A stretch of DNA of 64,000 bases, taken from a virus. This document shows, one piece after another, positions 1 to 64,000 of the stretch. Below the pieces are notes generated by a model that saw only the letters and a list, made by a program, of their open reading frames with translations, had not been told where the DNA came from and made no database searches. The position numbers were made by a program, and so were the translations under genes. Every line of letters begins with the position of its first letter. The stretch's first letter is position 1. The stretch lies in the IMG/VR virus record IMGVR_UViG_3300036761_001580, positions 133,198 through 197,197 of that record. One strand, written 5' to 3'.

Positions 1-1532
1 ACGTCTTCCAGAGCCTCGGAGATGGAGGCCTTCGACTTCACGATGGCCTCCTCCCGCTCTGCGACGTTGTGCTCCACACGCTGGATCTCCCCGAGGCGCT
101 TCTCGACGTCATCCTTGTAGGCCGCGATCTGAGAGATCCTCTGAGTGTACTGCGTGCACAGCTCGTGGGCCTTCCGACCCTCGACCTCCAGAGCCTGCAT
201 CTCCCCGGTGATGCGCTCGTACTCCAGCGCGCTCTGCCTCAGGAGAGCCTTCTTCTCCGCGATCTGAGCCTCTACCGAGACGGCCTGCTGCAACCGCTCC
301 CGATGACGCAGAGCCCGAGCCTGTCGGATGCGCTCCTCCTCTTCGTTCTTGGCCTTCGTGAGCGCCTTCAGCTCCACTTCGAGGGTGGAGGCCCTGGACT
401 CTAGTCCAGTGATCTTCTCCGTGATAGAGGCCTTGGCCTTGGCCGAGATGGTCGCCCCGCAGGTCGGGCACTTGTCCACACTGCGGAGGTCCTTGCCGGA
501 GACGAGGGCGCGCAGCTCGCCGAGAGCCATGTCGCGCTCGCCGCGCTTGTTCTCCACCCTCTGAGCGAACGACAAGTCGAACTCCGGCAGCGAGAGATCC
601 GCGAACATGGGGTTCTTGAGGTCGCTCAGCTGGACGGACAGATCCGAGATCTCCTGAGAGAGGACTCCCGAGCCCGAGCGGTTGTACGCCTCCGTCTGGG
701 TGATCTTCCGGGCTGCCCACTCGTTCTGGAGCTTCAGCCGGTGGTCCTCCGCGAGCTTGAGCTGGTCCTGCGCCGATGCAGTGTCCAGATCGCACTTAAT
801 GAGGACCTGCCCCCAGTCGGCACTCTTCAGCTGAGAGAGGGCGCTTCTCATCTGCTCCAAGGCACCCTCGTCGTAGGCGATGCGCTGCTGAACCGACGAG
901 ATGTCCTGACCTACAGCGAGCTTCTTCGCCCGAGCGGAGACCAGGATCTCATCCCAGTCCTCGACGCCCGTGATGCCGGCCATGATGTCCATCCGGTCCT
1001 TGTTCGTCCCCCTCAAGAAGGTCGAACCGACCCGGTGGCTCAGATACGAGATGGAGAGGAACCGGCTGTAGGTGACCCCCACAGCAACCTGGACAAGTGT
1101 ACGGGTCTCCGCCATCGTTGCGCCGCGGCAGTCGACCCACTGGGAACCTTCGAGCTTGTCGAAGAACAGCGCGGTGCCCTTGTAGGAGGTCTTCGTGTTG
1201 TTGTCGACGGGGTAGTAGTCTTCCTTCCACCCGCGACAGTAGGTCACCCGGTAGTCGACACCTTCCCAGGAAGAGAAAGTGACCCTGCCGGCGTAGCCCT
1301 CGTTGAGGACCTGGTTCACGACCTCATTGCCATTTACGCCAGTTGGATTGTCTCCGAAGAGCACCTCGCAGAGAGCGTTGAAGAGGGAGGTCTTCCCCGC
1401 GCCGTTCGAGTCTCCACCCTTGTCCTCGTTCACCCCGATGAGGTTGACCAGACCACGACGCTGCACGTCGATGTCCGGAGATCGGCCGTACGAAAACAAC
1501 CCAGTCGGGTTCGCTGACTTGATGACGAGCAT
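1..1532 (-). CDS. sbcC: Rad50/SbcC-like ATPase (phage gp46-like); partial, C-terminus lies beyond the window start
   Basis: Not in the ORF track because it runs off the edge. Minus-strand translation from ATG at 1532 gives MLVIKSANPTGLFSYGRSPDIDVQ.., a Walker A P-loop NGAGKTSLFNAL, then long coiled coil containing the Rad50 zinc-hook motif CPTCG (VDKCPTCGATIS near plus 450-480). Lies immediately next to the Mre11-like gene. Confidence 0.8.
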   Translation of the reverse strand, partial: MLVIKSANPTGLFSYGRSPDIDVQRRGLVNLIGVNEDKGGDSNGAGKTSLFNALCEVLFGDNPTGVNGNEVVNQVLNEGYAGRVTFSSWEGVDYRVTYCRGWKEDYYPVDNNTKTSYKGTALFFDKLEGSQWVDCRGATMAETRTLVQVAVGVTYSRFLSISYLSHRVGSTFLRGTNKDRMDIMAGITGVEDWDEILVSARAKKLAVGQDISSVQQRIAYDEGALEQMRSALSQLKSADWGQVLIKCDLDTASAQDQLKLAEDHRLKLQNEWAARKITQTEAYNRSGSGVLSQEISDLSVQLSDLKNPMFADLSLPEFDLSFAQRVENKRGERDMALGELRALVSGKDLRSVDKCPTCGATISAKAKASITEKITGLESRASTLEVELKALTKAKNEEEERIRQARALRHRERLQQAVSVEAQIAEKKALLRQSALEYERITGEMQALEVEGRKAHELCTQYTQRISQIAAYKDDVEKRLGEIQRVEHNVAEREEAIVKSKASISEALED

Positions 1533-1533
1533 C

Positions 1534-1719
1534 TCAGTTATTCTTCCAAACCTGGCAGTTGCTCTTGATGTTGTCCCCGCGCGTCATCGGCCCTTTGCAG
1601 TGCTCGCACTTCGCCTCGGGGTGGACCTGGGGCTGCTCCTCGGTGTCGTTGAAGATGTCCTCCACCGTGGAACCGCAGCAGGCCTCGTTCAGACACACAT
1701 ACTCAACGATCTTCGCCAT
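1534..1719 (-). CDS. small Cys-rich (zinc-ribbon-like) protein, 61 aa
   Basis: Track ORF. CLNEACCGS ... CEHCKG cysteine pairs. Packed between Mre11-like and Rad50-like genes; its TGA stop is 1 nt from the Rad50 ATG. Confidence 0.4.
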   Translation of the reverse strand: MAKIVEYVCLNEACCGSTVEDIFNDTEEQPQVHPEAKCEHCKGPMTRGDNIKSNCQVWKNN

Positions 1720-1723
1720 CGCC

Positions 1724-1960
1724 CTACTCCTTGTCCTTGGGAAGAACCTTGCGCTCTACCACAAGGCAGCTCTCTTCGACCTCGACCTCAAACGTCGGGA
1801 GAATGATGGTCAGAACACCCTTCACGAACTCCTCGTTGCAGTTGAAGTACAACTGCATGTTCTGAACCATCCCCAGCGCCTCTCCAGAAGGGCTGATGAT
1901 CTTGGTGCCATTGCTCGTACCGTCCGAAACGATCTTCCACTTCTTCATGGCCTCAACCAT
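1724..1960 (-). CDS. hypothetical protein, 78 aa
   Basis: Track ORF filling the gap between flanking genes on the coding strand. Composition is not Arg/Gly-rich. 8-nt overlap with the upstream gene. Confidence 0.35.
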   Translation of the reverse strand: MVEAMKKWKIVSDGTSNGTKIISPSGEALGMVQNMQLYFNCNEEFVKGVLTIILPTFEVEVEESCLVVERKVLPKDKE

Positions 1961-3080
1961 TCTGAACCTCCCTCAGCTTCGTCACCATCGCGCTGATCCT
2001 GTCAGGCGACAGCCCTCCGACGTTTGCGAACCCACTCTGCATGTAGAGCGTCAGGTCGTCGAGCACCCCACGGGAGGTGCTGAAGTCCACGATGGCGGTC
2101 TCGTTCTCGACCTTGTACTCGCGGATGATGTCGACGCTCCTCGCGAGCATGATGTCCTTGTAGTTCTTCCAGCGAGAGTCGTCCGCCACACGGTCGACGT
2201 CCTTCCGGTTCCCCACGAGCTTCACCTCGACCGCCTGGTCGGTGATGTAGGTCTCGTTGATCTTGATTTCCTCGTACTGTGTCGCCGGCCCGACCTGCCA
2301 GATCTCCCGGTGGAAGTAGTTCCGGGTCGCTCGGAACTCCGTAGTGACCGTCCACTTCGTATCGTCCCAGACGGCCGTCACCTCGATCCACCCACGAGGC
2401 TTGTCGGCATCTGCGCGCGTCCTCTGCAAGACGGATCCCGTGTAGCCCCCTAAGGTGTGCGCGAAGGGGATCTTCTGAGGAACGTGGATGTCCCCTCCGA
2501 TCACGAAGTCCCACCAGTCCCGGTCGAGCTGCGCGATATCGATCCCGTTGTCGAACACCCGAGCCGAGGTGTCCGACATCAACGAGCCCTTCACGATGCC
2601 GTGAAACAGGAACAAGTTGAAGAAGGGCTTCCCGTGAGTAGGCTGGTAGATCTTCTCGTCGAACGGAGCATCCGCAGGGAGCGCATGGATGATGTAGTCA
2701 GCGTTCTCATGCCCGGGAAACAACGGCGTTCCAGGCTTGTCCATGATGACGAGGTTCGGGATCGACCTCAAGGACTCTGACGTGTGCCACGACCGGTTGT
2801 TCCTCGTCCAGTCATGATTCCCCACTAGATGGAAGTGAGGTGCGTCCGGTCGCATCGAAAGGAAGTACGCAAGCGCACGGTCGCACCTGACCTTGATCTC
2901 ATCCTCAGGCTCACGCTTCAGGTAGCGATCCCCGACGAACACCGAGAAGTCGAACTTGCCCTCGGCGACACGCTGATGCACCTGCTGCTCGATCCCCAGG
3001 GTGTCCTGCATCGTGAGGCACCGGGCGGCCTTCCGGTCGTGGTGGATGTCTCCATAAGCTATGAACCTGAGAGTCTTCAT
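1953..3080 (-). CDS. sbcD: Mre11/SbcD-like DNA repair nuclease (calcineurin-like phosphoesterase, phage gp47-like)
   Basis: Phosphoesterase motifs AYGDIHHD, VFVGDRY, LVGNHDW, GGDIHV. 375 aa. Adjacent to the Rad50-like gene. Confidence 0.85.
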   Translation of the reverse strand: MKTLRFIAYGDIHHDRKAARCLTMQDTLGIEQQVHQRVAEGKFDFSVFVGDRYLKREPEDEIKVRCDRALAYFLSMRPDAPHFHLVGNHDWTRNNRSWHTSESLRSIPNLVIMDKPGTPLFPGHENADYIIHALPADAPFDEKIYQPTHGKPFFNLFLFHGIVKGSLMSDTSARVFDNGIDIAQLDRDWWDFVIGGDIHVPQKIPFAHTLGGYTGSVLQRTRADADKPRGWIEVTAVWDDTKWTVTTEFRATRNYFHREIWQVGPATQYEEIKINETYITDQAVEVKLVGNRKDVDRVADDSRWKNYKDIMLARSVDIIREYKVENETAIVDFSTSRGVLDDLTLYMQSGFANVGGLSPDRISAMVTKLREVQNG

Positions 3081-3352
3081 GCTCGGGCACTTTCCGACCG
3101 CGGCATCGCGGACGTGTTGACCATGGACACGAACGTGAGGAGCACCGGATAGAGCTTCCGAACGAAATCCTGAAGCTCCACGAGTGAGTCCTCCAGAGAA
3201 GACCCTGAGGTGACCCTCGGGGACGTCTTCAGGAAGCGCAGCACGAGGTACTCACACAGCACGTCCACGTCCTCCAGTAGGAATTCATCCCCGAGGCACC
3301 CCAGGGCCTCACGAACAACCTCCCGGTACCTGTTCTCAAGCGGCGGTCGCAT
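3077..3352 (-). CDS. hypothetical protein (~92 aa, start trimmed to internal ATG)
   Basis: The track ORF 3077..3490 has an Arg-rich N-terminal part that overlaps the RecA C-terminus out of frame. The internal M (MRPPLENRYREVV..) at 3352 removes most of the overlap. Confidence 0.35.
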   Translation of the reverse strand: MRPPLENRYREVVREALGCLGDEFLLEDVDVLCEYLVLRFLKTSPRVTSGSSLEDSLVELQDFVRKLYPVLLTFVSMVNTSAMPRSESARA

Positions 3353-4391
3353 TTTCCTTCTCCAGGACCGCCTTCTTGATGGCTTCCTGCATCTCCAAGT
3401 TCTTCCCGAGGAAGTCCTTCGCAGCGATCTCGCCGTTCCCCAAGCGCTCGCCGTTGAACGAGTACCAGGAGCCGGCCGCCTCGATGACACCGTAGCGCTT
3501 CCCGGTCACGAAGATGTCCGCTGCCGGGAGGAACCCCCAGCCGTAGTACAGGTCCACGTCGGTGTTCCTGAACGGCATGGAGACCTTGTTCTTCATCACC
3601 TTGATGTGCGTAATCTGGCCTATCGGAGGAGCATTCTCCCCGACACCTTTGAGCTTGGTACCTTGTTTGACTTCGATGCGCTGCGAAGCGTAGAACTTGA
3701 GGGCGTTCCCTCCTGTGGTCGTCTCCGGGTTACCGAACACCACTCCGATCTTCATACGGAGCTGGTTGATGAAGACCAGGATGACCCCAGAGACAGAGAC
3801 AGTGTGCGTCAGCTTCCTCAGGGCCTGGCTCATGAGCCGAGCTTGGAGGCCCATGTGAGAATCCCCCATCTCTCCGTCCAGCTCGGTCTGCGGAACCAGG
3901 GCCGCCACGGAGTCCACGACGATCATGTCCCCGGCCTTCATGTGGTCGCAGAGGTTCTCGACCAACCTGAGAGCGTGCTCCGCGTTGTCGGGCTGCGCGA
4001 AAAGGGTCTTCGACCAGTCGATCCCGAGGACCTTCCCGTACGTCGGATACAGGGCATGCTCCAGGTCGATGAACGCTGCCGTTCCACCCCTGCGGTTCAC
4101 CTCAGCGATGGCGTGCAGGGTGAGGGTCGTCTTCCCGGAGGACTCAGGACCATAGACCTCAATGACACGACCCAAGGGGTACCCACCCCCCGTAGCAATG
4201 TCGACGCTCAGGATCCCCGAAGAAGACCGCGGCACGTTCTCCAGCTTCGTGCCTTCCAGCATCTGGATCCCGTAGACGTCGCTCTCCTTCTCCGCCTGGA
4301 TCTTGCGGAGAATATCCACTGCCGGCTCGACCACGGGTTCCGCGGCCTTCTTCTCTTTGTCCTTAGCCACGAGAGACCCCCTTCCTACCAC
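3336..4391 (-). CDS. recA: RecA recombinase
   Basis: Canonical RecA motifs: GRVIEVYGPESSGKTTLTLH (Walker A), IVVDSVAALVP (Walker B), FINQLRMKIGVVFGNPETTTGGNALKFYASQRIE. GTG start overlaps the upstream stop as GTGGTAG. Confidence 0.92.
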   Translation of the reverse strand: MVGRGSLVAKDKEKKAAEPVVEPAVDILRKIQAEKESDVYGIQMLEGTKLENVPRSSSGILSVDIATGGGYPLGRVIEVYGPESSGKTTLTLHAIAEVNRRGGTAAFIDLEHALYPTYGKVLGIDWSKTLFAQPDNAEHALRLVENLCDHMKAGDMIVVDSVAALVPQTELDGEMGDSHMGLQARLMSQALRKLTHTVSVSGVILVFINQLRMKIGVVFGNPETTTGGNALKFYASQRIEVKQGTKLKGVGENAPPIGQITHIKVMKNKVSMPFRNTDVDLYYGWGFLPAADIFVTGKRYGVIEAAGSWYSFNGERLGNGEIAAKDFLGKNLEMQEAIKKAVLEKENATAA

Positions 4392-6178
4392 TGTCGCATC
4401 GGCGGACCACCGGCACCCTCAGCGGGAGGGGTCGGAGCCCTGTCCGGAGGCGGCGGAGCGAAGCCGGGCACCACCCCAATCGGCGGAACCGTGCCCGGAG
4501 GCGGCACGGCCGGAGGCTGATTCGGCACCGGGGCCCCACCGTACGACTGCTGGGGCGGCTGCATGTTCGGCGGCGGAGCCATGGGCGGCATGCCCTGCGG
4601 GGGGGCTCCACCGGCCATGGGAGGCGTTCCCGGAGGCATCTGCCCTTGGGGCTGCCCGTACTGCTGCGGAGGCTGCTGAGCCGCGGGAGGCGCTCCTGGG
4701 GGCATCCCCGGGGGCATTCCCTGAGGCGGCTGCCCGGGAGGCGTACCGTACTGCTGCTGCGCCGGGTACTGCGGAGCCGGGGCCTGCTGGATCGGAGCCA
4801 TGCCCGGGTACGGAGCCGACTGCGGAGCCTGCGCCGGGGGAGCCTGGTAGGGCATCTGCTGCGCCGGGGGCTGGGCCTGGCCGTACTGGGGCTGGCCCAT
4901 CGGGGGCTGTCCCGGAGGGGCTCCCAAGGGATTCGAACCCGGGGGCAGACCAGCAGGCATGCCCGGAGGAGGCATTATGGGCGTCTGGCCGGCGTTCCCG
5001 ACCGGAGGATACCCCGTAGCACCTGCCCAGCCGGCTGCCTGAGGGCTGCCCATGGGAGCGCCGTACGCGGGCTGTCCCTGCGGAGGCTGTCCCTGCGGAG
5101 GCTGTCCCTGCGGGACGATCCCACCGGTCATCTGCTGCTGTGCCTGCTGGTAGTCGTTCCCCGCGGACTTCGTCTGACTGACGTAGTGGAGCCCCTCTTC
5201 GTAGGTGACGAGGTGAACCAGCGTCTCCGTCGGGTCGACCAGCGCGGCGTAGTTCTGGATGTACGCGATCCACTCCGGCGAGTACTGGAAGAACCTGTTG
5301 TTGAACACGGCATCGTACTCCGTGTCGCGCAGGTTGTTCTTCTTGCACTTGCTCGTGTCCTTCACGATGGAAATGATCGGGAACCCGCTGGGCGTGTTCT
5401 CGAAGAACCGGAGACCTTGCGGAGCCCCACCGGACGCGGCCCCGCCGTCGAACAGCCGAAGCAGCTTCGAGTGCACCGACTTCGGAGCGAACCACGCCTG
5501 GTGCAGCGTGGCCGGGTCATCACCCTCGCCCAGGGGACGCGCCCCTACGAACTTGTCGTGATCGAAGATCGCCAGGAAGTACTTGTCCTGGGCACCGATG
5601 TCGCGAGCCGCCCTCTTCGTCACCGACAAGACCGGATCCCTCGTGCACATGTCCCGGTAGCCGTCCGCCGAGAGGGCCTTCTTGTCGATCCCGAGAGCCT
5701 CCCACCGGGCATTGAAGAGATCCCACTGGCGCTGTGACTCCTCGCAGTGTGCGCAACGCACGGGCTGCTCGAACAACGGACCACGGCCCAAGGACTCCTG
5801 GAGGTACTTGTTGATCCCGATAGGGCAGAGCACCGAGGCGAAGCCCGTCGATCCGTCCGGCCGACTGAACTTGTCGACCTGGTGGATCGGGAGCTTGAAG
5901 TAGAAGGTGTAGATCGGGTTCGACGGATCGAGACCCACCAGAGTGGACCCGGGGATGGGAGCGCACATGCGGTACTTCCGACGCATCTCCTCCGTCGGGT
6001 TGAACATCTTCCAAGCGTGCGGGGTGAACAGTGGGAGGAGCACGTTGTTGAAGTGCACCATCCCTTCCTTGTTCGGAAGTGGACGCCACAGCTCCTTCAC
6101 GAGCGGGCCCTTTCGGTCCTCGTTGTCACGCTCTCTCTGATACGGCATCGAAAACTCGCCCATAGGCTTCCTCCTCAC
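4385..6178 (-). CDS. putative ssDNA-binding protein (tentatively gp32-like Zn-binding N-terminal domain) with a ~270-aa Pro/Gln/Gly-rich low-complexity C-terminal region
   Basis: 597-aa ORF. The N-terminal ~330 aa is globular with candidate metal ligands MCAP..H..CPIG..RCAHCEE. The C-terminal half consists of PQGQPPQGQPPQGQP-type repeats, encoded in part by 15-nt tandem DNA repeats at 5071..5115. It sits between recA and other replication genes where an SSB is expected. The assignment is inference only. Confidence 0.3.
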   Translation of the reverse strand: MRRKPMGEFSMPYQRERDNEDRKGPLVKELWRPLPNKEGMVHFNNVLLPLFTPHAWKMFNPTEEMRRKYRMCAPIPGSTLVGLDPSNPIYTFYFKLPIHQVDKFSRPDGSTGFASVLCPIGINKYLQESLGRGPLFEQPVRCAHCEESQRQWDLFNARWEALGIDKKALSADGYRDMCTRDPVLSVTKRAARDIGAQDKYFLAIFDHDKFVGARPLGEGDDPATLHQAWFAPKSVHSKLLRLFDGGAASGGAPQGLRFFENTPSGFPIISIVKDTSKCKKNNLRDTEYDAVFNNRFFQYSPEWIAYIQNYAALVDPTETLVHLVTYEEGLHYVSQTKSAGNDYQQAQQQMTGGIVPQGQPPQGQPPQGQPAYGAPMGSPQAAGWAGATGYPPVGNAGQTPIMPPPGMPAGLPPGSNPLGAPPGQPPMGQPQYGQAQPPAQQMPYQAPPAQAPQSAPYPGMAPIQQAPAPQYPAQQQYGTPPGQPPQGMPPGMPPGAPPAAQQPPQQYGQPQGQMPPGTPPMAGGAPPQGMPPMAPPPNMQPPQQSYGGAPVPNQPPAVPPPGTVPPIGVVPGFAPPPPDRAPTPPAEGAGGPPMRQW

Positions 6179-6195
6179 CGCCTCACTGGCGGTAG

Positions 6196-6858
6196 CTAGC
6201 TCTTTCTGTACCCACCAGCCGCCTCCATGATGGCGGCCTCGTTCACACTCATCGGACCCACGTTACCGAACTTCGCCATGAAGGCCCTGGCGTAAGCTCC
6301 CAAGTGGAAGGACTTGTCATGCAGCTTGGACGCAATACTCTTCACCAGATCCGCGTCCTCCTTGAGCTTCGACGCCGTCTCGCTGACGGTCTCGAAGTAC
6401 CACGGAGGCGTCAGCATCTGATACTTGTACATCACCTTGTAGTACTCATCGAAAGTGCCCGCGAAGCGCTTCTTGATCGCGAAGTCGTGAGCCTGCGCCG
6501 CGTACTTCTTGCGCTCAGTCTCGGACGTGTCCGCAGCGTAGATCTGCACCGCCATGTCCTGAACCGCAGGTCCTGTCGGCTTCGGCTCCCCGTACGCAGC
6601 CAGAACCTCCCTGGAGTAGGTATTGCTATGCGCCCACCACTTCTTCGCCCAGACATCCACGAAGTTCTCGTGCCTGGACGACAACCGGATCGACAACGCC
6701 TCCCAGTACGACTGGTTGCCGGAATGCGTCCTCAGAAGGTGCTCCACGTCCTCCGGATTGAAGGTCAGCATGGCCTCGACGTCCTGCTGGAGAAGACTCT
6801 CGTCCAGAGCGACGTTCACCTGGTTGCCGTTGATGGCTATAGAGTACCTTCCCGCCAA
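6196..6858 (-). CDS. hypothetical protein, 220 aa
   Basis: Track ORF in the coding strand of the operon. Balanced composition. No motif recognised. Confidence 0.5.
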   Translation of the reverse strand: MAGRYSIAINGNQVNVALDESLLQQDVEAMLTFNPEDVEHLLRTHSGNQSYWEALSIRLSSRHENFVDVWAKKWWAHSNTYSREVLAAYGEPKPTGPAVQDMAVQIYAADTSETERKKYAAQAHDFAIKKRFAGTFDEYYKVMYKYQMLTPPWYFETVSETASKLKEDADLVKSIASKLHDKSFHLGAYARAFMAKFGNVGPMSVNEAAIMEAAGGYRKS

Positions 6859-6861
6859 GTT

Positions 6862-7551
6862 CTACTCCTGCGGAGGAACCCCGGACGGCATCGTGCCGGA
6901 AGGGATCCCTTGGTGCACAGCCACCTCGAAGGTCGCGCCACCCTTGTTCAGCTGCTCCGCGAATCTGGAAGCCGCGTTCTCGGCAGCCGCCAGATCGACG
7001 GGATCGGTCTGGTTGATGATCCCCGAGGACCAGTACACGCCGAACCGGTACAGCACCCTCTTGAAGTCCTGCGTGTCGTGCGGAACGAGCCCGTCCATGG
7101 CCGGCTTGATGTGCGTCAGCTCGTGGTACAAGGTGATCCTCTCCAAGGTCGCCCTGAGCATCTCCGCGCTCTCGCTCACACCAGCCTTGGCCCTCAGAGC
7201 GGTGTCGTTGATCATGACGACGTACCTGATGTCCATCAGATCAGCTTCGAGCCCCCGCAGCTGCGTGAGATCGAGCATCCCCATGGACCCGAGAGTCGCG
7301 AGAACGTAGCGGGCTACGAGAGGGTCCGGAGCGTTCCCGAGGTACTTGATCTTGCCGAGCCACGTCGTGCTGCTAACCCCTATCGCGCGAACGAATACGA
7401 CGTGCCCCAACTTGACGTGTTCGAGATCCTCCGAATACCGCTCGACCAACTCCTCCGCCATCGTTTTCAGAGACTCGTCGAGCACCCAACGGTCGCCCTT
7501 CGGGCCCACGAACTCCGCTATGCTCTGGAAGGCTTCCGACTGTGTCGTCAT
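6862..7551 (-). CDS. hypothetical protein with HExxH motif (possible zinc-metallopeptidase-like), 229 aa
   Basis: LYHELTHIKP contains HELTH. No further peptidase motifs were verified. Confidence 0.45.
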   Translation of the reverse strand: MTTQSEAFQSIAEFVGPKGDRWVLDESLKTMAEELVERYSEDLEHVKLGHVVFVRAIGVSSTTWLGKIKYLGNAPDPLVARYVLATLGSMGMLDLTQLRGLEADLMDIRYVVMINDTALRAKAGVSESAEMLRATLERITLYHELTHIKPAMDGLVPHDTQDFKRVLYRFGVYWSSGIINQTDPVDLAAAENAASRFAEQLNKGGATFEVAVHQGIPSGTMPSGVPPQE

Positions 7552-7741
7552 GAACCACTCTCCTGAACTCTTCCGGCGTCAGCCGTACTCTTTCTTCGAT
7601 CCCACAGTTCCCGCAGTAGACCACCAAGTCAACGTACTTTTCGGTCTCGAAGCTACCCCGTTTCCGCATCCACCTCCGGCACTCCGGGCATTGAATGTTC
7701 ACGAACCAAGGGGGCCTGTACTCCTCACTGCCCACATCCAC
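7373..7741 (-). CDS. possible small zinc-ribbon protein (boundaries uncertain)
   Basis: N-terminal CPECRRW...CGNCG looks like a zinc ribbon. The C-terminal third is Gly/Arg-rich and overlaps gene 6862..7551 out of frame for ~180 nt, so the true extent is unclear. Confidence 0.3.
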   Translation of the reverse strand: MDVGSEEYRPPWFVNIQCPECRRWMRKRGSFETEKYVDLVVYCGNCGIEERVRLTPEEFRRVVHDDTVGSLPEHSGVRGPEGRPLGARRVSENDGGGVGRAVFGGSRTRQVGARRIRSRDRG

Positions 7742-8807
7742 ACGCCTTCACCGCGAACATGCCCCAGATGACCTTCGGGTTCGAAGTCGTCCTCATGAAC
7801 TCGACGGTCACCTCCCACTCCCGGACCAGGCGTTCAACGTCAGGGAGCCTTAATCTTAAATTACGAGAAAACCCTTCGAAGGTTAGACCACTCAGGCACT
7901 CGACATTTTCTGAAGGAATACCTGCAAGAAACATCGAAAAGTCCCGCAACAACACAGGAATTCCCTCTATAAATAGGTTCTGAAGGTCCCAACCCTCGTA
8001 ATACCAGCATCGAATTTTTTCTAAAAAAAGTCTCAAATCCTTCCGATCCAGGACCTCCGCGAGCTGTCCGTACTCCTCCCGAGAGATGACCCCAACGGAA
8101 TCTCGGAGGAGGTTGACGTCGACAACACCGTCACCCGCGGCCAAGACCATGCTTTCGAGGATCTGCTGCGCGTCCCTGAGAGAGCCCCCTCCGAGCATCC
8201 CCAAGCGGTTCACGAAGTCCTCGGTGTACTGCCGACCCTCGGCGGTGAGGATCATCCTGGCGTTGTCCGCGACCTCCTTCGAGTTGAGCACCCTCAGAGG
8301 AGCCGAAAGGCACCTCGACCTGAGCGTGTCCTCGACCTTCTGAGGGTCCGTGGACGCCAGCAGGAACACAGTCCGTGGCGGAGGGTCTTCGACCTGCTTG
8401 AGCAGTGCGGCCTGAGCCTGCTTCGAGAGCATGTGGCACTCGTCGAGGATCAGAACGCGGTACTTGTGGATCACCGTCTGACGCAGGATCCCTTCCAGGT
8501 CACGCACGTCGTCGACCCCGTTGTAGGACGCTGCGTCCCTTTCAAGGATCGAAAGATGAGAGTCGGCCGCTTCTCGGCAGGAAGGGCACGTTCCGCACAG
8601 GTCGCCCACGGTCTTGAAGTTCTCGCAATTCAGCGCGCGAGCGTACAGCCGGGCCAAGGTGGTCTTCCCGGTGCCCCGAGTACCGGCGAAGAGGATCGCC
8701 GCCGGTACTCGGTCCATCAGAATCGAGTTCCTCAAGATCCGGCACGTCACCGGCTGGCCGACGACCTGTGCGAACGTCGCAGGTCGGTATTTTACCGAAT
8801 ACTGCAT
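7725..8807 (-). CDS. dnaX: DnaX-like clamp loader ATPase (DNA polymerase III gamma/tau-like, AAA+)
   Basis: KYRPATFAQVVGQ box, Walker A GTRGTGKTTLARL, Walker B ILDECHML, sensor-1 TLRSRC. The start was trimmed to the internal ATG at 8807 (MQYSVKYRP), which overlaps the upstream stop as TGATG. Confidence 0.8.
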   Translation of the reverse strand: MQYSVKYRPATFAQVVGQPVTCRILRNSILMDRVPAAILFAGTRGTGKTTLARLYARALNCENFKTVGDLCGTCPSCREAADSHLSILERDAASYNGVDDVRDLEGILRQTVIHKYRVLILDECHMLSKQAQAALLKQVEDPPPRTVFLLASTDPQKVEDTLRSRCLSAPLRVLNSKEVADNARMILTAEGRQYTEDFVNRLGMLGGGSLRDAQQILESMVLAAGDGVVDVNLLRDSVGVISREEYGQLAEVLDRKDLRLFLEKIRCWYYEGWDLQNLFIEGIPVLLRDFSMFLAGIPSENVECLSGLTFEGFSRNLRLRLPDVERLVREWEVTVEFMRTTSNPKVIWGMFAVKACGCGQ

Positions 8808-9673
8808 CAGGGCTTGTAGAACGGCAAAGCGATGCCGTAGAACTCCTTCACCGCCTTGGCGATGCGCAAGCACCTCGGGCTCTTCGGGTCGTTCTTCCAC
8901 CCCCACTGACCGAAAGTCGAGAGGTTCGTCATCTTCCAGGCCTTGTCGAAGTAGGCCTGAGGGTCACTGACCTCCGCCTTCAGGAACAGCTTGTAGGCCG
9001 CCCCCGGGTTGTTCTGCCAGAGGTTGAAGAACAACGCGACGAGCGCGGAGTCCCACGACGCCGGGTTGTCCGCCTTGAGCAAGTCCCTGATGGTCCTCCC
9101 TCCCAACGGGGGCCTCGGGAAGTCGAGCTGCCGAGCGAACTCGGCCTTGGCGTACGCGATCTGCGCCTCGGGGACGCCGGGCTTCGCTCCCATGTCCGCA
9201 AAGAGCTGCGCGAGAGCAAGAGCTGACTTGTTCGGAGTATCAGACTCGGCACCCATGCAGACATCCACGATCCACTTCTTCCCGACAGCATTGCTGGGAT
9301 CGAGAGCCAACCCACCCACCCAGAACTTCCCGTCTCTAATCTGGAAGCCGAACCGGGAGAAGACCTGAGGACCCCCGATAGCCCCCAAACACACCTGATC
9401 GAACAAGGTATGGTACCCGTTCTCCAGCGGGATCGACTTGAAGCTCTCCAGGAGCTTCTGGAGCCGGCCGCTGGTGAAGGTCCACTGTAGGAACCCCCAG
9501 GTCACCCCGGTGCCGTCGTACATGACGACGGTGTCGTGGTTGCCCTCACAGCGCGCGACCACGCCGAGGACCTTCGTCCAGGGCCCCCAGGGCTGCGCGG
9601 GGTTGAACCCGACGGATCCGATGACCCGGGGGCCACCTCCGTCCTTCCACTTGACCCACTGTGCTTTCGGCAT
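8807..9673 (-). CDS. hypothetical protein, ~289 aa
   Basis: Track ORF 8807..9784 trimmed to the internal M (MPKAQWVKW) just after the upstream stop at 9676. No confident motif. A lysozyme/transglycosylase-like role was considered and could not be supported. Confidence 0.45.
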   Translation of the reverse strand: MPKAQWVKWKDGGGPRVIGSVGFNPAQPWGPWTKVLGVVARCEGNHDTVVMYDGTGVTWGFLQWTFTSGRLQKLLESFKSIPLENGYHTLFDQVCLGAIGGPQVFSRFGFQIRDGKFWVGGLALDPSNAVGKKWIVDVCMGAESDTPNKSALALAQLFADMGAKPGVPEAQIAYAKAEFARQLDFPRPPLGGRTIRDLLKADNPASWDSALVALFFNLWQNNPGAAYKLFLKAEVSDPQAYFDKAWKMTNLSTFGQWGWKNDPKSPRCLRIAKAVKEFYGIALPFYKP

Positions 9674-9675
9674 GT

Positions 9676-10830
9676 CTACCTCCCCTTCTTCTTCGACCGA
9701 GAAGCCTTCTTGACGTTGTGCGCCTTGGCCTTGTGGGGCCCGAGGCCCTTCGAACTCTTCGCCACGAACCCGCAGACGTCGCAAACAAGGCTCTTCGAGA
9801 TGTCGTTGGCCTTCTGGATGTCGTCTTCTGCCTGCTCGACAGCCGGATCGGATTCCCCGTTCATCAGGTCGAAAGCGCGCTTCAAATGAGCCCCTTCTTG
9901 ATCCTGAAGAGCCTGAGCCTTCATCTCAGGTACGGACCGAAGCGTGTGCGCCGCCTTCGGGGCGGCCTCAGCCTCCTTGGCATGGAGACCCAAGGACGCC
10001 TCCGACTCCTCTTTGGGGTTATACCCATTCCGGGCCCCTGCCTTGTATGCCTTGAACCTCTCCTGGAGGTTGGCGTACTTCCCGTTCGAAGAGATCACCT
10101 TCACCCACTCCTTGAGCGCGCTGTAGGTCCTCGGCAGTGTGTAGTCCGCCTTCTCGCCCTCACCAGGCTCGTCCTTCCCGAACAGCGCGTTCCGGATGAG
10201 CTGCTTCTTCGACTCCTCGTCGAACACGTTCTCCTTCAACCACATGAGAACGCCGTAGACGGGGTCCACCTCGTTGAAACGAGCCTCGGCGACCTCCAGG
10301 CTCCTGTGGTGGAAGTCGATCTGCGTGAGGAGTGCCTCGTGCTCCTCCGAGAAGGCCTCCACGACCTTGTTGAAGGTCATGATCTCGAAGGCCTCCCTGC
10401 CCGGTGAAGGGTGGACGACGTTGGGGTCCACCGGGGGCATCGTGATCTCTTCAAGCTCGGGGATTGGTACCACATCGAAAGAGTGGGTTGCTTGCTGGAG
10501 CTTGTACCCCCTCGGAGCCTTCTTTCCGAGCCACAACTGCATCGGGGGGTTCGGCTTGAGGAGGAACCTCTTGAGGTCGACCGAGTTCTTGAGGACCTCG
10601 AAGGGGAAGTCCAGCCGCAACCAGTTGTCCCCCCGAGGTATCAAAAAGCTCAAGGGCCTTCCTTCCCGCTCCAGCATCATGCTGATCTGGCCCTTGAAAA
10701 CGTTCCGAATGAACACCGGGCGCTCCTTGGAGAAGAACTTGTCCACCTCCCGCGCCGTCAACCTTTGCTTCTTCATATCAATCACCCTTTCGGCGTCCTC
10801 ACGCCTCTTCTTTGTGTTTGTACCTGTCAC
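9676..10830 (-). CDS. hypothetical protein with C-terminal C2H2-like zinc finger, 384 aa
   Basis: CDVCGFVAKSSKGLGPHKAKAH at the C-terminus, followed by a basic tail. The start may instead be the internal MKKQRL (10776) to avoid a 32-nt overlap with the polymerase gene. Confidence 0.5.
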   Translation of the reverse strand: MTGTNTKKRREDAERVIDMKKQRLTAREVDKFFSKERPVFIRNVFKGQISMMLEREGRPLSFLIPRGDNWLRLDFPFEVLKNSVDLKRFLLKPNPPMQLWLGKKAPRGYKLQQATHSFDVVPIPELEEITMPPVDPNVVHPSPGREAFEIMTFNKVVEAFSEEHEALLTQIDFHHRSLEVAEARFNEVDPVYGVLMWLKENVFDEESKKQLIRNALFGKDEPGEGEKADYTLPRTYSALKEWVKVISSNGKYANLQERFKAYKAGARNGYNPKEESEASLGLHAKEAEAAPKAAHTLRSVPEMKAQALQDQEGAHLKRAFDLMNGESDPAVEQAEDDIQKANDISKSLVCDVCGFVAKSSKGLGPHKAKAHNVKKASRSKKKGR

Positions 10831-13015
10831 TCCACCTTTGCACGATCTCCGTGTCGACCGTCAGTGGCACCCTGAACTGCGTGACCTCCCGCAGCCGGGT
10901 CGTCATGCAGTCGTCCATGAGGCGGCTCACCTGCTCGACGCACTCGACGTGCGAGTGGACCACCAGTTCGTCGTGGATATGAAGGATCGGAGCAGCCTTC
11001 AGACCGTTCTTGATGATCTCCCGGCTGATCCAGATCAATGACAACGACGCCATGTCGACCGCGGAGCCTTGGATGGGGCTGTTCACGGACTGGCGGAGTG
11101 CCCTGTTGACGATGCTCTGCGCCCGAAGCACCTCGTGGTTGATGACACAGGACCGAACGTATTGGCAGCTCCTACAGGAGCTAAACGTGTTCCCCTTCTT
11201 CGACTTGAGATGATCCTGCAACACGTCTACGGGCATCGGGTAGAGTTCTTCCAGAGGGATGCCCAGCCACTTCGGATACGGACCATCCTTCTTGTAGCAC
11301 GGAGGACGTTTCTCCCACGAGGGGCCCGGTACACCGTTCGGAATCAGGGTGGCCGCCTCTGGGAGATGCCGCCTGCGACCAAAGATGTTCCGAACGTAGC
11401 CGTACCTCTTGACAAACTCATGGGTATCGTCGATCCACTGCTTCAGCACCGGGGCCGCGCCGAAGTAGTCCTCCCAGATCAGCTTGTGGGCCTCCTCCTG
11501 TGAGATCCCGAGGCTCTCGGCAAGAGCTTTCTCGCTCTGCCCGTACGCGATGCCGAAGTTGATAGTCTTGGCATGAGAGCGCTCCTTGGAGTACAGGTCC
11601 TTCACCTGGTTGACCTCGCAGGGGAGGTTCCAGATCTTCTTCGCCATCGCGGCGTGCATGTCGTAGCCGTTGTTGAAGCCATCCACCCAGACCGGCTCTC
11701 CCGAGATGTGCGCGATGACCTTCAGTTCGATCTGGGAGAAGTCCTTGAAGACCATGCGGTGCGCGTCGTCCGTGCACCACATCGACTTCACGACAAGACC
11801 ACCGTTCTCAGGTCTCGGGAGTGTCGTCAGGTTGGGGTCCCGCAGCTTCAGGCGGCCGGTCTTCGAGTCCATCCAGTACTCCGGATGGACCCAGCCGATG
11901 TAGCCCTGATTCGTGATCTCGACGACCTTGTTCAGCGCCGGCTCGGCGTAGAGGTTGTGGATCTGCTGCGCGCGGCGGAACTCCAGGAGCGGTTCCCGGA
12001 TCGGATGCTCCAAGCCCCTCACGAAGTCCATGTCCGTGCTCCACGAACCGTCCGCGGTGTGCTTCCCTGGCAGCCCCATCACCTCGAAGAGCTGCTTGCC
12101 GAGCTGCTCCGGGGAACTCACCTTGAACTTCGCCCCGCAGATCTCCTGGATACGCCTAGTGTTGACCTCAATGATCTGCTCCTGCTCAGCCTTCACCTGC
12201 TGTGCCCGATGAAGGTCCAGAGGCACTCCGTGAAGCTCCATGAGCATCAACGTGTGTTGCAGGGGGATGATCAGGTTGTCGTTCAGCGCAATGAGTTCCT
12301 CGGCCTCCAGCATCGGCATGAACACGTACTTCAGCGACAGAGTCAGATCGGCGTCGGCGCAGCCGTAGGGGTAGAGGACGTTCAACGGGACTTTGGAGTA
12401 GCGCAACATCTGAGGATCGTAGAACCTCAGCGCTTGGGCGAGATCGCCCTTGAACTGGCTCGCCGCGGTGTCTAGGTACGCATCCGAGATGCCCAGCTTG
12501 GTCACCTTACCCTCGGCGCTGAAGTCGGATTTCAAGGCGTGCGAGGAGGTCACGCAGTCTTCATCCAAAAGCGTGTGTGCGAGCATCGTGTCGAACGCCA
12601 GGCTCCGGGTGTAGATCTTCATGAGGTTCGCGAGCTGCCGAACGTCGAACTTGCCATTCTGCGCCACCTTGGGGGTAGGGCTTTCGAGAATCTCCTTGAG
12701 AAGGTCCTCTACATGAACCTGCCGAGAGCCCCAGAAAGGCGAATCGTCCGAACGGCTCAACGGAATGTAGGCCGCGTTGCCCGGGGTCCAGGGACGAACG
12801 ATTTCCGTCCGCCCCCAAGAGAAAGAGATGCCGCACACCTTGTGTGGGTAGTTCCTCGGTATCTTGTCCTTCATCGACTTGGAGGTGGGGTAGTTGGTCT
12901 CGATGTCGAAGGAGAACTCCTTCGAGTCGAACAGCACCGAAGCCAGCCACGAGAACTTCTTGGGGCTGTCGATCAAGTGATAGGTCTTCGGGACCTCGAT
13001 GTTCGAAAAGAACAT
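10799..13015 (-). CDS. polA: DNA polymerase, family A (Pol I-like) with 3'-5' exonuclease domain, no 5'-3' exonuclease domain
   Basis: Exo I FSFDIETNYP, motif A KDFSQIELKVIAHIS, motif B KTINFGIAYGQS, motif C ILHIHDELVV. 738 aa. Confidence 0.9.
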   Translation of the reverse strand: MFFSNIEVPKTYHLIDSPKKFSWLASVLFDSKEFSFDIETNYPTSKSMKDKIPRNYPHKVCGISFSWGRTEIVRPWTPGNAAYIPLSRSDDSPFWGSRQVHVEDLLKEILESPTPKVAQNGKFDVRQLANLMKIYTRSLAFDTMLAHTLLDEDCVTSSHALKSDFSAEGKVTKLGISDAYLDTAASQFKGDLAQALRFYDPQMLRYSKVPLNVLYPYGCADADLTLSLKYVFMPMLEAEELIALNDNLIIPLQHTLMLMELHGVPLDLHRAQQVKAEQEQIIEVNTRRIQEICGAKFKVSSPEQLGKQLFEVMGLPGKHTADGSWSTDMDFVRGLEHPIREPLLEFRRAQQIHNLYAEPALNKVVEITNQGYIGWVHPEYWMDSKTGRLKLRDPNLTTLPRPENGGLVVKSMWCTDDAHRMVFKDFSQIELKVIAHISGEPVWVDGFNNGYDMHAAMAKKIWNLPCEVNQVKDLYSKERSHAKTINFGIAYGQSEKALAESLGISQEEAHKLIWEDYFGAAPVLKQWIDDTHEFVKRYGYVRNIFGRRRHLPEAATLIPNGVPGPSWEKRPPCYKKDGPYPKWLGIPLEELYPMPVDVLQDHLKSKKGNTFSSCRSCQYVRSCVINHEVLRAQSIVNRALRQSVNSPIQGSAVDMASLSLIWISREIIKNGLKAAPILHIHDELVVHSHVECVEQVSRLMDDCMTTRLREVTQFRVPLTVDTEIVQRWSDRYKHKEEA

Positions 13016-13016
13016 G

Positions 13017-13589
13017 CTACCACCTGCGGCTTTCCACGGGAGAGTGGCTTCCCCAGTGTTCCTGGAAATAGATCCACGCGCGCATCAAGACGGTAACGAG
13101 ACTTCGGAGATCCCGCTGCTGGATGAAGAAGTCCCGCACCCGGGCACCGTTGTTCGTGAACTCCCTCCAACAGCAGACATGGAATACTTGCGTCCCGTTG
13201 TCGTCCGAAAGAAGCAGCTCTCCGATGACGGAGCCGCTCTTGAATTCCTTGACGGTTTCGTACTTCGCTTTGAAATCCTCCGAAGTCCCTTCGAGGAACC
13301 GGATGACACGCTGTGGCTGCTCCAACGGCATGGGTGGCCCACAGTCCGCGTCCCGGATCTCCTTGTGCCTGTCCGAGATGTAGGTCATGGCCTCCATGAT
13401 CGCGACAACCAGGTGCGGGATGCTGGGAATCCGTACCAGCGGGGAGAGGTACCGAGTGGTGCCCTCGACGCATTCCGACGCGCACACCACGTCGAAGAAC
13501 GTCTTCTGGGAGGGCTCCACCGTCTTTTGGTAGATCTCAACCAGTGCGCTCGTGTCCCCGAATTCAGAGACTCTGAAAGACTTTGTCAC
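13017..13589 (-). CDS. hypothetical protein, 190 aa
   Basis: Track ORF, coding-strand context, starts 2 nt after the upstream stop. Confidence 0.45.
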   Translation of the reverse strand: MTKSFRVSEFGDTSALVEIYQKTVEPSQKTFFDVVCASECVEGTTRYLSPLVRIPSIPHLVVAIMEAMTYISDRHKEIRDADCGPPMPLEQPQRVIRFLEGTSEDFKAKYETVKEFKSGSVIGELLLSDDNGTQVFHVCCWREFTNNGARVRDFFIQQRDLRSLVTVLMRAWIYFQEHWGSHSPVESRRW

Positions 13590-14335
13590 GGGGCCTTCCC
13601 TATACGCTCCTTCAGCTGAAGGACGTCCTCCCTCTTCAAGAAGGTAGCTCCGGACTTCTGAACCGTAACGAGGTTTCCCCGGCGCACATGGCCCATGACG
13701 TTCATGTACGAACAGCCGAAGATCTCTGCCGCAGTCTTCATCGTCACCAGGCCCTCAGCCTCCAGGACGTCCTTGTCGATGAGCACTTCCGGCCGCACCG
13801 GCTTTCTCTCGACCGGCGGAGGTTCAGGCAGGTCCAGGTCAGTCTGGACGCGGTCCTTGATGGGTTGCTCGGCGATCTCTTCAGGCTTCGCTTCTTCCAA
13901 CATCATCTTGCGCGACGTCACGAGATCGTACAGCTCCGCGTAGGTCAGCTCGCTGATGTTGTGCTTGATCCACTTCACGAGAGTGGTCTTCTTCGTCACC
14001 CCGATGCCCAAACGAGTGGCATAGGTCGCCAGGCAGAAATGATGCACATGGCAGGTGACTGTGCAGGGCCTCCCATCGACGCCACCGCAGGACTTGCAGG
14101 TGCCCCCTCCAGGAACCTTCGCCCGAACGCTGCAAATGTGGCTGTCCAGCTTGGGATCGGAAAAGCACTCTCGTCCGAGGACCTCGTCACCGAGACGCGC
14201 AGAGTAGTGGCGGTTGATCTCCAGAAGGAGATCCGAGTCCAGAACAATTTTCTGCCCAAGAACCACGGACTCCGCAGGCTGCTCTTTCTTCGCCTTCGCC
14301 TTCGGTTTTGCTTTCGCCTTCACCATGAGCGCCAC
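13586..14335 (-). CDS. DNA-binding protein with C-terminal Xis/AlpA/MerR-type helix-turn-helix and a Cys/His cluster
   Basis: C-terminus LVTMKTAAEIFGCSYMNVMGHVRRGNLVTVQKSGATFLKREDV matches the HTH_17/excisionase-like pattern. Central GGTCKSCGGVDGRPCTVTCHVHHFC is a probable metal site. N-terminal AKAKPKAKAKK basic tail. Confidence 0.55.
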   Translation of the reverse strand: MALMVKAKAKPKAKAKKEQPAESVVLGQKIVLDSDLLLEINRHYSARLGDEVLGRECFSDPKLDSHICSVRAKVPGGGTCKSCGGVDGRPCTVTCHVHHFCLATYATRLGIGVTKKTTLVKWIKHNISELTYAELYDLVTSRKMMLEEAKPEEIAEQPIKDRVQTDLDLPEPPPVERKPVRPEVLIDKDVLEAEGLVTMKTAAEIFGCSYMNVMGHVRRGNLVTVQKSGATFLKREDVLQLKERIGKAP

Positions 14336-14341
14336 CTTTCG

Positions 14342-15496
14342 TTACGCAGGAGCCTTCAAGAGGAACGTCACGTCCCTCCCGAACTCGTCTTGCAGGACGA
14401 GCAGCGAGTTGTTGATCCGGTCGATGAGAACCAGGTTACCTTCGTAGCTCTTGAGAGCCAGTAGTGCCTGGCTCTTGTTTACCCTGAAGGGCTCCAGGTC
14501 TGTCGGGCCCCTCGAAAGGGTCTCCACCAGTTCCGAGACCTCGCACCCGTCGTGAGTCCTCGCACTGATCTTGAACACTGGGTTGCCGGAAGTCGCTGAG
14601 AGACCGTCGATCTGCATCAGGAGCATCGACTCCTCGGTCCCGACCACAGCGGCTACCAAATCGAGTACCTCAGAGAGCCGTTTCTGGCTGAACGTGTAGA
14701 TCCGCCCTTCGCGAGCGACCTGCTCCAGGCTGTTCGGCAGCAAACGGAAATCGTACACATAGGATGACGGGATCGCGTCGTGCAGGGTCGGCATGTAGAA
14801 CTGCACCCCGCTGCTCAACACCGCACCGACCTTGGTCGGGGCCACCATGAACGTCGTAATCGATCCAAACGAAGACGACGACTTCGACCACTTCGAAATC
14901 GCAGAAATCGCGGAGCAGAACTCGTCCGAAACGACGATGCGAACATCCCCAAAAGCCTGCTTGTTGCAGGAGCACATCCGGTAGGAGTAGTTCCCGATCT
15001 TGACCACCCGGCACATCCCCGGAGCGGTGTTGTCGATCAGGATCCCCGGGGCCTGCTTGTTCGCACCGACAGCGCCCTCGCAGATCGACAGCGCCCTCGT
15101 CAGCTCTTCGACTTGGGGACCGGACACCGTGAGCATCTCAGGGAACTTGTAGTGCTTGGTGTACTGCACCGTCGGGAACTTCACTGAGATGTTGTCCTCG
15201 GAGATGATGAGCTGCTCCTTGGAGGGCTTGAACAGGATCTGGCTCCCCGCATACAGCTTCTTCCACAGAGACAAGAACTTCCCCGACTCAACCCCGAAAC
15301 TGAAGGACTTCCCGCCGGTCGCGTTGAGGGACACGATGACGGAAGCGGTGACGGTCTGCGAGAACATGCTGAAAACCGAACCGTCGTAGGACAGGTAGAC
15401 GTAGTCGTTCTTCGGGTTACACTTCTCCAGGGCTCGACAAAAGTCGGTCATCAAGTGGTAGTCGACAACAAAGCCGTTGTTCTGAACCGTGATCAC
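14342..15496 (-). CDS. possible DNA polymerase sliding clamp (beta-clamp-like), 384 aa
   Basis: Size matches bacterial beta clamp (~366 aa). Sits between the polymerase/DnaX and primase genes. The N-terminal hydrophobic periodicity loosely resembles the DnaN N-terminus. No hard motif, so this is a weak call. Confidence 0.35.
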   Translation of the reverse strand: MITVQNNGFVVDYHLMTDFCRALEKCNPKNDYVYLSYDGSVFSMFSQTVTASVIVSLNATGGKSFSFGVESGKFLSLWKKLYAGSQILFKPSKEQLIISEDNISVKFPTVQYTKHYKFPEMLTVSGPQVEELTRALSICEGAVGANKQAPGILIDNTAPGMCRVVKIGNYSYRMCSCNKQAFGDVRIVVSDEFCSAISAISKWSKSSSSFGSITTFMVAPTKVGAVLSSGVQFYMPTLHDAIPSSYVYDFRLLPNSLEQVAREGRIYTFSQKRLSEVLDLVAAVVGTEESMLLMQIDGLSATSGNPVFKISARTHDGCEVSELVETLSRGPTDLEPFRVNKSQALLALKSYEGNLVLIDRINNSLLVLQDEFGRDVTFLLKAPA

Positions 15497-16251
15497 AGCT
15501 CGCTCGCTTTCAGGTAGATGGGCTGCAACGACTCGTCCTGGATAAAAGAACGCTCCATACAGTGATAGGCTTGGAGGATCTCCACCTTGGCGGCACGAAC
15601 ACTATTCACGGTCATTCGGAGGCTCATCGCCAGGTAGGAGTCCTCCGCGAAGACCCCTTCCAAGAAAAGATCAAAGACCCGACGCGCCGGCTCAGAGAGC
15701 TGCGGAACAATCTCATGGTACATCTGAGCCGCCGAGAAGAGGCTCTCAGGATCGACAGAGAATCGTGCTTGCATGTCAACAAACTCATCAGTGGTCTCCA
15801 AAGAGACCACCTCGGTCGAAACATCCCGCTTGTGCATGAGAGACCCACGTAAAATGTCAACGCACTGCTGCTGGATCTTCTTGTAGAGGAAGCTGAAGAA
15901 CTTGGCCCTCCGCACTTCAGTGGCCTCCGACCGCTCCACCTTCAGAGACTTCCGAATCTTGTTCAACTTCGGGGTCTCCAGGAGAAGAAGGCCCTCTTCC
16001 ACCCCACGACATTGATACAAGGACTTGCGGTACTTGTAGACGGGAGCCCGGTAGAAATCACACGCGGCGGAGAACACGCAGAGCACCTCTCCAAGAATGT
16101 CCTCCTCTGAGGCTTTCGTTGCCTCAGCGACCTGGATCACCGCTTTGAAAACGAAAGGAGCCATCTTGCAGAAGGCCTGCGCCTGCTCGGAGTTGTCCCG
16201 CTTCAGAGCTTCGGTGATGACCCGAAGTCGTTTTCCCAGAGTGCTCTTCAA
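15493..16251 (-). CDS. hypothetical protein (~250 aa, start trimmed)
   Basis: Track ORF 15493..16650 has a Gly/Arg-rich N-terminus that is out-of-frame read-through of the primase gene. A plausible start is TTG 16251, overlapping the primase TGA as TTGA. The ATG at 16164 (MAPFVFK) is an alternative. Confidence 0.45.
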   Translation of the reverse strand: MKSTLGKRLRVITEALKRDNSEQAQAFCKMAPFVFKAVIQVAEATKASEEDILGEVLCVFSAACDFYRAPVYKYRKSLYQCRGVEEGLLLLETPKLNKIRKSLKVERSEATEVRRAKFFSFLYKKIQQQCVDILRGSLMHKRDVSTEVVSLETTDEFVDMQARFSVDPESLFSAAQMYHEIVPQLSEPARRVFDLFLEGVFAEDSYLAMSLRMTVNSVRAAKVEILQAYHCMERSFIQDESLQPIYLKASEL

Positions 16252-17183
16252 GACAACGTCTCCGTCAGCTCTTGGAACCGGTCGTACGCCAAGGACCCGG
16301 GGTCCTCCGCCTTCTCCAGATGGATCAGTTGAGCATCGAGCCCAAAAGCCGCCAGCTCGTTCGCCACCTTCAAGCCCAGATCGATCTCCTTGCCGTCCTT
16401 CACGAACCGCGCGTCCCCGTCCAGGCACACAACAGGCTGCAAGGAGTGGCAGATGCAGAGATCCCGTATTCTGTTGAGCTGGGACGCAGAGGCCTTGCTC
16501 GTGAAGAGCCCCACGGCCTGGGCCCCGAAGCTCGACAGCTTCCAGACGTCGCTCGCGCCCTCCACAATCCAGAGGTGCTTGCTGGTCGGCCCTACCAGCC
16601 ACCCACCGTAGAGAATGGTCTGCGCTGCGGAGCCGCTCGGCATCTTCCACCGCTGCGGAGCCGAAGGAGCGAGGTACCGAACCTGGAAGGTGACGTAGGC
16701 CTCGTTGAGGTCGTAGACAGGTGCAACGATGGAGTCCGAGATGGTGATGCCGGCGCTCATCCCACCGACCCCGTACCAGAGGTGGTACCTGGACACAATA
16801 TCAGGTCCAAGGCCACGGTCGACGAGGTACTTGATGGACCTGATCGGCTCGATCATCGGCGGCTGCGGGAAGTCGGAAACCCAGTACTTCTTCGTCTCGC
16901 CCTTCTTCTCGGCGAACAGCTCTTCGAGGTCTGGAGTCACGTTCGTGAGGCGGAGGTCCTTGTAGACCTGCGCCCACGACTCGATGTGCTCCATCAGCTT
17001 GTAGAAGTAGGCGAACGAACCGCGGATACCGCACTTGGGGGACCCGCACACGAAAACGCCGTCCTCCCGGATCGAGAAGGAAGGAGAATTGTCGTTATGG
17101 AACGGGCACCTAGTATGGATCTGTCCCGACGAATTGAACGCCATTCCAGGCAGTCGGGAAAGGATGTACTCTCTTGAATCCAC
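16248..17183 (-). CDS. dnaG: DnaG-like DNA primase (CHC2 zinc finger + Toprim)
   Basis: CPFHNDNSPSFSI..FVCGSPKCG zinc finger. Toprim signatures IVEGASDVW and VCLDGDARF. Confidence 0.8.
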   Translation of the reverse strand: MDSREYILSRLPGMAFNSSGQIHTRCPFHNDNSPSFSIREDGVFVCGSPKCGIRGSFAYFYKLMEHIESWAQVYKDLRLTNVTPDLEELFAEKKGETKKYWVSDFPQPPMIEPIRSIKYLVDRGLGPDIVSRYHLWYGVGGMSAGITISDSIVAPVYDLNEAYVTFQVRYLAPSAPQRWKMPSGSAAQTILYGGWLVGPTSKHLWIVEGASDVWKLSSFGAQAVGLFTSKASASQLNRIRDLCICHSLQPVVCLDGDARFVKDGKEIDLGLKVANELAAFGLDAQLIHLEKAEDPGSLAYDRFQELTETLS

Positions 17184-17247
17184 TCCACACCTACAAGGTC
17201 ACGTAGAAGTCACATATCGAAGGCTGAATCTATATCACAGACGCTCC

Positions 17248-18606
17248 TCATTTGTCAACGACGAAGGGGTTGATCTTGGCAGCGTGCTCCCACAGCCGGT
17301 GCAGCTCCCGGGAGATAGACATCCGCGCCAGATCTGCATCGAGAACGATCTCAGGGATCGTGATCGATCCGTCTCGCGCGAACTGCGGGCTCAGGATGAT
17401 GATCCCCTCGTCGCGCTCGTCATCCGTCTGATCGATAGCTATACAAAGGTCCAGTGCCCTGGAGATGTCGATGCTCAGGCCGCGGTGCTCCAGGGAGAGA
17501 CGGTCAGCCTTCACGCCGGCCATGTTCGCCTGGCTCGCCTCGAAGATGGCAACATTGAACTTCTCCGCGTGCCTCTTCAGGTCCCAGACGATCTGCTTCT
17601 GCTCACGCCGCTCCTCGCCCTTGAACCGGACGCTGGGAGCGATGATGTTCAAGTAGTCCCAGATCTCGACATCCGGAGACCACCCTTCTTGATCGCGGAA
17701 GCGCTCGACCTCGACCTCGACCTCAGCCACGGTGGTCTCCTCCGCGGTCGCCTTCACGATCTTCAGCCGGTTGCTCCAGGTCTTCATCCAGGAGAACGTG
17801 CGGTCGAGATTGTCCTTCTCCTCCTGGGTGAGCAGCAGGTTCGAGATGCGCTGGTAGTTCAACTCGCTGAACATCGCGTCGTACCTGCCCATCGTCATCT
17901 CCTCGGAGTTCTCGTAGGTGACGTGGAGCACGTTGAAGCCTTGGAGCAGGAGCGCGTAGCCCATGGCGTTCAAGAAGATCGACTTGTACCTCTTGAAAGG
18001 CGCGATGAAGTCGCACACCATCGGGGCCTTGATAACGAACTGCACGTCGAGACCGCGGATGCCTGTCATCAGTCGCGGGTTCAGATTAGGGTTGTCTCGC
18101 GATACCCTCCGACGGGACATGCGTTCAGGGTAGTTGTCAACGTAGTCGACGACTCTGAGCTTGCGGCCTTGGATGACATTTCTGGCCTCCAGAACGCCCT
18201 TCCCAAGGGCTTCCAGGAGGTAGTCCACCCGCGAGGTCTGCGAGAAGCCCTCGAAAGCTGCGCGCGACGTCGAGTTGATGATACAGAACGAAATGTAGGC
18301 CCTGAACTTCGCGGACGCATCCTCCAGAAATGTGAGCGGGCGCGTGTACAAATGCCACATCTGGGCACGGTACTTCACCAGCTCCTCGGGGTCTTTGACC
18401 GAGAGCATCTCCTGGTCGAGGAAGTCCCACACAAGAGGCTTCCACTTCCGTTCCTTCAGGAGCTTCACCAGCCACTTGTAGGATGGGATCTGGAAGTGCT
18501 CGGGCTCCACGACCGCCAGGACGTCAGGATCGACCAGGCCAGGCTTCTGAACCACGGCGGCGAGGAACTCGGCCTCGATGTTGACATCGATCTTCAAGTC
18601 GGCCAC
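17248..18606 (-). CDS. dnaB: DnaB-family replicative helicase with non-canonical Walker A
   Basis: LMTGIRGLDVQF (DnaB TGxxxLD), Walker B-like EIWDYLNII, H4-like IFEASQANM, arginine-finger-like LSLEHRGLSID. The P-loop position reads APFKRYKS rather than GxxxxGKT. Confidence 0.55.
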   Translation of the reverse strand: MADLKIDVNIEAEFLAAVVQKPGLVDPDVLAVVEPEHFQIPSYKWLVKLLKERKWKPLVWDFLDQEMLSVKDPEELVKYRAQMWHLYTRPLTFLEDASAKFRAYISFCIINSTSRAAFEGFSQTSRVDYLLEALGKGVLEARNVIQGRKLRVVDYVDNYPERMSRRRVSRDNPNLNPRLMTGIRGLDVQFVIKAPMVCDFIAPFKRYKSIFLNAMGYALLLQGFNVLHVTYENSEEMTMGRYDAMFSELNYQRISNLLLTQEEKDNLDRTFSWMKTWSNRLKIVKATAEETTVAEVEVEVERFRDQEGWSPDVEIWDYLNIIAPSVRFKGEERREQKQIVWDLKRHAEKFNVAIFEASQANMAGVKADRLSLEHRGLSIDISRALDLCIAIDQTDDERDEGIIILSPQFARDGSITIPEIVLDADLARMSISRELHRLWEHAAKINPFVVDK

Positions 18607-19340
18607 CCGCTCTGGTCGCCTTGCTGCAACCGGTAGTCCTCGCCGCCACCGACCTCGATCTGACGCAGGGAGCGTCCACCGATCACACCGTCAGGCCGGA
18701 TCTCCAGCACGGAGTCGAGCACCCCCTCGTAGAAAGACGAGAGGCTGCTCGGCGAATAGTTCGAAGTGAAGATCGTCGGGAGCCTGTAGTCCTGCCGGAA
18801 GTGCATGATCCGGTGCATCATCGTGAGCGCGATGTCCTTCTTCCACTGCGCGCTCCGCGACTCCGTACCGAGGTCGTCGACCACCAGGATCGTCGACTTC
18901 CAGGTCTCGTCATCCCAGCCCCGGCGCTCCTTCTCGCACATCTCGTGCATGTTCTCGAAAGCGTAGGTACGGCTGGGGCTGTAGTTCTCGGTCTTCGACA
19001 GCTCCCACAGGAGCACGTACACGAGGTAGTGCGCCAGAGTCGTCTTCCCGCGGCCATTCTCCTTCGAGAACAGGTACAGACCGAGACCCCGAGACAACAC
19101 CTCGAAGGGGTTGTTCACGAAGTAGGTCAGCTCGGTGGTACCCTGCTCGATGAGGGGCCACCGGTACTCCGGAGAACTCACGAGGTCCAGGGTCGACTCG
19201 TGGAAACCCCCGCGGGTCATCCGGTTGTACACCCGGAACTTGATGGCGCAAGTGCACAGGTCGTCACCGACATAGCCGGTGCCGGAGCACACAGGGCAGC
19301 TGCCCTGGATCCGCGCCTTCAATGGTGATCCGTCGCTCAT
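18594..19340 (-). CDS. DnaC/IstB-like AAA+ helicase loader
   Basis: Walker A ENGRGKTTLAHYL, Walker B ILVVDDLG. N-terminal CPVCSGTG..CTC zinc-binding-like segment. Start trimmed to the internal ATG (MSDGSPLK), which overlaps the upstream stop as ATGA. Confidence 0.7.
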   Translation of the reverse strand: MSDGSPLKARIQGSCPVCSGTGYVGDDLCTCAIKFRVYNRMTRGGFHESTLDLVSSPEYRWPLIEQGTTELTYFVNNPFEVLSRGLGLYLFSKENGRGKTTLAHYLVYVLLWELSKTENYSPSRTYAFENMHEMCEKERRGWDDETWKSTILVVDDLGTESRSAQWKKDIALTMMHRIMHFRQDYRLPTIFTSNYSPSSLSSFYEGVLDSVLEIRPDGVIGGRSLRQIEVGGGEDYRLQQGDQSGWPT

Positions 19341-20032
19341 TCTTCTGAGAGGTCCCTCAGCGAGATCGAGCACCCGACCGCGCCAGCTTCGAGCGCCCTC
19401 AACGATTTCCTCGACCAGCCCTCCAAGCGATCTTCCAGAGCCCGCAGCTCCTCGGGCATCATCCACGTCAGGTTCTTGCCCTCGGAAATCATCTGGAAGA
19501 GCTTCGCGATCTCCGGCTTGACTTCAGCGTGCAGAACCATCCCAACGTGGACCCGCCCGACCTCGTCGGAGTCGTCGTACAGAATCCCCTTGATCATCAG
19601 CCGGTCGTACACTGTCCAGCTGGCCGGAAACCGACGGTTGTTCTCCAGGGTGCACAGCTCCTCATCGATCTCCCGCATAGCCGCGAAGAACACGACCCTC
19701 TTCCAGTTACTCTGGCTGTCCTCCGGATTGATGTGCCCGCCGACGCCTATCGAGAACTTCTTGTTCAGCCGAGCCTCGTTCCCGCCCGAGCGCTCGTAGG
19801 TGAGGTAGCGCCCTTCAGAGGTGATCACCGTGTAGGGAATGACCTGCTTGTGCGTCGTGTCAGTCTCCGCCGAGGTGCGCGGTACGAAACAGGCCTTTCC
19901 CAGGGTAACCCAGAAGCAACGGATGCTGTTATCACACTGCGCGAACCCTGCGAACTCGGGCTTCGGAGGGAACTGCAACCCTTGAACAAAGGCCAAAGCC
20001 ACTTCGGGAACGACCCAGACCTCTTCGCTCAT
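19337..20032 (-). CDS. Nudix-family hydrolase
   Basis: Nudix-box-like GGHINPEDSQSNWKRVVFFAAMREIDEEL (G x5 E x7 REUxEE). Start trimmed to ATG 20032 (MSEEVWVV), overlapping the upstream stop as ATGA. Confidence 0.55.
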   Translation of the reverse strand: MSEEVWVVPEVALAFVQGLQFPPKPEFAGFAQCDNSIRCFWVTLGKACFVPRTSAETDTTHKQVIPYTVITSEGRYLTYERSGGNEARLNKKFSIGVGGHINPEDSQSNWKRVVFFAAMREIDEELCTLENNRRFPASWTVYDRLMIKGILYDDSDEVGRVHVGMVLHAEVKPEIAKLFQMISEGKNLTWMMPEELRALEDRLEGWSRKSLRALEAGAVGCSISLRDLSEE

Positions 20033-21186
20033 GGCTTCCTCCAATGGATGTCTTTCAGCCCCGTGTACTTCGAGATGTTGGTCCCACCCTCGTTCCAGAG
20101 CCCCAGGTACAAGCCCCACTTCGAATACTCCTCCCAGGTGGGCTCCGCGGACAACAACCGAGGATCGTCCCACTGCTTCTGGAAGAACTGGAAGTTCGAG
20201 GGCACGCAGCAGATGTTCAGGTACTTGTTCTGGGCGTAGTGCCGGCGTCCGCGGCGCTGCGTGCCGTCCTCGCGGTAGTAGTACCCATCCGCGGTGATGC
20301 ACACGATCTTCGAGGCATCGTCAGCATCCTCCGAGGAGGGTCTCCAGCCCTTCGGCAGGCAGTTGTCCTTGAACTGGCACCCCGTAGAGAGACCAAGGAA
20401 CCTGCGAAGGTCCCTCCAAGGGTCCCGCTGCATGGCCTTGATGGACTCCAAGTCGGGATCGAAACCGTTGGTGTTCAGAATCATGGAGATCAGAACCGTC
20501 GCGCCAGGGTCCTTCCGGTTCAAGAACTCTGCGCAGCGAGTGTACTTCACCTGGAGCCACTCGGCGGGTTCCACCCCGAGGCCTTTCAGGGCTGAAACCT
20601 TGTCCAGTACGCGGTGGTAGAGCACCAGGTACTTGGTGGGCGAGCCCTTCGCGCCTCTGGGGACCTGATCGGTGGCTACGAAACCGTTCAAAGGCAACCC
20701 AAGGTCACGCTTCCCCTGGACCTGGAGGTTGACGAACTCCATCATGAAGGTGGCGACCGTGTCGAAGGCCTCTCTGGAGCCGGCGGCAGCCCGGAGCTTC
20801 CGAAACCAGCTCAGTCTGCTGTTCTGAAAGACCAGGAGGGTCGGACGCTCCCACAGCTCGTACGCCGTCGTCAAGAACAGCAAGGTGAGGTAGCTCTTCC
20901 AGTTGATGCCCTCCTCTTCCATCAAGTGGAAGAAGCTCCGGAAGCTCTCCTTGCGGAAGCGCAGGAGCCTGTAAGGATCCTGGTCGTGCCAAGGCCTCAT
21001 GAGCCCTGTGTAGCCCCGGTACGTCCAGATCTGCCGCGAGAGGTCGATGAGTTCCGCGTAAAAAGGCTCCGGATCCAGCTGATTTTCACTATTGAAATAA
21101 ATCGGCTTCAGGTGTTGGTCTTCCGGCTGGGGTATGGACCCCCTTGTCAACTCCGCCTTGACCATCTGGTTCAGAAAGTCGTTCAT
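20029..21186 (-). CDS. hypothetical protein, 385 aa (function unknown)
   Basis: Clean 385-aa ORF with no recognisable catalytic motif. Flanked by the Nudix and SNF2 genes with overlapping stop/start codons. Confidence 0.55.
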   Translation of the reverse strand: MNDFLNQMVKAELTRGSIPQPEDQHLKPIYFNSENQLDPEPFYAELIDLSRQIWTYRGYTGLMRPWHDQDPYRLLRFRKESFRSFFHLMEEEGINWKSYLTLLFLTTAYELWERPTLLVFQNSRLSWFRKLRAAAGSREAFDTVATFMMEFVNLQVQGKRDLGLPLNGFVATDQVPRGAKGSPTKYLVLYHRVLDKVSALKGLGVEPAEWLQVKYTRCAEFLNRKDPGATVLISMILNTNGFDPDLESIKAMQRDPWRDLRRFLGLSTGCQFKDNCLPKGWRPSSEDADDASKIVCITADGYYYREDGTQRRGRRHYAQNKYLNICCVPSNFQFFQKQWDDPRLLSAEPTWEEYSKWGLYLGLWNEGGTNISKYTGLKDIHWRKP

Positions 21187-22994
21187 GCCACCTTCCCGAG
21201 ATACCGCAGTATGTCAGATCTACCGAGACGGATCAACTTTTCATCCGAGACAGTCACGGCATCGACAAGGTTCTGTTTTCGTATGGAATTTTCCCGGATC
21301 AGCACATCTATCGAGTTGACCACATCCAAGAAAATGACCGTAGCAGGCTTGGACCGAATGAAATCCAAACGAGTTCTCTTTTCAGCGGCAACTCGACGAT
21401 GAATTCGGTCCAGAGACTGCTTCAAATGAGTAAATGAGTGGGGTCTGTCCAAATAAATGGCGGTACGAGCCCTCGCCAGGAAGTCGACCCCGGTGCCGGC
21501 CTTCGCCGGGATGCAGACAGCCACCCGGGGGCGCTCGGAGTCTTCGAACTGCTGCTTGATGCGCGCGAGTGCAACGTTATCCACACCCCCGTATATCTTC
21601 ACAGCTCCGTAAAGGTCGTTGTAGCGTTCGTACAGCAGGTCGACCGCGGGGCGGAACTCCGTCCAGAGCACGACCTTGGCCTCCGGATCGGCCAAGACCT
21701 CTTCCAGGAGGGTGTCGCACTCCGAGTACTTCGCCGAGTCACCCTTCTCATCCAGAATCGAGGGGTGGTTCATGAGCTGGCGGAGCCTGAGCATCCGATT
21801 AGAGCTGAACAGCTGTTCCATGTTGATCTGGCTGTCCTGTGGAAGGTCCCGAATGACCTCTCCGCAGAGTGCCTGATAGAGCTTGAGCTGCCGGCCTTCG
21901 AGCACAACATCGCGGATCATGAAGACGCGGTCCGGGAATCCAACCATGTCCTCCTTGGAACGCCGGATGGAGACCGCCTCCAGAAGCTCCTTCAGCTCGT
22001 CGAGGTTCTTGTAACCCACGACCTTGAGGTGCTTCCCCTTCTCCCCGTAGTTGATCTCCTGCTTCACGACGAAGTGGTCCTCGAAGCGCGTGATGTGCGG
22101 GATGTAGTCGTACGAGAGCACCTTCAGCGCCACATAGGCGTTCAGGGGGCTCTCGCTGATCGGGGTTCCAGTCATGATGATGGCCCGGGGCCGCTTTCCT
22201 GCTCGGTCCCGGGTGTCGTTCAAAAGCGATAGAACACATTGCGTTCTTTTCGTATCCAGATTCTTAAATTGGTGAAATTCGTCAACAATTATCATGTCCC
22301 ACGTCATGCCCATGATGAGGTTCAGGATCATGCCCCCGACGCTGGAGTTCTTCGCCCCGATGATGTTCTCGGGGTGGGTCATCATGATGTCCCAAGGCGT
22401 ATTCATGTTCGCCTTGATGAACTCCAGCGCCTGCTGCCGGCCACTCGGTACCGGAAGCCCCTTCAGGTGCGTATGCTCCTGGATCTCTTGAGCGAAGCCG
22501 ATCTGGACCGTGTAGGGGCTGACGAGGAGGGTTCTCCGAATCGCGGATCCCAGAAATACAACGGATGCCAATGCTTCCATGGATTTTCCGATACCCATTT
22601 CGTCAAAGATCCCCACTCTTCGATTATTTGCAGCGTATGCAACAGCCGTGTACTGATCCTCGTAAGGAGGCGTCTTCAACTTGGGGGTCAAGATGGAGCG
22701 GACGTGCTCGTTGTTGACCCCCTTCTTGATCTGTTCGTTTCTCTCCCTCTGAGAGTGAATCCACGAGACGAACTGGAAGGCATCTTCGGTGACGTTCCTG
22801 CCCTCGACCAGCCCGCTGTAGTCCAGGGCGCGTCGGAGCCTCTGGAGGTCGTTGTAGGAGATCGACCAGGTGCAGTCGTCGATGGCCCTGGCGGACAGCA
22901 GGGACTGGATAATCAGGCACATGTTCGTGTACGCCGGATGGCGCATGTCCAGCTGCGCGCAGATCTTGCGGTCCTTGAGAAGGATCGTGATCAA
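21183..22994 (-). CDS. SNF2-family (DEAD-like) helicase
   Basis: Motif I FDEMGIGKSMEA, motif II IIVDEFHQFKN (SNF2-type DExH followed by KN), C-terminal helicase domain ..GTGVDFLARARTAIYLDRPHS. Confidence 0.75.
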   Translation of the reverse strand: MITILLKDRKICAQLDMRHPAYTNMCLIIQSLLSARAIDDCTWSISYNDLQRLRRALDYSGLVEGRNVTEDAFQFVSWIHSQRERNEQIKKGVNNEHVRSILTPKLKTPPYEDQYTAVAYAANNRRVGIFDEMGIGKSMEALASVVFLGSAIRRTLLVSPYTVQIGFAQEIQEHTHLKGLPVPSGRQQALEFIKANMNTPWDIMMTHPENIIGAKNSSVGGMILNLIMGMTWDMIIVDEFHQFKNLDTKRTQCVLSLLNDTRDRAGKRPRAIIMTGTPISESPLNAYVALKVLSYDYIPHITRFEDHFVVKQEINYGEKGKHLKVVGYKNLDELKELLEAVSIRRSKEDMVGFPDRVFMIRDVVLEGRQLKLYQALCGEVIRDLPQDSQINMEQLFSSNRMLRLRQLMNHPSILDEKGDSAKYSECDTLLEEVLADPEAKVVLWTEFRPAVDLLYERYNDLYGAVKIYGGVDNVALARIKQQFEDSERPRVAVCIPAKAGTGVDFLARARTAIYLDRPHSFTHLKQSLDRIHRRVAAEKRTRLDFIRSKPATVIFLDVVNSIDVLIRENSIRKQNLVDAVTVSDEKLIRLGRSDILRYLGKVA

Positions 22995-23425
22995 AAGTCC
23001 TCCTGCTCCATGAAGTCTTCGAGTTCCGCGGCCCGCTTGTCCTGCTCCGACACGGACGCGATCTCCACGAGCCGGCCCTTCAGCAACGGGTACCCGCGGT
23101 GGCCGACCCCTGGCACCACGATCTCACGGACAGAGACGTTCTCCCGCACCGAGTACAGGGTGTCGAAGGTACGCTTCTCATCGGTGCCGACCTTCGCGAT
23201 GGAGGTCTTGACGGAAAGTCGGATAGTATCCTCATTTCCGACATGACCCTGCCAGAGGTACCACAGCGACCCCTTCGCGGACTCCGCCTTGGAGGTGATG
23301 TAACGACCACCCTCCTTGAGAGTCGTCCAGGAGCACTCGACGTCGTTCACCCAGACCTGGACGAGCTGCCCGTCCCGGCTGCGGTTCGAGATCTTGCGGT
23401 ACCCTATCTGGGCGATGATCTTCAT
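22991..23425 (-). CDS. hypothetical protein (~145 aa, start trimmed)
   Basis: Track ORF 22991..23533, trimmed to the internal M (MKIIAQIGYRK) directly after the upstream stop. Confidence 0.4.
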   Translation of the reverse strand: MKIIAQIGYRKISNRSRDGQLVQVWVNDVECSWTTLKEGGRYITSKAESAKGSLWYLWQGHVGNEDTIRLSVKTSIAKVGTDEKRTFDTLYSVRENVSVREIVVPGVGHRGYPLLKGRLVEIASVSEQDKRAAELEDFMEQEDF

Positions 23426-24135
23426 CGTTTCGCATCGACCTCTTGCACGAGCTTCATCCACTCCTGGTCCTCGGAGTGCTCTGGCTCCGAGAGCTTCTCC
23501 TTCTTGGTCGGCGGCAGGTTGTACTCCATCCACCGCATCACGAGGTCCGGCACCGACTTGGAGATGGGCACCCCTGTGAGCGTGGTGATCCCCTTGGGAG
23601 AGAACTCACGGGCCTTGAACTTGTTGTAGAGCTTCACCGGGTGGACACCGAACTGGAGCAGCATCGAGATGGCGATGGCCCAGCAGTTCGCGAAGCCGTT
23701 CATCTCGTGACCGGACTTGCCCATCTCTATGAACACCTCACCGGGGGTGCCGTCGTCGTACACGCTCACGGTGAAGTAGCCCTCCACGTTGACGATCTCC
23801 CCGTCATCAGACTGGCTCGCCAGGCTGAACTTGCAGGTGCGGCTCTTCCGCTCGTCCGCCAAGTGGTAGCGAACCGGATTCGGCTTCCCCTGAGGGGAGG
23901 TGCCGTAGGGGGGCGGGCTGTAGTCTACAGGAACCGCCTCAGGTGGAGGCTCTTCCACTTTCACGTCAGAAGCTACCACCACCGCAGTAACAAGCTCCGC
24001 GGCGGGCTCCGCCTCCTTCTTCTCTGGAGGGGGCCAAAGTCTGACCTCATCACGGTTGGCAGGTTCCTCTTTGATGAGCATGGAACCGCTGTTCCAGATG
24101 TTGGTACCTTTGGGGGATTCTGAAGGTTCTGTCAT
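23422..24135 (-). CDS. TSCPD-domain protein (domain otherwise found at the C-terminus of class II ribonucleotide reductases)
   Basis: GEVFIEMGKSGHEMNGFANCWAIAISMLLQFGVHPVKLYNKFK...TGVPISKSVPDLV matches the TSCPD pattern (EvFinvGKaGsCasa..A..liS.aLr.Gv...SCPDai). N-terminal Pro/Glu-rich linker. Start trimmed to MTEPSESPKG. Confidence 0.5.
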   Translation of the reverse strand: MTEPSESPKGTNIWNSGSMLIKEEPANRDEVRLWPPPEKKEAEPAAELVTAVVVASDVKVEEPPPEAVPVDYSPPPYGTSPQGKPNPVRYHLADERKSRTCKFSLASQSDDGEIVNVEGYFTVSVYDDGTPGEVFIEMGKSGHEMNGFANCWAIAISMLLQFGVHPVKLYNKFKAREFSPKGITTLTGVPISKSVPDLVMRWMEYNLPPTKKEKLSEPEHSEDQEWMKLVQEVDAKR

Positions 24136-25679
24136 CTTGTCGTCCTTTTCGCTAAGAAGTCGTGAACCACCGTGGCAGCGTACCCCACGTCTCGGTCGTT
24201 CTGGGTCGACCGACACGCGGCCGACGGGTGCAGGCTGATGGCGACGTAGGCCTCAACAGGCCCTATGAGACCTTCAGGATTTTCCAGGATCTCTCCGCAG
24301 TGCTTCGTGACCCTACTCCTGTACGGAGTTACAGCCATCATCGCCTCGTTGCCGAAGGCGATGATCAGCTTGGGCTTCAAGAGGTCGATTTCGGCTCTCA
24401 GGTACGGCAGGCACGCCTTGATCTCAGGGTAGGTCGGTGGACGGTCGTCCTGGGAGTAGCACTTGCAGGTGTTCGTGATCCAGCACTCCCGCCGGTCGAT
24501 GCCGGCCTCCTCCAGGAACTGGTTCAAACGGCCTCCGGCAGGTGCCCCGGGGAAGAACGGCTGGCCGTACCGCCGCTCCTGAAGCCCGGGGTTCCTCCCG
24601 AGGATCATGATCTGCCGGTCGGACGAGCCCTCAGGGTAGGTCGGGCCCTCCGGATCGCAGTCCTGCCTCAAAGGGCACCGGTTGCACTGCGAGATCGCCA
24701 AGTCGACCTCTCCCAGAGAGGCCCAGGACCGATTCTGGCCGCTGTTCTGCTCCATGCACGCCACCATGCCCGTCAGGTCCGAAGAATAGGCTGGGAGCCG
24801 CCCTGCGTTCGTGAGGAACGTAGGCCCGATCCGCTCCGACAACACCTGCGACCGAAAAGCGTCCCTCGACAGCGGAACCGTGAGGCTTTCGACGAGGAGC
24901 TGGTGCTCTTCCTCCGAGAGGCACTCGGCAGCCTCTCGCAAGGTCGGCAGCTTCACGAGCCTGTACATCTCCGCGACGAATTCACCCTCAGGGAGGATCC
25001 GGGCGGTCGTCTTCCGCTTCTCCAAGAACTCCACATTCTCAGGGCTCAGGATCTCCCCGAGGCTGCCGAACTTCTTCAACAGCTTGGCCGCGGTCTTCTC
25101 TCCGACCTGCTTCACCCCGGGAAGGTTGTCGGAGGGGTCCCCGACGAGAGCCTTGAAGTCGGCGATCCTGTCCGGAGGCACGCCGAGGTCCTCCTCGACG
25201 ACTCCCGGGGTGACGAGGAGCTGGCGCTGAGAGTCCCAAACGTTCAACTTGAAATCGACGAGCTGCCACAGGTCCCGGTCACCGGTCACGAGCACGATGT
25301 GCCAATCCCCCGGAAGGCTCTTGAAGTGGTCCGACAGCCAAGCAAGCGTGTCGTCCGCTTCGACACCGGAGACCAGCACCTGACGAACCCCCACCGAGGT
25401 CAGGTAACGCTGCACGAGGATCCCCTGCTCATTGAGAGCTTCGAGATCCAGGTCGCTGTCCCTCTTCTGCTGGAGGCGATGGGCCTTGTACTCCTCGTAC
25501 AGCTCGCTGCGCCACCGAGACTTTCCACGGTCCCAGCAGACGATCACATCGTCGGGTGCGAACTGGCTCAAGACCTCGAAGATGTAGGTCAGGATCTTGT
25601 TCGCGACCATCTCCATGGGACTGGAGTGCGCAGCGCGCCACAAGAACGGGTTTCCGTCGATGAGGAGGACTCGGGGCAC
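24132..25679 (-). CDS. fusion protein: N-terminal 5'-3' exonuclease/FEN (Pol I 5'-nuclease-like) + C-terminal family-4-type uracil-DNA glycosylase-like domain with Fe-S cysteines
   Basis: 5'-nuclease motifs LLIDGNPFLWRA, GVEADD, TGDRDLWQLV, H3TH GDPSDNLPGVKQVGEKTAAKLL. UDG-4-like motifs CNRCPL, ILGRNPG (motif A variant), GRLNQFLEEAGI, CWITNTCKC, IIAFGNEAMMAV, LHPSA (motif B). Confidence 0.75.
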   Translation of the reverse strand: MPRVLLIDGNPFLWRAAHSSPMEMVANKILTYIFEVLSQFAPDDVIVCWDRGKSRWRSELYEEYKAHRLQQKRDSDLDLEALNEQGILVQRYLTSVGVRQVLVSGVEADDTLAWLSDHFKSLPGDWHIVLVTGDRDLWQLVDFKLNVWDSQRQLLVTPGVVEEDLGVPPDRIADFKALVGDPSDNLPGVKQVGEKTAAKLLKKFGSLGEILSPENVEFLEKRKTTARILPEGEFVAEMYRLVKLPTLREAAECLSEEEHQLLVESLTVPLSRDAFRSQVLSERIGPTFLTNAGRLPAYSSDLTGMVACMEQNSGQNRSWASLGEVDLAISQCNRCPLRQDCDPEGPTYPEGSSDRQIMILGRNPGLQERRYGQPFFPGAPAGGRLNQFLEEAGIDRRECWITNTCKCYSQDDRPPTYPEIKACLPYLRAEIDLLKPKLIIAFGNEAMMAVTPYRSRVTKHCGEILENPEGLIGPVEAYVAISLHPSAACRSTQNDRDVGYAATVVHDFLAKRTTR

Positions 25680-25691
25680 GACGACCTCACA

Positions 25692-26858
25692 TTAGAGTTT
25701 GCGAATTGACAACTTCTTCTGCGGCTCGCCTTCCATCTTCGCGAGGAGCTTCTGAACCTCTTCCAGCTTCACGGCTCCCGGGGCGTTCCCGGCAGCAACG
25801 GACTCCTTGAAGCGTGCCCACTTCAACCTGTCGATCTTCAGAGTCAGGAGGTCGTCGTTCCCAGACTCCTGGCACCACTCGATGATCGAGGCCTCGTCCT
25901 GGAAGGAGGACTCGAAGTCGTCCGAGATCTGGGCCACGAAGCCTTCAGCCTCCAGGCAGCCCTCGGAACCGTACTTCTGGATGAAACCATTGAAGAACAC
26001 CTGGTACGCAGGATAGCGGGCATCGAAGTTCATCTGAGCACGACTGAGGGCCTCCTGAGCTTCGAGATAGGTGGAGGCTGTGGTCCCGAACAGGACCATG
26101 TCGTCCCTTTTCTGCTGCTCAGCCTCTTCGAGGCGTTTCTGCTCCTCGGCTGCGAGCCGCTGGCGCTCCTGCTCTTCCTGCTCGGCACGCACCTTCTCCG
26201 GATCCTCGACGGGCTCGGACTGCGCAGCGGTGCCCGGGATCGGCGGAGGACCGGCCGGTGGCACCGGAAACACCGAAGGGGCGACCTTCAGGATGTTCAC
26301 GGCACCGGAGAGCGCGTAGGCCTGCTGGACGGACCAAACCGAAGGATCCCCTTCGGCCCGGCAGAGGAGCATCACGTCCCCCGCGGATTCAGCCTTACTG
26401 AACACCTGTACGGTCAACTTCGAGACCGCTGCGCTGGTCCACGCACCTGTGACGGCATCCTGCCGCCATGTCGGGCCATCGAGCTGCAAGACAGAGCCCA
26501 CCGGGAGATCCAGATGGGTCGCAGGAGGGACCCCTGGAGGGGTGGCCGGTGGCACCGCCGCCACTTCCGACACCTGAGCAGCAGCTTCGGAAGCGGAAGC
26601 CTTCGACTTCCCCACCCGGGACGGCGGGGGTGTGGACTCGGGGACCTCCGGAGGCGGATCGGCCGCAGGAGGAGTCGAAGACTCGGCCACGGAAGCGTCC
26701 ACAGGGCCGTCCGTGGGCTTCTTCTTCCCCGAGTGCTTCGCCGTCATGTGCGTCTTCAGGTACCGGGGGCTCGTGAAACCCCCTTTTCCACAAATACTGC
26801 AAACGATCTCAGGGGCTGAACCTTCTGCGGGAGCGCCAGCGTTGGCTTCGTCCGACAT
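25692..26858 (-). CDS. C2H2 zinc-finger / coiled-coil protein (start trimmed to ATG 26858)
   Basis: MSDEANAG..CSICGKGGFTSPRYLKTHMTAKH (C2H2). Pro-rich linker. Charged coiled coil (QEEQERQRLAAEEQKRLEEAEQQKR). GGAGGA Shine-Dalgarno 5 nt upstream of ATG 26858. The track's TTG start at 26963 is probably an over-extension. Confidence 0.6.
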   Translation of the reverse strand: MSDEANAGAPAEGSAPEIVCSICGKGGFTSPRYLKTHMTAKHSGKKKPTDGPVDASVAESSTPPAADPPPEVPESTPPPSRVGKSKASASEAAAQVSEVAAVPPATPPGVPPATHLDLPVGSVLQLDGPTWRQDAVTGAWTSAAVSKLTVQVFSKAESAGDVMLLCRAEGDPSVWSVQQAYALSGAVNILKVAPSVFPVPPAGPPPIPGTAAQSEPVEDPEKVRAEQEEQERQRLAAEEQKRLEEAEQQKRDDMVLFGTTASTYLEAQEALSRAQMNFDARYPAYQVFFNGFIQKYGSEGCLEAEGFVAQISDDFESSFQDEASIIEWCQESGNDDLLTLKIDRLKWARFKESVAAGNAPGAVKLEEVQKLLAKMEGEPQKKLSIRKL

Positions 26859-26966
26859 CGAATCCTCCAGCGGCCAAATAGCCGAAAACGCACCAGAATT
26901 TCCTAGCGCGGGTTTGATGTGGTTGTCCTGCACCGCCTTAAAAGCACGTACAATGCGAAACAACCC

Positions 26967-26996
26967 ACCTTACGCTATAGGGCAGAGTTCTGTCAA
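26967..26996 (-). promoter_or_regulatory. candidate sigma70-type promoter (perfect -35 TTGACA, weak -10 TAAGGT, 18-nt spacer) upstream of gene 25692..26858
   Basis: Minus-strand read: cctgTTGACAgaactctgccctatagcgTAAGGTggg. Lies in the 160-nt non-coding gap. Confidence 0.3.
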
Positions 26997-27021
26997 CAGG
27001 AAAGGAGGAGGAAAAGATCGT

Positions 27022-27564
27022 CTAGGCGCAGTAATCGTCGGCACCGGAGACCACGATGCACTCACTTGGGCAGTTCTCTATGTCTTCAAGGAAGACACAC
27101 TCGCCGGTATCGAGGTCACACTCTCCGGTACCCTCGACCCATATGCGTAGAGCTGGGATACTCTCCGGGTAGCACTCGTTGTCGGGGGGATCATCACACA
27201 CGACACCATCGCAAATACTGTCCATGCAGTAATCGTCCCCGGGGGCCTCGATGCATTCGTAACCGCACGCAATCGTCTCGTATTCGTACTCGCAGGCATC
27301 CTCGATGCACGACGAAGATCCGGTGTACTCGAAGAGGTTCCCCTCCTCGTCACAGGTGTCCGGAGGTGGGTCCGTGCACCCGTCGGCGCAGTCCGTATCG
27401 TAGACCTCGTCGGTGTCCGTGTCGGAATCGGCATCCGAGTCGGAGTCGATGTCCGAATCGGAATCCCCTCCATCGACCCCCGCGTCCTCCTCGAAGAGAG
27501 GAGAACCATCTTCTGCACAGCCGGCGAACAGAACCAGAGCCATGACCAACAGCATCTTCTTCAT
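27022..27564 (-). CDS. secreted lipoprotein with Asp/Ser-rich repeat and Cys-rich acidic domain
   Basis: MKKMLLVMALVLFAGC (signal peptide + lipobox FAGC), then DSDSDIDSDSDADSDTDTDE, then a region with ~20 Cys and many Asp/Glu. Strong SD AGGGAGG upstream of ATG 27564. The track start 27603 was trimmed. Confidence 0.65.
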   Translation of the reverse strand: MKKMLLVMALVLFAGCAEDGSPLFEEDAGVDGGDSDSDIDSDSDADSDTDTDEVYDTDCADGCTDPPPDTCDEEGNLFEYTGSSSCIEDACEYEYETIACGYECIEAPGDDYCMDSICDGVVCDDPPDNECYPESIPALRIWVEGTGECDLDTGECVFLEDIENCPSECIVVSGADDYCA

Positions 27565-27607
27565 CTCGGGCCTCCCTTTGTTCAGCCAAGTCCCTCCTGG
27601 CACCTAT

Positions 27608-27635
27608 ATCATAACCATGGCTGTGGGACTGTCAA
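27608..27635 (-). promoter_or_regulatory. candidate sigma70-type promoter: TTGACA -16 nt- TATGAT, upstream of the lipoprotein gene
   Basis: Minus-strand read: ccccacTTGACAgtcccacagccatggtTATGATataggtg. ~45 nt upstream of the lipoprotein SD/ATG. Confidence 0.45.
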
Positions 27636-27645
27636 GTGGGGAAAA

Positions 27646-28104
27646 TCACGGTGTGGGGGAGGCGTCTTCAGACTTCGACTCTCGTCTTGTAGCCCCCAAC
27701 TGGGCAGCAGCGAGCTGCTGGATTCCGGAGGCAACCATGTTGACCACGAAAGCGTTTTTCGAGAGGCCACCGCGGCGGGAGAAGTCCACGATCATGTTGT
27801 GAAGGGGTCCTGGGAAGCTGATGAGGAGCTTCTTGGGGGTGTCGGGGGTGTAGGCTCTCCCCGTGGGGCTCCAGTGGCGCGTTCCGTGCTTCGTCCGGTC
27901 CTCCACGACCCCGTGCTCTCGGAGGCACCGCAGGTTGTTTCCCACCTTCGACAGGGAGTAGTTGATGCCGTGCTGCATCATGATGACCTTCTGGACCATC
28001 TCGGTGGACACCCAGTCGTGCTCCACACGGAGAGCCTCCAGTGCGGCGAGAATCCGCTCGCGCAGCAGGTCACGAATCTCCGTCGTCGTAGCCGCAGAAA
28101 CCAT
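27646..28104 (-). CDS. transcriptional regulator with C-terminal ribbon-helix-helix (CopG/Arc/MetJ) domain
   Basis: C-terminus KKLLISFPGPLHNMIVDFSRRGGLSKNAFVVNMVASGIQQ fits the RHH strand-helix-helix pattern (GLSKNA matches the CopG GLSKSA). Promoter plus palindrome immediately upstream. Confidence 0.65.
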   Translation of the reverse strand: MVSAATTTEIRDLLRERILAALEALRVEHDWVSTEMVQKVIMMQHGINYSLSKVGNNLRCLREHGVVEDRTKHGTRHWSPTGRAYTPDTPKKLLISFPGPLHNMIVDFSRRGGLSKNAFVVNMVASGIQQLAAAQLGATRRESKSEDASPTP

Positions 28105-28117
28105 TTAGGCCTCCTGG

Positions 28118-28132
28118 TCTCCACAATGGAGA
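28118..28132 (-). promoter_or_regulatory. inverted repeat TCTCCA-ttg-TGGAGA (candidate operator) between promoter -10 and the regulator gene SD
   Basis: Perfect 6-bp arms with a 3-nt spacer, read on the minus strand at plus 28118..28132. Located 13 nt downstream of the -10 and overlapping the region upstream of the SD caggagg. Confidence 0.4.
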
Positions 28133-28144
28133 TCCAACACGTAC

Positions 28145-28173
28145 TATATAGCAAAGGAGGATCGAGATGTCAA
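28145..28173 (-). promoter_or_regulatory. candidate sigma70-type promoter: TTGACA -17 nt- TATATA upstream of the RHH regulator gene
   Basis: Minus-strand read: cctcgTTGACAtctcgatcctcctttgcTATATAgtacg. Perfect -35, 5/6 -10, ideal 17-nt spacer, in the 87-nt gap after the 1580-aa gene. Confidence 0.5.
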
Positions 28174-28191
28174 CGAGGTTCTAAACCACAC

Positions 28192-31100
28192 TTACGGCTC
28201 GCCAACCCAGGCGAAGGGGCTGGTCATACCACCCTTGCCGTGGTAGCTCACAAAATTGCACTCGACGTCGTGCGCGTAAACACAGATGCCCCAAACCGGC
28301 CCCGGGAAAGAGGCATCATGCATTGGCATATAAACACGCGCACGAGAGGTGCCAAATCCTGTCTGCCCCTGATACGGATACGCATGTATCGCATTTCCAG
28401 TGAAGTACGCTCGACTAACGAAATTCGAGGCTTCGTCCCCCCAAGTATAGGAGACATAGATCACGTAAGGTGCGAGCGCAGGAGCAACCCCGCCAAACCC
28501 CACAGCCTCTTCATTAAAGGAGTAGGTCCAAGGACCTACCTGCTGAGTACACGAAGTGTAAAAAGTGTTCCCTGTGATGGTGGCGCTGAGCTGATCACCA
28601 CCCGCGTGATCAAAATCTCCATGATGCGTAATGAACAGGGAGTGCAACGGCGTCTCGGTCGTGCCCTCCTGTTCGAACCTGTCATCGAACATGCAGCCCT
28701 TAACCGTAAGGGTGCTCTTCACCCCGGTATCTTCGTGTCCTGCATTGTAGTAAACCAAGTAAGCCCTTGGCGCTGAGCCAGCCCCACCTTCAACCGTCTC
28801 TACCGACGCGAACATTTTGCAGCCTTCAATGAAAACATCCCGACAGTAGAACAAACGGATGCACGCACTGCCGCCAAAAACGTCCTGAGGGGCACCTACG
28901 CCGAATAAAAAGAGAGTGCAATCCTGAATTGTGATGCCGTTGCTAGGGGGATCACTATCTCCACCCACAGCGATGCAGTGAGAGCCATCACCAGCGTAGA
29001 GAAGCTCATTATGCGCATCGACCCTGATCGTGTTCCCCCGAACCACAGTATCCCTCTGAGGGTGCAGAAGGTAAAGACCAAGACCCGTAGAATAAATGAC
29101 GTTGTTCGCTATCAAAGTGAACAACAGGGGGGAAACGTAGGCACCAATCTTCCTCCCGAACAAGACATTATCCGAGATAATGAGGTTGTTGCCGACCGCG
29201 AAAAGAGCCTGGCCCTCCGCAGTGTCAGAACCGTCAATATAAATCGAGTTCCCACTAATTACACCGTGAGACAGAGCCTTCAAATCAGCAATTCCGTAAA
29301 TGAAGGTCGAAAGGTTGGCAGGGTGCACTGTAAAGAACACCTGATTCCTACAGATGGACACGAGGTCCAAATAGTTTGCAGCACCCTCCACGCAGATGCC
29401 GTGAACGGCCCCCGACGTAGAGACCAGAGTGGTCATCATGTTGTCGTTGATCTCGAAGGACTTCGCCGGCCCAGAACCAACGTCGATGTCGAGCCAGACC
29501 GCGTAGACGTTCCCGTTGGAGCCCAGTCCGGCTACGACGTTGCGCGACACGGACACGCCTTGCAGAGCAGAATCCGCAGCCTGCAAGTCCGAGGAAATGC
29601 CGATCCCCACGAGGTTGCCGCCCATGAAGAGCCCTCCATTGAGGCCCTTCACCATCGTGTAGATGGTGTTGTCGTTGATGTTCAACCCGTAAGCGGCGTT
29701 GAGAGCACCGAACGAATTGATCACCACGTCGATGCCAACATGCCCTATCAGGGTGAGCTTGTTGCCCGAGAGCGTCACGTCGTAGCACTCCCCCCGCTGG
29801 AGAATGCCGCCACCGAGGGTGTTGAGGTAGTTGTTCGTCACCGAAGACGCGGTCATGTCCTCGATGTACAGCCCCACGGCGTACTGCGCAGTAGGAATCG
29901 AGTACCCCGAAATCACGTTCCCACCGACATCGGCCATCCAGATGTCGTAGAGGTGAATCCCGATGACCGAATTCACCGCACCCGTGGCGTTGCCGATGCG
30001 GATGTAGTTGTTCTTGATGGCGATCTCCCTGGACTGGAAGGGTGCTACAGAGGCCACCCTGATCCCACCAGAGAACGAGAAGATCAAGTCGCCGGAGTCA
30101 GGGACCACGATCACGTTGTCGGAGATCACCGAGCCCGTGAGGTTGTAGATCTGAATCGCGGCCAGTGTGTAGACCGGAACGGCGAAGATCTTGTTCCCTG
30201 TGATGGTCCAGGCGTTGTACCCGTTCGTCGCAGTCGCCCACGCCGCGAACAGGAGCACACACCCGGCGAGGGTGTTGTTCTTGATCGTGACGAAGTCCAT
30301 CTGGGTGGCAGCGCCCGGGTTCGCTCGGAGGAAAGGACCCCCGCGGGAGCCCACGAGGCAGTTCTCAACGGTCGTGTAGTCACTCAGGCTGATGAGTGGA
30401 ACCGAGTTGTCGTTGTAGAAGCTGAGGTCCGACACCTTGCAGCCCTTGCTCAACAGCCAGGACCCTTCGGGGTCGATGACACCGGAAGCCCTGACCAGGC
30501 ACTTCGCTGGTGTGTTGAATCCTCGCGTCCCGCGAACGTTCACGTACTCGGGCTGGGTGATCTGGAAGCCGATCTCCGCGATGCCGGTCACCGTGACGGT
30601 CACCGAGCCCCCGTTCTCTGTACCTGCGATACCAGTGTACATCGAGTACCGGGCGTACTCGAACGCCGTGAACAGGTTGTCGTACGCCGCCTGGGAGTGA
30701 ACCACCGCGGTGGCGGAGATTCTGGAGGCCACGGACCAGGGATCGTCCACTCGGTTCACGTTCTGCGTGAAGTCGACGATCCTCAGAGGATCGATGTCGG
30801 TCGCATCGGTCACCAAGCAGTAGAGCAGGATGCCCCTCTCTGGAGCGTCTCCAGCGTCCGAGTAGTGATAATCAAAAGAGACTGCGGGAACGTCCTGGGT
30901 GGACCCCAGGACATACCTCATCGCCGCCTGGAGGTCTCCACCGAAGGTCCCTGTGACGTTGAGGATGTGATACACCCCGGCCATGTCCGCCCAGACCAGC
31001 TGCACTGCACTTGGCACCGCAATGAGGCTCTGCGTAGACTTCACCGAGATTCTCTGACCCCGGCAGTAGAAAGACCCGCCGTTCACGGAGATGTTGAAAC

Positions 31101-32931
31101 CGGCACCCCCGTAGGTGTACTGGAACTCGTTGTACACACCATTCCTGCGAAGAAGCGCTCCGGACCGACCCAGCTCGTTGTTCGGCAGGTACGCCAAGTC
31201 CTCCAGAGCCCAGGTCGCCATGTTCTCGGTGCCGGTGTTACCCCAGATGCGCTTGTCGACCGCGTTCCGGTTGGCAGCCAGGGGGTGGTACCCGAGGACC
31301 CACTTCACCGACACGGCATCGTACCAGTACGAGAGAGCCCCGATCTGCATGAACTGGTTCGAACCGTCCGTCAGCGACGAGAAGACCGTGATGGTGTCCG
31401 TGGCCGTGCCAGGAGCCGTTGGCAAGGCCTCATCGGGAACGACGCTGGGGTTGGTGTTCACCCAGAGATCGATCCAGTGCTCGCCGTCCGCAGAGTACAG
31501 ACGTATCGCTTGCGACGGATCCGACAGTGGGGTGAAAGAGACAGGTTTTCCACCATCCCAAGTAAACACTCTCGGAGTAAAGGGGCCCGGAATCGTCGTG
31601 CAGGTCAACGCGAAGCTCCCGAAGGGGTAGTTCGGGCTCATGTCGACGATCCAGGTGCCCGTCACCAAGCGCCCCGCGGGGTAGGCCGCCTTCTGATGGC
31701 ACTCCACGGTCGCTTCGTCCGAGACGCAGATCTCGTAGAAGTAGGCCGACTGCACGACCGGCGGAAGGATCGGCACCGACAAGAACTGGTCGATGTCGTT
31801 CAGCTTGATGCCGTTGATGTAGTAGAGGTCCCCACCTGTGGGAGGGACCAGGTTGAAGGTATCCGCTCCCGGGTTGTTGAGCACCGTGATCTGGAACAAA
31901 GACGGCGCGGAGCCCCTCCAGATGCCGTTGCAGTGGAGGACATCCTGGTGCTCGTCGAGCAGAGAGAACGACTCTCCCGAGAAGTCGTCCAGAGAGTTCC
32001 CGTGAGGATTCTGTGGGCTGACCACGCCCGTGCCAATGTAGTTCCTGTGGAGGTGATCTTCCGCGCTCAGCCGCGGCATCTCCTGGAAGTACAGGTTGAA
32101 GATCGTGATGGTCTCCGTGAGAGTCGTAACGACCGTGAAAACCGGAAGAACAGCCAACGCGACCTTGACCACGATGGACTCGCCGGCACCATCGAGCAGC
32201 GTGTAGTTCCCGTCCGCGGGGATCGGCACCATAGCGCCGGCACCGTTCGAAGTGGACCAGGTGAGCTGATACGTCGGAGGTGTTCCCGGGGTGAAGTTGT
32301 ACGTCAAGGTTCCGGCCCCGAGAGGGCTCCCCGCGGACGCCGAAAGGATGTCCACGCCAAGGACCACCGCGCACTTCCGCGGGACCGTGTACATGATGTT
32401 GTTGAAGGTACGAGGGCTCTCGATGCTGCTGGGAGTCAACGCAACGCCCACACCATTCGCAGTGATCTTCGCGAAGAAGATGATCCGATCCTGCGCGTCG
32501 TTCGCCAGGTTCTCATCCGAGGCCGGGAGCAGCGCGTACTGCGCCGCGCTGTAGATGCGAACCCTCCACGCCATCTCCGACCGGGTGAAGTACCTCTCCC
32601 CGTCACTCTCGTGGGGCTGACGGTAGGAGTCCGCCTCCGTGTACACGAGGCACACGTAGTTCACGACGCCCACGGCGTAGTCCGCGAGCGCGATGCTGTA
32701 GTACGGGCTGTCCGTCTCGATGTACTCGCCGTTCGGAGCGAACCCCGAAGCCTGCATGACGTCGATGCGGGTGTTGTCGAGCAGATTCACCGTGACCAGC
32801 CCGCCGCTGAAGACGCCGCGGCAGGTCCAGTCGACACGGTTTCGAAGGATCTCTTGAGCCTTGGTCAGCTCCGTTCGACGAAGAGCAACCTGATCAACAG
32901 TCACGCCATCCGGGTACTTGGAACCGCGCAT
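28192..32931 (-). CDS. giant tail fibre/tailspike-like protein with right-handed parallel beta-helix (PbH1) repeats, ~1580 aa
   Basis: Many PbH1-like repeats (ISDNVIVVPDSG, IKNNYIRIGN, VSGNKLTLIG, INDNTIYT, ISGNSIYIDG, ISDNVLFG, IANNVIYS, VRGNTIRV). Start set to ATG 32931 with AGGAGG 5 nt upstream (the track starts one codon earlier on TTG). Last large gene of the tail module. Confidence 0.7.
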   Translation of the reverse strand: MRGSKYPDGVTVDQVALRRTELTKAQEILRNRVDWTCRGVFSGGLVTVNLLDNTRIDVMQASGFAPNGEYIETDSPYYSIALADYAVGVVNYVCLVYTEADSYRQPHESDGERYFTRSEMAWRVRIYSAAQYALLPASDENLANDAQDRIIFFAKITANGVGVALTPSSIESPRTFNNIMYTVPRKCAVVLGVDILSASAGSPLGAGTLTYNFTPGTPPTYQLTWSTSNGAGAMVPIPADGNYTLLDGAGESIVVKVALAVLPVFTVVTTLTETITIFNLYFQEMPRLSAEDHLHRNYIGTGVVSPQNPHGNSLDDFSGESFSLLDEHQDVLHCNGIWRGSAPSLFQITVLNNPGADTFNLVPPTGGDLYYINGIKLNDIDQFLSVPILPPVVQSAYFYEICVSDEATVECHQKAAYPAGRLVTGTWIVDMSPNYPFGSFALTCTTIPGPFTPRVFTWDGGKPVSFTPLSDPSQAIRLYSADGEHWIDLWVNTNPSVVPDEALPTAPGTATDTITVFSSLTDGSNQFMQIGALSYWYDAVSVKWVLGYHPLAANRNAVDKRIWGNTGTENMATWALEDLAYLPNNELGRSGALLRRNGVYNEFQYTYGGAGFNISVNGGSFYCRGQRISVKSTQSLIAVPSAVQLVWADMAGVYHILNVTGTFGGDLQAAMRYVLGSTQDVPAVSFDYHYSDAGDAPERGILLYCLVTDATDIDPLRIVDFTQNVNRVDDPWSVASRISATAVVHSQAAYDNLFTAFEYARYSMYTGIAGTENGGSVTVTVTGIAEIGFQITQPEYVNVRGTRGFNTPAKCLVRASGVIDPEGSWLLSKGCKVSDLSFYNDNSVPLISLSDYTTVENCLVGSRGGPFLRANPGAATQMDFVTIKNNTLAGCVLLFAAWATATNGYNAWTITGNKIFAVPVYTLAAIQIYNLTGSVISDNVIVVPDSGDLIFSFSGGIRVASVAPFQSREIAIKNNYIRIGNATGAVNSVIGIHLYDIWMADVGGNVISGYSIPTAQYAVGLYIEDMTASSVTNNYLNTLGGGILQRGECYDVTLSGNKLTLIGHVGIDVVINSFGALNAAYGLNINDNTIYTMVKGLNGGLFMGGNLVGIGISSDLQAADSALQGVSVSRNVVAGLGSNGNVYAVWLDIDVGSGPAKSFEINDNMMTTLVSTSGAVHGICVEGAANYLDLVSICRNQVFFTVHPANLSTFIYGIADLKALSHGVISGNSIYIDGSDTAEGQALFAVGNNLIISDNVLFGRKIGAYVSPLLFTLIANNVIYSTGLGLYLLHPQRDTVVRGNTIRVDAHNELLYAGDGSHCIAVGGDSDPPSNGITIQDCTLFLFGVGAPQDVFGGSACIRLFYCRDVFIEGCKMFASVETVEGGAGSAPRAYLVYYNAGHEDTGVKSTLTVKGCMFDDRFEQEGTTETPLHSLFITHHGDFDHAGGDQLSATITGNTFYTSCTQQVGPWTYSFNEEAVGFGGVAPALAPYVIYVSYTWGDEASNFVSRAYFTGNAIHAYPYQGQTGFGTSRARVYMPMHDASFPGPVWGICVYAHDVECNFVSYHGKGGMTSPFAWVGEP

Positions 32932-32956
32932 CAAAGCCTCCTACGTTAGCCCCGTG

Positions 32957-33439
32957 CTACCACCAGGCCCATCGGTCGTTCGGGCCATCTTTCCACGAGG
33001 TCCTCGGTATTTTTACCGGTTGTCCTGCACACTTACGAGCCTCCACTTCGAAACGATTGTCGTAATACGAATGGAGTTCTTTCTTGAAAATGTACAAGCG
33101 CACGCATTCAAGAATGTACACCAACGGGAATAGGATTCCTAAAAGGTACCACTGGTGGCAATGCGCAACCTCGTGAGCCAAGGTCCGCCTCCAGCGCTTG
33201 CCCACCACGTCCTTGATGAAGACGTTGTTCCCCACAGAGAAGCCGGCCCAGCCGCGGCCCTCCATGGTCTTCTTCTGGAACCAACCCCAGTTCTTCAGAT
33301 CCCAGACAAATGTCCAGTCCTCCTGAACCTCGATGGACTCCACCTGCCAGGTCAGAAGCAGGAACAGGCCGAGCAGCCACCCGAAGACGGACATCGGAGC
33401 CGCCCAGAAGAACCCGAGAATGCACTTCGCTTTAGACAT
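32957..33439 (-). CDS. small membrane protein with HExxH motif (~160 aa, start trimmed)
   Basis: Hydrophobic segment ILGFFWAAPMSVFGWLLGLFLLLTW. HEVAHCHQW motif. Located between the two fibre-like genes. Confidence 0.45.
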   Translation of the reverse strand: MSKAKCILGFFWAAPMSVFGWLLGLFLLLTWQVESIEVQEDWTFVWDLKNWGWFQKKTMEGRGWAGFSVGNNVFIKDVVGKRWRRTLAHEVAHCHQWYLLGILFPLVYILECVRLYIFKKELHSYYDNRFEVEARKCAGQPVKIPRTSWKDGPNDRWAWW

Positions 33440-36400
33440 TCGTGAGCCCTTGGAGGTACGGTGTCGCACCATGAATGTGGAGACCCTTGAGCACCACGGA
33501 CCGAATCCTGAAGTCCCGCAGGTCCCTGATGCTGCTCACAGACAAGCGGAGCTGGTGAACGACATGTCCGCCAGCAGGCTGGTGCACCGTGACGTTCTGG
33601 TTTCGAGAGATCTCGGACCAGGAGGCCGCCAGGCACCCTGGAGAGTTCACGCCTGAACGGTGCTCGAACTTCACCGTCAAGCTGCTCTTCGGGTAGATGC
33701 GCTGCTCGCCATGCGTCAAAAAATACTGCGCTCCGTCAACAAAGCCTGTGGGATCCAGCTCCACAGTGAAAGGATCGATGAACCTCCAATTGATGGGCGA
33801 AACCTCCACCCGCCCCTCAACGGCCTCGTAGTAGAGCGCAGAATTCGTCTTCACCATGTCCGACCGCCGGGGCAGTCCTGCTCGACCAAGCTCCCGACTG
33901 AAGTACACGGGCACGGTGTTCTGCAAGGAAACGGGGTCGTGCTCCATGCGATCCCAGAGCATGTAGTCGGCCAGCCACATGTAGTCCTGGAACAGCGACC
34001 CGAGGTCGATCAGCGGCGTGGTGATCTGGAACAGAGGGTTGTAGTTGATCGAGTACACCGCTGCGGGGTTGTAGTCCGCGGGGTTGATGATCAGCACCTG
34101 ATTCGAGCTGTTGAACTGCCAAAGATTATTCGGAACAGGAAGGTCACCCTCGAACAGAATCGCTTCGGTCTGGTCCTGGTCGGATTCGTAGAGCAGTGAC
34201 GCCGTGTGTGGTGGAATTCCCGCAAAAGCGAGCAGCTCACCCGCCACCGGAAGTATCGTTGGTGTGAGGTACGAGTAGCGAAAGGGCATCGCCGGGTAGA
34301 TGTCGAGATTGATCAGGGTTGCCAGTGTGAAATCGACTTCCGAGATCGACCCTTTCAGGTTGATCGGAACCCCTCCCGAGTCGTACTCGGTCGCATCGAA
34401 GATGTCGATGGACTCGTGCGCCGGAGAGATCCAACGGGTGACTCCCTGATCTGTGCTGATGTCCGAGATCGCAACGATCTTCGAAGACACCGCGGCCGGA
34501 GGAGTTCCAGTCAAAATAGGTAGCGCCGAGATCACAACATCGATGTCGAGGAAGGTACCATCCGGAGATGCCACTGTGTAAGGGCCGTCGCTCAAAACAA
34601 CGATCCAGCCAAGACCCACGCCCCAGGCTCCCGAGGACGAACCCCACCGCAGCCTTTGGCTGGGGCCCGCGCTGTTGTACTCGTACTCAAAGGTTCCATT
34701 CCCGGCCGGAGTATCCATGGAGACCTTGGTGATGAGCACGCCTGCGAAGGGACTGTTCCGATCCGCCTCCTTGTGCTGCAACCCCAAGAACTTCTGCTCG
34801 ACCGTAGTCAACGGTTCTGGAGACCACAAGTAGACCAGCTCACCGAAGAACTGCCGGTGTCGGCTACGCGCCACCGTCGTATCTCCCAGAGCACGAGACG
34901 TGATGTACTTGACGTCGACATGTGGAGCGTCCACGGAAAACGAGATCCCTGGAACACCCTGCGCAGCTCGGATGCGAACCCAGACGTTGTCCGCGGTCAC
35001 CTCCGCCGGGATGATGGCCGAGAACTCCAGGTAGGTCGGATCCTCCAGCCCCGCGCCGGCCGCGTCCGCAGCCACGATGACAGGAACGCCGGCAACCCAC
35101 GTAGCCCCCGCATCGAAGGTGAAGCTGAGGTCTACGGAAACCAGACTCGCCGTGTGGCTCAGGAACCACGCCGAGAACTTCACCTCGAAGCCTTCGTAGT
35201 CGTACAGAAGGCCTGGGTTCTTCTGTGGATACAGCCCGCCCTTGTCGGGCTGGGGGTTGGGGTACTGGAGCACACGACCGTACAGCTCGACGTCGGAGGC
35301 CGCAGCGTCGGAGTACAGGTAGCGGAACGCCGTGCAGGGCTTGTAGTCGCTCTCACGGTCCGTATCCACCATAGAGGGCTGGAAGACCCCTGTAGCGCCC
35401 GCGTTCCACGCCCCTACCCACCACCAGTCCGGAGCCTCGGGATTCGCCGGAGAGGCATCTCCGGTGACGGCAACAACGTCCCAGATGGGGGCCGCCGGGA
35501 GCAAGGACTCCGTGATGTACACGTACAGCCCTTCCGTCTCCATGACGCGCTTCGCGGTGCGACTGTAGTTCACCGAGAACAAGAGCGGCTGCGTAATAAA
35601 CACCGCTCCATAAGTCGGGATGTCCTCGATGATGCAGTGGATCTCCAAGGTGTTCCCGAGAGCGTCCGTGAGGATGTACACCCCGTCGTCAGTAAGCGTG
35701 ACCCACCCGAGCAGCGGGGGCCAAGAACCTCCGGGAGATGCCCACCGCAGCCTCTGCGTCGGTGGGGAAACCGCGCCGTTGTACTCGTACTCCAAGACAG
35801 AGTCCGTCGCGATGTCGATGGGCCCCGTGATCTTCCGAAACGTCACCCCATCGAGGACACCGGACTCTGCGAACACCAAGTCACCGGGATCATTCCCGAA
35901 CAACTCCAACGCGGCGTTACGAGGTCCGGGCTCGATCCGAATCCAGTCCGCCGCGTAGGAGAGCATGAGCTTCAGGTTGTAGGAGGAGGCCACAACGACG
36001 CCCATCCCGAGAGGCCCGTTGATGAACGCAACAAGTTGTGCCACCGTCGGCGCAGGGTACCCCGGGCACAGGCTCAAGTCGATGACCACTGTGCCAGCGC
36101 CGATGTTCAAGTACAGCATACGCTTCGTCAAGCTGAGCAGGAACGGCCCCGCAAGACCCAAGATGAAGGGATCCACAAGAGACGGTGGCCCGGGAATAAA
36201 GAGGTCTCCCTCAGTCGCCGGAACCCACGGACCTGGTCCGAAGCTACCCCAGCGAATCGACTTCGTAGGAGGATCATACTGGACCGCTCCCGCGAAGGGA
36301 CCTTCGAGAACGTCGGACTCCACACTCTTGAGGGACACCCCCGAGATACCCCCTCCGAAAAACGACAGATCACAAGACCTCTTCAAGAAGCGGTGGTTCG

Positions 36401-37031
36401 CCAGCATGGACTGGTCGAGTATCCAATTCGGACCCCAGAACCGGCGCGCGTAACCGAAAGGGGGCACCTGAGTGATGGCGGCAACAGCGGATTCAACACC
36501 ACGGACTTTCCCACCGTAGTCCCTGAAAGCGTTCCGCATCTCGTGGAGCATCCACCTGTAGGAATCGAGATCCTGGCCGTAGATGTTGTAGATCTCCAGA
36601 CCCTGACCGAAATGATCCTCGATGCCGTTGACACCCACGCGCTCGATAGCAAGATCGTTCTGGGTCTCCTGCCAGTCGTCATCGATGCTCTCGAAAGCCT
36701 CCGCGTACGAAATCAGCCAGATGGCGTACTCGCGAGTCGTGAGCCAGCTGCTCAGAGAGGTCCCCAAGGTCAAGTTGGTCAGGTAGATCTCGTTGTCACC
36801 GAGAGCCAGATGCCGGCTGAAGACCACGTTCCCTTCGCTGTCGGAGGTGACCGTTCCCTCGTACACCTCGTTGATCTTGAGACTGTACACGGTGTCCGGA
36901 TAGTCGGCCTTCAAGCGGATGTCCGTATTGCCTTGACGATAGGGAATCACCGTCCCGCGAGACTCGTAGAAAGGCCCGCTGATGATCGACTTGATTAGGT
37001 CCGCGTAGCGGTTGACACCCACCAAGGCCAT
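33432..37031 (-). CDS. large tail fibre/baseplate-associated structural protein (~1199 aa) with three internal repeat domains
   Basis: Three ~65-aa repeats share YEYN(G/S)A..P(T/S)QRLRW(A/G)S..G.W. Start trimmed to MALVGVNRYADL (37031), adjacent to the upstream stop. Position after the J-like and I-like baseplate genes matches a Mu S / P2 H-type fibre. Confidence 0.6.
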   Translation of the reverse strand: MALVGVNRYADLIKSIISGPFYESRGTVIPYRQGNTDIRLKADYPDTVYSLKINEVYEGTVTSDSEGNVVFSRHLALGDNEIYLTNLTLGTSLSSWLTTREYAIWLISYAEAFESIDDDWQETQNDLAIERVGVNGIEDHFGQGLEIYNIYGQDLDSYRWMLHEMRNAFRDYGGKVRGVESAVAAITQVPPFGYARRFWGPNWILDQSMLANHRFLKRSCDLSFFGGGISGVSLKSVESDVLEGPFAGAVQYDPPTKSIRWGSFGPGPWVPATEGDLFIPGPPSLVDPFILGLAGPFLLSLTKRMLYLNIGAGTVVIDLSLCPGYPAPTVAQLVAFINGPLGMGVVVASSYNLKLMLSYAADWIRIEPGPRNAALELFGNDPGDLVFAESGVLDGVTFRKITGPIDIATDSVLEYEYNGAVSPPTQRLRWASPGGSWPPLLGWVTLTDDGVYILTDALGNTLEIHCIIEDIPTYGAVFITQPLLFSVNYSRTAKRVMETEGLYVYITESLLPAAPIWDVVAVTGDASPANPEAPDWWWVGAWNAGATGVFQPSMVDTDRESDYKPCTAFRYLYSDAAASDVELYGRVLQYPNPQPDKGGLYPQKNPGLLYDYEGFEVKFSAWFLSHTASLVSVDLSFTFDAGATWVAGVPVIVAADAAGAGLEDPTYLEFSAIIPAEVTADNVWVRIRAAQGVPGISFSVDAPHVDVKYITSRALGDTTVARSRHRQFFGELVYLWSPEPLTTVEQKFLGLQHKEADRNSPFAGVLITKVSMDTPAGNGTFEYEYNSAGPSQRLRWGSSSGAWGVGLGWIVVLSDGPYTVASPDGTFLDIDVVISALPILTGTPPAAVSSKIVAISDISTDQGVTRWISPAHESIDIFDATEYDSGGVPINLKGSISEVDFTLATLINLDIYPAMPFRYSYLTPTILPVAGELLAFAGIPPHTASLLYESDQDQTEAILFEGDLPVPNNLWQFNSSNQVLIINPADYNPAAVYSINYNPLFQITTPLIDLGSLFQDYMWLADYMLWDRMEHDPVSLQNTVPVYFSRELGRAGLPRRSDMVKTNSALYYEAVEGRVEVSPINWRFIDPFTVELDPTGFVDGAQYFLTHGEQRIYPKSSLTVKFEHRSGVNSPGCLAASWSEISRNQNVTVHQPAGGHVVHQLRLSVSSIRDLRDFRIRSVVLKGLHIHGATPYLQGLTNV

Positions 37032-37032
37032 G

Positions 37033-38031
37033 TCAGTATCCTTCCCCGAGACCTTTGGTCTCACCGTCAGGAGTCGCGAGCTGAGCGTCGTTGATGAGCG
37101 ACAACTCCAAGCCCGCCTGGGTGCTGGCAATGGATTTCATGCCGTACACGTAGTAGTATTTGTATGCGCTCGGGCTCGCGACCACGCTGTTCGCAACCAC
37201 AGAGACATCAACAGAACCTTCGTACGCAGCAAACTGCCATGTCACATCCCGGCTCGCAGTCACGCGCCCCCGCATCCTCCGGTCGCCAACGACCACAGTG
37301 TCGTGCACGGGCTGGTTCTGAAAAACAGCGAAGGGGCGGTAGTAGAACCACTCGACCCGGGTGACGCTGGCATCGTACGAAGCTGCCAAGTTCCTAGAGG
37401 ACATCCGGAAGTACGCCGGAGTCGACAGGAATCCGGGCAGACGGCAGACGACCGAGCCATTCGCGATGAAGTAGAGATCCGAGTTGTACCTCAGGATCTT
37501 GAAAACAGAGAGCCCCGTCGTCCACGACAACGGGCTCTTCAGCTCGTCCGACTTCACCCCACCCACCCAGGCCTCGCAGTAGAGCTTCAAGACGCCGAAC
37601 TTGTCCAGACGCACGTACATCTCCGCGTAGTTCGTGGCGTTGATCCATAGAGTCAAAGCGAAGACGTCGACATCAGACAACGGCAAGGACGCCGGGTTGG
37701 AGATAACCACCCGAGCTTCTCCTTGCGTGGAGCCCCACAACATCACAGACTCGATCCCCGCGGTAGAGCCTGGAACCGCTCCGGTGAACAGCTCCAGGTG
37801 GTAGGCCCCCGTCGAAACGGACCCTCCTACGGACACGTCTAGCCACTTCACAGGATCCAAAACCAAGCCCGTGAAATAATCGTCCCACTGACGGGGATCG
37901 AATCCTGTTCCCGTGATGACGAAGGCGTTCCCCCCCGGAGCGGGACCTTCAATAGGGTTCACCGCACTGATCGTGGTGTCGGGCCCGTAGAGAACGCCCG
38001 TGCCGTACTTGAACAGTGAGTAGTAACCCAT
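37033..38031 (-). CDS. baseplate/tail-fibre-associated protein (~332 aa, start trimmed to MGYYSLF)
   Basis: Position immediately downstream of the baseplate J-like gene (P2 gpI-like slot). Gly/Thr/Ser/Val-rich beta-type composition. Confidence 0.45.
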   Translation of the reverse strand: MGYYSLFKYGTGVLYGPDTTISAVNPIEGPAPGGNAFVITGTGFDPRQWDDYFTGLVLDPVKWLDVSVGGSVSTGAYHLELFTGAVPGSTAGIESVMLWGSTQGEARVVISNPASLPLSDVDVFALTLWINATNYAEMYVRLDKFGVLKLYCEAWVGGVKSDELKSPLSWTTGLSVFKILRYNSDLYFIANGSVVCRLPGFLSTPAYFRMSSRNLAASYDASVTRVEWFYYRPFAVFQNQPVHDTVVVGDRRMRGRVTASRDVTWQFAAYEGSVDVSVVANSVVASPSAYKYYYVYGMKSIASTQAGLELSLINDAQLATPDGETKGLGEGY

Positions 38032-38042
38032 GGCACCGCCCT

Positions 38043-39473
38043 CTACGACACGAGGCTGATGATGAGATCCGCCGCTTCCAAGTAGGCGTAGTCCATCGGA
38101 CCAATCAGGATGTCCCCCACCCCGGTCCCACCCTTGACCGCCAAGGTGACGTACACCCAATTGTCCACACCGCTAACGGACGCGACCTGAGCGTCGATGT
38201 CGAACTCCTCAACATCCATCCCAAGTTTCAACGAATTGATGTATGTGAGAACCTTGTCCCTAACGGAACCCAGAATAGTAGTCGGGTTGCCAGAACCAAC
38301 CTTCAATTCTGCCTCAACGACAATGCTCTTTTTCTGAGCCCAGCGATACAGCACATCGGAACCCATGACGAGGTACACGGGCTGTTTATACAGCGCCGTA
38401 ACGATATTGATCATCGCGTTGTATTGGTATACAATTCTCAAAGGAGCATTCAAAGCAGGGGCTGCCCCTCCGATGAGGAACCGGATCCCATCTCGGCCCC
38501 GGTTGCTGTAGGCGTAGATCCCCTCCCCGGTCACAACCTCGTAGTCGACCCCTTCGGTATAGTAGGTGGGCCCACTGGAGACAGCCGTAACCGAGATGAG
38601 CGGTTGCTTGGGAAGAGGAACCAGCTCACGCACACCTCGGTAGTAGGTGTCGTAGGTATCAGTAGCTGGAGCTGTAGACTTGATCCAGACATCTGACGCT
38701 CCCGCATCTTCAGATTGACGCTCCAAGTTTGGATCAGCCCCATAGACAACGTGGCTGTCTTCAATATTGCTCATCAAGTTCAATGCAAACGCTTTGAGTC
38801 CTGTAGGAGTGGCCTCCTGATTTCCTGTAATACGAGTCTGATACCGAATCGCCAGGTCAGAGTTCGTCTCCAACCCACGGCCTGTCGTAGTAGCTGACTT
38901 GTTCGTAACGTACTCGAAATCTGGAAACGACCGACGAAACTGGGTGATCGTGTAGGCCCCAACCATGGTGTTTCCGCCAGCAACCACGCTCACCGCGGCA
39001 ACATCGATCTCGTACCGTTGAGTCTGAACATTGTAGTACGATGACGGGGACACGGTCAATGGGCCGTACATAGTCTTCGTCTCGATTGTCCGGAAATTGA
39101 CAACCTGTCCAGTCTTCGGGTCCGTTTTAGTTGCCAACGGAAAATTCAAAGGGACTGTAATATCCGCAGAAGGAGGAAGCAATCGAGAAAAAGTAACGAC
39201 CGTATAGGAGGGGGAGCCCGTCCACCTAACCACGTTCTCGTTATAAACAAAAGCATCCAGATCCTCAGGATTGAAGGTCCCTGCATTCTGCATGCTCAAC
39301 AGTTGGCTGAGATACACGATGTTATCGTGAATACCCTTCATGACCTCGGACGGCGGGGTGATGTACAGGTCTCTGATCGGACCGATGTAAGTGTCAATAG
39401 TCTCATCACGAGACGCAATTCCGTTAGAAATAAGGTCCTCGAACTGGGCTACGGTTCTTCGCTGAATGACCAT
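38043..39473 (-). CDS. baseplate J-like protein (Mu gp47 / P2 gpJ / T4 gp6-like wedge)
   Basis: 476 aa. Synteny (after the gpW-like small gene, before fibre genes) and size. Call is from context plus general similarity, not a hard motif. Confidence 0.5.
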   Translation of the reverse strand: MVIQRRTVAQFEDLISNGIASRDETIDTYIGPIRDLYITPPSEVMKGIHDNIVYLSQLLSMQNAGTFNPEDLDAFVYNENVVRWTGSPSYTVVTFSRLLPPSADITVPLNFPLATKTDPKTGQVVNFRTIETKTMYGPLTVSPSSYYNVQTQRYEIDVAAVSVVAGGNTMVGAYTITQFRRSFPDFEYVTNKSATTTGRGLETNSDLAIRYQTRITGNQEATPTGLKAFALNLMSNIEDSHVVYGADPNLERQSEDAGASDVWIKSTAPATDTYDTYYRGVRELVPLPKQPLISVTAVSSGPTYYTEGVDYEVVTGEGIYAYSNRGRDGIRFLIGGAAPALNAPLRIVYQYNAMINIVTALYKQPVYLVMGSDVLYRWAQKKSIVVEAELKVGSGNPTTILGSVRDKVLTYINSLKLGMDVEEFDIDAQVASVSGVDNWVYVTLAVKGGTGVGDILIGPMDYAYLEAADLIISLVS

Positions 39474-39476
39474 GGT

Positions 39477-39911
39477 CTACCTCGTCGTCCCGCCCAAGGC
39501 GAAGTTCGGCAGGTTCCCTACCGAGAAGAAGTCCACACGCCACCTGAAAACCCGAGGATCGGTCGTGTCCCCCCAGATCTGAACCGGAGAAAAATCATCC
39601 AAAAGTTCTTTAAAGGTGCGCCGACTATATTGGAAGTTACGTTGCACGTATCGATAACGGTCCAGAGCATCTTTCACAAGCATCTGAAACTGGAACATCA
39701 GCGGCGTGGATCCCACTGGCGAAGGCTCTCCGTCAGTGGAACGACCAACAGCCTGCCTAAGGCTGGCCCCCAAACCACTTGGCCGTATATCCGTAGTCAA
39801 GATCATCCGACACTCTTGTTTGAGCTTATCAAGATCCGTAACTCTGTCGTAACCGTTGTTCGAAAATTTCCGAACCACATCCCCATTCACTACTTTTAGG
39901 GTCCAGCTCAT
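39477..39911 (-). CDS. small baseplate protein (gpW/gp25-like slot), 144 aa
   Basis: Position between the spike/hub genes and the J-like gene. Size typical of a baseplate wedge subunit. Confidence 0.35.
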   Translation of the reverse strand: MSWTLKVVNGDVVRKFSNNGYDRVTDLDKLKQECRMILTTDIRPSGLGASLRQAVGRSTDGEPSPVGSTPLMFQFQMLVKDALDRYRYVQRNFQYSRRTFKELLDDFSPVQIWGDTTDPRVFRWRVDFFSVGNLPNFALGGTTR

Positions 39912-39912
39912 C

Positions 39913-40413
39913 TTACGGCACCACCGATGCTGCTTCCATCTTGGCCCAATATATCGCGTCGTCGATGGACTCTACCAGTGCGACCAACTCGTTCTTGATC
40001 CCCTCCCAGTACTGAAAGAGGACCTCTACTTCGTCCATGAAGGATAGCACATTTTTGTAGCGTTCCCTATAGATGCTCAGAGCCGCTACAGAGAGGTCAA
40101 AAATCTGCAACGCAGGGTCCGTAATGAGCTGGTAAAACTCCGGGCACAGCTCCTTAAAAGGCCCTCCGGGTATGGCCGTCAGCGCGTTTCTGATCGTGTC
40201 AATGATGGCTTGAACGATGGCCCAAGCTGCCTCCTCGATGGCCTTCAGGATGTCGAGTTGGGAGAGTAAGGCTTTCAAGAGCTGGACCTGGAGGTCGATG
40301 AACTGGATGATCGCGAGTAGTATCGCCTTCAGAGCCTCCAGAAGAGGAGCGACTTGGGCGTACAGCCACTCCAGGATGCACTTCGCGATGGTTCCGCCTA
40401 CAGTGAAGGCCAT
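39913..40413 (-). CDS. hypothetical tail/baseplate protein, 166 aa
   Basis: Track ORF, tight spacing in the operon, helical composition. Confidence 0.4.
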   Translation of the reverse strand: MAFTVGGTIAKCILEWLYAQVAPLLEALKAILLAIIQFIDLQVQLLKALLSQLDILKAIEEAAWAIVQAIIDTIRNALTAIPGGPFKELCPEFYQLITDPALQIFDLSVAALSIYRERYKNVLSFMDEVEVLFQYWEGIKNELVALVESIDDAIYWAKMEAASVVP

Positions 40414-40420
40414 GTTTCAC

Positions 40421-41890
40421 CTACAACGTCATCGACTTCGTCGACAACGATCCACTCAAAGCGGCAGCAAGAGCCGTTGCCGCAGCCGCCAGGGCCGTGA
40501 ACTGAGCAGTCCCCGGTAGGAACACCGGGATCGCTGCCAGGGCCGTAAAAGCCGTGCTGGAGGCCGCAAGGTACGCCGCCAGCGCCGCGTTGAACGTCGT
40601 CCCCTTGATCAAGGGCTCGGACGCTCCGATCCCGAGCAGCATCAATGGAGAGTCCAGAGTCAAGGGACCGCCCACGCACGACATCACGCAAGGGCTCGCC
40701 CCCAGGGAGATCGAGGGGGCCGCCAGCGCGATGGACGCCGCCTTCAGGGTCATCGCCGCCGCGGCCGTCAGGTCCATCGTAGCGCCCGCAGTGGCACTCC
40801 AGGCTCCGGCCACCGTGAAGTCCATCTTCCCACCCACCTTCAGGCTGTAGTCGATTCCGACGTCCAAGGCGTACGTCGTAGTGGTTTTCCAGTTGACCAT
40901 CGTGTTCAGAACGGTCCAGGTCGAGGCCGGCGTGAACCACTGGAGCCCTACGGCCGTCTTGGCTGACACACCCCAGTTCCCCAGGTTGTCGGTCATCTCC
41001 ATCCACATGGGAACCATGCCCGAGGCGTCATCCATGACCTCCCGGAGGATCCTGACTCCGGTGCCTGTGAGAGCTACCGCGAGATCCGGAGAGAAGGTCG
41101 CTGGAGGCACGATCTGTGCCGTCAGGTCGTCGACCACCTCACCTTCAGAGGTGCGCACCATGATCTGACCCGCAGGGAATGGGATCGTTGCTCTCTTAAC
41201 GTAGTGAGTGTGCTCCTGTGCCACGCTGCCGAACATCACGTCATAGACTGGCATCTCCGAAGTATCAACAGGAGTCAAAAGACGCTTCACAGAGCCCGAC
41301 CTCGACTCCGAGGCCCCACCGTAGCGCTGATGGATGAGATCCGACTGGAGGGTCACTTCGTTCCGGGGCTTGTCCAGTGTGATCGAGTGCGATCCGGCTG
41401 TCAGTGAGATGCGGTCACCCATGTAAAACGCGCAGCCCCTCGCGCTCTTGAAACTCCAGTCTCCTGGACGGAGACGCTTACCCGAAGCATCACCCCAGCC
41501 GATCCCCCCACGGTCCTCGGTGCTGTCGTCAAGACGCTTCATAACGCGAAAGTCCACAGTGCTGTATCCAAGGGCGTGAGCCTTACCCTTGGTATCGAAC
41601 GCCACAAGGATGACGTCATCCAGCTGCGGACAATAAACACCCCAGGAAAATCTCAAATAATTTTTATCAGTATCACCCTCCTGCGTAGGAGCAGAAAATC
41701 CTATGAGGGGGATAGGTATCGTACGAGGATCTCCACCATCAAGAAACACTACACCAACGGTACCCTCCTCCAGATGCAAATCCTTCACCTGCACCTTGTG
41801 TATTGTAGAGTAATACTCCCGGTGTAGACGACGGTCTTCCAGAATCGAAGAAGTAGCCGGATTCGTATTTATACGCCCACAACCACCCAT
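40421..41890 (-). CDS. baseplate central spike / hub protein (gpV/VgrG-like), 489 aa
   Basis: Position in the Mu-like order. C-terminal Ala/Thr/Leu/Ser-rich repetitive tail (TAGATMDLTAAAAMTLKAASIALAAPS..) typical of spike C-termini. Confidence 0.4.
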   Translation of the reverse strand: MGGCGRINTNPATSSILEDRRLHREYYSTIHKVQVKDLHLEEGTVGVVFLDGGDPRTIPIPLIGFSAPTQEGDTDKNYLRFSWGVYCPQLDDVILVAFDTKGKAHALGYSTVDFRVMKRLDDSTEDRGGIGWGDASGKRLRPGDWSFKSARGCAFYMGDRISLTAGSHSITLDKPRNEVTLQSDLIHQRYGGASESRSGSVKRLLTPVDTSEMPVYDVMFGSVAQEHTHYVKRATIPFPAGQIMVRTSEGEVVDDLTAQIVPPATFSPDLAVALTGTGVRILREVMDDASGMVPMWMEMTDNLGNWGVSAKTAVGLQWFTPASTWTVLNTMVNWKTTTTYALDVGIDYSLKVGGKMDFTVAGAWSATAGATMDLTAAAAMTLKAASIALAAPSISLGASPCVMSCVGGPLTLDSPLMLLGIGASEPLIKGTTFNAALAAYLAASSTAFTALAAIPVFLPGTAQFTALAAAATALAAALSGSLSTKSMTL

Positions 41891-41897
41891 GACAACC

Positions 41898-44456
41898 TCA
41901 GTAGAAAGCGTCCGGATCCTTAGGAGCCGACTGCTTCGAAATATAGGGTTTTTTACTTGTCAGTAAGGCCGCATAACTGAAAGGCATATCCCCTCCAAAA
42001 TGACGGAACACCTCCATCCTGTTTCCTCCGGGCTGAAGCTCTCCCTTCCACCCACGAGCGTAATTCACGTTGACCGCAGTGTCACAAGAGCTGTTGACAG
42101 CAATGCTATGCTGGCAGCTCACGATGTTCGCCACGTAGTTCCTCTGCCTCCAGTATAGAGGTCGGTTCACCATCAATCCGAAGTGCGGCAGGATCTGTAT
42201 ATTCAAGGACCTTGCCTCGGAGTTAGACCTACGGAGATCGATAGCGGCGAAGACCGCAGCCGCCTCATCGGTCACCACCTCCGTCCAAGGGCTCTTCTCA
42301 GAGGCAGGTCGGAAACCCAAGAGACCGGCCAGCTCGGGGGCTATCACGAACTGGGTATGCCGCGTGTCTCGGTTGTTCAGATCTTGTCCCTGTTTCGCGA
42401 TATTCCCTGGGGTACACCTCGCTACGGTTTTTAAACCGCTGTCACTCACTGCGTTGCTGAAGCCGTAGGTCTCATGCTTGTCTATAGTGAAATATGCCCC
42501 GTAGTTCATCTCCCCACCGTCGGTCAGGGAGGCATAACGAGTGGAGCCCGACTCAAAGGCATGCTCGGATCCGTAGCCCTCAGTGAGAAGACTGAGGTCC
42601 GAAGACATCTGCATCATCTCGTAGATCTGGTCTTCCGTGTATTTGGTACTACCCTCAGCCCACCCCTGCAAGTTCTCCCGCGCAGTCTGAATCGCGGATT
42701 CGATGTCCGCGTTGCTAACGGTAGCCCCTTCGTAATCGAACATCCAAGGGTCGAAATCGTAGAAAGGCATCTCGAAGACGAGATCACCCTTGGGAGTGGC
42801 GTAGAAGCAGAACTGGATCTGATCCGCTGCATCGTACAGAAAAGTAAGACGATCCTTGAACTCGGAGTGCAAGCCGCCCCCGGCCCCGGCCATCATCTCA
42901 TTCAGAACTCCCGAAGCAGTACCCATTGCCAGCCCCGAGGGCGCGACATAGAATACACGGCCCCCGCCAACGGGGTAGTCCTCTTCGTGCTGCCCAATCT
43001 GAGTGATAATGTCGTAAGGTGTCGTCATCTGCGACTTGTAGGCCTGGGCGGCTGCGGTCTTCCCCATGATCTCCGGATCCTTAGAAGTGACTCGATGGTG
43101 GATGTAATCGTTCAGTTTCCGGAGTTCGGCAACATCGAGATGCTCACCACCCATAGATTCTTCCAAGGACCACCCAAGACGGGCGGCCTCCAGCATCGTG
43201 GGAGGAGGACTTCCAAGGAATATAGCATGAACGCCGTACTTCTCGTTCTTCCTCTTGAACATCGCCTCTCCGCGAGGATTACAGATCGGCGGAAGATTAG
43301 CGCCAGTAAGCCGATTGAGCTTATAACCCTCCAGATACTGCTTCAAGAGCTTCGTATTCTCTGTGGGGCTCAACGCCGCGATCTCATCGGCGCTCATACC
43401 AGTTGCGGTATTCATCAAGTAGATGTTACCTTCCGCGGTACTCATGAACGCAAGGGCGTAATCAGTCATCTCGGAAAGGGTTCCCCTATAGGAGTCCAGA
43501 CCGAAGAAGAGGAGTTCCAAAATCTCATACACGGAGAAATAAGCAAACAGCTCCTGATATGGCACCCAGTTTATGGAACCAACGTTCTGGAAAATCGGGA
43601 ACAGAGCGGCCATCGCAGGATCAAGAACCGCATCGACATTCATCTGGAAGAAGGAGTACCGCGCCAGCTTGGACACGTCAGTACCCGAGATAGTAACAAC
43701 AGACTCCTGGTTCACCCCGCGGTCCTCCACAAAACCATCCACGAAGCCAGCGAACATCCAATACCAAACAGTGGGACTAAATGGATCCCTGAACGCGATC
43801 CTGATGGGGTCATTGGGATGGAAAATGCAATCGCCTTCAGTGAGGGGATACACATACCGCGCAGTGGTGTCCCCCTCGAAGACGTTTTGGTACATAGGAT
43901 CGTCTTTTTTGTCCGCATAGAGTTCATCCCATTTCGGAATGATAACACTGGACTTCTTGGCAAGGACTACCGGCTTGATGGTCGCAGGCACGGATCCGTA
44001 CGTCCAGTTGTTTCCGCCCTGCGCGGTTTTCAATTTTTTATAAAAGTCATCTACCACCCCGGCCATCTCCGCCGATTGCTCAGAATTCATGTACTTCTGC
44101 ATATACTTGTACACTTCAGCAGGATCTTCACCAGCATTGTCCGCCTGAAAACGTTGCGTGCTCATATAAGCAGTCTGGTTCTGTCCCAGGGTAGTCGCCA
44201 GCCAGTCTCGACTACTGGCGATCACCGTCATGTCCATGTGGTCCAAGATGTACTTGTCACCCATGTTAGCCAGAGCGATAGTGCACGTCCCCGGGGACCG
44301 ATCCATGCTTCCACCGGATTGATTCACCCTGACTTCAATGACGTCCCCGGACACTTCTTGCCCATAGATGAAAACACGAAAAGCCGGGAACGCTGCACGG
44401 TAGATCCCTTCCTGGGATGAGGTTCCAGTAGCCTGATTTTTCAATATACCGTCCAT
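41898..44456 (-). CDS. large tail/baseplate hub-associated structural protein, 852 aa
   Basis: Located between the tape-measure genes and the spike (the Mu P/Q slot). No catalytic motif recognised. Confidence 0.45.
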   Translation of the reverse strand: MDGILKNQATGTSSQEGIYRAAFPAFRVFIYGQEVSGDVIEVRVNQSGGSMDRSPGTCTIALANMGDKYILDHMDMTVIASSRDWLATTLGQNQTAYMSTQRFQADNAGEDPAEVYKYMQKYMNSEQSAEMAGVVDDFYKKLKTAQGGNNWTYGSVPATIKPVVLAKKSSVIIPKWDELYADKKDDPMYQNVFEGDTTARYVYPLTEGDCIFHPNDPIRIAFRDPFSPTVWYWMFAGFVDGFVEDRGVNQESVVTISGTDVSKLARYSFFQMNVDAVLDPAMAALFPIFQNVGSINWVPYQELFAYFSVYEILELLFFGLDSYRGTLSEMTDYALAFMSTAEGNIYLMNTATGMSADEIAALSPTENTKLLKQYLEGYKLNRLTGANLPPICNPRGEAMFKRKNEKYGVHAIFLGSPPPTMLEAARLGWSLEESMGGEHLDVAELRKLNDYIHHRVTSKDPEIMGKTAAAQAYKSQMTTPYDIITQIGQHEEDYPVGGGRVFYVAPSGLAMGTASGVLNEMMAGAGGGLHSEFKDRLTFLYDAADQIQFCFYATPKGDLVFEMPFYDFDPWMFDYEGATVSNADIESAIQTARENLQGWAEGSTKYTEDQIYEMMQMSSDLSLLTEGYGSEHAFESGSTRYASLTDGGEMNYGAYFTIDKHETYGFSNAVSDSGLKTVARCTPGNIAKQGQDLNNRDTRHTQFVIAPELAGLLGFRPASEKSPWTEVVTDEAAAVFAAIDLRRSNSEARSLNIQILPHFGLMVNRPLYWRQRNYVANIVSCQHSIAVNSSCDTAVNVNYARGWKGELQPGGNRMEVFRHFGGDMPFSYAALLTSKKPYISKQSAPKDPDAFY

Positions 44457-44467
44457 CTAGGTCTCCG

Positions 44468-45247
44468 CTACTCAAGCTCATTGAAGAATTGGGTCCCCAA
44501 CGAGAGTGAAATGTACCTAAAAATATCATCCATGGATGGCATCGTCTCCGTCGCCACGAAGCTGAACGAGTAGTTCTTACTAAACGGGTTGGACGCATCG
44601 TCCGTGAATTCCAAAACCCGGTCAAAATACCCAATGAATGTAATCATGGCGTTACCTAAGATAGGGCTCGTATACATAAAGTAGGACTTATTCGGAATTC
44701 CGGAAAACGGATCTATCACGGGTTCCCGCGTCATGCTGTATAGATTCCAGAAGTTCAGCAACTTCGAAGCACCCGCCAAAGTCTCTACATCAAGGCCCTC
44801 CTGCTTCGTCTGCGATTTCAAAAAGTCACGGAGCCTCTTGGTCTGCTTGGAGACCACACTGTTTCGTTGCATCCCCGTCCTGATATTTATGTTCCCCGTA
44901 CTTCCCGAGAACGCTATATTGATAACGTCGTTGTTCCGACCCTTCGCATTGGTCCAGTGAAAAAACACCGCGCCAGACTGAGTGTCCCTCCTGGTGATCC
45001 TCTTGTTCTGCGTAAAGGTCACCGTCTCGGGGTTCATCTTCATACGCACAGGATCGATGTCGTTCCGAGTCCTGTGATCCGAACTGAAGACAAAAGGAAC
45101 CCGGTAAGACACATCCTCGTAGGGATTAAGAATTCGCTCAAGTATACGCTCAGCAGAAGGGGCTTGGATCCCATTGCTAGTACCGAAGGCCTCCATCATG
45201 TTCTTCCAAAATTGTTGCTTCGTAATAGCCATGTATACACCTATCAA
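44468..45247 (-). CDS. tail protein, 259 aa (unassigned)
   Basis: Track ORF directly downstream of the tape-measure paralog cluster. Confidence 0.45.
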   Translation of the reverse strand: MIGVYMAITKQQFWKNMMEAFGTSNGIQAPSAERILERILNPYEDVSYRVPFVFSSDHRTRNDIDPVRMKMNPETVTFTQNKRITRRDTQSGAVFFHWTNAKGRNNDVINIAFSGSTGNINIRTGMQRNSVVSKQTKRLRDFLKSQTKQEGLDVETLAGASKLLNFWNLYSMTREPVIDPFSGIPNKSYFMYTSPILGNAMITFIGYFDRVLEFTDDASNPFSKNYSFSFVATETMPSMDDIFRYISLSLGTQFFNELE

Positions 45248-45265
45248 ACCCCGCCGGAGGCAGGG

Positions 45266-48001
45266 CTATTGAAATACGGCTTCGCCCTCAACCCGTTTCC
45301 CCGTCTCTTTGTCCCACATACCTCCTGCGATGGGGACAACCAGACCTCGGCCCTTTTTCCAACCAGATCCGCTTTCATGCCCACTACCTGTGGGGCGGTG
45401 GATGAACCTCGTAGCCCCCTTCGTCCAGTCTCCAGTACCCTTATCCCCACGAAGAATGCTACGCGCGAAGTCTATGGTCTCCGGATCCGGACGGGCTCCT
45501 GAAGCAAAATTCCTTCTGCCGGCCTTCCCGTACTTCTTGTTCCCAGCATCGCTCGCTCCCCAGCCCTTCTCGGCAGTAATGGCCTTCGCGAGCTTACCCC
45601 CTCCACCCTTTTTGAGGCCACCTACGCGGTTCAACGCAGTCCAAGCGATACCCAGCTGTTCCTTTCTACGGTCATCTCGGTACCTGCCGGACTCGCTCTG
45701 AATCATCCGTGCCAGAGCCTCCACGTCCTCACTGGTAAAAGAGCCCTCTTTGGACAATTGCATACTAGAGAACGTCCCTGGAGCGCCTCCGTAACCGCTG
45801 ATATTGGTGAAATCGAACCCGCACCGAGGACAATTTCCCGAGATGAGGATATTGATGCTCCCCTCGGCATCCACACTCTGCACCTGAAGATGCAAACCCC
45901 CGCCGACCCATTTGTCACCCCAGTCCTGAACAGAGCCCGCCTTGGTGCCCTTAGAACCCTTAGAGGACGAAGCTCCAGGAACAGGTCGAGGAGGTACGAT
46001 GTCCTGAGTGAAAGGAGACCCCTTCTCCAGATCAGCAGCAGGGATGTTGATACCCCCCAAGACCGGAGTACCGCCGCCTTTAGGAGATTTGGACAGAGAG
46101 CTAGACCCATACGGATCGTAGTCCCAAGCCTTCTTCAGGGCCTGCAACGAGGGCCCCATGATGTCACTCGCCATACCCTTGGCAGAGGCAATCATCTGGT
46201 CGAGGCCGCGTCCCATCTTTGCTTTGTTCTTCCCCTGGTTGCCCAGGAGGTTTTCAATATCTTGCGCCAGCTCACTTTGTGCCTTGGTGTTAAAAGTAAT
46301 GGCGTTGACAATGAACTGCGGCATGGCCTTGAGGTATGCAATAAGGTATGCCAAAGCGGTAATGACGTATCCCATCAACCCTTGACCAAAGTTAGCCAAA
46401 CCCTTCAACCACTTGTTCATCATGAGTTCGAACTTGCTTCTTTTCTCTGCCTCCGTATGAAACGAGTTCTTCAGAATGGTGATGTTATCCTTCGCTGCTT
46501 TCGCGGCTTGAACCATATTTCCTTCGCGAGCGTGCTTCCCAATAGTAGCAATCAAACGGGCCCCCTCAAACCCCAGGCCCATAGAGGCTTCCATGAAGTA
46601 CCGGGCTGCATCTTCATCTTCCCCAGTAGCCTTCATCGCCATGTCGTAAATGGTAGTCACAATGTGAACGACCTCATTTGTGTCCTCCCCATCAAGAACA
46701 CGCAAGAAGGCGTCCATCATCTTCTGTCTCGCTTCCAAGCCCTTCCCGTACCCCAAACGCTCTCCCAGGGCGACCTTCCAGTTGTCACCCATCTTTGCCA
46801 CGCCACCAGCGAACTGTTGAAGACCAACGGCCGCCTGCTTCCCGGCAAACTGCTTGGGCACCCCCATCTTCGAGAAGGCATCCGTAACGTGCACATAGAT
46901 GTCCACTACGTTATCAATATTATAGCCCATCCGAGCCAACTCGGAACTAGCGTCCTCGACGTTCTTCACAAACTGCATAGCACCCACACCAGAGTCCCGA
47001 CCGACCATGTACATGCGGAGAAGGGAATCCTTCGCCTCATCAGCCGTCTTCCCATAATCCGCCATCATGCCGACCATCCGCTTCGCGCTCTCCCCGCCCG
47101 GAAGTTCAAACATCTTATCCAAGGCAAGAGTCACCGTCACCGCGTTCGATTCCACATCCTTGAAGACTGACTTCATCGGAGACATCATCTGGGAGACGCT
47201 GAAGCCTCCGTCAACGAACGCCTGCGCGGTAGCCTGGATTTCTTCACGTTGGATGCCCAAGAATCTCTGGAAGGTTTCTTGAATCGCAGACAACCGGGAA
47301 GTACCTTTTGCGAGCGCTCCCTTGACGCCGTCATCGTATGCTGCAATGAGAATATTTTTCATCTCTCCCGACTGGGCACGAACACGGTCTCTATCCATGT
47401 ACCCGTAAGCCATGATGCCAATGAATCCCGCCACGATAGCCGCGGGCTTGGGTATCTTCAACTTCGACATCATTCCGCCGATCCTACCCTTGACAGTCCT
47501 CACTTCTGAGGTGAGGTATCTTCCGATAGGGCCGCGCTTTTTCTTCTTCCCCTTGGATCCTTTGGAAACGACCCCTCCTTGAGCCGTACCCCCTCCAAGG
47601 CCGCCCCCAACGCCCTCACCATCGTCACCCTCAGAGGGTGCAGTAGCCTCCGTCACCGCGGCCTCTGCCCTCTTGGAGAGGCTCTCAAAGCCCTGCTCGG
47701 CACCAGTTATCGCCCCCCGCATCCCCTCGAACACGGAATCGAACTCTGCTGAAAGACCGCTGAACTTACCTGCTATGGAACTGATGTACTCCTCGCTGGC
47801 TCCGATGGCTTTCGCGCCTTCCAGCAATCGAGGATCACCCGATATTTCGTCAATAGTTGCCTTGAAGCCCTCTCGCAAGCTGTCCAACAGCGAATCGAAG
47901 GACTCGGTGTTGGCACGAGACATATCTGTAATTGCAGCACCAAGATCCGTAAATCTGGTACGGGCCTCTTCGAGCTGCTGGATGTCAACCAATCCACTCA
48001 T
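45266..48001 (-). CDS. tape-measure-like protein, paralog 3 of 3, with C-terminal SleB/Hydrolase_2-like cell-wall hydrolase domain
   Basis: N-terminal coiled coil. TM-like segment AAIVAGFIGIMAYGYM followed by the conserved RVRAQSGEMKNIL box shared with the two upstream paralogs. C-terminus CPRCGFDF...EDVEALARMIQSESGRYRDDRRKEQLGIAWTALNRV resembles the SleB-type hydrolase core (LAR.I..E..GE....AV..V.NRV). Confidence 0.65.
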   Translation of the reverse strand: MSGLVDIQQLEEARTRFTDLGAAITDMSRANTESFDSLLDSLREGFKATIDEISGDPRLLEGAKAIGASEEYISSIAGKFSGLSAEFDSVFEGMRGAITGAEQGFESLSKRAEAAVTEATAPSEGDDGEGVGGGLGGGTAQGGVVSKGSKGKKKKRGPIGRYLTSEVRTVKGRIGGMMSKLKIPKPAAIVAGFIGIMAYGYMDRDRVRAQSGEMKNILIAAYDDGVKGALAKGTSRLSAIQETFQRFLGIQREEIQATAQAFVDGGFSVSQMMSPMKSVFKDVESNAVTVTLALDKMFELPGGESAKRMVGMMADYGKTADEAKDSLLRMYMVGRDSGVGAMQFVKNVEDASSELARMGYNIDNVVDIYVHVTDAFSKMGVPKQFAGKQAAVGLQQFAGGVAKMGDNWKVALGERLGYGKGLEARQKMMDAFLRVLDGEDTNEVVHIVTTIYDMAMKATGEDEDAARYFMEASMGLGFEGARLIATIGKHAREGNMVQAAKAAKDNITILKNSFHTEAEKRSKFELMMNKWLKGLANFGQGLMGYVITALAYLIAYLKAMPQFIVNAITFNTKAQSELAQDIENLLGNQGKNKAKMGRGLDQMIASAKGMASDIMGPSLQALKKAWDYDPYGSSSLSKSPKGGGTPVLGGINIPAADLEKGSPFTQDIVPPRPVPGASSSKGSKGTKAGSVQDWGDKWVGGGLHLQVQSVDAEGSINILISGNCPRCGFDFTNISGYGGAPGTFSSMQLSKEGSFTSEDVEALARMIQSESGRYRDDRRKEQLGIAWTALNRVGGLKKGGGGKLAKAITAEKGWGASDAGNKKYGKAGRRNFASGARPDPETIDFARSILRGDKGTGDWTKGATRFIHRPTGSGHESGSGWKKGRGLVVPIAGGMWDKETGKRVEGEAVFQ

Positions 48002-48002
48002 G

Positions 48003-50297
48003 CTATGGTGTCCCCATCCTTGGATTCAACGTCGGGTACTGCTCCACCTGAGACTGTAACACAGCATTTCCCAAATCTTCTGTAGATATTGGGGGCTGGG
48101 CCGGATTGATCACTGGGCCGGAAGAGGCCCCCACCGCAGGCTGTGCGGTGCGTTCTCGCGCTTTCGGATCATCCGCTCCTACGTTCCTGGTGACCAATAC
48201 ATTGGACAATGCGGTCGCCACTGCCCCGCCGAGAATACCCGTCGCGGAGACCAACTTGAAGTGCTTCTCCGCAGGTCCTTGCAGACCTGTCCCCTCCAGC
48301 AACTCCTCCTCATGACGAAATCTCTTCTCCTGTTCGGCTTCGGGATCTCCAAAAACACCACCCCACGAGTCCTTAGGATCGGTCTTCATCCCTCCAGGCA
48401 GTGGTGGCGGAGGGGGTGCCTTGGGATCCCAGCGCATAGCTCCAATAGCGGGAGCGAGAGAGTCCCCAAACTCCTTCCCTAAGGCCGTCAGAACTCCATC
48501 CGTACCCTTCAACATCAGGTCCCACCCATCGGCCATATTTTTAAAAACCTGACGATTCGCGTAATACATTTTCAACTTGAGTCCATAAGCAGTGCGGCCC
48601 CCCGAGCCCTCTTCACCCTGAATCATCATAGACTTCAATCCGAGTATGCAAGCCGCGATGAGAGAAACCAATATCGCCATAAGACCAACCCCGATGTTCG
48701 ACATGGAAGTAACCAGCTCACGACGGGTCTTAAACAACTCGGAAACCATCTTTCCTTCCGTAGTAAAGGCCTGCTTCAGATTAGCGCGAGCCTCCTTCGA
48801 CATACTTTCCAGGGTATCACCCTTCTCTAAGATCCCCAAGGTATCGACCAAGATCGCCGCCGAACGGTTACTCGTTCGTAGGTTCTGCTGCACGGCCAAG
48901 ATCGCCTTACTTCTTTCAGGAGTCGTTCTCTTAATAACCAGAGTCCCGTAAGAACGAATGAGAGACTCCAAAAAGCTCTCGTCCTTCCCGGAAGAAATCC
49001 TACGAAGACCGTCACTGAACCGAATAAGAAGCTCATGTGCATTCGATTCAGTATCTTTGAAAATGTCTCTCGCCAAGGCCACTTTCATTTGGTCATCCAT
49101 CTTCGTGAACGCCGTCATGAGGTCCACAGCGACCCCCTCCACCTCACGGCCGGCGTACTGGGACTCCAAGCCCATGCTCGCGTAGTGTCCTAACAACTTC
49201 TCCACGAAAGAACCAACGGTCTCTGCGTTGATGCCCATATTTGAGAGAGGATCCGCAGCAGCCATGACGATACGAGTAAAATTACTGACCCCTATGGAAC
49301 TCCGCTCTCCCGCAGCGGTCATCTTTACGGTCAGATCCGCCGCAGAGTTGAGTGACATCCCGTAATCACGAACTAGGGTTACGATGTTCTCCATCGATTC
49401 CGATGTAGAAAAGTTGTAATGTTTTCCCAACCCAAGAGAGAGGGTAATAACGTTGTGCCCTACACGCCCCAGACCCTTATCGTAGCGCCTCAAAGCGTCA
49501 GTAGCAGAAAATCCATTGTCTACCATCACCTTGGCAGCAGCCTGGACCTCTTTACGACCCACACCCCAGTACCACTGCGCCCGCTCACCCCAATTCGCAA
49601 ACCAACGAGTAGCCTTCCGTCCCGCAGCAGACATGACACTGTCTACACTGCCCTCGAAAATGTTAGCCATCTCCCCCATCTCGGCACGACGTCGATTATG
49701 CTCCGTGTATCCGAGAGCAATAGAACCTATAACAGCACCAAGAAATCCTGAAGAAAGCTGACCAGGGATGTTACTCAAGATACTCTTAATTTTGTCCTTG
49801 GTCTTCTTCATCTCCTTTTCAACAAACTCAATCAGCCTGGAAGTTCTCTTCTTATGCCTCTTGACCATCTCCTCGGCAGAGGTAACAGAAATGTAGATTC
49901 TGGATTCCGCACCATCGAGCTTCTGCTCTGCTTTCCGAGGATCTATTCCAGCTAAAGAAGACTCCTGAACCTGCTGCACCGCCGCCGATGCGGTGTCCGC
50001 AGCGCCAGCCCCCTCTTCGGAAGGTCCAATATTCTCAAAAACCCCTTTGAGGTCACCGACACTACGAACAGCACCATCAATAGCACCCTTGATGCGCTCA
50101 GCCTCCGCAGAAAAAGCAACAGCAGGAGAGGGCATAGAAGTAGGAACGGATGCAGACGCCAAGGAGCCCAGAGAGACCTTCATGTCACGGCCCAGGAGTT
50201 GTACTGCCGAGCCCAGGTCCGTGTACGTGCGGTGTACAGAATCAACCTGGTCACTCAGGTCCGCAAGATCCAGGTCTATCAAAAAAGAGTTCTCCAT
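48003..50297 (-). CDS. tape-measure-like protein, paralog 2 of 3 (764 aa)
   Basis: Shares the GFLGAVIGSIALGYTEHNRRRAEMGEMANI box, AQWYWGVGRKEVQAAAKVMVDNGF and HYASMGLESQYAG motifs with the flanking paralogs. Helical, with a second TM-like stretch (IGVGLMAILVSLIAACILGL). Confidence 0.65.
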   Translation of the reverse strand: MENSFLIDLDLADLSDQVDSVHRTYTDLGSAVQLLGRDMKVSLGSLASASVPTSMPSPAVAFSAEAERIKGAIDGAVRSVGDLKGVFENIGPSEEGAGAADTASAAVQQVQESSLAGIDPRKAEQKLDGAESRIYISVTSAEEMVKRHKKRTSRLIEFVEKEMKKTKDKIKSILSNIPGQLSSGFLGAVIGSIALGYTEHNRRRAEMGEMANIFEGSVDSVMSAAGRKATRWFANWGERAQWYWGVGRKEVQAAAKVMVDNGFSATDALRRYDKGLGRVGHNVITLSLGLGKHYNFSTSESMENIVTLVRDYGMSLNSAADLTVKMTAAGERSSIGVSNFTRIVMAAADPLSNMGINAETVGSFVEKLLGHYASMGLESQYAGREVEGVAVDLMTAFTKMDDQMKVALARDIFKDTESNAHELLIRFSDGLRRISSGKDESFLESLIRSYGTLVIKRTTPERSKAILAVQQNLRTSNRSAAILVDTLGILEKGDTLESMSKEARANLKQAFTTEGKMVSELFKTRRELVTSMSNIGVGLMAILVSLIAACILGLKSMMIQGEEGSGGRTAYGLKLKMYYANRQVFKNMADGWDLMLKGTDGVLTALGKEFGDSLAPAIGAMRWDPKAPPPPPLPGGMKTDPKDSWGGVFGDPEAEQEKRFRHEEELLEGTGLQGPAEKHFKLVSATGILGGAVATALSNVLVTRNVGADDPKARERTAQPAVGASSGPVINPAQPPISTEDLGNAVLQSQVEQYPTLNPRMGTP

Positions 50298-50304
50298 ATG
50301 TTCC

Positions 50305-52671
50305 CTAAGGAGGAGGTACCCTCTGCGCCTCCGCTTTGTTAGACGCTGTTTTTATAAGACCTCCATCAACCTTGGCATTCGCGCCACCAACATTCTCAGG
50401 CATCTCTGTCTGGTAGTCATCATACTCTGGTGAAGCATTTTCTTTAGCCCTACCCTTATACCGGGCCTTCTCAACAGCGGCGAGCTTATCGGGAAGATCC
50501 TCAGCCGCCACGGCAGCGTCCTCCCAGGAATCATGAGAATCCAGAATAGCTTGTTCCGGATTTTCATTAAGAGATCTCCCAAAAGAAGAAGAATTAAGAT
50601 CATACAACTTGCGAAGAAACCAAGCCTTCACATGTGCGTACCCTTGCGCTGCTTGTATATCTAGCTGCCTCTTGAACTCTTCATCCGTAAACATCTGCAA
50701 AAAGTCATCCTTCAGCTCTTTGAGAGCAGCTTTCGCCTCTGCTGCGGAGGTTATAGTCTTAACGCCACCCTCCGATGGAGCGTCCCATTTGAGGACATCA
50801 ATTATGGGTTGAAGATCATTCTTGAACTCCGTCTTCATCGCCGCAGCAGCATCTTTAAGACCAGTGTTGGCCGCATCAATGCCGGCACTCATACTATCGC
50901 CCAACTTGTCGTATTGAGCCCTAATATCCACAAGAAACTTTTTGTCGCCAGTGGGTAAGGCAGCGGCAATAATCTCCGGAAGATACTTGATGCTGAGTAC
51001 AATGGCCCCTACCAAACCTGCCAAGACCTTCAGGAGGCCCTGACCAATGGCAGAGATCGCATTAGTAAGATCTCTTGTCAGCTTCGCAAGATCAGAAATC
51101 TTCTCACTCTCAGTAGAAAGAGCATTTTTAATGAGCCCTTGCTGCTCAACAGAAAGCTCCGAGAGCTTGTTACCCTTCGCCAACTCGGTAGTCGCATCAT
51201 ACAAGCCGGCAGCTGTCCTGTTGTCACCGATCTTGGACTCTATGAGGCGAATCGCCTGCGCCCGGGTCTTGCCTCCTTGAGAGGCCCACTCCCTCAGAGA
51301 AAGAAGTGTCCGAGTAACGAAGTCCTCGCTGCCGGACTGACGCGCCCTCTTGAAGCCGTCCTCCCATTTCTGCCGAGCATCCACGCCTGTCAGCTCGGGG
51401 AACATCCTCTGAGCTATCATGGCTTTCATGGAAGGGTCCATCCCCGCAATCCCTTGTGAGATCCCGTTGATGAAATTAGTCGCCTGGTTTCCTGCGTACT
51501 GGGGGCTGAGACCCATCTTCTCGTAGTGCTTCTGGATGGTGCCCATGATTCCGGCAACCTCGGCCACGTCGACACCATACTGCTGCATGGCAGAAGCCCC
51601 GGAAATGATGGTATCTGTGAACTTGCTGATGCCCATGGCGCTCTTCTGACCGGCAAACGCGATTCTAGAATACTTGTCCGTCGCCTCCTGCAAGCTGTCT
51701 CCCAAGGACGTAGTAATCTTGGTGATGTTGCTGATAGAGGTCCCGGTATCCTGGTTGAAGTGTTTATCCAACGCGATGGACATGATACCGACATGCTGGC
51801 CCGCAGCACCCAGGGATGAATTGAACGTAGCCATGATCTCATGGGCCTTGTAACCGGCGTCGACCATGGCCTTCAGAACACCTTGAGTTTCCTCACGGGA
51901 GATGCCGTAGTACCACTGCGCAGTCTCCTGGAATTGGGAAAACCACGATGTTACCTTTCTAGACGCATCGGAAGATATAGCTTCTCCCGAAGCCTCAATA
52001 ACATTCAGCATCTCCCCTTTCTGTGCCTTGAGCCGGTCCCTCTCCGTAACCCCTAGAACCATCGCTGCAAGGAGCCCAGATACTACACCCCCACCCAGAA
52101 TCCCTCCAGGAACGTGGCTTGCGATCTCCTGCGCCTTGCCCGCAGCTGCTTCCAGCTCGGACTCCAAATACTTTTTGACACGGTTCACATCCTCTTCAGA
52201 CTTCTTATCCGTGTCAGCGACAACTCGAATAACGTTCTCAGCGTTCTCTTGGGCAATCTCAACGGAAGCACCTGCAAACGCAGCACCTTCCAGCATGACA
52301 ACCACCTGGCTCTGAGCCTGCTCCATCGCCGCCCCGGAGGAACCCGACGCCGGGCCCCCAGAAGCCTTCATCCGAGACACTTCACTGGCGATCTTAATGC
52401 CGTGCTGAGAAACGGTATTCAGCATCTCCGAAAAAGATCCAGTGCCCTCCTTTATGTGCTGGATGGAACGCTCCATCTGCGGATTCAACGAACCGATCAT
52501 CGTGGTGACGCTCGACGCCCGGGTCTGCAACGTGTTGAGATCCCCCGAAACCGCAGAAACAAGGGCCCGCAACGACCCGCCAAAAGCCGTGTAGGACTTA
52601 GTCGCCTCCGAGATCTGGTCTCGGAACTTGTCGAAGTCCCACCGCAACAAATATGATTCTACCTGAACCAT
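50305..52671 (-). CDS. tape-measure-like protein, paralog 1 of 3 (788 aa), in the canonical TMP position after the G/G-T chaperones
   Basis: Shared boxes GLLAAMVLGVTERDRLKAQKGEMLNVI, AQWYYGISREETQGVLKAMVDAGY and HYEKMGLSPQYAG. Immediately downstream of the frameshifted chaperone pair. Confidence 0.7.
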   Translation of the reverse strand: MVQVESYLLRWDFDKFRDQISEATKSYTAFGGSLRALVSAVSGDLNTLQTRASSVTTMIGSLNPQMERSIQHIKEGTGSFSEMLNTVSQHGIKIASEVSRMKASGGPASGSSGAAMEQAQSQVVVMLEGAAFAGASVEIAQENAENVIRVVADTDKKSEEDVNRVKKYLESELEAAAGKAQEIASHVPGGILGGGVVSGLLAAMVLGVTERDRLKAQKGEMLNVIEASGEAISSDASRKVTSWFSQFQETAQWYYGISREETQGVLKAMVDAGYKAHEIMATFNSSLGAAGQHVGIMSIALDKHFNQDTGTSISNITKITTSLGDSLQEATDKYSRIAFAGQKSAMGISKFTDTIISGASAMQQYGVDVAEVAGIMGTIQKHYEKMGLSPQYAGNQATNFINGISQGIAGMDPSMKAMIAQRMFPELTGVDARQKWEDGFKRARQSGSEDFVTRTLLSLREWASQGGKTRAQAIRLIESKIGDNRTAAGLYDATTELAKGNKLSELSVEQQGLIKNALSTESEKISDLAKLTRDLTNAISAIGQGLLKVLAGLVGAIVLSIKYLPEIIAAALPTGDKKFLVDIRAQYDKLGDSMSAGIDAANTGLKDAAAAMKTEFKNDLQPIIDVLKWDAPSEGGVKTITSAAEAKAALKELKDDFLQMFTDEEFKRQLDIQAAQGYAHVKAWFLRKLYDLNSSSFGRSLNENPEQAILDSHDSWEDAAVAAEDLPDKLAAVEKARYKGRAKENASPEYDDYQTEMPENVGGANAKVDGGLIKTASNKAEAQRVPPP

Positions 52672-52674
52672 GCT

Positions 52675-53957
52675 CTACTTCATCACATCCAGAGTCACCA
52701 CGGGACGATCATCTACCTTAGGAGTGGGCTTGCTCAGGCCTAGATCCACCTCTTCCAACTCCGGCGCTCCTTGAGGTTCAAGAACCTTCTTGCCATACTG
52801 GTTTTTTATATCTGAACGAACCCTCCCAATAGTTCTTGCACTCTTCTCCACAAGGGGATCATCTCCAAGATCATCCTTGGATAACACGAGGTTCTCCAAG
52901 AGCATCTGCGTGTCGCGTCCGCCCCAATTCATGGCCTTGAGGAGGTCTTCCGGAGCGTTTTCGAACTCAACATCCCCCTCGTCCTTCATGAACGCTTCCA
53001 GCGCCTCAGGAGTCAGCTCCGCGACTCCGGTATTAACAGTCACTCCGTCCTTGCGAGCAACATCAGCGACTTCCAGCTGCTGAAGAACTTCCTGCTGGTT
53101 GATGTACTCTTCCGTCCTACTTTTTATCGCTGCCAGGACATTATCGTTTCCGATAAGAAGCACGAGAGGCAGACACTCCTCATCCCCCGGAAGACGTAGC
53201 CTTCCAGTTCTTTCGTCTTCGACCGGAAGCAAGTTCAAACCCAGCATGGAGACCACTTGCTTCCTCACAGCCTCAGAAATAGTCCGGATGTCGTCATAGC
53301 GTTGCTTCTCCTGAAGGTTCATCGACTCCAGCTCAAAAATCCACTGGGTATCGTTCATTCCTTTCAGCCGAGGATCCCCTAACGGGATCATCCTCTTGGT
53401 CAGGACCTTCGCCTTGATCCTGAGCTTCGCTACTAGCCTTCTCCAGATGGGGTAGATTCGGTCCCAGTGGGCTTCTCGCCCTTCTCCGAACCCACCCCTG
53501 AGGATTTTTTTATGTTGCCCTGGGCGGCCTCCCTGCGTTCTTCCAGAGCCTTCCAGTATTTCCACAGGTCTTCCAGCATCTCCGGAGGCCTCGCGCCCAG
53601 CCACTCCATCATGTGCTCGGCAGAAAAATACTTCTGCGTGAAGGTGCCTTTGCTCTCCACAAGACGGAGAAGGTTCCGCCCCTCTTCGGTCTCCTCCCAT
53701 TGAGAACGGAAGAACTCGAAAATGGGGACACCATCGACCTCGCGAATACCGATAGAGAGCGTCGGGAGCCTCCAGGAGGTGACGGTGGACAACCCGCTGC
53801 CCATGTTGATGAAGCCATTCCTCCAGTTGGACTCCTCCTCGTTCAGAAGACGAATTCGGAATTTCCGGCCCTTCCAGGTAAACACCTCCTCCAGGCACTC
53901 ACCGTCGAGTTCCTTCGCGAGGTCGTCCAAGATTCTTTTCGGATTGTCCGTCGACAT
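52675..53957 (-). CDS. tail assembly chaperone G-T fusion product made by -1 programmed ribosomal frameshift at A_AAA_AAA (53511..53505)
   Basis: The G frame (53957..53433) and the -1 frame (track ORF ending at 52675) overlap by ~70 nt. The zero-frame codons read AAC ATA AAA AAA TCC, giving a classic X_XXY_YYZ heptamer A_AAA_AAA. After the slip the -1 frame reads KKILRGGFGEG...MIPLGDPRLKGMNDTQW.. through to the stop at 52675. The gene pair sits between the tube and tape-measure genes, as in nearly all long-tailed phages. Confidence 0.6.
53433..53957 (-). CDS. tail assembly chaperone (gpG-like), 174 aa
   Basis: Track ORF directly between the tube genes and the tape measure. Contains the slippery heptamer near its 3' end. 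Confidence 0.6.
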   Translation of the reverse strand: MSTDNPKRILDDLAKELDGECLEEVFTWKGRKFRIRLLNEEESNWRNGFINMGSGLSTVTSWRLPTLSIGIREVDGVPIFEFFRSQWEETEEGRNLLRLVESKGTFTQKYFSAEHMMEWLGARPPEMLEDLWKYWKALEERREAAQGNIKKSSGVGSEKGEKPTGTESTPSGEG

Positions 53958-54012
53958 GGCGCTTTCGCTCCCTTCTCCCGGGGTTTCCGGGGTGTTTTGT
54001 CGATGACGAACT

Positions 54013-54618
54013 CTACATCAACCGTCGCATCTTTACATACACTAAAGTGGCATTAACGAGTATTAAACGGTCTCCTTGGGCTTGCATTACCCGTCCGAGA
54101 CTCGTAAACCAGCAGCCCGTGTACCAATTCTTCTCAACCGTGACTTCCTGGCCCGCTCCGGCACGACCAATGTCGATCCCTTCAAGCTCGTTCGCAGTTC
54201 CAAGGCCCAAGGCCTTGCCGAACTTCTTCGATCCGATCTTATCCAACAACGAAGAAGTTGTGACCAACTCCATGCCCGGAATCAGAGGCTTTTCCTTCGT
54301 TCCGAACTTGATCCACTTCTCTTCGATATCGATAGGATTGTGCTGATCCGTCAAAGCCCACAACGGCTTCGGCATCCCCCAGATCTCTTCCATCTTCTGG
54401 GTGTAGAGATCATACCGAGTCACCTGGAGGGTCTGTGTGGTCGCCACTCCCGGGACGGCCTCAATGGGCGCTCCGGTCCCGACCGCATTGATCTCGAACT
54501 TGAGCTTAACGTCACGAGCCTGACTTGGGCTCCAATTCTGAATCCTCCCTATGGTCACGTCCGCTGCACGGAGCGTTATAGCATGACTTGTTCGGAGTTC
54601 AGTGCGTGGTACAGGCAT
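54013..54618 (-). CDS. tail tube protein, paralog B (201 aa)
   Basis: N-terminus MPVPRTELRTSHAITLRAADVTIGRIQNWSP.. and C-terminal GCWFTSLGRVMQAQGDRLILVNATLVYV are colinear with paralog A. Position after the sheath gene. Confidence 0.65.
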   Translation of the reverse strand: MPVPRTELRTSHAITLRAADVTIGRIQNWSPSQARDVKLKFEINAVGTGAPIEAVPGVATTQTLQVTRYDLYTQKMEEIWGMPKPLWALTDQHNPIDIEEKWIKFGTKEKPLIPGMELVTTSSLLDKIGSKKFGKALGLGTANELEGIDIGRAGAGQEVTVEKNWYTGCWFTSLGRVMQAQGDRLILVNATLVYVKMRRLM

Positions 54619-54623
54619 GGATC

Positions 54624-55070
54624 CTACGTCATCTTTGTACAGTTGACGTACGCCAAGGTAGCGTTGACGAGCACGATCCTGTCACCTTGGGCCTGCATGT
54701 TGCGTCCGAGTTGAGAGAACCAGCAACCGTAGTAAACGAAGCTCTCATTCAGCCCAGGACTCGACCACTTCTCAGTGATTTCTAGGGGGGTGAGCTGATT
54801 TGAAAGCATCCACAAGGCCGCCGAGGTACCCCAAACCTCTTCCATCTTGGAGGTGAACAAGTCGTAGCGGCTCACCTGAATGGTCAGACCCGTGATGTTG
54901 CCCGGAACGTTCTCAGTCACAGTTCCAGAACTCTCAGAACGAAGCTCATACGCTGGCGTAATGGTCTTCGACTGGGTTGGAGCCCACGTCTGGATCTGAC
55001 CGATAACGGTTCTACCCGCGCGAATGGAGATCGCATGGCTAGTACGAATTCCTGTGTTAGGGACTGGCAT
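54624..55070 (-). CDS. tail tube protein, paralog A (148 aa)
   Basis: MPVPNTGIRTSHAISIRAGRTVIGQIQTWAP.. with GCWFSQLGRNMQAQGDRIVLVNATLAYV. Directly downstream of the sheath gene. GGAGGAGG SD upstream. Confidence 0.65.
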   Translation of the reverse strand: MPVPNTGIRTSHAISIRAGRTVIGQIQTWAPTQSKTITPAYELRSESSGTVTENVPGNITGLTIQVSRYDLFTSKMEEVWGTSAALWMLSNQLTPLEITEKWSSPGLNESFVYYGCWFSQLGRNMQAQGDRIVLVNATLAYVNCTKMT

Positions 55071-55095
55071 CTGCTATCCTCCTCCCCTACCCCTG

Positions 55096-57600
55096 CTAGG
55101 CGGGGCTGAAGAACGGGTTGTCGACCGAGTACTCACCGAAGAACCGCTTGGCCGGATACTTCAGGTTGTACCAGTACTTGAAGTAGAAGGTCCTGGGATC
55201 AGTCGTAGACTGATACACCACGATGTCCGTCGTGGCGTCGATGTCCCGCGGCAATCCTGACGGGTCGCGGTAGGACGCAATCGAGCCGTTGTTGATGTTC
55301 GCCGTGATGCCGAGCAAGATCCACTTCTTGCAGTCCGAAATGAAGTCGCTCAGATCGTCCGGCACCACACCGATGACGTTGCTCGCGAGCAGCGTGTCGA
55401 CGGTCTTCGTGACCGCGTCCTTCTGGGCGCTGGAGGCCGGCTCCTCGAACTGCACCACCTTGGCACCGCCGGCCTCGGTGGAGATCGGGTCGAGCATGAC
55501 CAGCCGGCCGGCATCGAGCGTGACCACGAGGACGCCCTTGTCCGCCAACGTATGCCGCTCGCCGCGGAGGTACGTCCCGAAGCCCTCGGTCTTGAAGCCG
55601 GTGATGAACTTCCCGATGAGCGCCGACGAGGGGCTCGGGAGAGCCGTGTAGACCGACGCGACGGCGACCGCGATGTAGGTGCCATCCACGTTGAGATCGA
55701 TCTCCTGACTCGTATCGAGCTTGATGGTGCGAGTCGCATCACCCGGAGAGACCAGGAACAGACGCCCGCGGCCCGGAGAGGTGTTGCCCGGCTGCAAGGT
55801 CTTGGTCGACCGATAGACGAAGGTGTTCGGCGTGTCGGGGTCCCCGACGTCCGTGCCCCGCGCCATGCCGAACCAGCCGCGCCGGTAGTGCTTCTCCAGC
55901 ATCGACGACTGGTCCGCGACGTGCAGCATCTGGTACACCGCAGTGTCGAGCGCAGTGTCGATGGTGACGACGTCCGTGACGGTCGAGTACTCCTTCGCAG
56001 CATCGAGCGCGGAGTTGATCTCCAGCTGCGTCGGCGTGCCGGGGGCCACCGAATCGTTGATCTGGAAGAGGTACACCGAGGAGACGCCGTTCTCGAACGC
56101 GATCTCTCCTGCCACGCAGAGCTTGTTGACCAAGTAGTTCTGCATCGTCAGCTTGGTCGTGTACTGGTAGAGCTGATCCGGATCGTACACACGGTGTCCC
56201 GTCGTGTAGTCCGTGGCCGGGCGGACGTAGTCGTACGTGCAGTAGTAGTTCGTCCCGAACGCCGGTCGCTTCCCGGTGCCCTGGGCCGTGTAGGGCAGCG
56301 TGATCGCGCCGAACAGCGTCGTGAAGGCGTTCGCAGCGGTCGCCCGGAACTGAATCGAGCTGGCGACACCCTTCTCCGGGAGGTAGTTCTCGAAGTCGTC
56401 CGGGCACCGGATCCGCACCGTGTTGCCCACGACGACCGCCATGTGCGAGAACTCCGGGCCGTACGCACTCGCAATCGAGGCCAGCGCGGCGTTGATGTCC
56501 GCGGCCACAATCGCCGGAGTCGTCGGAGCGCCCGGGGTCAAGGTCACGAGGACCTGGGTGCGGTTGTTGATGGACATCAGGAGCTTGTCGTTGGTGGCCG
56601 CCACGATGGTCGGCGGGAAGGCGACGAAATCCAACGTGGTCGCCGTCGCCTGCAACCAGGTCGTCACATCCCAGTCGACATCGTTGGCGATGCCAACTTC
56701 GTAGTCCGTGTTCTTCGTGTAGTCCACACCGCCCGGGTACGAGCCGAGGTAGTTGATGTCCGACAGAGGGGTCGAGGTGCCGGCATTCGTGAGAGCATCG
56801 GTGAGGATGTCGACCGACACGTAGTCCAGAGTGTAGACGGCAGACGACGTATACGCCGCGTCGAACACCTGGAGGCGCGTCGGCGCTTGGACGCCGGCAC
56901 CGACCGTCGGCGTCCATGCCGCGGTCGAGATCGTGGACGCTCCGTCGAGCGCCGCGTTCGGGGAGATGAACACCTTCACGTCGGAAGCAGGCTCTGTCGA
57001 GGGGGACGTGAGGGTGATGATCTCGTTCACCACACCCACGGCGTGGGTCGCCACGGCAGCGTAGGTCAGACCGTAGATCAAAAAGAACGGCCCGAGCGCG
57101 TTCGCCAGAGCGTAGTTGATGGCGTTGCAGATGTTCGTCGGAGTCGCAACCGCAGCAACACCGCCGACCAGAGGTACCAAGGTGTTGAAGTCCAGCGTCA
57201 CGGCCCGCTTCCCGTCGAGAGCCAATGTGAAGTACGGAGTGCCGGTCGCCAGGGAGACGTCCACCGTCACGCCGGCCCACTCGGTGCCCACCAGACGCGC
57301 AGCCAGGAACTGCCAGTCCGAGAGCCCCAGCGGGTTCCCATTCATGTAGATCTGGGCGCTGTTCCTGGACCTGTTCGAGGTGTTCGCCAAGGTTCCTACG
57401 TGAGGAGACCCGACGGTCAGCGTCAGCGTCTCGTCGTAGATCTTCCCACGGGTGACCGGCTCGTCCACGCTTCGACGAGTGCGCGGAGCGATGGCGAGGA
57501 TGCCCAGTGTGCGTTCGGAGGTGACGGAAACCGCACCAGGGACAATCACTTCCGCGATGTACACGCCTGGATCGACATATTTCGAAATGCTGATTGCCAT
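55096..57600 (-). CDS. contractile tail sheath protein (834 aa)
   Basis: N-terminus MAISISKYVDPGVYIAEV is a typical sheath start. Large size. Followed by tube and chaperone genes. AGGGAGG SD 10 nt upstream. Confidence 0.75.
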   Translation of the reverse strand: MAISISKYVDPGVYIAEVIVPGAVSVTSERTLGILAIAPRTRRSVDEPVTRGKIYDETLTLTVGSPHVGTLANTSNRSRNSAQIYMNGNPLGLSDWQFLAARLVGTEWAGVTVDVSLATGTPYFTLALDGKRAVTLDFNTLVPLVGGVAAVATPTNICNAINYALANALGPFFLIYGLTYAAVATHAVGVVNEIITLTSPSTEPASDVKVFISPNAALDGASTISTAAWTPTVGAGVQAPTRLQVFDAAYTSSAVYTLDYVSVDILTDALTNAGTSTPLSDINYLGSYPGGVDYTKNTDYEVGIANDVDWDVTTWLQATATTLDFVAFPPTIVAATNDKLLMSINNRTQVLVTLTPGAPTTPAIVAADINAALASIASAYGPEFSHMAVVVGNTVRIRCPDDFENYLPEKGVASSIQFRATAANAFTTLFGAITLPYTAQGTGKRPAFGTNYYCTYDYVRPATDYTTGHRVYDPDQLYQYTTKLTMQNYLVNKLCVAGEIAFENGVSSVYLFQINDSVAPGTPTQLEINSALDAAKEYSTVTDVVTIDTALDTAVYQMLHVADQSSMLEKHYRRGWFGMARGTDVGDPDTPNTFVYRSTKTLQPGNTSPGRGRLFLVSPGDATRTIKLDTSQEIDLNVDGTYIAVAVASVYTALPSPSSALIGKFITGFKTEGFGTYLRGERHTLADKGVLVVTLDAGRLVMLDPISTEAGGAKVVQFEEPASSAQKDAVTKTVDTLLASNVIGVVPDDLSDFISDCKKWILLGITANINNGSIASYRDPSGLPRDIDATTDIVVYQSTTDPRTFYFKYWYNLKYPAKRFFGEYSVDNPFFSPA

Positions 57601-57641
57601 CGTAGGAAACCTCCCTGGAGGTGGTAAAAGGCCTCTGTCGT

Positions 57642-57650
57642 GAGGCTAGT
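57642..57650 (-). promoter_or_regulatory. possible -10 element TATACT (late-promoter candidate) in the 102-nt gap upstream of the sheath gene
   Basis: Minus-strand read of the gap: ..cttcgttttaaaaaatccgacagcgcccacggTATACTagcctcacgacagaggcc..AGGGAGGtttcctacgATG. There is an A/T-rich stretch upstream and no TTGACA. Weak. Confidence 0.2.
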
Positions 57651-57702
57651 ATACCGTGGGCGCTGTCGGATTTTTTAAAACGAAGTCGAAGGAGTGGAGA
57701 GC

Positions 57703-58869
57703 CTACCGGTCGAGCTTCAAATAGTTGACCCCGAAGTAGTCTCCCGTGGGAAAATCTTCCTTGTGGATGAGATTCGAGGACTGGACAAATGTTGCGTTCC
57801 CACGGTTTACGGGTCGGTCAATGAAGTCCGCTGCGAAGACCGGTACAGAGCCCCGAATCGAGTACAGGTAGGACTTCTGCTCCCCGCCCTGACGGGCTCT
57901 CTGGTACTCGCCGGCCCAGGAGAACTTCCGGTCCAACACGATCTGGTACCACTCCGGGGGGTCTATCGAGTCATCCAGGTACGACCGCCCTTGGAACTGG
58001 AAGTACTGACGGTCCGTGTAGAAGGTGAAAAAGGATCTCACGAGGTCAGCAAGCTGTGTCCTCGTGTTCAGATCGTCGGAAACCACGTCCAAGTTGATCG
58101 TCATCTTCCCAGCCACGCCGTAGCGCTGCGCAGGGGACGCTGGGCCCGATGTGTGATCGGTGTACAGGTCGATCTGCCCCTCGGAGTAGCCGAGCGCCAG
58201 GAGGCAGTCAGGCGTGCCTCCGATGATCTCCAAGCCGTTCTTCGCCCCCGAAGCGCAAGGACCTCCAGACACGATCTGGAGGAACCCATCACCGGACTCC
58301 CGGGCCTGCGTGTACAGAGCCTGCGCGTTCCAAGCCTGGATGACGTCCTGCACCGTGGCGTTCGCAATGTCCGGAAACAGGAAGTCCTTGAACAGGATGG
58401 TCGTTTCGACTGGATCACCCGTCAAGCCCAGAGGCCACGTCCGGATCCTGAGCGTCCAGCCATCCTGAAGGTTGAAGGGGCCTTCATTCCCCGCGGTCAG
58501 GCGCGGAGCCTGCTGACCGCTACAAACGATAGTCGAACCCAGCCCGAGGACGAACTCCTTGTCGTTGGCGGAGGTGATGGCGATCATCGGGTACTTGTCC
58601 AGGGTGTTCCCGTACGACATGATGAGGTTCATCACGGTTTCCATGCTCGTCGAAGTGCTGCCGGCACCGATAGCGAACTTCTCGATAGCAGGGAACTCCC
58701 CGAGCTTGGCGCGAATGTCATCCGAGTTGGACTTGAAGAACCGGTTCAGCTCCGCGGCGAAGGCGTCCTTCACGGTCTCGATCAGCTGACCGAAACGCGG
58801 CGGATTGCGAGGATCCAGCGGGACTGTGCCCCGGTACTCGCGCGGTCCTGAGAAGTCGTTCTGCGGCAC
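57703..58869 (-). CDS. virion structural protein, 388 aa (unassigned; head-tail/neck region)
   Basis: Large ORF immediately upstream of the sheath gene. Beta-rich composition. Confidence 0.5.
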   Translation of the reverse strand: MPQNDFSGPREYRGTVPLDPRNPPRFGQLIETVKDAFAAELNRFFKSNSDDIRAKLGEFPAIEKFAIGAGSTSTSMETVMNLIMSYGNTLDKYPMIAITSANDKEFVLGLGSTIVCSGQQAPRLTAGNEGPFNLQDGWTLRIRTWPLGLTGDPVETTILFKDFLFPDIANATVQDVIQAWNAQALYTQARESGDGFLQIVSGGPCASGAKNGLEIIGGTPDCLLALGYSEGQIDLYTDHTSGPASPAQRYGVAGKMTINLDVVSDDLNTRTQLADLVRSFFTFYTDRQYFQFQGRSYLDDSIDPPEWYQIVLDRKFSWAGEYQRARQGGEQKSYLYSIRGSVPVFAADFIDRPVNRGNATFVQSSNLIHKEDFPTGDYFGVNYLKLDR

Positions 58870-58872
58870 GGG

Positions 58873-59370
58873 CTACCCTCTTCGACCGTTCTTGGCCTTC
58901 AGCTCGTTCTCCATGTCTTCCAAAGCATCGTAGTACGTGGAAAATTCCTCAACGTGATCAGTTGCGATTTCCTTCGCGATGTCCGGATCGTCCGTGTGCT
59001 CCATCTCGACCTTGATGCCCTTCAGGAGCTGCTCCATCGGGAGGTCCTCGTCGGGAACATCGTCGGCCTTGCCGCCGGGGATCAGGTCCTCCGAGTCCGG
59101 ATCGTTCGACTCCACGTAGTCCGTGGCAAGCTCGTACAGGAGGGCCTCGATGTCGTCCACCTCGTAGCCATGCTCCTCAGCCCAATCGTGGACCAGCTCG
59201 TCCTCGGGGTTCGGATTGTCCTTGAGGAACTCGACCAGCTCCTGCTTGATGTCCTTGTCCGATCCACCCTTGTCCGAGTCCTTCTCCTCCTCGGGCTCAT
59301 CCGTAGCTCCGTAGATCCGACCGAGCCGGCTGAAGCCATCGTCCGAGATCCCGCCAGCGTTGCGTCTCAT
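58873..59370 (-). CDS. highly acidic protein, 165 aa
   Basis: Asp/Glu-rich throughout (EEKDSDKGGSDKD..DDIEALLYELATDYVESNDPDSEDL..). Could be a scaffold or decoy-type protein. Confidence 0.45.
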   Translation of the reverse strand: MRRNAGGISDDGFSRLGRIYGATDEPEEEKDSDKGGSDKDIKQELVEFLKDNPNPEDELVHDWAEEHGYEVDDIEALLYELATDYVESNDPDSEDLIPGGKADDVPDEDLPMEQLLKGIKVEMEHTDDPDIAKEIATDHVEEFSTYYDALEDMENELKAKNGRRG

Positions 59371-59864
59371 GGTACCATGCCTCCTGGCGCGTTACCGCCA
59401 GCTGCCTTCTTGAACTCTTGGAAAAGCTCCTCTTGGTATGCGTAGCCGACGTTGGCCGCCGTGTTTTCAAAAGCCTCGTACATCTTCTGCTTCAACGCCG
59501 CAACGACATCGTCTTCGATCTTCTGCGCGTAGCGCTGCCTCAGGCCCTCCCAGACACTGGGATCAGGGACAGGGAACCCCGCCGCGGTAACCGCCGAGTT
59601 CATCTCTTCGATGAGCGCCTGGAACCGCTCATCGAAGTAGTCCATGGCGTGCTCCCCCGCGTTATTGAAAGCCTCGGTGACGTCGCTCTCGATGACCCAT
59701 ACTGGTCTAGAAAACATCTGAAGAACCTTCATCCCGGAGCCCCACAGGAGGTCCTCCACCGCGTCCCCCGGGCTCCACTCCTCGGTGTCTTGGTAGTTCT
59801 GCGCCCTCTTCTGAAGGAACACCGACAATCGCTGAGCTGCCTCTGGGGTGATGCCTTTTTTCAT
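59367..59864 (-). CDS. hypothetical protein, 165 aa
   Basis: Track ORF, tight operon spacing (4-nt overlap). Confidence 0.45.
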   Translation of the reverse strand: MKKGITPEAAQRLSVFLQKRAQNYQDTEEWSPGDAVEDLLWGSGMKVLQMFSRPVWVIESDVTEAFNNAGEHAMDYFDERFQALIEEMNSAVTAAGFPVPDPSVWEGLRQRYAQKIEDDVVAALKQKMYEAFENTAANVGYAYQEELFQEFKKAAGGNAPGGMVP

Positions 59865-59873
59865 GATCGTCTC

Positions 59874-60902
59874 CTACCACACGAGTTTCATCGGGTCGAC
59901 GTCGTCGGTGATGCGCATCTTGAACGTCTGCGACACGAGAATGTACGCCATCGGGTCCGAGTTTTTCCAAGCCGTCGCCATGTACCTATTGCCCGCGCGA
60001 GCGCCGTCAAGGAGCTGCATCAGGACCTCGGGCCCCTTGATCACCTCGCCCATGCTCCCGGCCGGGATCGCAGCGTCGAACATCGACAACCCCGCAGTCC
60101 ACATCTCCAAGCCCTCTTCGATGGGCTGGTCGCCGTAGTCCTGCTTGCGGTGACCAGTCGACGGAGGCTCGCGCATGATGAGGATCCAAGGACCCTTCCG
60201 GTACACTCCGTTCACGTCGGGATTCGCCAGAGGGATCGTCGCGTACCGCGCACTGAGCATCTCGAACAACGGCGAGCGCGCCGCGGTCTCAGTACGGGTC
60301 AGAGTCGCCCGGAACCGGATCGTACCCGTCTGCGCAACCTCCGCCGGCAGGTTCGACAGCGCCGCCCAGGTCACCCCAGCGTCGAGCGAGTATTCCACCG
60401 TGACGGAGGAGTAGTCCGACTCCATCAGGTAGCACTGGACACTTGTACCCCACGTAGCCCCAAACACCGTCCTGGAGAAGGGCTTGTCAGCACTCTCGAC
60501 GGTCCCCACGAGCGCACCGTCGACCAGCTCCAGCTTCGACGACTGGTAGTTCCGGGTGAGCCTGAGGTCCGTGAGCGTGTTGTCCGGATCCGAGGCCGAC
60601 ATCCACAGCGTGTTGTACCCGAACTTCAGGTACCCGGGCACCCTGCCGACGCCGTGGCAGGCCATGCACTTCCGGTCCGCCATCCGGTTGATGGTGTTGT
60701 AGCAGGCGCACTCGGGACCGACAGGAGCCTCCTGCCACAGCTCCATACGGAGACCGCCGAGCAGGATCTGCTCCTGGAGCAACGCGCGCTCCTTGCCAAG
60801 CTGCTGCTCGGCAAAGACTTGCGCATGGATGTCCCGGCCCCAGTAGCCGACGGCCATGTTGGAGCCCGGGACCTTGCAGCCGCGCTGTGTGGTCTCGACC
60901 AT
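59874..60902 (-). CDS. hypothetical virion-module protein with Cys cluster, 342 aa
   Basis: CACYNTINRMADRKCMACHG motif. Beta-rich C-terminal half. Confidence 0.45.
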   Translation of the reverse strand: MVETTQRGCKVPGSNMAVGYWGRDIHAQVFAEQQLGKERALLQEQILLGGLRMELWQEAPVGPECACYNTINRMADRKCMACHGVGRVPGYLKFGYNTLWMSASDPDNTLTDLRLTRNYQSSKLELVDGALVGTVESADKPFSRTVFGATWGTSVQCYLMESDYSSVTVEYSLDAGVTWAALSNLPAEVAQTGTIRFRATLTRTETAARSPLFEMLSARYATIPLANPDVNGVYRKGPWILIMREPPSTGHRKQDYGDQPIEEGLEMWTAGLSMFDAAIPAGSMGEVIKGPEVLMQLLDGARAGNRYMATAWKNSDPMAYILVSQTFKMRITDDVDPMKLVW

Positions 60903-60903
60903 G

Positions 60904-61206
60904 CTACGGGCCCTCGATCAGCTCTTGGACGAGCGCCGCGAGAGGATCTGCGGCATCCTCTTCCTGGCCGGCGGAAGGCTCCTTCCTCTGAGATCCATCC
61001 ATCGCGAAGCCCCTGTCCTCTTCGAGAACCTTCGGCGGCTCGATCCTCTCGGCCTTGGAGATGAGTTCTTGCCATAGACCATCGTCGAGAAGACGCGCCA
61101 GAGATTCGTTCTCGGGGGCGGATTCGTCGAAGAGGTCTATGACTAGCTCTTTTTCCATTATTACTGTATCGATAATCCCATCGTAATTGGTTAACCTGCC
61201 TGCCAC
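60904..61206 (-). CDS. hypothetical acidic protein, 100 aa
   Basis: Track ORF between flanking genes. Confidence 0.35.
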   Translation of the reverse strand: MAGRLTNYDGIIDTVIMEKELVIDLFDESAPENESLARLLDDGLWQELISKAERIEPPKVLEEDRGFAMDGSQRKEPSAGQEEDAADPLAALVQELIEGP

Positions 61207-62099
61207 ATGTTCCGAAATAGTGAACCATTTGGAGCACTTGCCAGTAACATGGAGAAGGCCATATCCATTCGCATCTCGATAGATATTGTCCCACTGTTTA
61301 CGAATTTTCGCTTCAGGTTAGGGACAGATTTATCGAGTTCCGAACTTAACGTATTAAGAAATGCTGCCAATGGAGTCGCGTGCTGGAGAACGAAGCTGTG
61401 CCCGGAGTCCGAGAACTGTGGGACGTCCGTGTCGATGGAGAAGAGCAGCTGGCTCGTGATCCCCTGGTACAAGGCGGCCCGCAGGAGGATGCTCGCGTAC
61501 AGCTCGATAGGGAAGTAGTCCAACTTCTCCCAGACGGGGTACGGCTCGTACTCGTTGATTTTATAGAGCCCCAGCTTCAAGAAGAGGATCAGCATCCCGT
61601 CGGTGTAGCCGATGAAGCAGTATTTCTCCGGGAGGTTCGGCTTGACGGTCTTGTCGATCAGCAACCGGAGCGACGGGAGCAGGGACAGGATCCTCGGCGA
61701 AACGACCTCGACAACCTGGGTGCGGTAGACCTCCTCCGCGGTGACGTTCTGCCGGGAGTGCCAGTTGAAGAGTAGCGCTCGCGAATCGTTTGTCTCGCGA
61801 GGGACCTTGCCGAGATCGATGTAGTACCTCCCGGGCGCGGCCTTCTTGATCCTCGGCTCCAGCACGCCCATCGGCGGGGGGTAGTACGACTCCTTGTAGA
61901 TCGACATCCCGCCGACGTCGGTGATCTCCAAGTCGAGAACGCCGTTCGGCTCCCCTCCCGCTCCCAGGGTGGCGTCGATGTCGACGAGGGCCCCGGTCGA
62001 GTCTTGCAGCTCGATGTCCACCCGGCGAATAGAATTCGTCCGAGCAAGCTCGATCATGCTCGCAACCGAAGGCTGCTCTACTCCCGGCTGGATGATCAC
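61191..62099 (-). CDS. hypothetical structural protein, 302 aa
   Basis: Track ORF, operon context. Confidence 0.45.
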   Translation of the reverse strand: MIIQPGVEQPSVASMIELARTNSIRRVDIELQDSTGALVDIDATLGAGGEPNGVLDLEITDVGGMSIYKESYYPPPMGVLEPRIKKAAPGRYYIDLGKVPRETNDSRALLFNWHSRQNVTAEEVYRTQVVEVVSPRILSLLPSLRLLIDKTVKPNLPEKYCFIGYTDGMLILFLKLGLYKINEYEPYPVWEKLDYFPIELYASILLRAALYQGITSQLLFSIDTDVPQFSDSGHSFVLQHATPLAAFLNTLSSELDKSVPNLKRKFVNSGTISIEMRMDMAFSMLLASAPNGSLFRNMWQAG

Positions 62100-62102
62100 G
62101 GT

Positions 62103-62483
62103 CTAGTCTCCCAGCACCAGCACGAAGACGCGGGCCTCCTGCGCCCCTGCGATGATCGTCAGCGCAGAGAGGCTCCCCATTGCGATCAGCAGGAAGCCGC
62201 CGGCTGACAAGGAGAAGACCTCCACGCCGCCGTTCATCGTGTACGTGATCGGCTGGTCCGTGCCGATATACAGGAACTTCCCCGTCGCGATGGAGCCGAA
62301 GTTCACCACGCGCGTGCCCGCCGCGGGAACCACGTACTCGAACTGCGCGGTCTCGTTGTAGTTCAGCGAGAACCCCGTCGTCGAGGTAGCCGGCACCGTC
62401 GGAGCGCCGATCATCACTGGGTTGTTCGCTCCGCTGGGCGAGCCCGGGAACGTCATCTTGCCGAGAATGTTGAGAACCGCCAT
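62103..62483 (-). CDS. hypothetical small structural protein, 126 aa
   Basis: Gly/Ala/Thr-rich beta-type composition. Confidence 0.4.
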   Translation of the reverse strand: MAVLNILGKMTFPGSPSGANNPVMIGAPTVPATSTTGFSLNYNETAQFEYVVPAAGTRVVNFGSIATGKFLYIGTDQPITYTMNGGVEVFSLSAGGFLLIAMGSLSALTIIAGAQEARVFVLVLGD

Positions 62484-62492
62484 GGGAGTCTC

Positions 62493-62942
62493 CTATCGTG
62501 TCTTTGCGAGCCCGTAGTTCAGACCAATGGCGAGCGCAGCCGTTGCGACCACCCCGACGCTGAACCACAGGACAGGCGACTTGTACCACTTCTTCTCACG
62601 CGCGAGCTGCTCCTCGTAGTAGGTCTGCTGCTCCTGCGTGATCTTCCGCTGCTCATCGAACGCCAGCTTCCACTTCGCGCTGATCTGCTCGGTGACGGAG
62701 CGCTCGTCCTTCATCAGCAGGTTCAGGTCCTCCATCCGGGAGACCTTCAGCTCCAACGCGGCAACCTTCTGCCGAAGGAGGGGAAGCTCTTCGAGGTCCT
62801 GGAGCATCTTCGTCGCGACGGGCTCGGGGAACCAGAAGCCGGTCACACCCTTGTTCACGAGGATGACGCTGCCGTTGTCCTGCGCGTGCGCCGGCAGCGC
62901 CGCCAGGAGGACCACGAAGACCGTGAGGATGAACCACCGCAT
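62493..62942 (-). CDS. secreted coiled-coil protein with signal peptide and C-terminal TM anchor (lysis-associated candidate, spanin-like)
   Basis: MRWFILTVFVVLLAALPAHA|QD signal peptide. Central coiled coil. C-terminal TM VLWFSVGVVATAALAIGL. Adjacent to holin-like and Rz-like genes. Confidence 0.4.
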   Translation of the reverse strand: MRWFILTVFVVLLAALPAHAQDNGSVILVNKGVTGFWFPEPVATKMLQDLEELPLLRQKVAALELKVSRMEDLNLLMKDERSVTEQISAKWKLAFDEQRKITQEQQTYYEEQLAREKKWYKSPVLWFSVGVVATAALAIGLNYGLAKTR

Positions 62943-62943
62943 C

Positions 62944-63309
62944 TCAGTACCCCAGCTTCTTGAACCGCTTCAGCTTCTCCTCGGCGGAGAGCGTCGGAAC
63001 CTCTTCTCGAACCTCGGCGATCTTCCCATTCAGCTCGGTGACCTGGTTGGTGAGGTCCTCGATCTCGCCCTCGGCCACGGTCTCCTTCGCCTTGATGCCG
63101 GTCTTCTGGCCTTCGAGCTGGTTGATCTCACCCTCCAGGAAGGCGACCTTCTCCTTGCGCTTCTGGATCTTCTCCGGGATGGGTGGAGGGTCTACGCGAC
63201 CCTTCGCGATGCGCGCACCCACGATAAGCGCGACAACCACCGCCAGGCCGGCGACGATCCACTTCCAGTGGGCTTTCACCCACGCCCAGATCTTCCCCAG
63301 GGTCTTCAT
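62944..63309 (-). CDS. i-spanin (Rz)-like protein: N-terminal TM + periplasmic coiled coil, 121 aa
   Basis: WKWIVAGLAVVVALIVGARI TM segment, followed by a Pro-rich linker and a charged coiled coil. Confidence 0.4.
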   Translation of the reverse strand: MKTLGKIWAWVKAHWKWIVAGLAVVVALIVGARIAKGRVDPPPIPEKIQKRKEKVAFLEGEINQLEGQKTGIKAKETVAEGEIEDLTNQVTELNGKIAEVREEVPTLSAEEKLKRFKKLGY

Positions 63310-63689
63310 TTCACTTCGCCCTCAGGGCCTGCCGGGGGCTCCATAGCCTCTACCGAAGTGGATGCCGCGTTGCCGGTCTTCATCTCGATCTTCTGCCGCA
63401 AGGTGTTGTTGCTCACGAACGTGCGTGTGATGGCACCGTAGATCACCGAGGACAACGTCCCCAACGCGCCACCGACCATCAGCTTCGAAGCGAGAGTCTC
63501 CTGCGGGAGAAGAAGCCCACCGATCATGCCCAGCATCAGCGGGAGAAACGGCAGGATCCTCATCCCGAGAGGCATCTGAAGAAAGAACTTCTTGAAGGCG
63601 AGCTTCAAGGACTGCACGATTCCGGCGACGATGACCGCCAGCGCGACGTAAGGACCGTACTCGATCAAGAGGTTGAGAATGTCTTCCAT
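63306..63689 (-). CDS. holin-like small membrane protein (3 predicted TM segments), 127 aa
   Basis: Three TM-like stretches: YVALAVIVAGIV, ILPFLPLMLGMIGGLLL, LMVGGALGTLSSVIYGAI. Charged C-terminus. Confidence 0.4.
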   Translation of the reverse strand: MEDILNLLIEYGPYVALAVIVAGIVQSLKLAFKKFFLQMPLGMRILPFLPLMLGMIGGLLLPQETLASKLMVGGALGTLSSVIYGAITRTFVSNNTLRQKIEMKTGNAASTSVEAMEPPAGPEGEVK

Positions 63690-63699
63690 GGAACCCTCC

Positions 63700-64000
63700 T
63701 TAGGTGGCCTCGTTCAGCTCCTCGGAGTCGAACATGACCTTGCAGCGCAAAGTACCGCCGCCGCCTGTGTTGTTGTACAGATGCAGTGCCCTCGCGAGGT
63801 TCGCATCCTCGCGGACCGTGGTGCCGTCCCTCCACCGGTCCGGAGTGCAGATGCCCGTGTCCGTGTAGATCCGACGCGGAAGGGCGGATCCGGACGCGAG
63901 ATTCACGACACCGCCCTGCTGGACGCCCGTCTCGTAGTTCGGCCCGAACACCGCGGCCGGCTGGGCGTAGCCTCCCCCGTAGAAGATCTTGCACGCGACG
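63700..64000 (-). CDS. hypothetical protein, partial (N-terminus beyond window end)
   Basis: The ORF stops at 63700 and continues past the window edge. Possibly the endolysin or another lysis/structural gene. Not assignable. Confidence 0.3.
   Translation of the reverse strand, partial: VACKIFYGGGYAQPAAVFGPNYETGVQQGGVVNLASGSALPRRIYTDTGICTPDRWRDGTTVREDANLARALHLYNNTGGGGTLRCKVMFDSEELNEAT

Follow-up and report, generated by a model that had tools for sequence, protein, structure and literature searches.

In the immI region of phage P22, the ribbon-helix-helix (RHH) repressor Arc autoregulates Pant, the promoter of the arc-ant operon. The protein consists of one RHH domain, and its 21-bp operator lies between the -35 and -10 hexamers. 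CopG of plasmid pMV158 (PDB 2CPG, 1B01) is also an RHH autorepressor, and binds a pseudosymmetric element that overlaps its own -35. Control can also be built into the transcript: stem-loops in the 5' leaders of E. coli ompA and B. subtilis aprE, and the 5' stabiliser of phage SP82, set mRNA stability or the accessibility of the Shine-Dalgarno (SD) sequence.

The locus described here shares features with both kinds of system. It lies in the window, the whole 64,000-nt stretch of viral DNA that was analysed, and consists of a short gap in front of a gene for a predicted 152-aa regulator (Table 1). The gap holds a promoter, P1, a perfect inverted repeat and an SD. A palindrome beside a gene for an RHH protein tempts one to infer that it is the operator of that protein, as the first-pass annotation proposed, and it is this inference that comparison with relatives corrects. 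On balance, and only modestly, we favour a different reading: a working P1 followed by a leader RNA stem-loop before the SD, with the palindrome not serving as the specific operator of the encoded protein.

Table 1. Features of the regulator locus and its surroundings (positions in the window), and stems adjoining the SD in related lineages.
Feature	Sequence	Position	Strand	Remark
Gap before regulator gene		28105..28191	-	exactly 87 nt between the stop codon of the 1580-aa ORF (28192) and the ATG of the 152-aa ORF
P1 -35 hexamer	TTGACA	28168..28173	-	perfect consensus; TTGAC invariant in 16 lineages
P1 spacer	17 nt	28151..28167	-	core TCGATCC (GATCC at 28159..28163); ends TGc
P1 extended -10	TG	28152..28153	-	read from the sequence
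P1 -10 hexamer	TATATA	28145..28150	-	4/6 to TATAAT; inside 8-bp palindrome CTATATAG (28144..28151)
P1 putative transcription start		about 28137..28139	-	placed by the usual distance to the -10
Conserved block (+1..+17)	GTACGTGTTGGATCTCC	28128..28144	-	spans the putative start and runs into the left arm; candidate regulator binding site
Segment after TATATA, before left arm	GTACGTGTTGGA		-	read from the sequence
Left arm	TCTCCA	28127..28132	-	includes CUCC, complementary to the SD
Loop	TTG	28124..28126	-	read from the sequence
Right arm	TGGAGA	28118..28123	-	SD-like; cc separates the arm from AGGAGG
SD	AGGAGG	28110..28115	-	5 nt (cctaa) 5' of the ATG; GGAGG invariant or nearly so in 16 lineages
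Regulator start codon	ATG	28102..28104	-	read from the sequence
Regulator gene		27646..28104	-	152 aa; predicted winged helix (residues 4-80) and probable RHH (about 90-135)
P2	TTGACA-16-TATGAT	27608..27635	-	lipoprotein-like gene, ATG 27562..27564
P2 leader hairpin	GCCA-ggagggact-TGGC	27585..27601	-	loop shows SD-like AGGAGGG upstream of the true SD
Cargo slot		27022..27564	-	variable between lineages
P3	TTGACA-18-TAAGGT	26967..26996	-	zinc-finger gene and replication genes beyond, ATG 26856..26858
P3 leader		26859..26966	-	about 100 nt; highly conserved among close relatives
P3 leader hairpin	GCGCTAG-gaaatt-CTGGTGC	26890..26909	-	compensatory changes in L001 and L014; no Rfam match
Exonuclease/uracil-DNA glycosylase gene		24132..25679	-	515 aa; 5'-3' exonuclease (FEN-like) fused to uracil-DNA glycosylase superfamily
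Candidate host-type promoter	TTGACA-18-TATAGA	17229..17258	-	3' end of DnaB-like helicase gene and next gap
Stem, window	TCTCCA ttg TGGAGA			
Stem, L001	GATCTC catagt GAGATC			
Stem, L014	GGATCTT ctac AGGATCC			
Stem, L016	GATCTCCT cta AGGAGATC			
Stem, L018	TCTCC attac GGGGA			
Stem, L002	TCCGGT gtat ACCGGA			
Stem, L005	CTCCGTA tac TGCGGAG			
Stem, L011	AGGTCTTTTGT atat ACAAAAGGTCT			
Stem, L031	CCAAGG ggg CCTTGG			
Stem, L032	CCTCAAT gatat ATTGAGG			

Host-type promoters at the junction of the tail and replication modules

Every gene of the window is encoded on the minus strand and, as the first pass described, intergenic space is nearly absent at most gene junctions. Upstream of the gap stand a baseplate wedge protein and beta-helix fibre proteins, the 1580-aa ORF being itself beta-helix fibre-like; downstream follow the fused 5'-3' exonuclease/uracil-DNA glycosylase (UDG), a TSCPD protein, SNF2 and DnaB helicases, a family A DNA polymerase and a clamp-loader subunit. 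The gap is thus the junction between the late (tail) and early (replication) modules, as had been suggested. Relatives keep the gene order of fibre gene, regulator, optional cargo gene, zinc-finger protein, exonuclease/UDG and TSCPD protein. The exonuclease/UDG fusion is kept in all relatives with enough sequence.

These relatives were collected by protein searches and contig look-ups, which yielded 16 distinct upstream regions on uncultivated phage contigs of up to 212 kb, with regulator proteins that range from 96% down to 43% identity to that of the window. GenBank phages gave no DNA-level match and none encodes the regulator, and for the exonuclease only distant relatives turned up; the host search found it encoded in none of 185,579 species genomes. 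The sole taxon label, a weak one, comes from a 7-kb contig binned as a Chloroflexi MAG. No tRNA gene occurs in the 64-kb window. The tetranucleotide CTAG is strongly depleted there: trinucleotide counts predict 68 sites and base composition 235, and 30 are present. GATC shows no depletion.

When the 16 lineages are aligned with MAFFT, no column is invariant outside TTGAC, TATA and one G of the SD, the rest of GGAGG being conserved at 90% or more. With the -35, the TATA and the SD as the sole elements retained throughout, the alignment supports P1 as a genuine, conserved host-type (sigma-70-type) promoter driving the regulator gene, in agreement with the first reading. That reading was also correct in its TTGACA, its 17-nt spacing, its palindrome and its coordinates, and erred in scoring the -10 at five of six positions. 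The A at position 2 is present and the final, normally critical T at position 6 is absent, which is why a consensus scanner that listed the neighbouring promoter at 27635 did not list P1. Positions 5 and 6 of the -10 vary across the lineages (TA, TG, TC, CC, TT), which is unusual. Most lineages have a spacer of 17 nt and two have one of 18; for L018 the length is 15 nt up to TATATA, or 17 nt if TATAAA is taken as the -10. A TG one base 5' of the -10 hexamer can be read from the alignment in 12 of 16 lineages. The -35 region of L018 is also tandemly duplicated 5' of the regulator gene (TTGACAATCTCCTGTTGACAATCTGAT, 1433..1452).

The hexamer TTGACA is not in itself enriched: the window has 10 plus-strand and 11 minus-strand occurrences against 10.2 expected per strand. 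The 64 kb contain a single exact TTGACA-N17-TATA (shuffles give 0.78 matches when one mismatch is allowed), and among relatives each of the 26 loci that match this combination has it once, in every case immediately before the regulator gene. Of the 11 minus-strand hexamers, three fall in three consecutive short gaps, before three consecutive genes. The second and third of these sites are the two further TTGACA promoters, P2 and P3, which are present as first described and, like P1, conserved in relatives. P2 is conserved in every relative that has the lipoprotein-like gene, with a -10 of the form TAYRWT, and the TTGACA and TAAGGT of P3 are kept down to 43% protein identity. This conservation of the P2 and P3 -10 elements indicates that the polymerase involved does read TAnnnT. 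Together the three promoters suggest that the main sigma factor of the host reads a classical -35, and they mark the likeliest entry of host RNA polymerase into the replication module of this uncultivated clade. The further perfect TTGACA at 17229..17258 is a candidate host-type promoter inside the replication module. A TATAG motif considered as common to P1-P4 was dropped; its spacing is inconsistent and relatives do not keep it.

The slot between the regulator and zinc-finger genes is variable. In the window it holds a Cys/Asp-rich protein whose start, MKKMLLVMALVLFAGC, resembles a lipoprotein signal; in the L018/P0010 lineage it holds a gene with a P22 antirepressor N-terminal domain; and in L002, L005 and L030-L033 it is empty. 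Where sequence is available (window-type lineages, L018) the cargo brings its own TTGAC-type promoter, in the manner of a moron. The leader of P3 was considered as coding sequence, a reading ruled out by indels that break the frame or stops within it in L001, L014 and L021. The TTG-start ORF at 25692..26963 is therefore too long; its true start codon is the ATG at 26856..26858, preceded by GGAGGA.

The regulator protein and its possible binding sites

The 152-aa protein had been called an RHH regulator, a description that applies, probably, to its C-terminal part alone. An AlphaFold2 monomer model (mean pLDDT 79, above 90 over residues 10-80) places helices at residues 4-25, 34-45 and 51-63 and strands at 67-72 and 75-80, all with pLDDT above 90, and Foldseek matches this domain with probability 1.0 to the DNA-binding domains of Zur, Fur, MecI and BlaI and to viral F93. 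By this model, residues 4-80 are a winged helix of the Fur/MecI type. Two further helices follow at 99-140 (pLDDT about 75-80), and the RHH strand is not formed in the monomer model. The segment KKLLISFP...RRGGLSKNAFVVNMV, or KKLLISFP...GGLSKNAFVVNMV, aligns in register with CopG, a weak match (HMM E = 0.9, hhalign probability 60%), and one family member matched HicB; Pfam has no family above threshold for the regulator, and no RHH model reaches threshold. An RHH domain at about residues 90-135 is accordingly probable, on weak similarity. The family comprises 22 clusters in 5.8 billion proteins and has no Pfam model, and a literature search for winged-helix/RHH fusion regulators in phages returned nothing relevant; the fusion of a winged helix with a probable RHH is an undescribed and unremarkable domain combination. 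Neither the recognition helix (SLSKxGNNLR) nor the RHH strand (xLLxSFP) varies more than slightly among 15 homologues. By alignment to CopG the DNA-facing strand residues would be K92, L94 and S96, and since the central one is a leucine the RHH part may serve mainly to dimerise the protein.

Could the palindrome be the operator of this protein? An RHH-type dimer or tetramer bound to TCTCCA-N3-TGGAGA at about +7..+21 would block initiation or early elongation and so produce negative autoregulation. The repeat is perfect and unique in the window at 0 mismatches; it sits where a roadblock repressor could act, in front of a gene for a predicted two-domain DNA-binding protein. The corresponding stems of relatives are mostly perfect Watson-Crick repeats, and TCTCC-N5-GGAGA or a one-mismatch version of it is common to six close-relative lineages. 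An operator would nonetheless be expected to conserve its half-sites equally, at a fixed spacing and in a fixed position relative to the promoter, and the locus shows the opposite pattern. Palindromes of relatives differ in sequence and arm spacing although the DNA-reading residues are nearly invariant; among close relatives the left-arm columns are conserved and the right-arm columns are not, with some pairing to the left arm retained as the right arm varies; and the position of the stem follows the SD, not the promoter. Nowhere else in the 64 kb is the palindrome repeated, which also speaks against an operator. L001, whose protein is 95% identical, carries a one-base deletion in the right half-site and can still form GATCTC/GAGATC. 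The central DNA-facing residue of the RHH strand, moreover, would be an invariant leucine, a poor reader of bases. With unrelated stems facing nearly invariant reading elements in 15 homologues, a palindromic operator for the regulator protein is unlikely, and the comparison does not support the first-pass proposal to that effect. A regulon-wide operator was also considered and rejected: GGATCTCCA and mismatched versions of the palindrome occur elsewhere only in coding sequence, mostly antisense, an effect of codon usage.

Better placed for a role in regulation are the sequences around the hexamers. Autoregulation, or the action of another factor, might operate through the TCGATCC core of the spacer, the palindrome CTATATAG over the -10 and the +1..+17 block GTACGTGTTGGATCTCC, with the hairpin as a separate element; we regard this as a tentative possibility, and one compatible with the leader stem-loop that we prefer. 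When the window is compared with L014, identity is 91% over the 34 positions that lie outside the hexamers from the -35 to the left arm, against 35% at 4-fold synonymous sites in the adjacent gene; for the window and L016 the corresponding values are 71% and 41%. A hand count for the window-L014 pair gives 15 of 17 identical positions in the P1 spacer and 10 of 16 in that of P2, and the +1..+17 block barely changes in any relative whose protein is at least 55-66% identical. As non-hexamer sites are far more conserved than synonymous ones, some sequence-specific constraint acts on the P1 spacer and on +1..+17. The arrangement GATCC-N7-CTATATAG-N8-GGATC is nearly symmetric about the -10. The motif ATWGTACGTG (family D13) is found again in the P3 leader, where GTAYGTG is kept in most lineages down to 43% protein identity. 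Inverted repeats as short as 5 bp, and 9-of-10 matches of this size, could each be due to chance, at an estimated rate of about 0.3 per comparison. Against a role for these blocks in binding the regulator stands their absence from the distant L002, L011, L030 and L031, although the reading heads of the protein are kept there. Autoregulation of the regulator gene is possible, and an operator, if there is one, would more likely lie in the spacer or the +1..+17 block than in the palindrome. It is to these two elements that the comparison redirects binding experiments.

The P3 leader (26945..26954) and the P1 start region (28138..28147) have a 10-mer in common, ATTGTACGTG or ATAGTACGTG, which could be a winged-helix binding site or an RNA motif. 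The presence of GATC in both spacer and left arm raised the idea of Dam sites, which was dropped because GATC is abundant in the window (517 sites, observed/expected 1.01).

The inverted repeat as a probable stem-loop in the leader

A perfect stem of at least 6 bp adjoining the SD arises in about 1% of composition-preserving shuffles (p about 0.01 for the window taken alone). Every lineage has a stem, ending -2 to +6 nt from the SD and lying 9-21 nt from the -10; loops are mostly of 3-7 nt, with one weak 19-nt call (L030). From one lineage to another the stems are unrelated in sequence, register and loop length (Table 1), and the unrelated palindromes at the equivalent place in relatives include CTTTTGTA/TACAAAAG. 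Perfect SD-proximal stems nonetheless exceed those of shuffles across seven lineages with unrelated stems (Fisher p = 3e-7, a combined value that is optimistic because the lineages are not fully independent), and this recurrence indicates that the inverted repeat is under selection. The alternative, that the palindrome is a chance or neutral feature without function and only the promoter and SD matter, would sit well with hairpin energies no different from those of shuffles (z = -1.3 in the window, which is unremarkable, and +0.6 to -2.1 in individual lineages, none thermodynamically exceptional) and with the absence of classical covariation among close relatives. It would leave the recurrence of unrelated stems, and the window value itself, to coincidence, and we consider it the least probable of the readings weighed here. 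Nor does the palindrome qualify as a terminator of the upstream fibre gene, a candidate rejected for want of a T run: the stem is followed by CCAGGAGG, and the scanner lists no intrinsic terminator in the gap. Rfam 15 gave no match at E up to 1 on either strand of 26500..28500.

On the reading that we prefer, P1 (TTGACA, 17-nt spacer, TG extended -10, TATAnn) would start transcription of the first gene past the tail module, with a leader of about 34 nt. In this RNA the palindrome would fold as UCUCCA-uug-UGGAGA, with its end 3 nt 5' of GGAGG, the SD core. The CUCC of the left arm is able to pair with the SD; by pairing instead with the SD-like right arm it would leave the true SD free, and the hairpin would in this way set how efficiently the regulator mRNA is translated, and possibly how stable it is. 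Were P1 repressed, the strongly conserved spacer and the +1..+17 block would be the likelier place for the contacts.

Folding predictions for the window agree with this scheme, the accessibility of the SD being 0.81 and falling to 0.22 with the right arm shuffled. Averaged over 15 lineages, accessibility is 0.47 against 0.26 with the right arm shuffled (Wilcoxon p = 0.015). In five lineages the SD is predicted to be mostly paired, so the idea that the hairpin frees the SD is not general, and in the predicted lowest-energy folds of L001, L024 and L018 the left arm pairs with the SD and not with the right arm. For nine close relatives the RNAalifold covariation term is about zero, and a two-sided change is seen at one pair only; classical covariation is absent because the pairing register shifts between lineages, and support for the structure therefore comes from its recurrence in distant ones. 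In 12 of 15 lineages G-U pairs give the sense strand a better fold than the antisense strand. The stems themselves are mostly perfect Watson-Crick and more significant without G-U than with it, a pattern that a DNA site fits equally well. The leaders of P2 and P3 also contain conserved hairpins with compensatory changes, that of P2 being replaced by GTCGGC/GCCGGC-type stems in the L016 and L008 lineages.

A more elaborate version would make the leader a three-part switch, in which a conserved anti-SD, GAUCUCC, pairs either with a fast-evolving decoy, UGGAGA (on), or with the true SD (off), the balance being tuned by lineage or shifted by temperature or a factor. Such a factor could be the winged-helix/RHH protein itself, acting on the overlapping conserved DNA or RNA block. 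We hold this switch to be improbable, and somewhat more doubtful than the palindromic operator; if true, it would determine how much of the first regulator is made at the late/early junction of this large, uncultivated phage.

Comparison with known systems

The resemblance to P22 is one of layout. As with Arc, the first gene that a sigma-70-type promoter reads encodes a small phage regulator with a probable RHH fold, and in the L018/P0010 lineage the antirepressor-type gene that follows recalls the arc-ant arrangement. Unlike Arc, the regulator here has an added N-terminal winged helix, and the palindrome lies in the transcribed leader with a sequence that is not conserved. The likeness to CopG lies in the protein, whose C-terminal 45 residues run in register through strand, helix, G-x-S-K turn and helix; the similarity is weak, as noted above, and no conserved element like the one that CopG binds over its -35 is seen at this locus. 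P1 also recalls the extended -10 promoters (TGnTATAAT) in the TG one base before its -10. Unlike these it has a perfect -35 as well, and the final T of the -10 is missing in most lineages.

The leader itself compares most directly with those of ompA, aprE and SP82. The stem would begin about 6-10 nt in from the putative 5' end of the transcript, and not right at it, which sets it apart from these leaders. In common with them, it is a short stem-loop just 5' of the SD whose structure is kept while its sequence drifts, and the hairpins in the P2 and P3 leaders extend the likeness to the neighbouring transcripts. Set beside these systems, the element is of an ordinary kind and well supported by comparison; the phage clade to which it belongs is uncharacterised.

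Follow-up and report, generated by a model that had tools for sequence, protein, structure and literature searches.

Background

The tape measure proteins (TMPs) of tailed phages are usually treated as homo-oligomers, each encoded by a single gene, that set the length of the tail and then form the conduit by which the DNA passes through the cell envelope; phage T5 pb2 is an example of a single TMP with a cell-wall hydrolase, a module that canonical TMPs may have at the C-terminus or internally. Lambda-type G and GT chaperones, with their -1 programmed frameshift, are conserved among the tail assembly genes of dsDNA phages. The ejection proteins of podophages are head-internal core proteins that form a trans-envelope channel and play no part as a tail ruler. 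In Bacillus phage G the genes for the sheath, two structural proteins, a frameshifted chaperone (given as a joined CDS) and one TMP follow one another in that order; the last of these, gp183, is a single 2893-aa "tapemeasure / tail protein with lysin activity" whose gene lies before the baseplate hub. A preprint on T4 describes a TMP that forms an inner-membrane genome channel, with an AlphaFold model of gp48(6)-TMP(6) (bioRxiv 10.64898/2026.03.06.709160), and the Sle1 protein of Streptomyces SLP is a TMP-related protein that is loaded as cargo in a contractile system (PMC13277306).

The locus analysed here lies in a 64,000-nucleotide stretch of DNA ("the window", positions 133,198 to 197,197 of IMG/VR record IMGVR_UViG_3300036761_001580) from an uncultivated contractile-tailed phage of about 200-205 kb. 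Its tail genes have the same order as those of phage G, but the slot that holds one TMP gene there holds three diverged paralogs here, which we call copies 1, 2 and 3 (c1, c2 and c3).

The tail module and its frameshifted chaperone

A first-pass annotation of the window had proposed that ORFs of 788, 764 and 911 aa occupy a single TMP slot in a contractile-tail module. All three are present as described, back to back on the minus strand, and the module reads sheath, two tube paralogs, G/GT-type chaperone, c1-c2-c3 and a tube-initiator-like gene, as follows (basis of each assignment in brackets):

55096..57600, minus strand: tail sheath, 834 aa (tblastn)
54624..55070, minus strand: tail tube protein, 148 aa (phrog_985 virion structural protein)
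54013..54618, minus strand: second tube-like paralog, 201 aa, with a 53-aa insertion (phrog_985)
53433..53957, minus strand: tail assembly chaperone "G" product, 174 aa (position, conserved in relatives)
53505..53511, minus strand: A_AAA_AAA slippery heptamer, predicted -1 programmed frameshift (in phase, conserved)
52675..53511, minus strand: -1 frame "T" extension, predicted GT fusion of ~427 aa (conserved -1 peptide)
50305..52671, minus strand: c1, TMP-family paralog, 788 aa (ORF and translation)
48003..50297, minus strand: c2, TMP-family paralog, 764 aa (28% identity to c1)
45266..48001, minus strand: c3, TMP-family paralog with C-terminal hydrolase module, 911 aa (ORF, BLASTP)
44468..45247, minus strand: tube-initiator-like protein, 259 aa, immediately downstream of c3 (sub-threshold PF23980 Phage_tail_tube_init)
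38043..39473, minus strand: baseplate wedge subunit, as context (phrog_6, E = 2.7e-17)

The sheath is 28% identical to Bacillus phage G gp178 "tail sheath" (E = 1e-11) and 36% identical to a protein of Virus Rctr197k (KX853510.1), the closest deposited relative (both by tblastn). The 201-aa tube-like protein is 37% identical to the 148-aa tube protein (E = 1e-47), whose ortholog in the related locus L004 has a weak PF26461 Phi812_tail_tube match. The tube-initiator-like gene matches phrog_1011 (virion structural protein) and has a below-threshold PF23980 match (E = 0.0048); its ortholog in the related locus L007 also matches this family weakly. These neighbours and the synteny support the placement of the three genes in the TMP slot of a contractile-tail module.

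The chaperone gene has no sequence match to known G/GT families. The window and five divergent related loci (L002, L004, L005, L006 and L007) nevertheless share an identical, correctly phased A_AAA_AAA heptamer, and in each of the six the -1 frame stays open downstream of the slip site. The loci also have in common the conserved -1 frame peptide KKILRGGFGEGREAxWDRIFPVWRR, while the frame-0 tail is low-complexity and variable. The G/G-T chaperones that had been proposed upstream of c1 are thus corroborated by a conserved slip site and a conserved -1 frame peptide, and we conclude from these sequence features that the gene is a G/GT pair with a predicted -1 frameshift. The T extension includes a 238-aa ORF which gene callers list as a separate gene, and a 407-aa ORF at 52675-53898 that we considered as an independent gene is the -1 frame of the chaperone. 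The arrangement resembles the lambda-type pair in having an in-phase heptamer towards the 3' end of the upstream gene, a -1 extension that is conserved and a position directly before the TMP; it differs in its long T part (about 276 aa) and in that one pair would serve three different TMPs.

Three paralogous proteins with one architecture

In pairwise BLASTP alignments with compositional adjustment, c1 and c2 are 28% identical over 655 aligned aa (E = 3e-72), c1 and c3 are 26% identical over 416 aa (E = 4e-39), and c2 and c3 are 26% identical over 407 aa (E = 2e-38). Expectation values of this size after compositional adjustment point to homology rather than common composition, so the signature boxes on which the original claim of paralogy was based are homologous and not compositional, and by these alignments c1, c2 and c3 are true paralogs. 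The boxes are colinear in all three proteins, and their spacing is identical (42 residues from box 1 to box 2 and 131 from box 2 to box 3). They are exact in c1 and c2; in c3 they are degenerate, with FQRFLGIQREEIQ in place of the AQWYxG box and AFSKMGVPKQFAG in place of the HY..MGL..QYAG box. Each gene has its own ATG. The gaps between the stop of the chaperone T-part ORF and the c1 ATG, between c1 and c2, and between c2 and c3 are 3, 7 and 1 nt, respectively, and a search for internal promoter and terminator signals found none (promoter-like and terminator-like sites are no more numerous than expected from shuffled sequence).

The three proteins have an equivalent architecture over about 630 residues, past which they diverge. 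It begins with a conserved N-terminal F/Y-T-x-L-G motif and about 180 residues of long helices, continues with a first hydrophobic segment and an all-alpha core of 330-337 residues, and ends with a second, strongly hydrophobic segment and a long helix that terminates in a WD motif. The hydrophobic segments are:

52048..52104, minus strand: c1 segment 1, Gly-rich, residues 190-208, directly before box 1 (Kyte-Doolittle)
50959..51036, minus strand: c1 segment 2, residues 546-571 (Kyte-Doolittle)
49707..49757, minus strand: c2 segment 1, residues 181-197 (aligns with the c1 segment)
48636..48695, minus strand: c2 segment 2, residues 535-554 (Kyte-Doolittle score 2.6)
47399..47443, minus strand: c3 segment 1, residues 187-201 (aligns with the c1 segment)
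46298..46378, minus strand: c3 segment 2, residues 542-568 (Kyte-Doolittle)

Core length stays within 330-337 aa for all copies in all lineages, the single-copy outgroup among them. Inside each of the c1, c2 and c3 clades (below) the first 50 aa are conserved, as is the core, and rapid evolution is seen in the C-terminal tails of c1 and c2 (9-15% identity). Two AF2 models are all-helical to about residue 630 (DSSP), and in that of c1 core residues 200-620 have pLDDT values of 70-89. The modelled core is a compact helical domain and not an extended rod, so the rule of 0.15 nm of tail per residue may not apply to these proteins.

Assignment to the tape measure family

The three genes are members of one divergent, anciently duplicated TMP family, a membership that is based on synteny, architecture and Foldseek matches and not on a threshold-passing Pfam match. 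They sit where a TMP should, with the frameshifted chaperone before c1 and the tube-initiator-like gene after c3, and they encode long, mostly alpha-helical proteins with two hydrophobic segments each. Among 115 matches at E <= 1e-3 (best 1.7e-8) of the c1 AF2 model to the BFVD viral models, all of the named ones in the best 50 are tape measure or "minor tail" proteins; c1 alone was the query in this search, and c2 and c3 are tied to it by sequence homology. The TM-scores of these matches are low (0.15-0.37), as expected with flexible helical models. In Pfam, c1 scores 20.8 bits against TMP_3 (PF20155; E = 3.4e-4, cut-off 41) and 16.1 bits against PhageMin_Tail (PF10145; E = 0.01, cut-off 33.2), c2 reaches a sub-threshold 12.5 bits against TMP_3, and c3 has no Pfam TMP match; among 25 family members such weak matches occur in two (TMP_3) and one (PhageMin_Tail). 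With PHROGs and NCBIfam no model reached its threshold for any of the three proteins, Foldseek comparison of two full-length models with the PDB gave nothing at E <= 1e-3, and PDB sequence-profile searches with two family profiles (A1 and A2) gave chance coiled-coil or designed-helix matches to the N-terminal region.

Like canonical TMPs these proteins are helical, have hydrophobic segments and carry a lysin module at the distal end; unlike the canonical single TMP they are a set of three (or two, below) diverged paralogs of about 770-950 aa with the lysin on the last alone. The T4 TMP, gp29, also comes from a contractile tail and combines a coiled-coil part with a transmembrane one, but it is a homo-oligomer from a single gene, has no hydrolase and shows no detectable sequence similarity to c1-c3. 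We also considered the internal ejection proteins of podophages (T7 gp14/15/16 and P22 gp7/16/20) and rejected them, because the genes sit inside a contractile-tail operon; neither PHROGs nor Pfam links c1-c3 to an ejection-protein family, and any likeness would be a functional analogy only.

The predicted hydrolase end of copy 3

The first-pass annotation had placed a cell-wall hydrolase on the most downstream copy only, and an additional C-terminal domain is indeed confined to c3. Two elements can be recognized there:

45809..45910, minus strand: c3 residues 698-731, beta-rich element with GNCPRCG motif, upstream of the hydrolase (alignment and model)
45398..45733, minus strand: c3 residues 757-868, predicted divergent Hydrolase_2 (SleB/CwlJ-like) domain (alignment to ortholog P0035)

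Pfam finds no direct Hydrolase_2 match in the window's own c3. The domain is 36% identical to residues 674-839 of P0035 (E = 6e-23), a region that holds a PF07486 match of 30.5 bits (cut-off 27); a second ortholog, P0027, scores 29.3 bits, and PF07486 matches are present in 10 of 34 c3 orthologs. The AF2 model of the domain has pLDDT values of 80-93. Its fold has no PDB match, either by sequence profile or by Foldseek; the helical part dominated the full-length Foldseek search, which accounts for the small domain having no confirmation from it. Glutamate 770, in the motif MIQSESG, is nearly invariant in the 34 c3 orthologs and aligns with a Glu in P0035, and it is a candidate for the catalytic glutamate of Hydrolase_2 on the strength of this conservation. 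In the beta-rich element, which is modelled with strands at residues 702-724, G722, C724, P725, C727 and G728 are invariant across the 34 sequences. In all relatives surveyed a peptidoglycan hydrolase forms the end of the last copy, and its type has been swapped between lineages, with c3 orthologs carrying Hydrolase_2, M15, M23 or CHAP domains.

Relatives and history of the duplication

A search of related genomes for the same arrangement shows that the three copies recur in 13 distinct metagenomic contigs; two copies are present in at least four contigs and one in the distant Virus Rctr197k. Most relatives of the window phage are in the three-copy state, and the family as a whole comprises 405 cluster representatives at 50% identity. 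Rctr197k has one feature in the TMP slot (L008:22064-24073, with a product of ~670 aa), which is annotated not as a CDS but as a misc_feature "similar to hypothetical protein". This product is a distant core homolog of all three clades (tblastn E from 6e-13 to 2e-4), and its 335-aa core has the same length as those of c1-c3. Among 50,697 GenBank phage records, megablast and tblastn searches with the region, c1 and c3 found no match, and only family query P0017 reached Rctr197k (tblastn). A scan with profile A2 across the contigs of 185,579 species genomes found no relatives, and the phage does not correspond to a known prophage.

In a bootstrapped tree built from Poisson distances (Kimura distances are undefined at p > 0.85), c1, c2 and c3 form three orthologous clades. 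Bootstrap values are 97% for c3, 98% for non-c3 and 100% for c2, and c2 is the sister clade to c1, with 98% for c1+c2 exclusive of the first copies of two-copy loci. The originally proposed in-place triplication with divergence therefore holds as to duplication within the slot and subsequent divergence, but not as to a single event: judged by the tree, there were two successive ancient duplications, the first of which separated c3 from the ancestor of c1 and c2, and the second c1 from c2. One lineage shows an expansion that is possibly independent. The fastest-evolving copy is c2, and it is the one missing from two-copy relatives. Subsequent loss of both extra copies is seen in none of the lineages surveyed.

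How might three tape measure proteins be used?

The presence of three TMP genes in one slot suggests a tail ruler and DNA-injection channel made of several different subunits. We regard as the best reading, and on balance as probable, that c1-c3 are a co-expressed heteromeric TMP set with a hydrolase and membrane mechanism of injection, in which co-assembly is the part that we infer. The three genes would be co-transcribed and translationally coupled, given the short spacers and the lack of internal promoter or terminator signals (above), and the single upstream G/GT frameshift chaperone pair would handle all three products. These would run alongside one another in the lumen of the tube and together make up a heteromeric tape measure, with a stoichiometry of 1:1:1 in the case of a trimeric TMP or 2:2:2 in that of a hexamer such as the T4 model, and with this side-by-side arrangement tail length would be unchanged by duplication. 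Upon contraction the bundle would be expelled, with the c3 hydrolase cutting the cell wall and all three proteins inserting their hydrophobic segments into the cytoplasmic membrane, where these would form the DNA conduit; the divergent tails at the C-termini of c1 and c2 may be specialised for other roles. The stricter proposal that the TMP is an obligate hetero-oligomer of paralogous chains (a 1:1:1 trimer or 2:2:2 hexamer, and 3:3 in two-copy lineages) we offer tentatively, as something that could well be so but that we would not expect. Two-copy relatives are a poor fit to a simple 1:1:1 trimer and in this respect speak against a heteromer, and the first copy of two-copy loci has an N-terminal segment that exceeds the second copy's by ~30 residues, which is awkward for a strictly in-register parallel bundle. 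Covariation of N-terminal segment length among the paralogs, our test for a parallel bundle, is weak and phylogenetically confounded (r = 0.56-0.66, n = 10, uncorrected for phylogeny).

Alternatively, c3, which would be the ancestral hydrolase type and lies beside the tube initiator, could alone set tail length, with c1 and c2 as TMP-derived ejected cargo or pilot proteins that are located in the lumen or elsewhere and act solely at the membrane or periplasm during injection. The fast-evolving C-terminal tails of c1 and c2 and the dispensability of c2 in some lineages would suit such a role, but all three proteins keep the N-terminal motif, the helical region and a core of equal length, an architecture that would be unexpected in all copies had the ruler constraint been lifted from two of them, and the absence of any surveyed lineage that shed both extra copies also argues against it; we think it unlikely, while giving it some weight. 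A precedent for TMP-related cargo is Sle1, which is also membrane-targeting, has a swappable C-terminal domain and is packaged in a contractile particle, but which is the cargo of a non-phage particle and is paired with a core-domain partner, Sle2, whereas the extra TMP-like proteins here are tandem paralogs within a phage tail operon (PMC13277306).

Much less probable still is a serial ruler in which c1, c2 and c3 are laid end to end, as if the single 2893-aa TMP of phage G had been split into three genes; their summed 2463 residues, which would give a tail of ~370 nm, are near the length of the phage G protein, the synteny is the same and the sheaths are distantly related. The three are nevertheless complete, equivalent paralogs and not fragments of one protein, each keeps the N-terminal motif and stays at about 670-1000 aa across the relatives, and one-, two- and three-copy relatives would have to differ two- to three-fold in tail length. 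We know of no mechanism for end-to-end registration of TMPs. Finally, a TMP gene broken by sequencing frameshifts, an assembly chimera or a collapsed repeat, the first of which had been named at the outset as fatal to the triplication, can be given practically no credence. Nothing was found in its support (the misc_feature in the Rctr197k TMP slot concerns another record), the copies are just 26-28% identical and have their own start codons and the full architecture, and the same three full-length genes are present in independent assemblies from JGI, ENA, NCBI and Logan; this recurrence, together with the three orthologous clades, excludes the split-gene artefact. The heteromeric set remains the reading that we prefer.

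Implications

Literature searches found no published precedent for multiple, tandem or paralogous tape measure genes. The family falls below Pfam, PHROGs and NCBIfam thresholds, so its genes are labelled "hypothetical", and a further consequence for annotation is that gene callers split the frameshifted chaperone in two. In a large environmental clade of jumbo myophages, two or three diverged TMP paralogs have been stably retained over long evolutionary time, which suggests that a heteromeric bundle in the tail lumen is possible, with a division of labour among its subunits, for example between wall hydrolysis and membrane insertion. It is also an example of phages evolving modular, swappable distal enzymes on one chain only. 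If the obligate hetero-oligomer proposed above is correct, duplication would have turned a homomeric ruler and channel into an asymmetric one, with one chain that cuts the wall and others with different distal modules. It would then be the first heteromeric tape measure and a natural system in which to dissect TMP stoichiometry and the roles of single chains in channel formation. The arrangement provides a natural test of whether that stoichiometry is 3 or 6, and of whether the ruler is read as one chain or as a bundle.

The three paralogous genes

Three consecutive open reading frames, all on the minus strand, lie exactly where the first-pass annotation placed them:

50305-52671, minus strand, copy 1, 788 aa
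48003-50297, minus strand, copy 2, 764 aa
45266-48001, minus strand, copy 3, 911 aa

BLASTP with compositional adjustment aligns copies 1 and 2 with 28% identity over 655 residues (E = 3e-72), copies 1 and 3 with 26% over 416 residues (E = 4e-39), and copies 2 and 3 with 26% over 407 residues (E = 2e-38). The three colinear signature boxes claimed in that earlier reading are found in all three proteins in the same order, with 42 residues from box 1 to box 2 and 131 from box 2 to box 3 in each, and 164-167 from box 3 to the second hydrophobic segment; copies 1 and 2 have the boxes in exact form and copy 3 in degenerate form. The likeness of the three proteins is one of homology and not of composition.

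All three proteins begin with a near-invariant F/Y-T-x-L-G motif. Long helices, modelled at low confidence, fill roughly the next 160-200 residues, up to a short hydrophobic segment rich in Gly. Box 1 (G-Y-x-E/D-x-D/N-R...G-E-M-x-N) comes next, then an all-alpha core, a second and strongly hydrophobic segment, and a long helix with a terminal WD motif. Counted between the DR motif and the second hydrophobic segment, the core has 330-337 residues in almost all measurable copies across lineages, and 335 in the outgroup Virus Rctr197k (KX853510.1); it is slightly shorter (320-329 residues) in the relative loci L020 and L031, and two further copies outside these have cores of 340-341 residues. Inside each clade, mean pairwise identity is 29-64% for the N-terminal 50 residues and the core, which are conserved, and 9-15% for the C-terminal tails of copies 1 and 2, which are not.

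Copy 3 extends into two extra elements, a beta-rich GNCPRCG element and a hydrolase-like domain:

45809-45910, minus strand, beta-rich element of copy 3 (residues 698-731), in which WVGGG...GNCPRCG is invariant in 34 orthologs

This element, which has only two cysteines, lies between a Pro/Gly-rich linker and the hydrolase; one copy 3 ortholog carries the JGI label "C2H2 Zn-finger protein". The C-terminal domain is 36% identical (E = 6e-23) to the PF07486 Hydrolase_2 region of the ortholog P0035, in agreement with the earlier assignment of a cell wall hydrolase to the most downstream copy alone. Among last-copy orthologs this module has been swapped among Hydrolase_2, Peptidase_M15, Peptidase_M23 and CHAP types (P0026, P0032, P0042, P0044 and P0046; L020:12164-14908, L031:6911-9955 and L033:10466-13237), with an SLT-like ESGFN sequence, spotted by eye, as a further type, while the tape measure body remains orthologous where the hydrolase type changes. 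The last copy in L020 and L031 also has a hydrolase-like C-terminus.

The tail module and its chaperone

The gene order is sheath, two tube-like paralogs, chaperone pair, copies 1, 2 and 3, a tube-initiator-like gene with a weak PF23980 match directly after copy 3, and an 852-aa gene, with a baseplate wedge subunit (phrog_6) further along; the copies thus do occupy the tape measure slot of a contractile-tail module, as had been proposed. The features around them are as follows:

54624-55070, minus strand, tube-like gene 1, 148 aa, phrog_985
54013-54618, minus strand, tube-like gene 2, 201 aa, phrog_985
53433-53957, minus strand, chaperone gene, 174-aa translation
53511-53505, minus strand, A_AAA_AAA slippery heptamer in the correct phase
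45248-45265, minus strand, GC-rich inverted repeat CCCTGCC-TCC-GGCGGGG, then TTT, between the copy 3 stop and the tube-initiator-like gene

The 834-aa sheath is 28% identical to that of Bacillus phage G, whose tail module has the same gene order, likewise with two small structural genes at the tube-like position and an annotated frameshifted chaperone before the tape measure gene. In phage G the slot is filled by a single protein of 2893 aa, annotated "tapemeasure / tail protein with lysin activity", whereas the window has three paralogs. The two tube-like proteins are 37% identical (E = 1e-47), the longer having a 53-residue insertion; being paralogous and in tandem, they represent a second tandem duplication in the inner tail beside that of the tape measure genes.

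The window and five divergent relatives share an identical heptamer, and in each of them the -1 frame after it encodes the conserved peptide KKILRGGFGEGREAxWDRIFPVWRR, from which the frame runs stop-free into a 238-aa "gene" whose end lies 3 nt short of copy 1; frame 0 continues into a variable tail of low complexity. This combination is the hallmark of G/GT tail assembly chaperones made by frameshifting, so 52675-53957 (minus strand) is a putative gene pair of this type, with a predicted GT fusion of about 427 aa, and the G/G-T chaperones of the first-pass annotation are borne out. Both the 238-aa gene, which is annotated on its own in relatives, and the 407-aa ORF at 52675-53898 most likely correspond to the T part. 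To our knowledge such a chaperone always precedes the tape measure gene.

The stop of the T-part ORF is 3 nt from the copy 1 ATG, and the spacers between copies 1 and 2 and copies 2 and 3 are 7 nt and 1 nt. Promoter-like and terminator-like sites in the 44-58 kb region show no excess over shuffle expectation; given this and the short spacers, the three genes are likely co-transcribed and translationally coupled. The inverted repeat after copy 3, at which a terminator scan made no call, could be a weak attenuator or RNA-stability element.

G+C content is 52-55% in the tail module (window 38000-54000) and about 58-62% in the remaining window, and GC skew on the plus strand is strongly negative across the tape measure genes. 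Replication genes lie to the left in the window, also on the minus strand: a family A DNA polymerase (10799-13015) that includes a 3'-5' exonuclease domain, and a SNF2-type helicase (21183-22994). The same part has a probable fibre or depolymerase, a protein of 1580 aa (28192-32934) in which one region is a NosD-like beta-helix. No tRNA genes were found within the 64-kb window.

Relationship to known tape measure proteins

PHROGs and NCBIfam scans of the three proteins gave no match, and PDB sequence and fold searches returned only helical-bundle noise. With TMP_3, copy 1 reaches 20.8 bits where the cut-off is 41, and with PhageMin_Tail 16.1 bits where it is 33.2, so that the match to the Pfam tape measure families stays below threshold. 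The AF2 model of copy 1 has a mean pLDDT of 63, with core residues 200-620 at 70-89; its Foldseek search of BFVD gave 115 matches at E <= 1e-3 (best 1.7e-8), and the named matches in the best 50 are all tape measure or "minor tail protein". Structure, synteny and the chaperone are three independent lines by which the paralogs most plausibly belong to the tape measure family.

Duplication history and occurrence

A neighbour-joining tree (100 bootstraps, Rctr197k as root) of a 451-column core region, which at profile positions 190-640 extends slightly beyond the 330-337-aa core, has a copy 3 clade of last copies (97% bootstrap) and a non-copy-3 clade (98%). Inside the latter, copies 1 and 2 of three-copy phages form a 98% clade that leaves out the first copies of two-copy phages, and copy 2 is monophyletic (100%). 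This topology shows two successive duplications, first of copy 3 from the ancestor of copies 1 and 2 and then of copy 1 from copy 2; of the in-place triplication and divergence proposed earlier, the paralogous divergence stands and the single triplication does not. Ortholog identity is 31-60% versus 16-28% between paralogs, and both duplications are old. The three copies of the L020/L031 lineage group together (96%), apart from copies 1, 2 and 3, which suggests independent expansion, or concerted evolution or gene conversion. There (L020:6861-14908, L031:1531-9955, also L032) a gap of 650-780 nt, possibly with an extra small gene, separates the first two copies.

Every ORF of 36 fetched loci was scanned with the family profile. 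Thirteen distinct contigs have three tandem copies: the window and L002, L005, L006 (third copy broken only by a 100-N scaffold gap), L007, L011, L016, L017, L020, L022, L025, L030 and L031. Four loci have two (L004, L028, L029 and L033), two are visible in L035, where the contig end cuts the locus, and Rctr197k, the sole deposited relative, has one. Tandem copies are thus a conserved feature of the clade, and this recurrence on 13 contigs refutes an assembly artefact as their source. When 1.84 billion cluster representatives were searched exhaustively with hmmsearch, 405 family members came up at E <= 1e-3 and 237 at the stricter E <= 1e-30, mostly of 750-1000 aa.

The phages carrying copy 1 are an uncultivated jumbo phage lineage; the protein is recorded from a 205,564-bp JGI contig, and every homolog of it comes from an assembled metagenome, in several cases on a contig 141-212 kb long. 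Neither the region's DNA nor the copy 1 or copy 3 protein matches any of 50,697 GenBank phage records, and no copy 3 relatives were found in 185,579 species-representative genomes. At least one copy 1 ortholog, P0018, belongs to a bin labelled Patescibacteria (NCBI record "MAG: hypothetical protein [Patescibacteria group bacterium]"); its 17.9-kb contig is most likely a wrongly binned phage fragment.

How three tape measure paralogs may function

The window carries three conserved, co-oriented, tightly packed tape measure paralogs after one chaperone pair, with a wall hydrolase on the last only. We favor a heteromeric tape measure in which all three would lie alongside one another within the tube lumen. 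If a subunit of a homo-oligomer is duplicated, tail length would stay the same, which would explain why one-, two- and three-copy lineages share the same architecture and core length. A hexameric tape measure could house 6x1, 3+3 or 2+2+2 copies; a trimeric one would fit 1:1:1 and would require 2:1 in two-copy phages. [quoted passage not shown] Against the heteromer stand the N-terminal segments of two-copy phages, which differ by about 30 residues, and the weak length covariation among paralogs. Copy 3 could instead be the single ruler, with copies 1 and 2 as tape-measure-derived ejected passengers, by analogy with the tape-measure-related Sle1, which a contractile particle of Streptomyces carries as cargo (PMC13277306). 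A further rival, a serial, end-to-end ruler, would give a tail of about 370 nm.

With a heteromeric tape measure, the copy 3 enzyme would open the peptidoglycan after contraction, and every chain would enter the membrane through its hydrophobic segments. We know of no tandem, anciently conserved tape measure paralogs, and a full-text literature search returned no report of any. T5 pb2 is a tape measure with a distal lysin, as is gp183 of phage G, and the window proteins would work like such tape measures; the three copies are most plausibly divergent members of this distal-lysin family.

Follow-up and report, generated by a model that had tools for sequence, protein, structure and literature searches.

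A tape-measure-like tail protein carrying a divergent SleB-type C-terminal domain in an uncultured lineage of large phages

The analyzed stretch of DNA (hereafter, the window) comprised 64,000 nt, or approximately 31% of a 205,564-bp JGI contig. According to the ORF list, a gene on its minus strand (45266..48001) encodes a 911-aa tape-measure-like protein with a putative peptidoglycan-cleaving domain at the C-terminus. A search with the full-length query recovered the identical protein from this contig (P0001), where it is annotated only as a 'hypothetical protein', as well as 25 further homologues. The gene is closely packed, with intergenic gaps of 1 nt and 18 nt, and is preceded on the same strand by paralogue 2 (48003..50297; 764 aa), which lacks an enzyme domain and a CPxCG motif, and by paralogue 1 (50305..52671; 788 aa), which lacks an enzyme domain and any cysteine. 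The three tandem paralogues were 26-30% identical over about 420-500 aa based on BLASTP, and the helical body of the 911-aa protein matched the other two at 26% identity (E 5e-39). Tube-like phrog_985 genes were found upstream (54013-55070), and a tube-initiator-like gene (44468-45247) and a baseplate J/phrog_6 wedge gene (38043-39473) were found downstream. The gene is therefore located between tube and baseplate genes, the position of a tape-measure protein (TMP). This order was also present in the related loci L002, L004, and L005, the first of which showed a weak Phi812_tail_tube match. These results bear out the original prediction that the protein is the third of three tape-measure paralogues, insofar as the three paralogues are real and lie inside a tail module.

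The N-terminal residues 1-626 (46124..48001, minus strand, as for all features below) form a predicted α-helical body common to paralogues 1 and 2, on the basis of AlphaFold2 secondary structure and BLASTP. Helix was predicted nearly throughout residues 7-626, with low to moderate pLDDT, indicating a long and mainly α-helical polypeptide. Within this body, hydrophobic segment 1 (residues ~186-205, AAIVAGFIGIMAYGY; 47387..47446) contained a conserved G200 and conserved hydrophobic columns in alignment A1 and is a possible membrane-inserting stretch. Hydrophobic segment 2 (residues ~541-565, GLMGYVITALAYLIAYLKAMPQFIV; 46307..46381), identified by a Kyte-Doolittle scan, was common to all three paralogues and may also have a membrane role. 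The body is followed by a Gly/Ser/Pro/Lys-rich linker (residues 627-700; 45902..46123), predicted to be disordered (pLDDT <50, no secondary structure) and variable in sequence and length in alignment A1. A predicted β-hairpin (WVGGG...; residues 703-728; 45818..45895; alignment A2), with strands at residues 703-710 and 716-724 in the AlphaFold2 model, ends in the G-N-C-P-R-C-G knuckle. The divergent SleB/Hydrolase_2-type domain, a putative lytic transglycosylase, spans residues ~755-872 (45386..45739), and the protein ends in a poorly conserved tail (residues 873-911; 45269..45385) with pLDDT of 38-65 and a variable sequence in alignment A2. The peptides quoted in the original prediction were present in the ORF, with NCPRCG at residues 723-728 and EDVEALARMIQSESGRYRDDRRKEQLGIAWTALNRV beginning at residue 758. 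The interval that it assigned to both, 45380-45720 (residues 761-874), contains the hydrolase core but leaves out the CPRCG motif (45818-45835) and the first residues of helix 1, since the start of the domain is near 45739.

Homology at the sequence and profile level assigns the C-terminal domain to the SleB/Hydrolase_2 (PF07486) superfamily, as a divergent member. Searches of Pfam and PHROGs with the 911-aa protein or its isolated 211-aa C-terminus gave no match even at E<=10, and a direct Pfam scan thus did not return the PF07486 match by which the assignment was to be checked; an NCBIfam scan of the ORF gave nothing relevant. Because the window sequence alone did not reach the PF07486 gathering threshold (27 bits), membership was established via intermediate sequences. 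Six full-length orthologues passed this threshold at the aligned region (29.3-31.7 bits). One of them, P0019, was 35% identical to the C-terminal 220 aa over 179 aa (BLASTP, E 2e-21), and the aligned part includes its PF07486 region (31.7 bits). In an exhaustive search of 1.84 billion representatives, the domain profile matched 1052 proteins at E<=1e-3; PF07486 was detected at E<=0.01 in 14 of the 39 matches sampled. Proteins of ~200 aa were reached by the domain profile (A3) at E 1e-9 to 1e-19, and PF07486 was found at about threshold level in 8 of 91 sampled proteins (best 7e-22), with no other family there. Comparison of the domain set with the ~200-aa protein set by hhalign gave a probability of 99.9% (E 2e-34).

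The AlphaFold2 model of the domain showed the SleB catalytic-domain fold, with a core pLDDT of ~90. Foldseek searches against PDB and BFVD placed 4F55 and viral 'cell wall hydrolases' at the top at non-significant scores (E 3.7, 0.65). In PDB, SleB was not reached by phmmer with the C-terminus, which gave a single chance match, or by profiles A1, A2, and A3; the broader profile A4 matched only 4FET and 4F55, weakly (E 0.42 and 1.3). Similarly, a word-indexed homologue search found nothing with the C-terminal 217 aa alone and succeeded with the full-length query. The SleB/Hydrolase_2 assignment of the original prediction was thus upheld on the basis of transitive homology, profile-profile comparison, fold match, and a conserved catalytic glutamate.

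This glutamate, Glu770 (codon 45692..45694; motif Q-S-E-S-G), is the putative catalytic residue and was invariant in alignments A2, A3, A4, and A5, including 18 of 18 TMP-type and 91 of 91 small homologues examined. It lies at the end of helix 1, as does the glutamate of the SleB YGE motif, and aligned in profile A4 with the leading Glu of YGESRGE in both 4FET (chain residue 120) and 4F55. The catalytic residue of SleB is reportedly E151 in Bacillus anthracis numbering, which we take to be the Glu matched by Glu770. Canonical SleB prefers spore-cortex peptidoglycan. The domain studied here is a putative lytic transglycosylase that would cleave the MurNAc-GlcNAc bond, and it presumably acts on the peptidoglycan of vegetative cells and not on muramic-lactam cortex. 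An essential catalytic glutamate has been described in SleB and in a SleB-like type VI secretion system (T6SS) effector (PMC12331253; PMC11148199).

The NCPRCG motif (residues 723-728; 45818..45835) forms a single CxxC knuckle, whose C724 and C727 are the sole cysteines of the 911-aa protein. C724, P725, C727, and G728 were invariant in alignment A2, with the consensus G-N-C-P-x-C-G-[LF]-x-[FY], and the CPxCG motif was found in most of the ~900-aa relatives, including orthologues with M15 or M23 domains. The knuckle is therefore part of the carrier and not of the hydrolase, since it is kept where the enzyme domain has been swapped. Neither alignment A1 nor A2 contained a conserved His or Cys partner, and a search for partner ligands in the paralogues and neighboring tail proteins gave nothing convincing. 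The 'zinc-ribbon-like' description in the original prediction did not hold, since a CPxCG-type knuckle with two Cys in 911 aa, belonging to the carrier, was found instead of the two knuckles and four ligands of a zinc ribbon. In addition, the JGI name of P0019, a C2H2 zinc finger, was ruled out, since there was no conserved His downstream of the CxxC.

Two to three tandem paralogues were found in related metagenomic loci wherever the upstream sequence was sufficient, and the enzyme was confined to the last paralogue, adjoining the baseplate genes, with one exception. This enzyme was Hydrolase_2 in most loci, M15 in L004 and L023, M23 in L017 and L018, and CHAP in L005. The exception, L022, had three paralogues without a detected enzyme domain or CPxCG; its last ORF reaches the end of the locus and is possibly incomplete. 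Four classes of peptidoglycan hydrolase thus interchange at one position, behind a conserved knuckle. That an exchangeable enzyme is carried by the last paralogue alone points to a role in wall degradation as part of the virion. The virion-associated lysin of the original prediction fits these comparative data (M15, M23, and CHAP at orthologous positions), and we infer the delivery through the tail that it also proposed.

Several other readings of the locus were considered. A catalytically inactive domain, serving only in peptidoglycan binding or as a structural plug at the tube tip, would be in line with a divergence sufficient to fail PF07486 directly, with the weak Foldseek scores, and with dependence on a single residue that can be checked. 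We regard it as improbable, as the Glu at the catalytic position is invariant across the TMP-type and small homologues, and the orthologous slots hold bona fide enzymes (M23, E 3.8e-25; CHAP, E 1.8e-8), which indicates selection for activity and not for binding alone. The tape-measure function of the 911-aa protein is a deduction from the gene position, the helicity, and, for paralogue 1 alone, matches below the cutoff (TMP_3, 20.8 bits vs 41; PhageMin_Tail, 16.1 vs 33.2); paralogue 2 gave 12.5 bits for TMP_3, also below the threshold. The protein might instead be a virion-borne active lysin that does not determine tail length, that is, a tail-internal, ejected 'pilot' protein. It would then act in the manner of phiKZ gp181 or a hub-associated lysin, with the three paralogues as cargo or channel-forming proteins. 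Consistent with this, the 911-aa ORF matched none of the curated TMP families (PF10145, PF20155, TIGR01760, and TMP PHROGs), two to three tandem paralogues of similar size are unusual for a tape measure, and the conservation of hydrophobic segments points to a function at the membrane. However, the gene occupies the canonical TMP slot immediately before the tube-initiator-like gene and the baseplate genes, has a helical body of ~626 aa, is accompanied by the weak TMP_3 and PhageMin_Tail matches on paralogue 1, and is in a tail module that shows no other TMP candidate, and we therefore consider a pilot protein rather unlikely. A further, equally speculative reading is that the paralogues form a heteromeric tape-measure bundle or an in-series stack in which the knuckle docks the exchangeable enzyme; the CPxCG is the sole cysteine pair in the ~2,460 residues of the three paralogues, which are otherwise essentially Cys-free, as are paralogues 1 and 2 themselves. 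In such an assembly, each tail may carry a defined, small count of enzyme heads, and the CPxCG could be a redox switch or a metal site between chains or proteins (cf. the zinc hook of Rad50). The knuckle could hold the SleB-type, M15, M23, or CHAP slot at the tube tip until ejection frees it.

The original prediction also suggested that the domain may substitute for an endolysin. Such a domain would double as or replace the endolysin and bring about lysis from within as infection ends. In agreement with this, no other Hydrolase_2, M15, M23, or CHAP domain was found in a six-frame translation of the window, and no lysin family was found among the ~38 ORFs scanned with Pfam. Nevertheless, the window covers such a limited part of the contig that the lack of a recognizable endolysin in the scanned ORFs tells little, and an endolysin that escapes recognition is likely because no family could be detected for many ORFs of the lineage. 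Free SleB-like 'cell wall hydrolases' are encoded by other phages, such as CB7_83 of the Vequintavirinae/Certrevirus and gp368 of PA5oct (PMC7344957, PMC11370258, PMC7318152), and those of Certrevirus phages and PA5oct have been proposed as endolysins (PMC7344957; PMC7318152), which also favors an endolysin role. CB7_83 and gp368 are small secreted or membrane-anchored proteins, a layout similar to that of the ~200-aa relatives from the domain profile, which have a hydrophobic N-terminus, and virions did not contain detectable gp368. In contrast, the enzyme here forms the C-terminal part of a tail protein of 911 aa, tethered to 750 residues of structural protein, and the gene is not a stand-alone lysin gene beside a holin or spanin. 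It is tightly packed in the tail module, flanked by a paralogue and the tube-initiator-like gene, and no holin- or spanin-like gene is adjacent. The location within the tail module, away from lysis genes, speaks against the suggested substitution, and we consider an endolysin role very improbable.

The domain resembles SleB/CwlJ (PF07486; 4FET, 4F55) in that its helix-1 motif contains the catalytic Glu and precedes an ...LNR motif. It differs in its ~20% identity, sub-threshold for Pfam, and in its fusion to a phage tail protein, at whose end it lies. The PG_binding_1 domain, signal peptide, and sporulation/YpeB context of a bona fide SleB orthologue were not found; in place of an N-terminal PG_binding_1 match, a 750-aa helical phage protein precedes the domain, and the neighbors are tail genes. 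Among jumbo myoviruses, phiKZ gp181 is said to be a very long tail-internal protein with a C-terminal domain of the lytic-transglycosylase type, and reportedly comprises one polypeptide of ~2,200 aa whose domain is of the lysozyme-like/SLT type. Here, a comparable length is distributed over three paralogous genes (788+764+911 aa), and the domain is of the SleB type. TMPs with lysin domains are well established as a class (review PMC6116005; TM4, PMC1796659), in which T5 pb2, TM4 Tmp, and the TMP of Staphylococcus aureus phage phiIPLA35 are likewise long helical proteins of the tail lumen with a module that degrades peptidoglycan at the time of infection (PMC6116005; PMC1796659). As in our protein, the enzyme is placed towards the C-terminal, baseplate end. 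Their modules are M23-like, Rpf/LT-like, or lysozyme/M23, in contrast to the SleB type found here, and they are single-copy siphovirus TMPs, whereas two to three paralogues and an apparently contractile tail were found here, with an invariant CPxCG knuckle before an exchangeable enzyme slot. The SleB-like type VI secretion effector T6EC3 has a single essential Glu, and its E108Q variant is non-toxic (PMC11148199). It shares with our protein the combination of a SleB-fold domain and a contractile injection machine, and its target is the periplasm (PMC11148199), but it acts as an antibacterial toxin rather than as a structural component of a phage, is paired with an immunity protein, and lacks a tape-measure carrier.

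Taken together, the 911-aa protein is probably the enzyme-bearing member of three tape-measure-like paralogues that fill the tail tube of a large (~205 kb) contractile-tailed phage, and its SleB-type domain most likely opens the host wall during infection. In this preferred reading, the protein would be present in the virion, with its C-terminus at the tube end nearest the baseplate, and would be expelled before the DNA upon sheath contraction. The SleB-type domain, with Glu770 as the single catalytic acid/base, would then act as a lytic transglycosylase and make local MurNAc-GlcNAc cuts, after which the tube and the tape-measure complex would cross the peptidoglycan. Finally, the hydrophobic segments would engage the cytoplasmic membrane and insert into it.

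No cultured relatives were found by megablast and tblastn among 50,697 phage genomes (INPHARED), and none were found in GTDB species genomes, which hence gave no host clue. The 'Moraphage' lineage, which is predicted to infect Bacteroidota and has yielded no TMP (PMC12619734), was dropped as a possible assignment because nothing linked it to the window, with its GC content of 52-62%. Contigs of the lineage, for which neither a cultured nor a prophage relative was found, reach up to 212 kb, and most of its tail genes match no family. Lysins borne by tape measures are already well known, and the present results overturn no current idea; they place a familiar phage strategy in an uncultured lineage of large phages. 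For this dark lineage, the identification of tape-measure-like genes together with a wall-breaching enzyme provides a functional anchor. The domain also belongs to a large divergent SleB/Hydrolase_2 branch that PF07486 misses, since most of the sampled profile matches were sub-threshold. Additionally, the natural domain-swap series, with four hydrolase classes behind one knuckle, could serve as a guide for engineering virion-associated lysins.

The C-terminal domain of the 911-aa protein encoded at 45266..48001 (minus strand, ATG start) genuinely belongs to the SleB/Hydrolase_2 superfamily, though it has diverged and falls in a branch mostly missed by the Pfam family PF07486. A direct Pfam scan, proposed in the original prediction as a check, gave neither a PF07486 match nor any other for the isolated C-terminus or the whole protein, even at E<=10. 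PHROGs and NCBIfam also had no match for the protein, phmmer of the C-terminus against PDB sequences gave a chance match only, and the C-terminus, used by itself as query in a word-indexed homologue search, found no relatives. The full-length query retrieved 26 relatives, one of them identical and located on a 205,564-bp JGI contig. A precomputed PF07486 label was present on nine of the 26; on re-scanning, six relatives exceeded the gathering threshold (29.3-31.7 bits, cutoff 27), with matches coinciding exactly with the region that aligns to the window protein's C-terminus. One of these six, P0019, shares 35% identity over 179 aa with the C-terminal 220 aa of the window protein (E 2e-21).

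Profile A3, built from 18 sequences of just the domain, was searched against 1.84 billion cluster representatives; 1052 proteins matched at E<=1e-3, of which 77 reached E<=1e-10. The best ~40 matches were ~900-aa proteins with the domain at the C-terminus; ranked below them were ~200-aa proteins that mostly have a hydrophobic N-terminus. PF07486 was detected at E<=0.01 in 14 of 39 sampled ~200-aa proteins and at about threshold level in 8 of 91 sampled proteins (best 7.4e-22), the latter sample yielding no other family. The window-type domain and the ~200-aa proteins matched each other in hhalign with a probability of 99.9% (E 2.3e-34). These ~200-aa proteins form a large set (P0053-P0169) with the same divergent SleB-like domain (ALARxIxSExG ... 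DPTxGAxxF); since only ~9% of them reach the PF07486 threshold, they look like an under-annotated subfamily.

Modelled with AlphaFold2, the C-terminal 220 aa had a core pLDDT of 88-97. Foldseek ranked the SleB structure 4F55 first against the PDB and 'Cell Wall Hydrolase / Spore_SleB' proteins first against viral models, neither significantly; the predicted structure agrees with the SleB/Hydrolase_2 identity. Among PDB sequences, a broader profile (A4) matched 4FET (E 0.42) and 4F55 (E 1.3), both SleB, and no others. In this alignment, the family's invariant Glu falls on the first Glu of SleB YGESRGE (chain position 120 in the 222-residue 4FET construct), which is reportedly the catalytic Glu (Jing et al. 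2012; Li et al. 2012). For both SleB and a SleB-like effector, a catalytic Glu is known to be indispensable (PMC12331253; PMC11148199). Glu770 of the window protein, within Q-S-E-S-G (codon 45692-45694, minus strand), is invariant in all four alignments (A2-A5). The similarity to P0019, the hhalign match and this conserved Glu bear out the identity originally proposed. The segment EDVEALARM... begins at residue 758 and the His of F-I-H is His868 (both minus strand). The interval first assigned to the feature, 45380-45720, corresponds to residues 761-874 and holds the enzyme core; the CPRCG motif, included in the earlier description, lies outside it (NCPRCG, residues 723-728; 45818-45835, minus strand).

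The adjacent minus-strand ORFs 50305-52671, 48003-50297 and 45266-48001 encode paralogues (26-30% identity over 420-500 aa, E 5e-39 to 4e-73), of which only the third bears a hairpin, the CPRCG knuckle and the enzyme. The full-length predicted model of this carrier comprises an almost uninterrupted helical body (residues 7-626), a disordered segment (627-700), a beta-hairpin ending at the knuckle (703-724) and the enzyme domain (757-870). Two hydrophobic segments of the body (~186-205 and ~541-565) are also seen in the paralogues. Curated tape measure protein (TMP) families gave no match for the carrier, and paralogue 1 matched TMP_3 and PhageMin_Tail, both below threshold. Of the earlier designation 'tape-measure paralog 3', the third paralogue is confirmed, and we infer the tape measure from position and architecture rather than from family assignment.

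In alignment A2 the knuckle, G-N-C-P-x-C-G-[LF]-x-[FY], shows no variation at either Cys, at the Pro or at the last Gly; it occurs in most ~900-aa relatives, including those bearing M15 and M23 domains. The three paralogues together contain 3 Cys in 2,463 aa, and across the loci examined paralogues 1 and 2 have almost no Cys. CPxCG is clearly under selection. The carrier has only 2 Cys in 911 residues, both in CPRCG, and the knuckle supplies two ligands only, which does not sustain the term 'zinc-ribbon-like'. The C2H2 finger label given to P0019 by JGI is likewise not supported. The knuckle may form a metal site between chains or between proteins, or may have a redox function; no convincing partner ligands were found in neighbouring tail proteins.

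Gene order was kept in the loci encoding relatives, for which 18 further IMG/VR loci (contigs of 23-212 kb) were added and all loci scanned with local HMMs. Among L002, L004-L023 and the window (45266-52671, minus strand), every locus with enough upstream sequence had two or three tandem TMP-like paralogues, and in all of these but L022 the enzyme was on the last paralogue only, adjoining baseplate genes. With this arrangement, the tape measure might be heteromeric or stacked in series. In L022, the scan found three paralogues and no enzyme domain or CPxCG; its last ORF reaches the locus end and may be truncated. The C-terminal slot held Hydrolase_2 in most loci, M15 in L004 and L023, M23 in L017 and L018, and CHAP in L005. 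Pfam and PHROGs agreed on the swapped domains (Peptidase_M15, Peptidase_M23 or CHAP in P0006, P0012, P0022, P0024 and P0026; M23 E 3.8e-25, CHAP 1.8e-8, M15_2 6.9e-9), and the hairpin and knuckle were retained upstream of them, save in the distant CHAP variant. That four unrelated peptidoglycan-cleaving families share one slot argues strongly, if indirectly, that the slot is selected for wall degradation.

The neighbourhood of the carrier gene is a tail module. The minus strand carries nearly all plausible genes of the window; gaps of 1 nt and 18 nt separate the carrier from the stop of the preceding ORF (48003-50297) and from the next one (44468-45247), which has a weak 'tail tube initiator' match. 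Two adjacent minus-strand genes, 54013-54618 (201 aa) and 54624-55070 (148 aa), match phrog_985 ('virion structural protein') and may encode duplicated tube-like proteins; the L002 counterpart of the latter weakly matches Phi812_tail_tube. Baseplate J (phrog_6) is at 38043-39473, and a 166-aa ORF within the baseplate block (39913-40413, minus strand) weakly matches internal regions of two 'tape measure' PHROGs (E 0.003-0.006). Long fibre-like genes lie beyond baseplate J, and the 1,580-aa product of 28192-32934 (minus strand; NosD/beta-helix E 2e-6; 25 cysteines) is probably a tail fibre or depolymerase. The GC content of the tail module (38000-54000) is 0.52-0.55 versus ~0.58-0.67 elsewhere in the window, and GC skew is markedly negative (-0.11 to -0.20) at 44 to 54 kb.

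The remainder of the window contains phage replication genes for PolA, an SNF2 helicase and a 5'-3' exonuclease-UDG fusion, the last a single 515-aa ORF (24132-25679, minus strand) with exonuclease N- and C-terminal domains (E 1e-25 and 1e-18) and a C-terminal uracil-DNA-glycosylase-superfamily domain (E 7e-26). A 229-aa ORF (6862-7551, minus strand) matches PhageMetallopep (PF18894; E 1.7e-9, above threshold). All reading frames of the window lack a second Hydrolase_2, M15, M23 or CHAP domain, and a Pfam scan of ~38 ORFs found no lysin family, which would fit the tail-protein domain substituting for an endolysin. However, the window covers less than a third of the genome, most of its ORFs match no family, and the enzyme-bearing gene belongs to a structural module; such substitution is unlikely.

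A role at entry is proposed for the SleB-type domain, which has the conserved Glu and occupies an interchangeable slot that ends a helical protein of the tail module. In the tail lumen, TMPs assemble into trimeric bundles with tip-anchored C-termini (PMC11329794), and they often carry virion-associated lysins (PMC6116005, PMC1796659). Based on these established properties, the carrier would be expelled at infection, the domain, acting as a lytic transglycosylase, would nick glycan strands locally, and the hydrophobic segments would contribute to bridging the membrane. A parallel is known from the contractile T6SS, one of whose effectors is SleB-like: in the periplasm of E. coli it is toxic, and a Glu-to-Gln substitution abolishes its activity (PMC11148199).

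Relatives of this lineage were absent from 50,697 phage genomes and 185,579 species genomes. Tape-measure-borne lysins are textbook knowledge, and a SleB-type domain in this position in an uncultured large-phage lineage is a new instance of a known strategy. More unusual, as hypotheses, would be the multiple paralogues with a single enzyme bearer and the invariant lone CPxCG knuckle preceding an exchangeable enzyme slot.

Follow-up and report, generated by a model that had tools for sequence, protein, structure and literature searches.

Tandem tail tube paralogs, one minimal and one decorated, in an uncultured jumbo-phage group and a possible ring role for the decorated copy

Introduction

Why would a phage place two related tube genes behind its tail sheath gene, and which of them builds the tube? 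To our knowledge, the trunk of solved contractile tails is made from one protein, and tube-fold relatives are found only as terminal rings. The question is raised by a 64,000-nucleotide stretch of viral DNA (hereafter the window; positions 133,198 to 197,197 of IMG/VR record IMGVR_UViG_3300036761_001580), in which tandem duplicated tail tube genes had been predicted from the letters. The original prediction held that such a pair is uncommon, and that it may indicate either specialisation of one copy as a tube initiator or terminator, or a heteromeric tube. The window is about 58-60% GC, has no tRNAs and carries all its genes on one strand.

Results

Two paralogous open reading frames

The two ORFs are present exactly as predicted, in tandem on the minus strand. 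The first, hereafter tubeA, encodes a minimal tail tube protein of 148 amino acids (54624..55070, stop codon included), and the second, hereafter tubeB, a decorated paralog of 201 amino acids (54013..54618, stop codon included). The ATG of tubeB lies 5 nt past the tubeA stop codon. A tubeA-tubeB fusion by readthrough or frameshifting has no support, and the two reading frames differ.

Both proteins start with MPVP.T..RTSHAI and end with GCWF..LGR.MQAQGDR..LVNATL.YV, as had been noted. BLASTP aligned them with 74 identities over 200 positions (37%, E = 1e-47) and one 53-residue gap, which bears out the mid-protein insertion of about 50 residues predicted for tubeB. The similarity spans the whole core and extends beyond the terminal peptides. 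At 76 identical residues, 37 codons are identical, as compared to 34.5 expected from codon usage. Synonymous sites between tubeA and tubeB are saturated. Hence, the duplication is old and the common peptides have been kept by constraint at the protein level, which rules out a recent gene conversion or duplication behind the identical terminal peptides of the window proteins.

Predicted fold and the tubeB insert

On the basis of structure prediction, both window proteins have a tail tube fold and occupy the canonical tube position. tubeA matches PHROG 985 ("virion structural protein") over its full length (E = 9.1e-6), and the N-terminal half of tubeB matches the same family (E = 7e-4). The AlphaFold2 model of tubeA, computed from a 30-sequence family alignment (mean pLDDT 72), predicts a beta-sandwich, a short helix pair and a long, poorly determined hairpin at residues 34-60. 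The tubeB model (pLDDT 59) has the same core strand order. The core of the tail tube superfamily (Hcp / lambda gpV-N / T4 gp19), with its long hairpin and flanking helix, is recognised in these predictions, and tubeB is modelled as a tube-fold protein distinct from the major tube protein. In BFVD, the top match of tubeA is gp179 of Bacillus phage G, the largest cultured phage, and T4-type gp3 proteins ("tail completion / head-proximal tip of tail tube") are among its structural neighbours. Together, the PHROG 985 matches, the predicted fold and a sheath-like 834-aa ORF upstream uphold the earlier assignment of the two genes as tail tube genes following a sheath.

Pfam returned no match for tubeA or tubeB at E <= 1, PF23980 (Phage_tail_tube_init) included, and none for the sheath or the neighbouring genes. 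A precomputed PF26461 tag carried by three homologs was not reproduced. The sole PDB sequence matches, obtained with the protein and with the family profile, were to cytochrome c oxidase subunit 2 and were rejected as spurious.

The tubeB insert (~53 residues, ~106-158; 54145..54303, minus strand) replaces the tight beta4-beta5 turn. In the HMM alignment, 52 extra tubeB residues fall after tubeA position ~108. In the AlphaFold2 model, the insert is flanked by predicted strands 96-105 and 159-172, is of low confidence and is essentially unmodelled save for one short helix (122-128). An assignment of the insert to one ring face by strand topology was dropped, as what is predicted as the last strands may be a single strand with a kink. 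Within the family, insertions are most frequent in this beta4-beta5 turn, with 10-64 additional residues in about 42 of the 173 full-length representatives. Identity is 20% in the insert versus 53% in the core, and inserts of this type are weakly conserved, of low complexity and rich in G/A/S/L, most so in the clade of Virus Rctr197k. Positions that are conserved but different in tubeA-type (A) and tubeB-type (B) copies sit in the long hairpin, and those conserved specifically in B copies lie on either side of the insert. On the other hand, the N-arm, beta3, beta6 and beta7 are common to A and B copies. These shared strand positions, together with the saturated synonymous sites, indicate that both copies are constrained to keep tube-type contacts.

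Genomic context

Along the minus strand, the gene order is sheath, tubeA, tubeB, a 174-aa ORF in the tail-assembly-chaperone position and a series of ORFs resembling tape measure proteins (TMP-like). The sheath gene (834 aa, 55096..57600, minus strand) lies directly upstream of tubeA and is syntenic in all related loci. By BLASTP, its product is 25% identical to phage G gp178, annotated "tail sheath" (E = 2e-17), and 37% identical to Rctr197k_065 (E = 6e-133); a PDB sequence search returned no match for it. The sheath of the related locus L003 (3471..5972) shares 99% identity with that of the window. Values for the following proteins are 84% for tubeA, 89% for tubeB, 80% for the chaperone-position ORF and 58% for the first TMP-like protein, a mosaic pattern that suggests a recombination breakpoint at the sheath/tube junction.

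The 174-aa ORF (53433..53957, minus strand), assigned a function from its position only, is 26% identical to Rctr197k_069 (E = 8e-15). It is overlapped in another frame by an ORF at 52675..53898 (minus strand), a candidate frameshift or second chaperone product, and the overlap has the usual layout of a programmed-frameshift G/GT chaperone pair. In relatives L041 and L048, however, two separate genes of ~180 aa are called at this position.

Three TMP-like ORFs occupy the tape-measure position on the minus strand (788 aa, 50305..52671; 764 aa, 48003..50297; 911 aa, 45266..48001). They are mutually paralogous (26-28% identity over 400-655 residues, E = 1e-38 to 1e-71), and each has a hydrophobic Gly-rich segment. 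The first two are kept as a pair in nearly all related loci, single-tube ones included. Together, these paralogs may form a heteromeric tape measure; alternatively, they may be ejection proteins derived from a TMP.

Downstream of the TMP-like genes, a 259-aa protein (44468..45247, minus strand) is a candidate conventional tube initiator, as an outer or second layer. It matches PF23980 weakly, with 17 bits (E = 0.005) where the gathering score is 27. The same Pfam family is matched by 8/10 members of the 259-aa family (best E = 2.5e-5). The gene is found in single-tube and two-tube relatives alike, and hhalign detected no relationship between its family and the tube family (probability 0.2). 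The baseplate genes downstream include a gp6/J-like wedge protein.

Distribution among relatives

A search of 5.8 billion proteins yielded 58 relatives in two size classes, about 148-157 and 199-211 aa, with the insert at a constant alignment position. Both classes co-occur on the same contigs, up to 212 kb, and the pair is seen in relatives on 180–212 kb contigs. The family profile gathers 341 cluster representatives at 50% identity. All of the closer IMG/VR loci (L003-L015) contain the sheath, a short tube, a long tube, the chaperone and TMP-like paralogs. In more distant loci, either a single tube gene is found (L016, L018, L019, L022, L023, L024) or two copies, the second being decorated differently (L017, L020, L021). 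In addition, a shorter family member lies directly upstream of 5/5 further decorated representatives. The tube pair after a sheath gene is not unique to the window; it recurs in metagenomic relatives, in Rctr197k and in phage G.

Some related loci have further peculiarities. L044 (JGI 3300041086 Ga0452216_000201, 3492..5105) encodes three tandem tube-family proteins of 165, 188 and 181 aa. Of these, the second carries both an insert in the beta4-beta5 turn and an extended C-terminus, and the third is extended at its N-terminus. L018 (IMGVR_UViG_3300037067_013058) has tandem sheath genes (608..3451 and 3539..5971), each sharing ~55% identity with that of the window. Major tail genes have thus been duplicated repeatedly in the group, with different genes affected in different lineages. 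The L005 contig (17.8 kb; P0010 / P0052) was deposited as part of an "Archaeoglobales archaeon" MAG (DRP01_02165/02170), a label that is probably due to mis-binning.

The closest annotated phage record is Virus Rctr197k (KX853510, genes 067 / 068), from a DAMO/AAA anaerobic methane-oxidising enrichment. Like the window, it encodes a sheath-like protein (065), a 168-aa tube, a 210-aa tube whose beta4-beta5 turn holds a ~55-residue insert, and a homolog of the 174-aa ORF. Unlike in the window, the insert is rich in Gly, Ala and Ser, with no sequence relation to that of tubeB, the two Shine-Dalgarno (SD) sequences are comparable, and all these proteins are annotated as hypothetical. The 068 core is 42% identical to window tubeA and 33% to tubeB; being as close to tubeA as to tubeB, 068 is not clearly a tubeB ortholog. 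Within the same module, the sheath is separated from the first tube gene by a Cys-rich HNH-like ORF (Rctr197k_066; L001 7220..7951) and closely preceded by a gene annotated as a homing endonuclease (Rctr197k_064; L001 3425..4312). This highly expressed tail module seems to be a target of selfish elements.

Phage G belongs to the same family and resembles the window in having a sheath, two tandem paralogs, chaperones and a TMP, with one tube copy longer and decorated; a G/GT chaperone pair stands at the place of the 174-aa ORF. Its two paralogs, gp179 and gp180, which belong to PHROG 985, are 38% identical to each other (E = 1e-39), and tubeA matches gp180 at E = 2e-13 (BLASTP). In contrast with the window, the decorated copy precedes the minimal one, and each gene has a good SD. 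In addition, gp179 and gp180 have ~40-residue N-terminal extensions that the window proteins do not have. The proteins are only about 25-31% identical to those of the window, and the duplication is apparently independent. The pair was published as "two tail tube candidates" with their roles left open (PMC8570332), then as "tail tube subunit 1 and 2", both detected in particles by proteomics (bioRxiv 10.1101/2024.12.16.628780). Our literature search found nothing newer than 2021-2024 that settles the roles of these paralogs.

Evolution of the copies

Each multi-copy lineage has exactly one minimal copy, while the other copies carry an appendage. In the window clade, this is an insert of 53-69 residues in the beta4-beta5 turn. 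The same turn holds the insert of the Rctr197k clade and about 25 residues in L021. The second copies of L017 and L020 have in common a homologous amphipathic C-terminal helix extension of ~22 residues, and gp179 of phage G has a different loop insert and a C-terminal tail.

Within the window clade, A-A (67-71%) and B-B (58-72%) identities are higher than A-B identities (44-64%), which indicates one duplication at the base of the clade. In a neighbour-joining tree, the window-clade B group is monophyletic (77% bootstrap). Paralogs cluster by genome in L021 (92%) and phage G (91%), and weakly so in Rctr197k, L017 and L020; bootstraps of the deep nodes are only 2-35%. Between lineages, A-A identity is the highest and B-B identity is no better than A-B. 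Hence, one ancient duplication common to the window, Rctr197k and phage G is unsupported. The simplest reading of these comparisons is that the gene was duplicated independently several times, and that one copy then evolved faster and was decorated each time. Concerted evolution of the cores may have occurred in lineages other than that of the window. Single-copy relatives have only a tubeA-type gene (149-153 aa), usually closer to the minimal copy, as in L019 (57% to window tubeA versus 44% to tubeB). This suggests that A keeps the ancestral essential role and that B is the faster-evolving copy.

Could the decorated copy be dispensable? The duplication is recurrent, lineage-specific and sometimes lost, copy number ranges from 1 to 3, and the insert is poorly conserved and of low complexity. 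All this would suit an accessory or variant tube subunit rather than a fixed structural layer. Such a protein might counter host sensors that recognise tube proteins, as a decoy or a replacement subunit. It might instead modify the tip for particular hosts by means of membrane-active loops rich in Gly and Ala, or help in assembly without being part of the virion. This is, however, very unlikely. The B clade ORFs are intact across at least 15 diverged sequences, over deep divergence, and retain their B-specific conserved residues. The window insert has no hydrophobic TM-like segment, no defence-related context was found, and both phage G paralogs are virion proteins.

Translation signals

The tubeA gene is preceded by the SD sequence GGAGGAGGA (55077..55085, minus strand), located 6 nt before the ATG, with a pairing energy of -12.1 kcal/mol with the anti-SD. 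Within the window, this SD and that of the sheath (-11.8 kcal/mol) are among the strongest of the structural region. The tubeB SD is much weaker (-4.0 kcal/mol) and groups with those of the TMP-like genes (-4.0 and -5.8 kcal/mol), the 259-aa protein (-6.2 kcal/mol) and the baseplate genes. The asymmetry holds throughout the window clade: the GGAGG(AGG) SD of tubeA is kept in 10/10 loci, where GGAGGAGG gives -10 to -12 kcal/mol, while tubeB has 0 to -5 kcal/mol and a start 5-20 nt past the tubeA stop codon. It is absent in Rctr197k, L021 and phage G, in which both copies have comparable, decent SDs. If SD strength is taken as a proxy for copy number, the weak SD points to tubeB being a low-copy product.

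Two other ORFs on the minus strand of the window, of 127 aa (63306..63689, SD -12.5 kcal/mol) and 165 aa (58873..59370, SD -10.3 kcal/mol), have SDs as strong as those of the sheath and tubeA. Their signals suggest that they may be further high-copy virion components, for instance a decoration or neck protein.

Initiation signals also bear on a heteromeric tube, in which tubeA and tubeB would co-polymerise along the tail as mixed hexamers or alternating rings and the insert would decorate the tube-sheath interface or the lumen. The N-arm and C-terminal strand motifs, nearly identical in both copies, are consistent with such mixing, as are the detection of both phage G paralogs in particles and the decent SDs on both copies in phage G, Rctr197k and L021. 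The solved Hcp2-Hcp3 heterohexamer (PDB 9vnd) is a precedent for mixed rings. On the other hand, a near-perfect tubeA SD faces a near-nil tubeB SD in 10/10 window-clade loci, which argues against a stoichiometry of about 1:1. Related phages with the same sheath build their tails from one tube protein, and in a mixed tube a 1:1 sheath lattice would have to accommodate 53 extra residues on every other subunit. The long hairpin is a lateral intra-ring contact in known tubes, and the divergence of A and B there fits separate homohexamers better. Overall, we consider a heteromeric tube unlikely. Its extension to a two-component tube shared by this jumbo-phage lineage and phage G, with the insert as a periodic tube-sheath layer or a lumen lining, is quite unlikely. 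Between the two roles first proposed for the pair, it is ring specialisation that gains from these data: tubeB is probably a low-copy terminal ring rather than a co-polymer.

Discussion

We favour a reading in which tubeA forms the trunk and tubeB a low-copy, specialised ring at the baseplate end, and we give this full reading a probability of about 45%. The assignment of the trunk is the firmest part, since tubeA is very likely the major tail tube protein, which would stack as hexameric rings inside the sheath. tubeB would be an old, neofunctionalised duplicate that has kept the tube fold and is made in small amounts, its N-arm and C-terminal strands being retained for mating with tubeA rings. 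The tubeB ring may act as an adaptor or first initiator layer between the 259-aa protein (plus the hub) and the first tubeA ring. The insert would then be a docking element to a non-tube partner, i.e. a wedge, the sheath initiator or the hub. We infer this low copy number, ring formation, tail position and insert role by analogy with Cis1b/Alg5/Pvc5 above Cis7/Alg7/Pvc7, or phiKZ gp88 above gp182.

In such two-layer initiators, which are common in solved contractile injection systems and large myophages and have been seen by cryo-EM, a small close tube paralog (Cis1b, Alg5, Pvc5, phiKZ gp88) sits on a larger layer (Cis7, Alg7; phiKZ gp182), a barrel-plus-extension protein that grips the wedges. 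Because two-layer initiators are documented, the presence of the initiator-like 259-aa gene is compatible with an initiator role for tubeB. However, tubeB has no detectable sequence relation to any of these systems (Cis1b+Cis7, Alg5+Alg7, Pvc5+Pvc7, T4 gp54/gp48, phiKZ gp88+gp182), and its gene adjoins the tube gene instead of sitting with the baseplate genes. A second type of initiator, the single ring of simple myophages represented by Pam3 gp17 and Mu gp43, combines a tube-like barrel with a largely helical extra element that touches the baseplate wedge. This design resembles that of the decorated copies, especially those with C-terminal extensions in L017 and L020, and the minimal-plus-appendage pattern supports the favoured reading because these solved initiators differ from tubes in the same way. 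There are again differences: the extra element is a C-terminal domain in Pam3 and Mu but an internal loop insert in tubeB. Moreover, Pam3 gp17 and Mu gp43 are encoded past the TMP and are not recognisably similar to their own tubes, whereas the window paralogs are adjacent as well as 37% identical.

A terminal ring could also lie at the other end of the tail. tubeB would then be the last head-proximal ring, a T4 gp3-like terminator or tail-completion adaptor, whose insert blocks further tubeA addition and binds the neck. The low-copy-type gene of tubeB, its tube fold and its modified loop would suit this role too, and no tube terminator was identified upstream of the sheath with the profile libraries used. 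The gp3-type structural neighbours of tubeA indicate that terminators can be tube-fold relatives. However, the solved close tube paralogs that we found (Cis1b, Alg5, Pvc5, gp54, gp88, Pa193 gp37) are all at the baseplate end, and a cap would have to compete with tubeA, which is abundant, and so would require a trigger that senses length. The real terminator could be among several small, unannotated genes that lie upstream of the sheath (58873..59864). A neck-end position of tubeB is thus an unlikely alternative to the baseplate-end ring.

Part of this picture is already known: the tandem pair of phage G is in the literature, and contractile systems routinely use tube-fold paralogs for their terminal rings. 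The new elements are the wide and recurrent occurrence of the pair across an uncultured jumbo-phage group and its constant minimal-plus-decorated pattern with a single hot-spot loop, to which the window clade adds the SD asymmetry. In this family of phage G and hundreds of metagenomic relatives, the tube gene has been duplicated repeatedly and apparently independently, one copy being decorated, most often in the beta4-beta5 turn. If both copies build the trunk, this would be the first two-component phage tail tube, and the repeated duplications would mean that very long tails evolved two-component tubes convergently. Should the decorated copy instead form an adaptor ring, these phages would offer a natural series of initiator layers arising from the tube protein by duplication, with the copies still recognisable at 37-68% identity. 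For phage G, the favoured reading predicts that the minimal-like gp180 forms the trunk and that the decorated gp179 forms a specialised ring.
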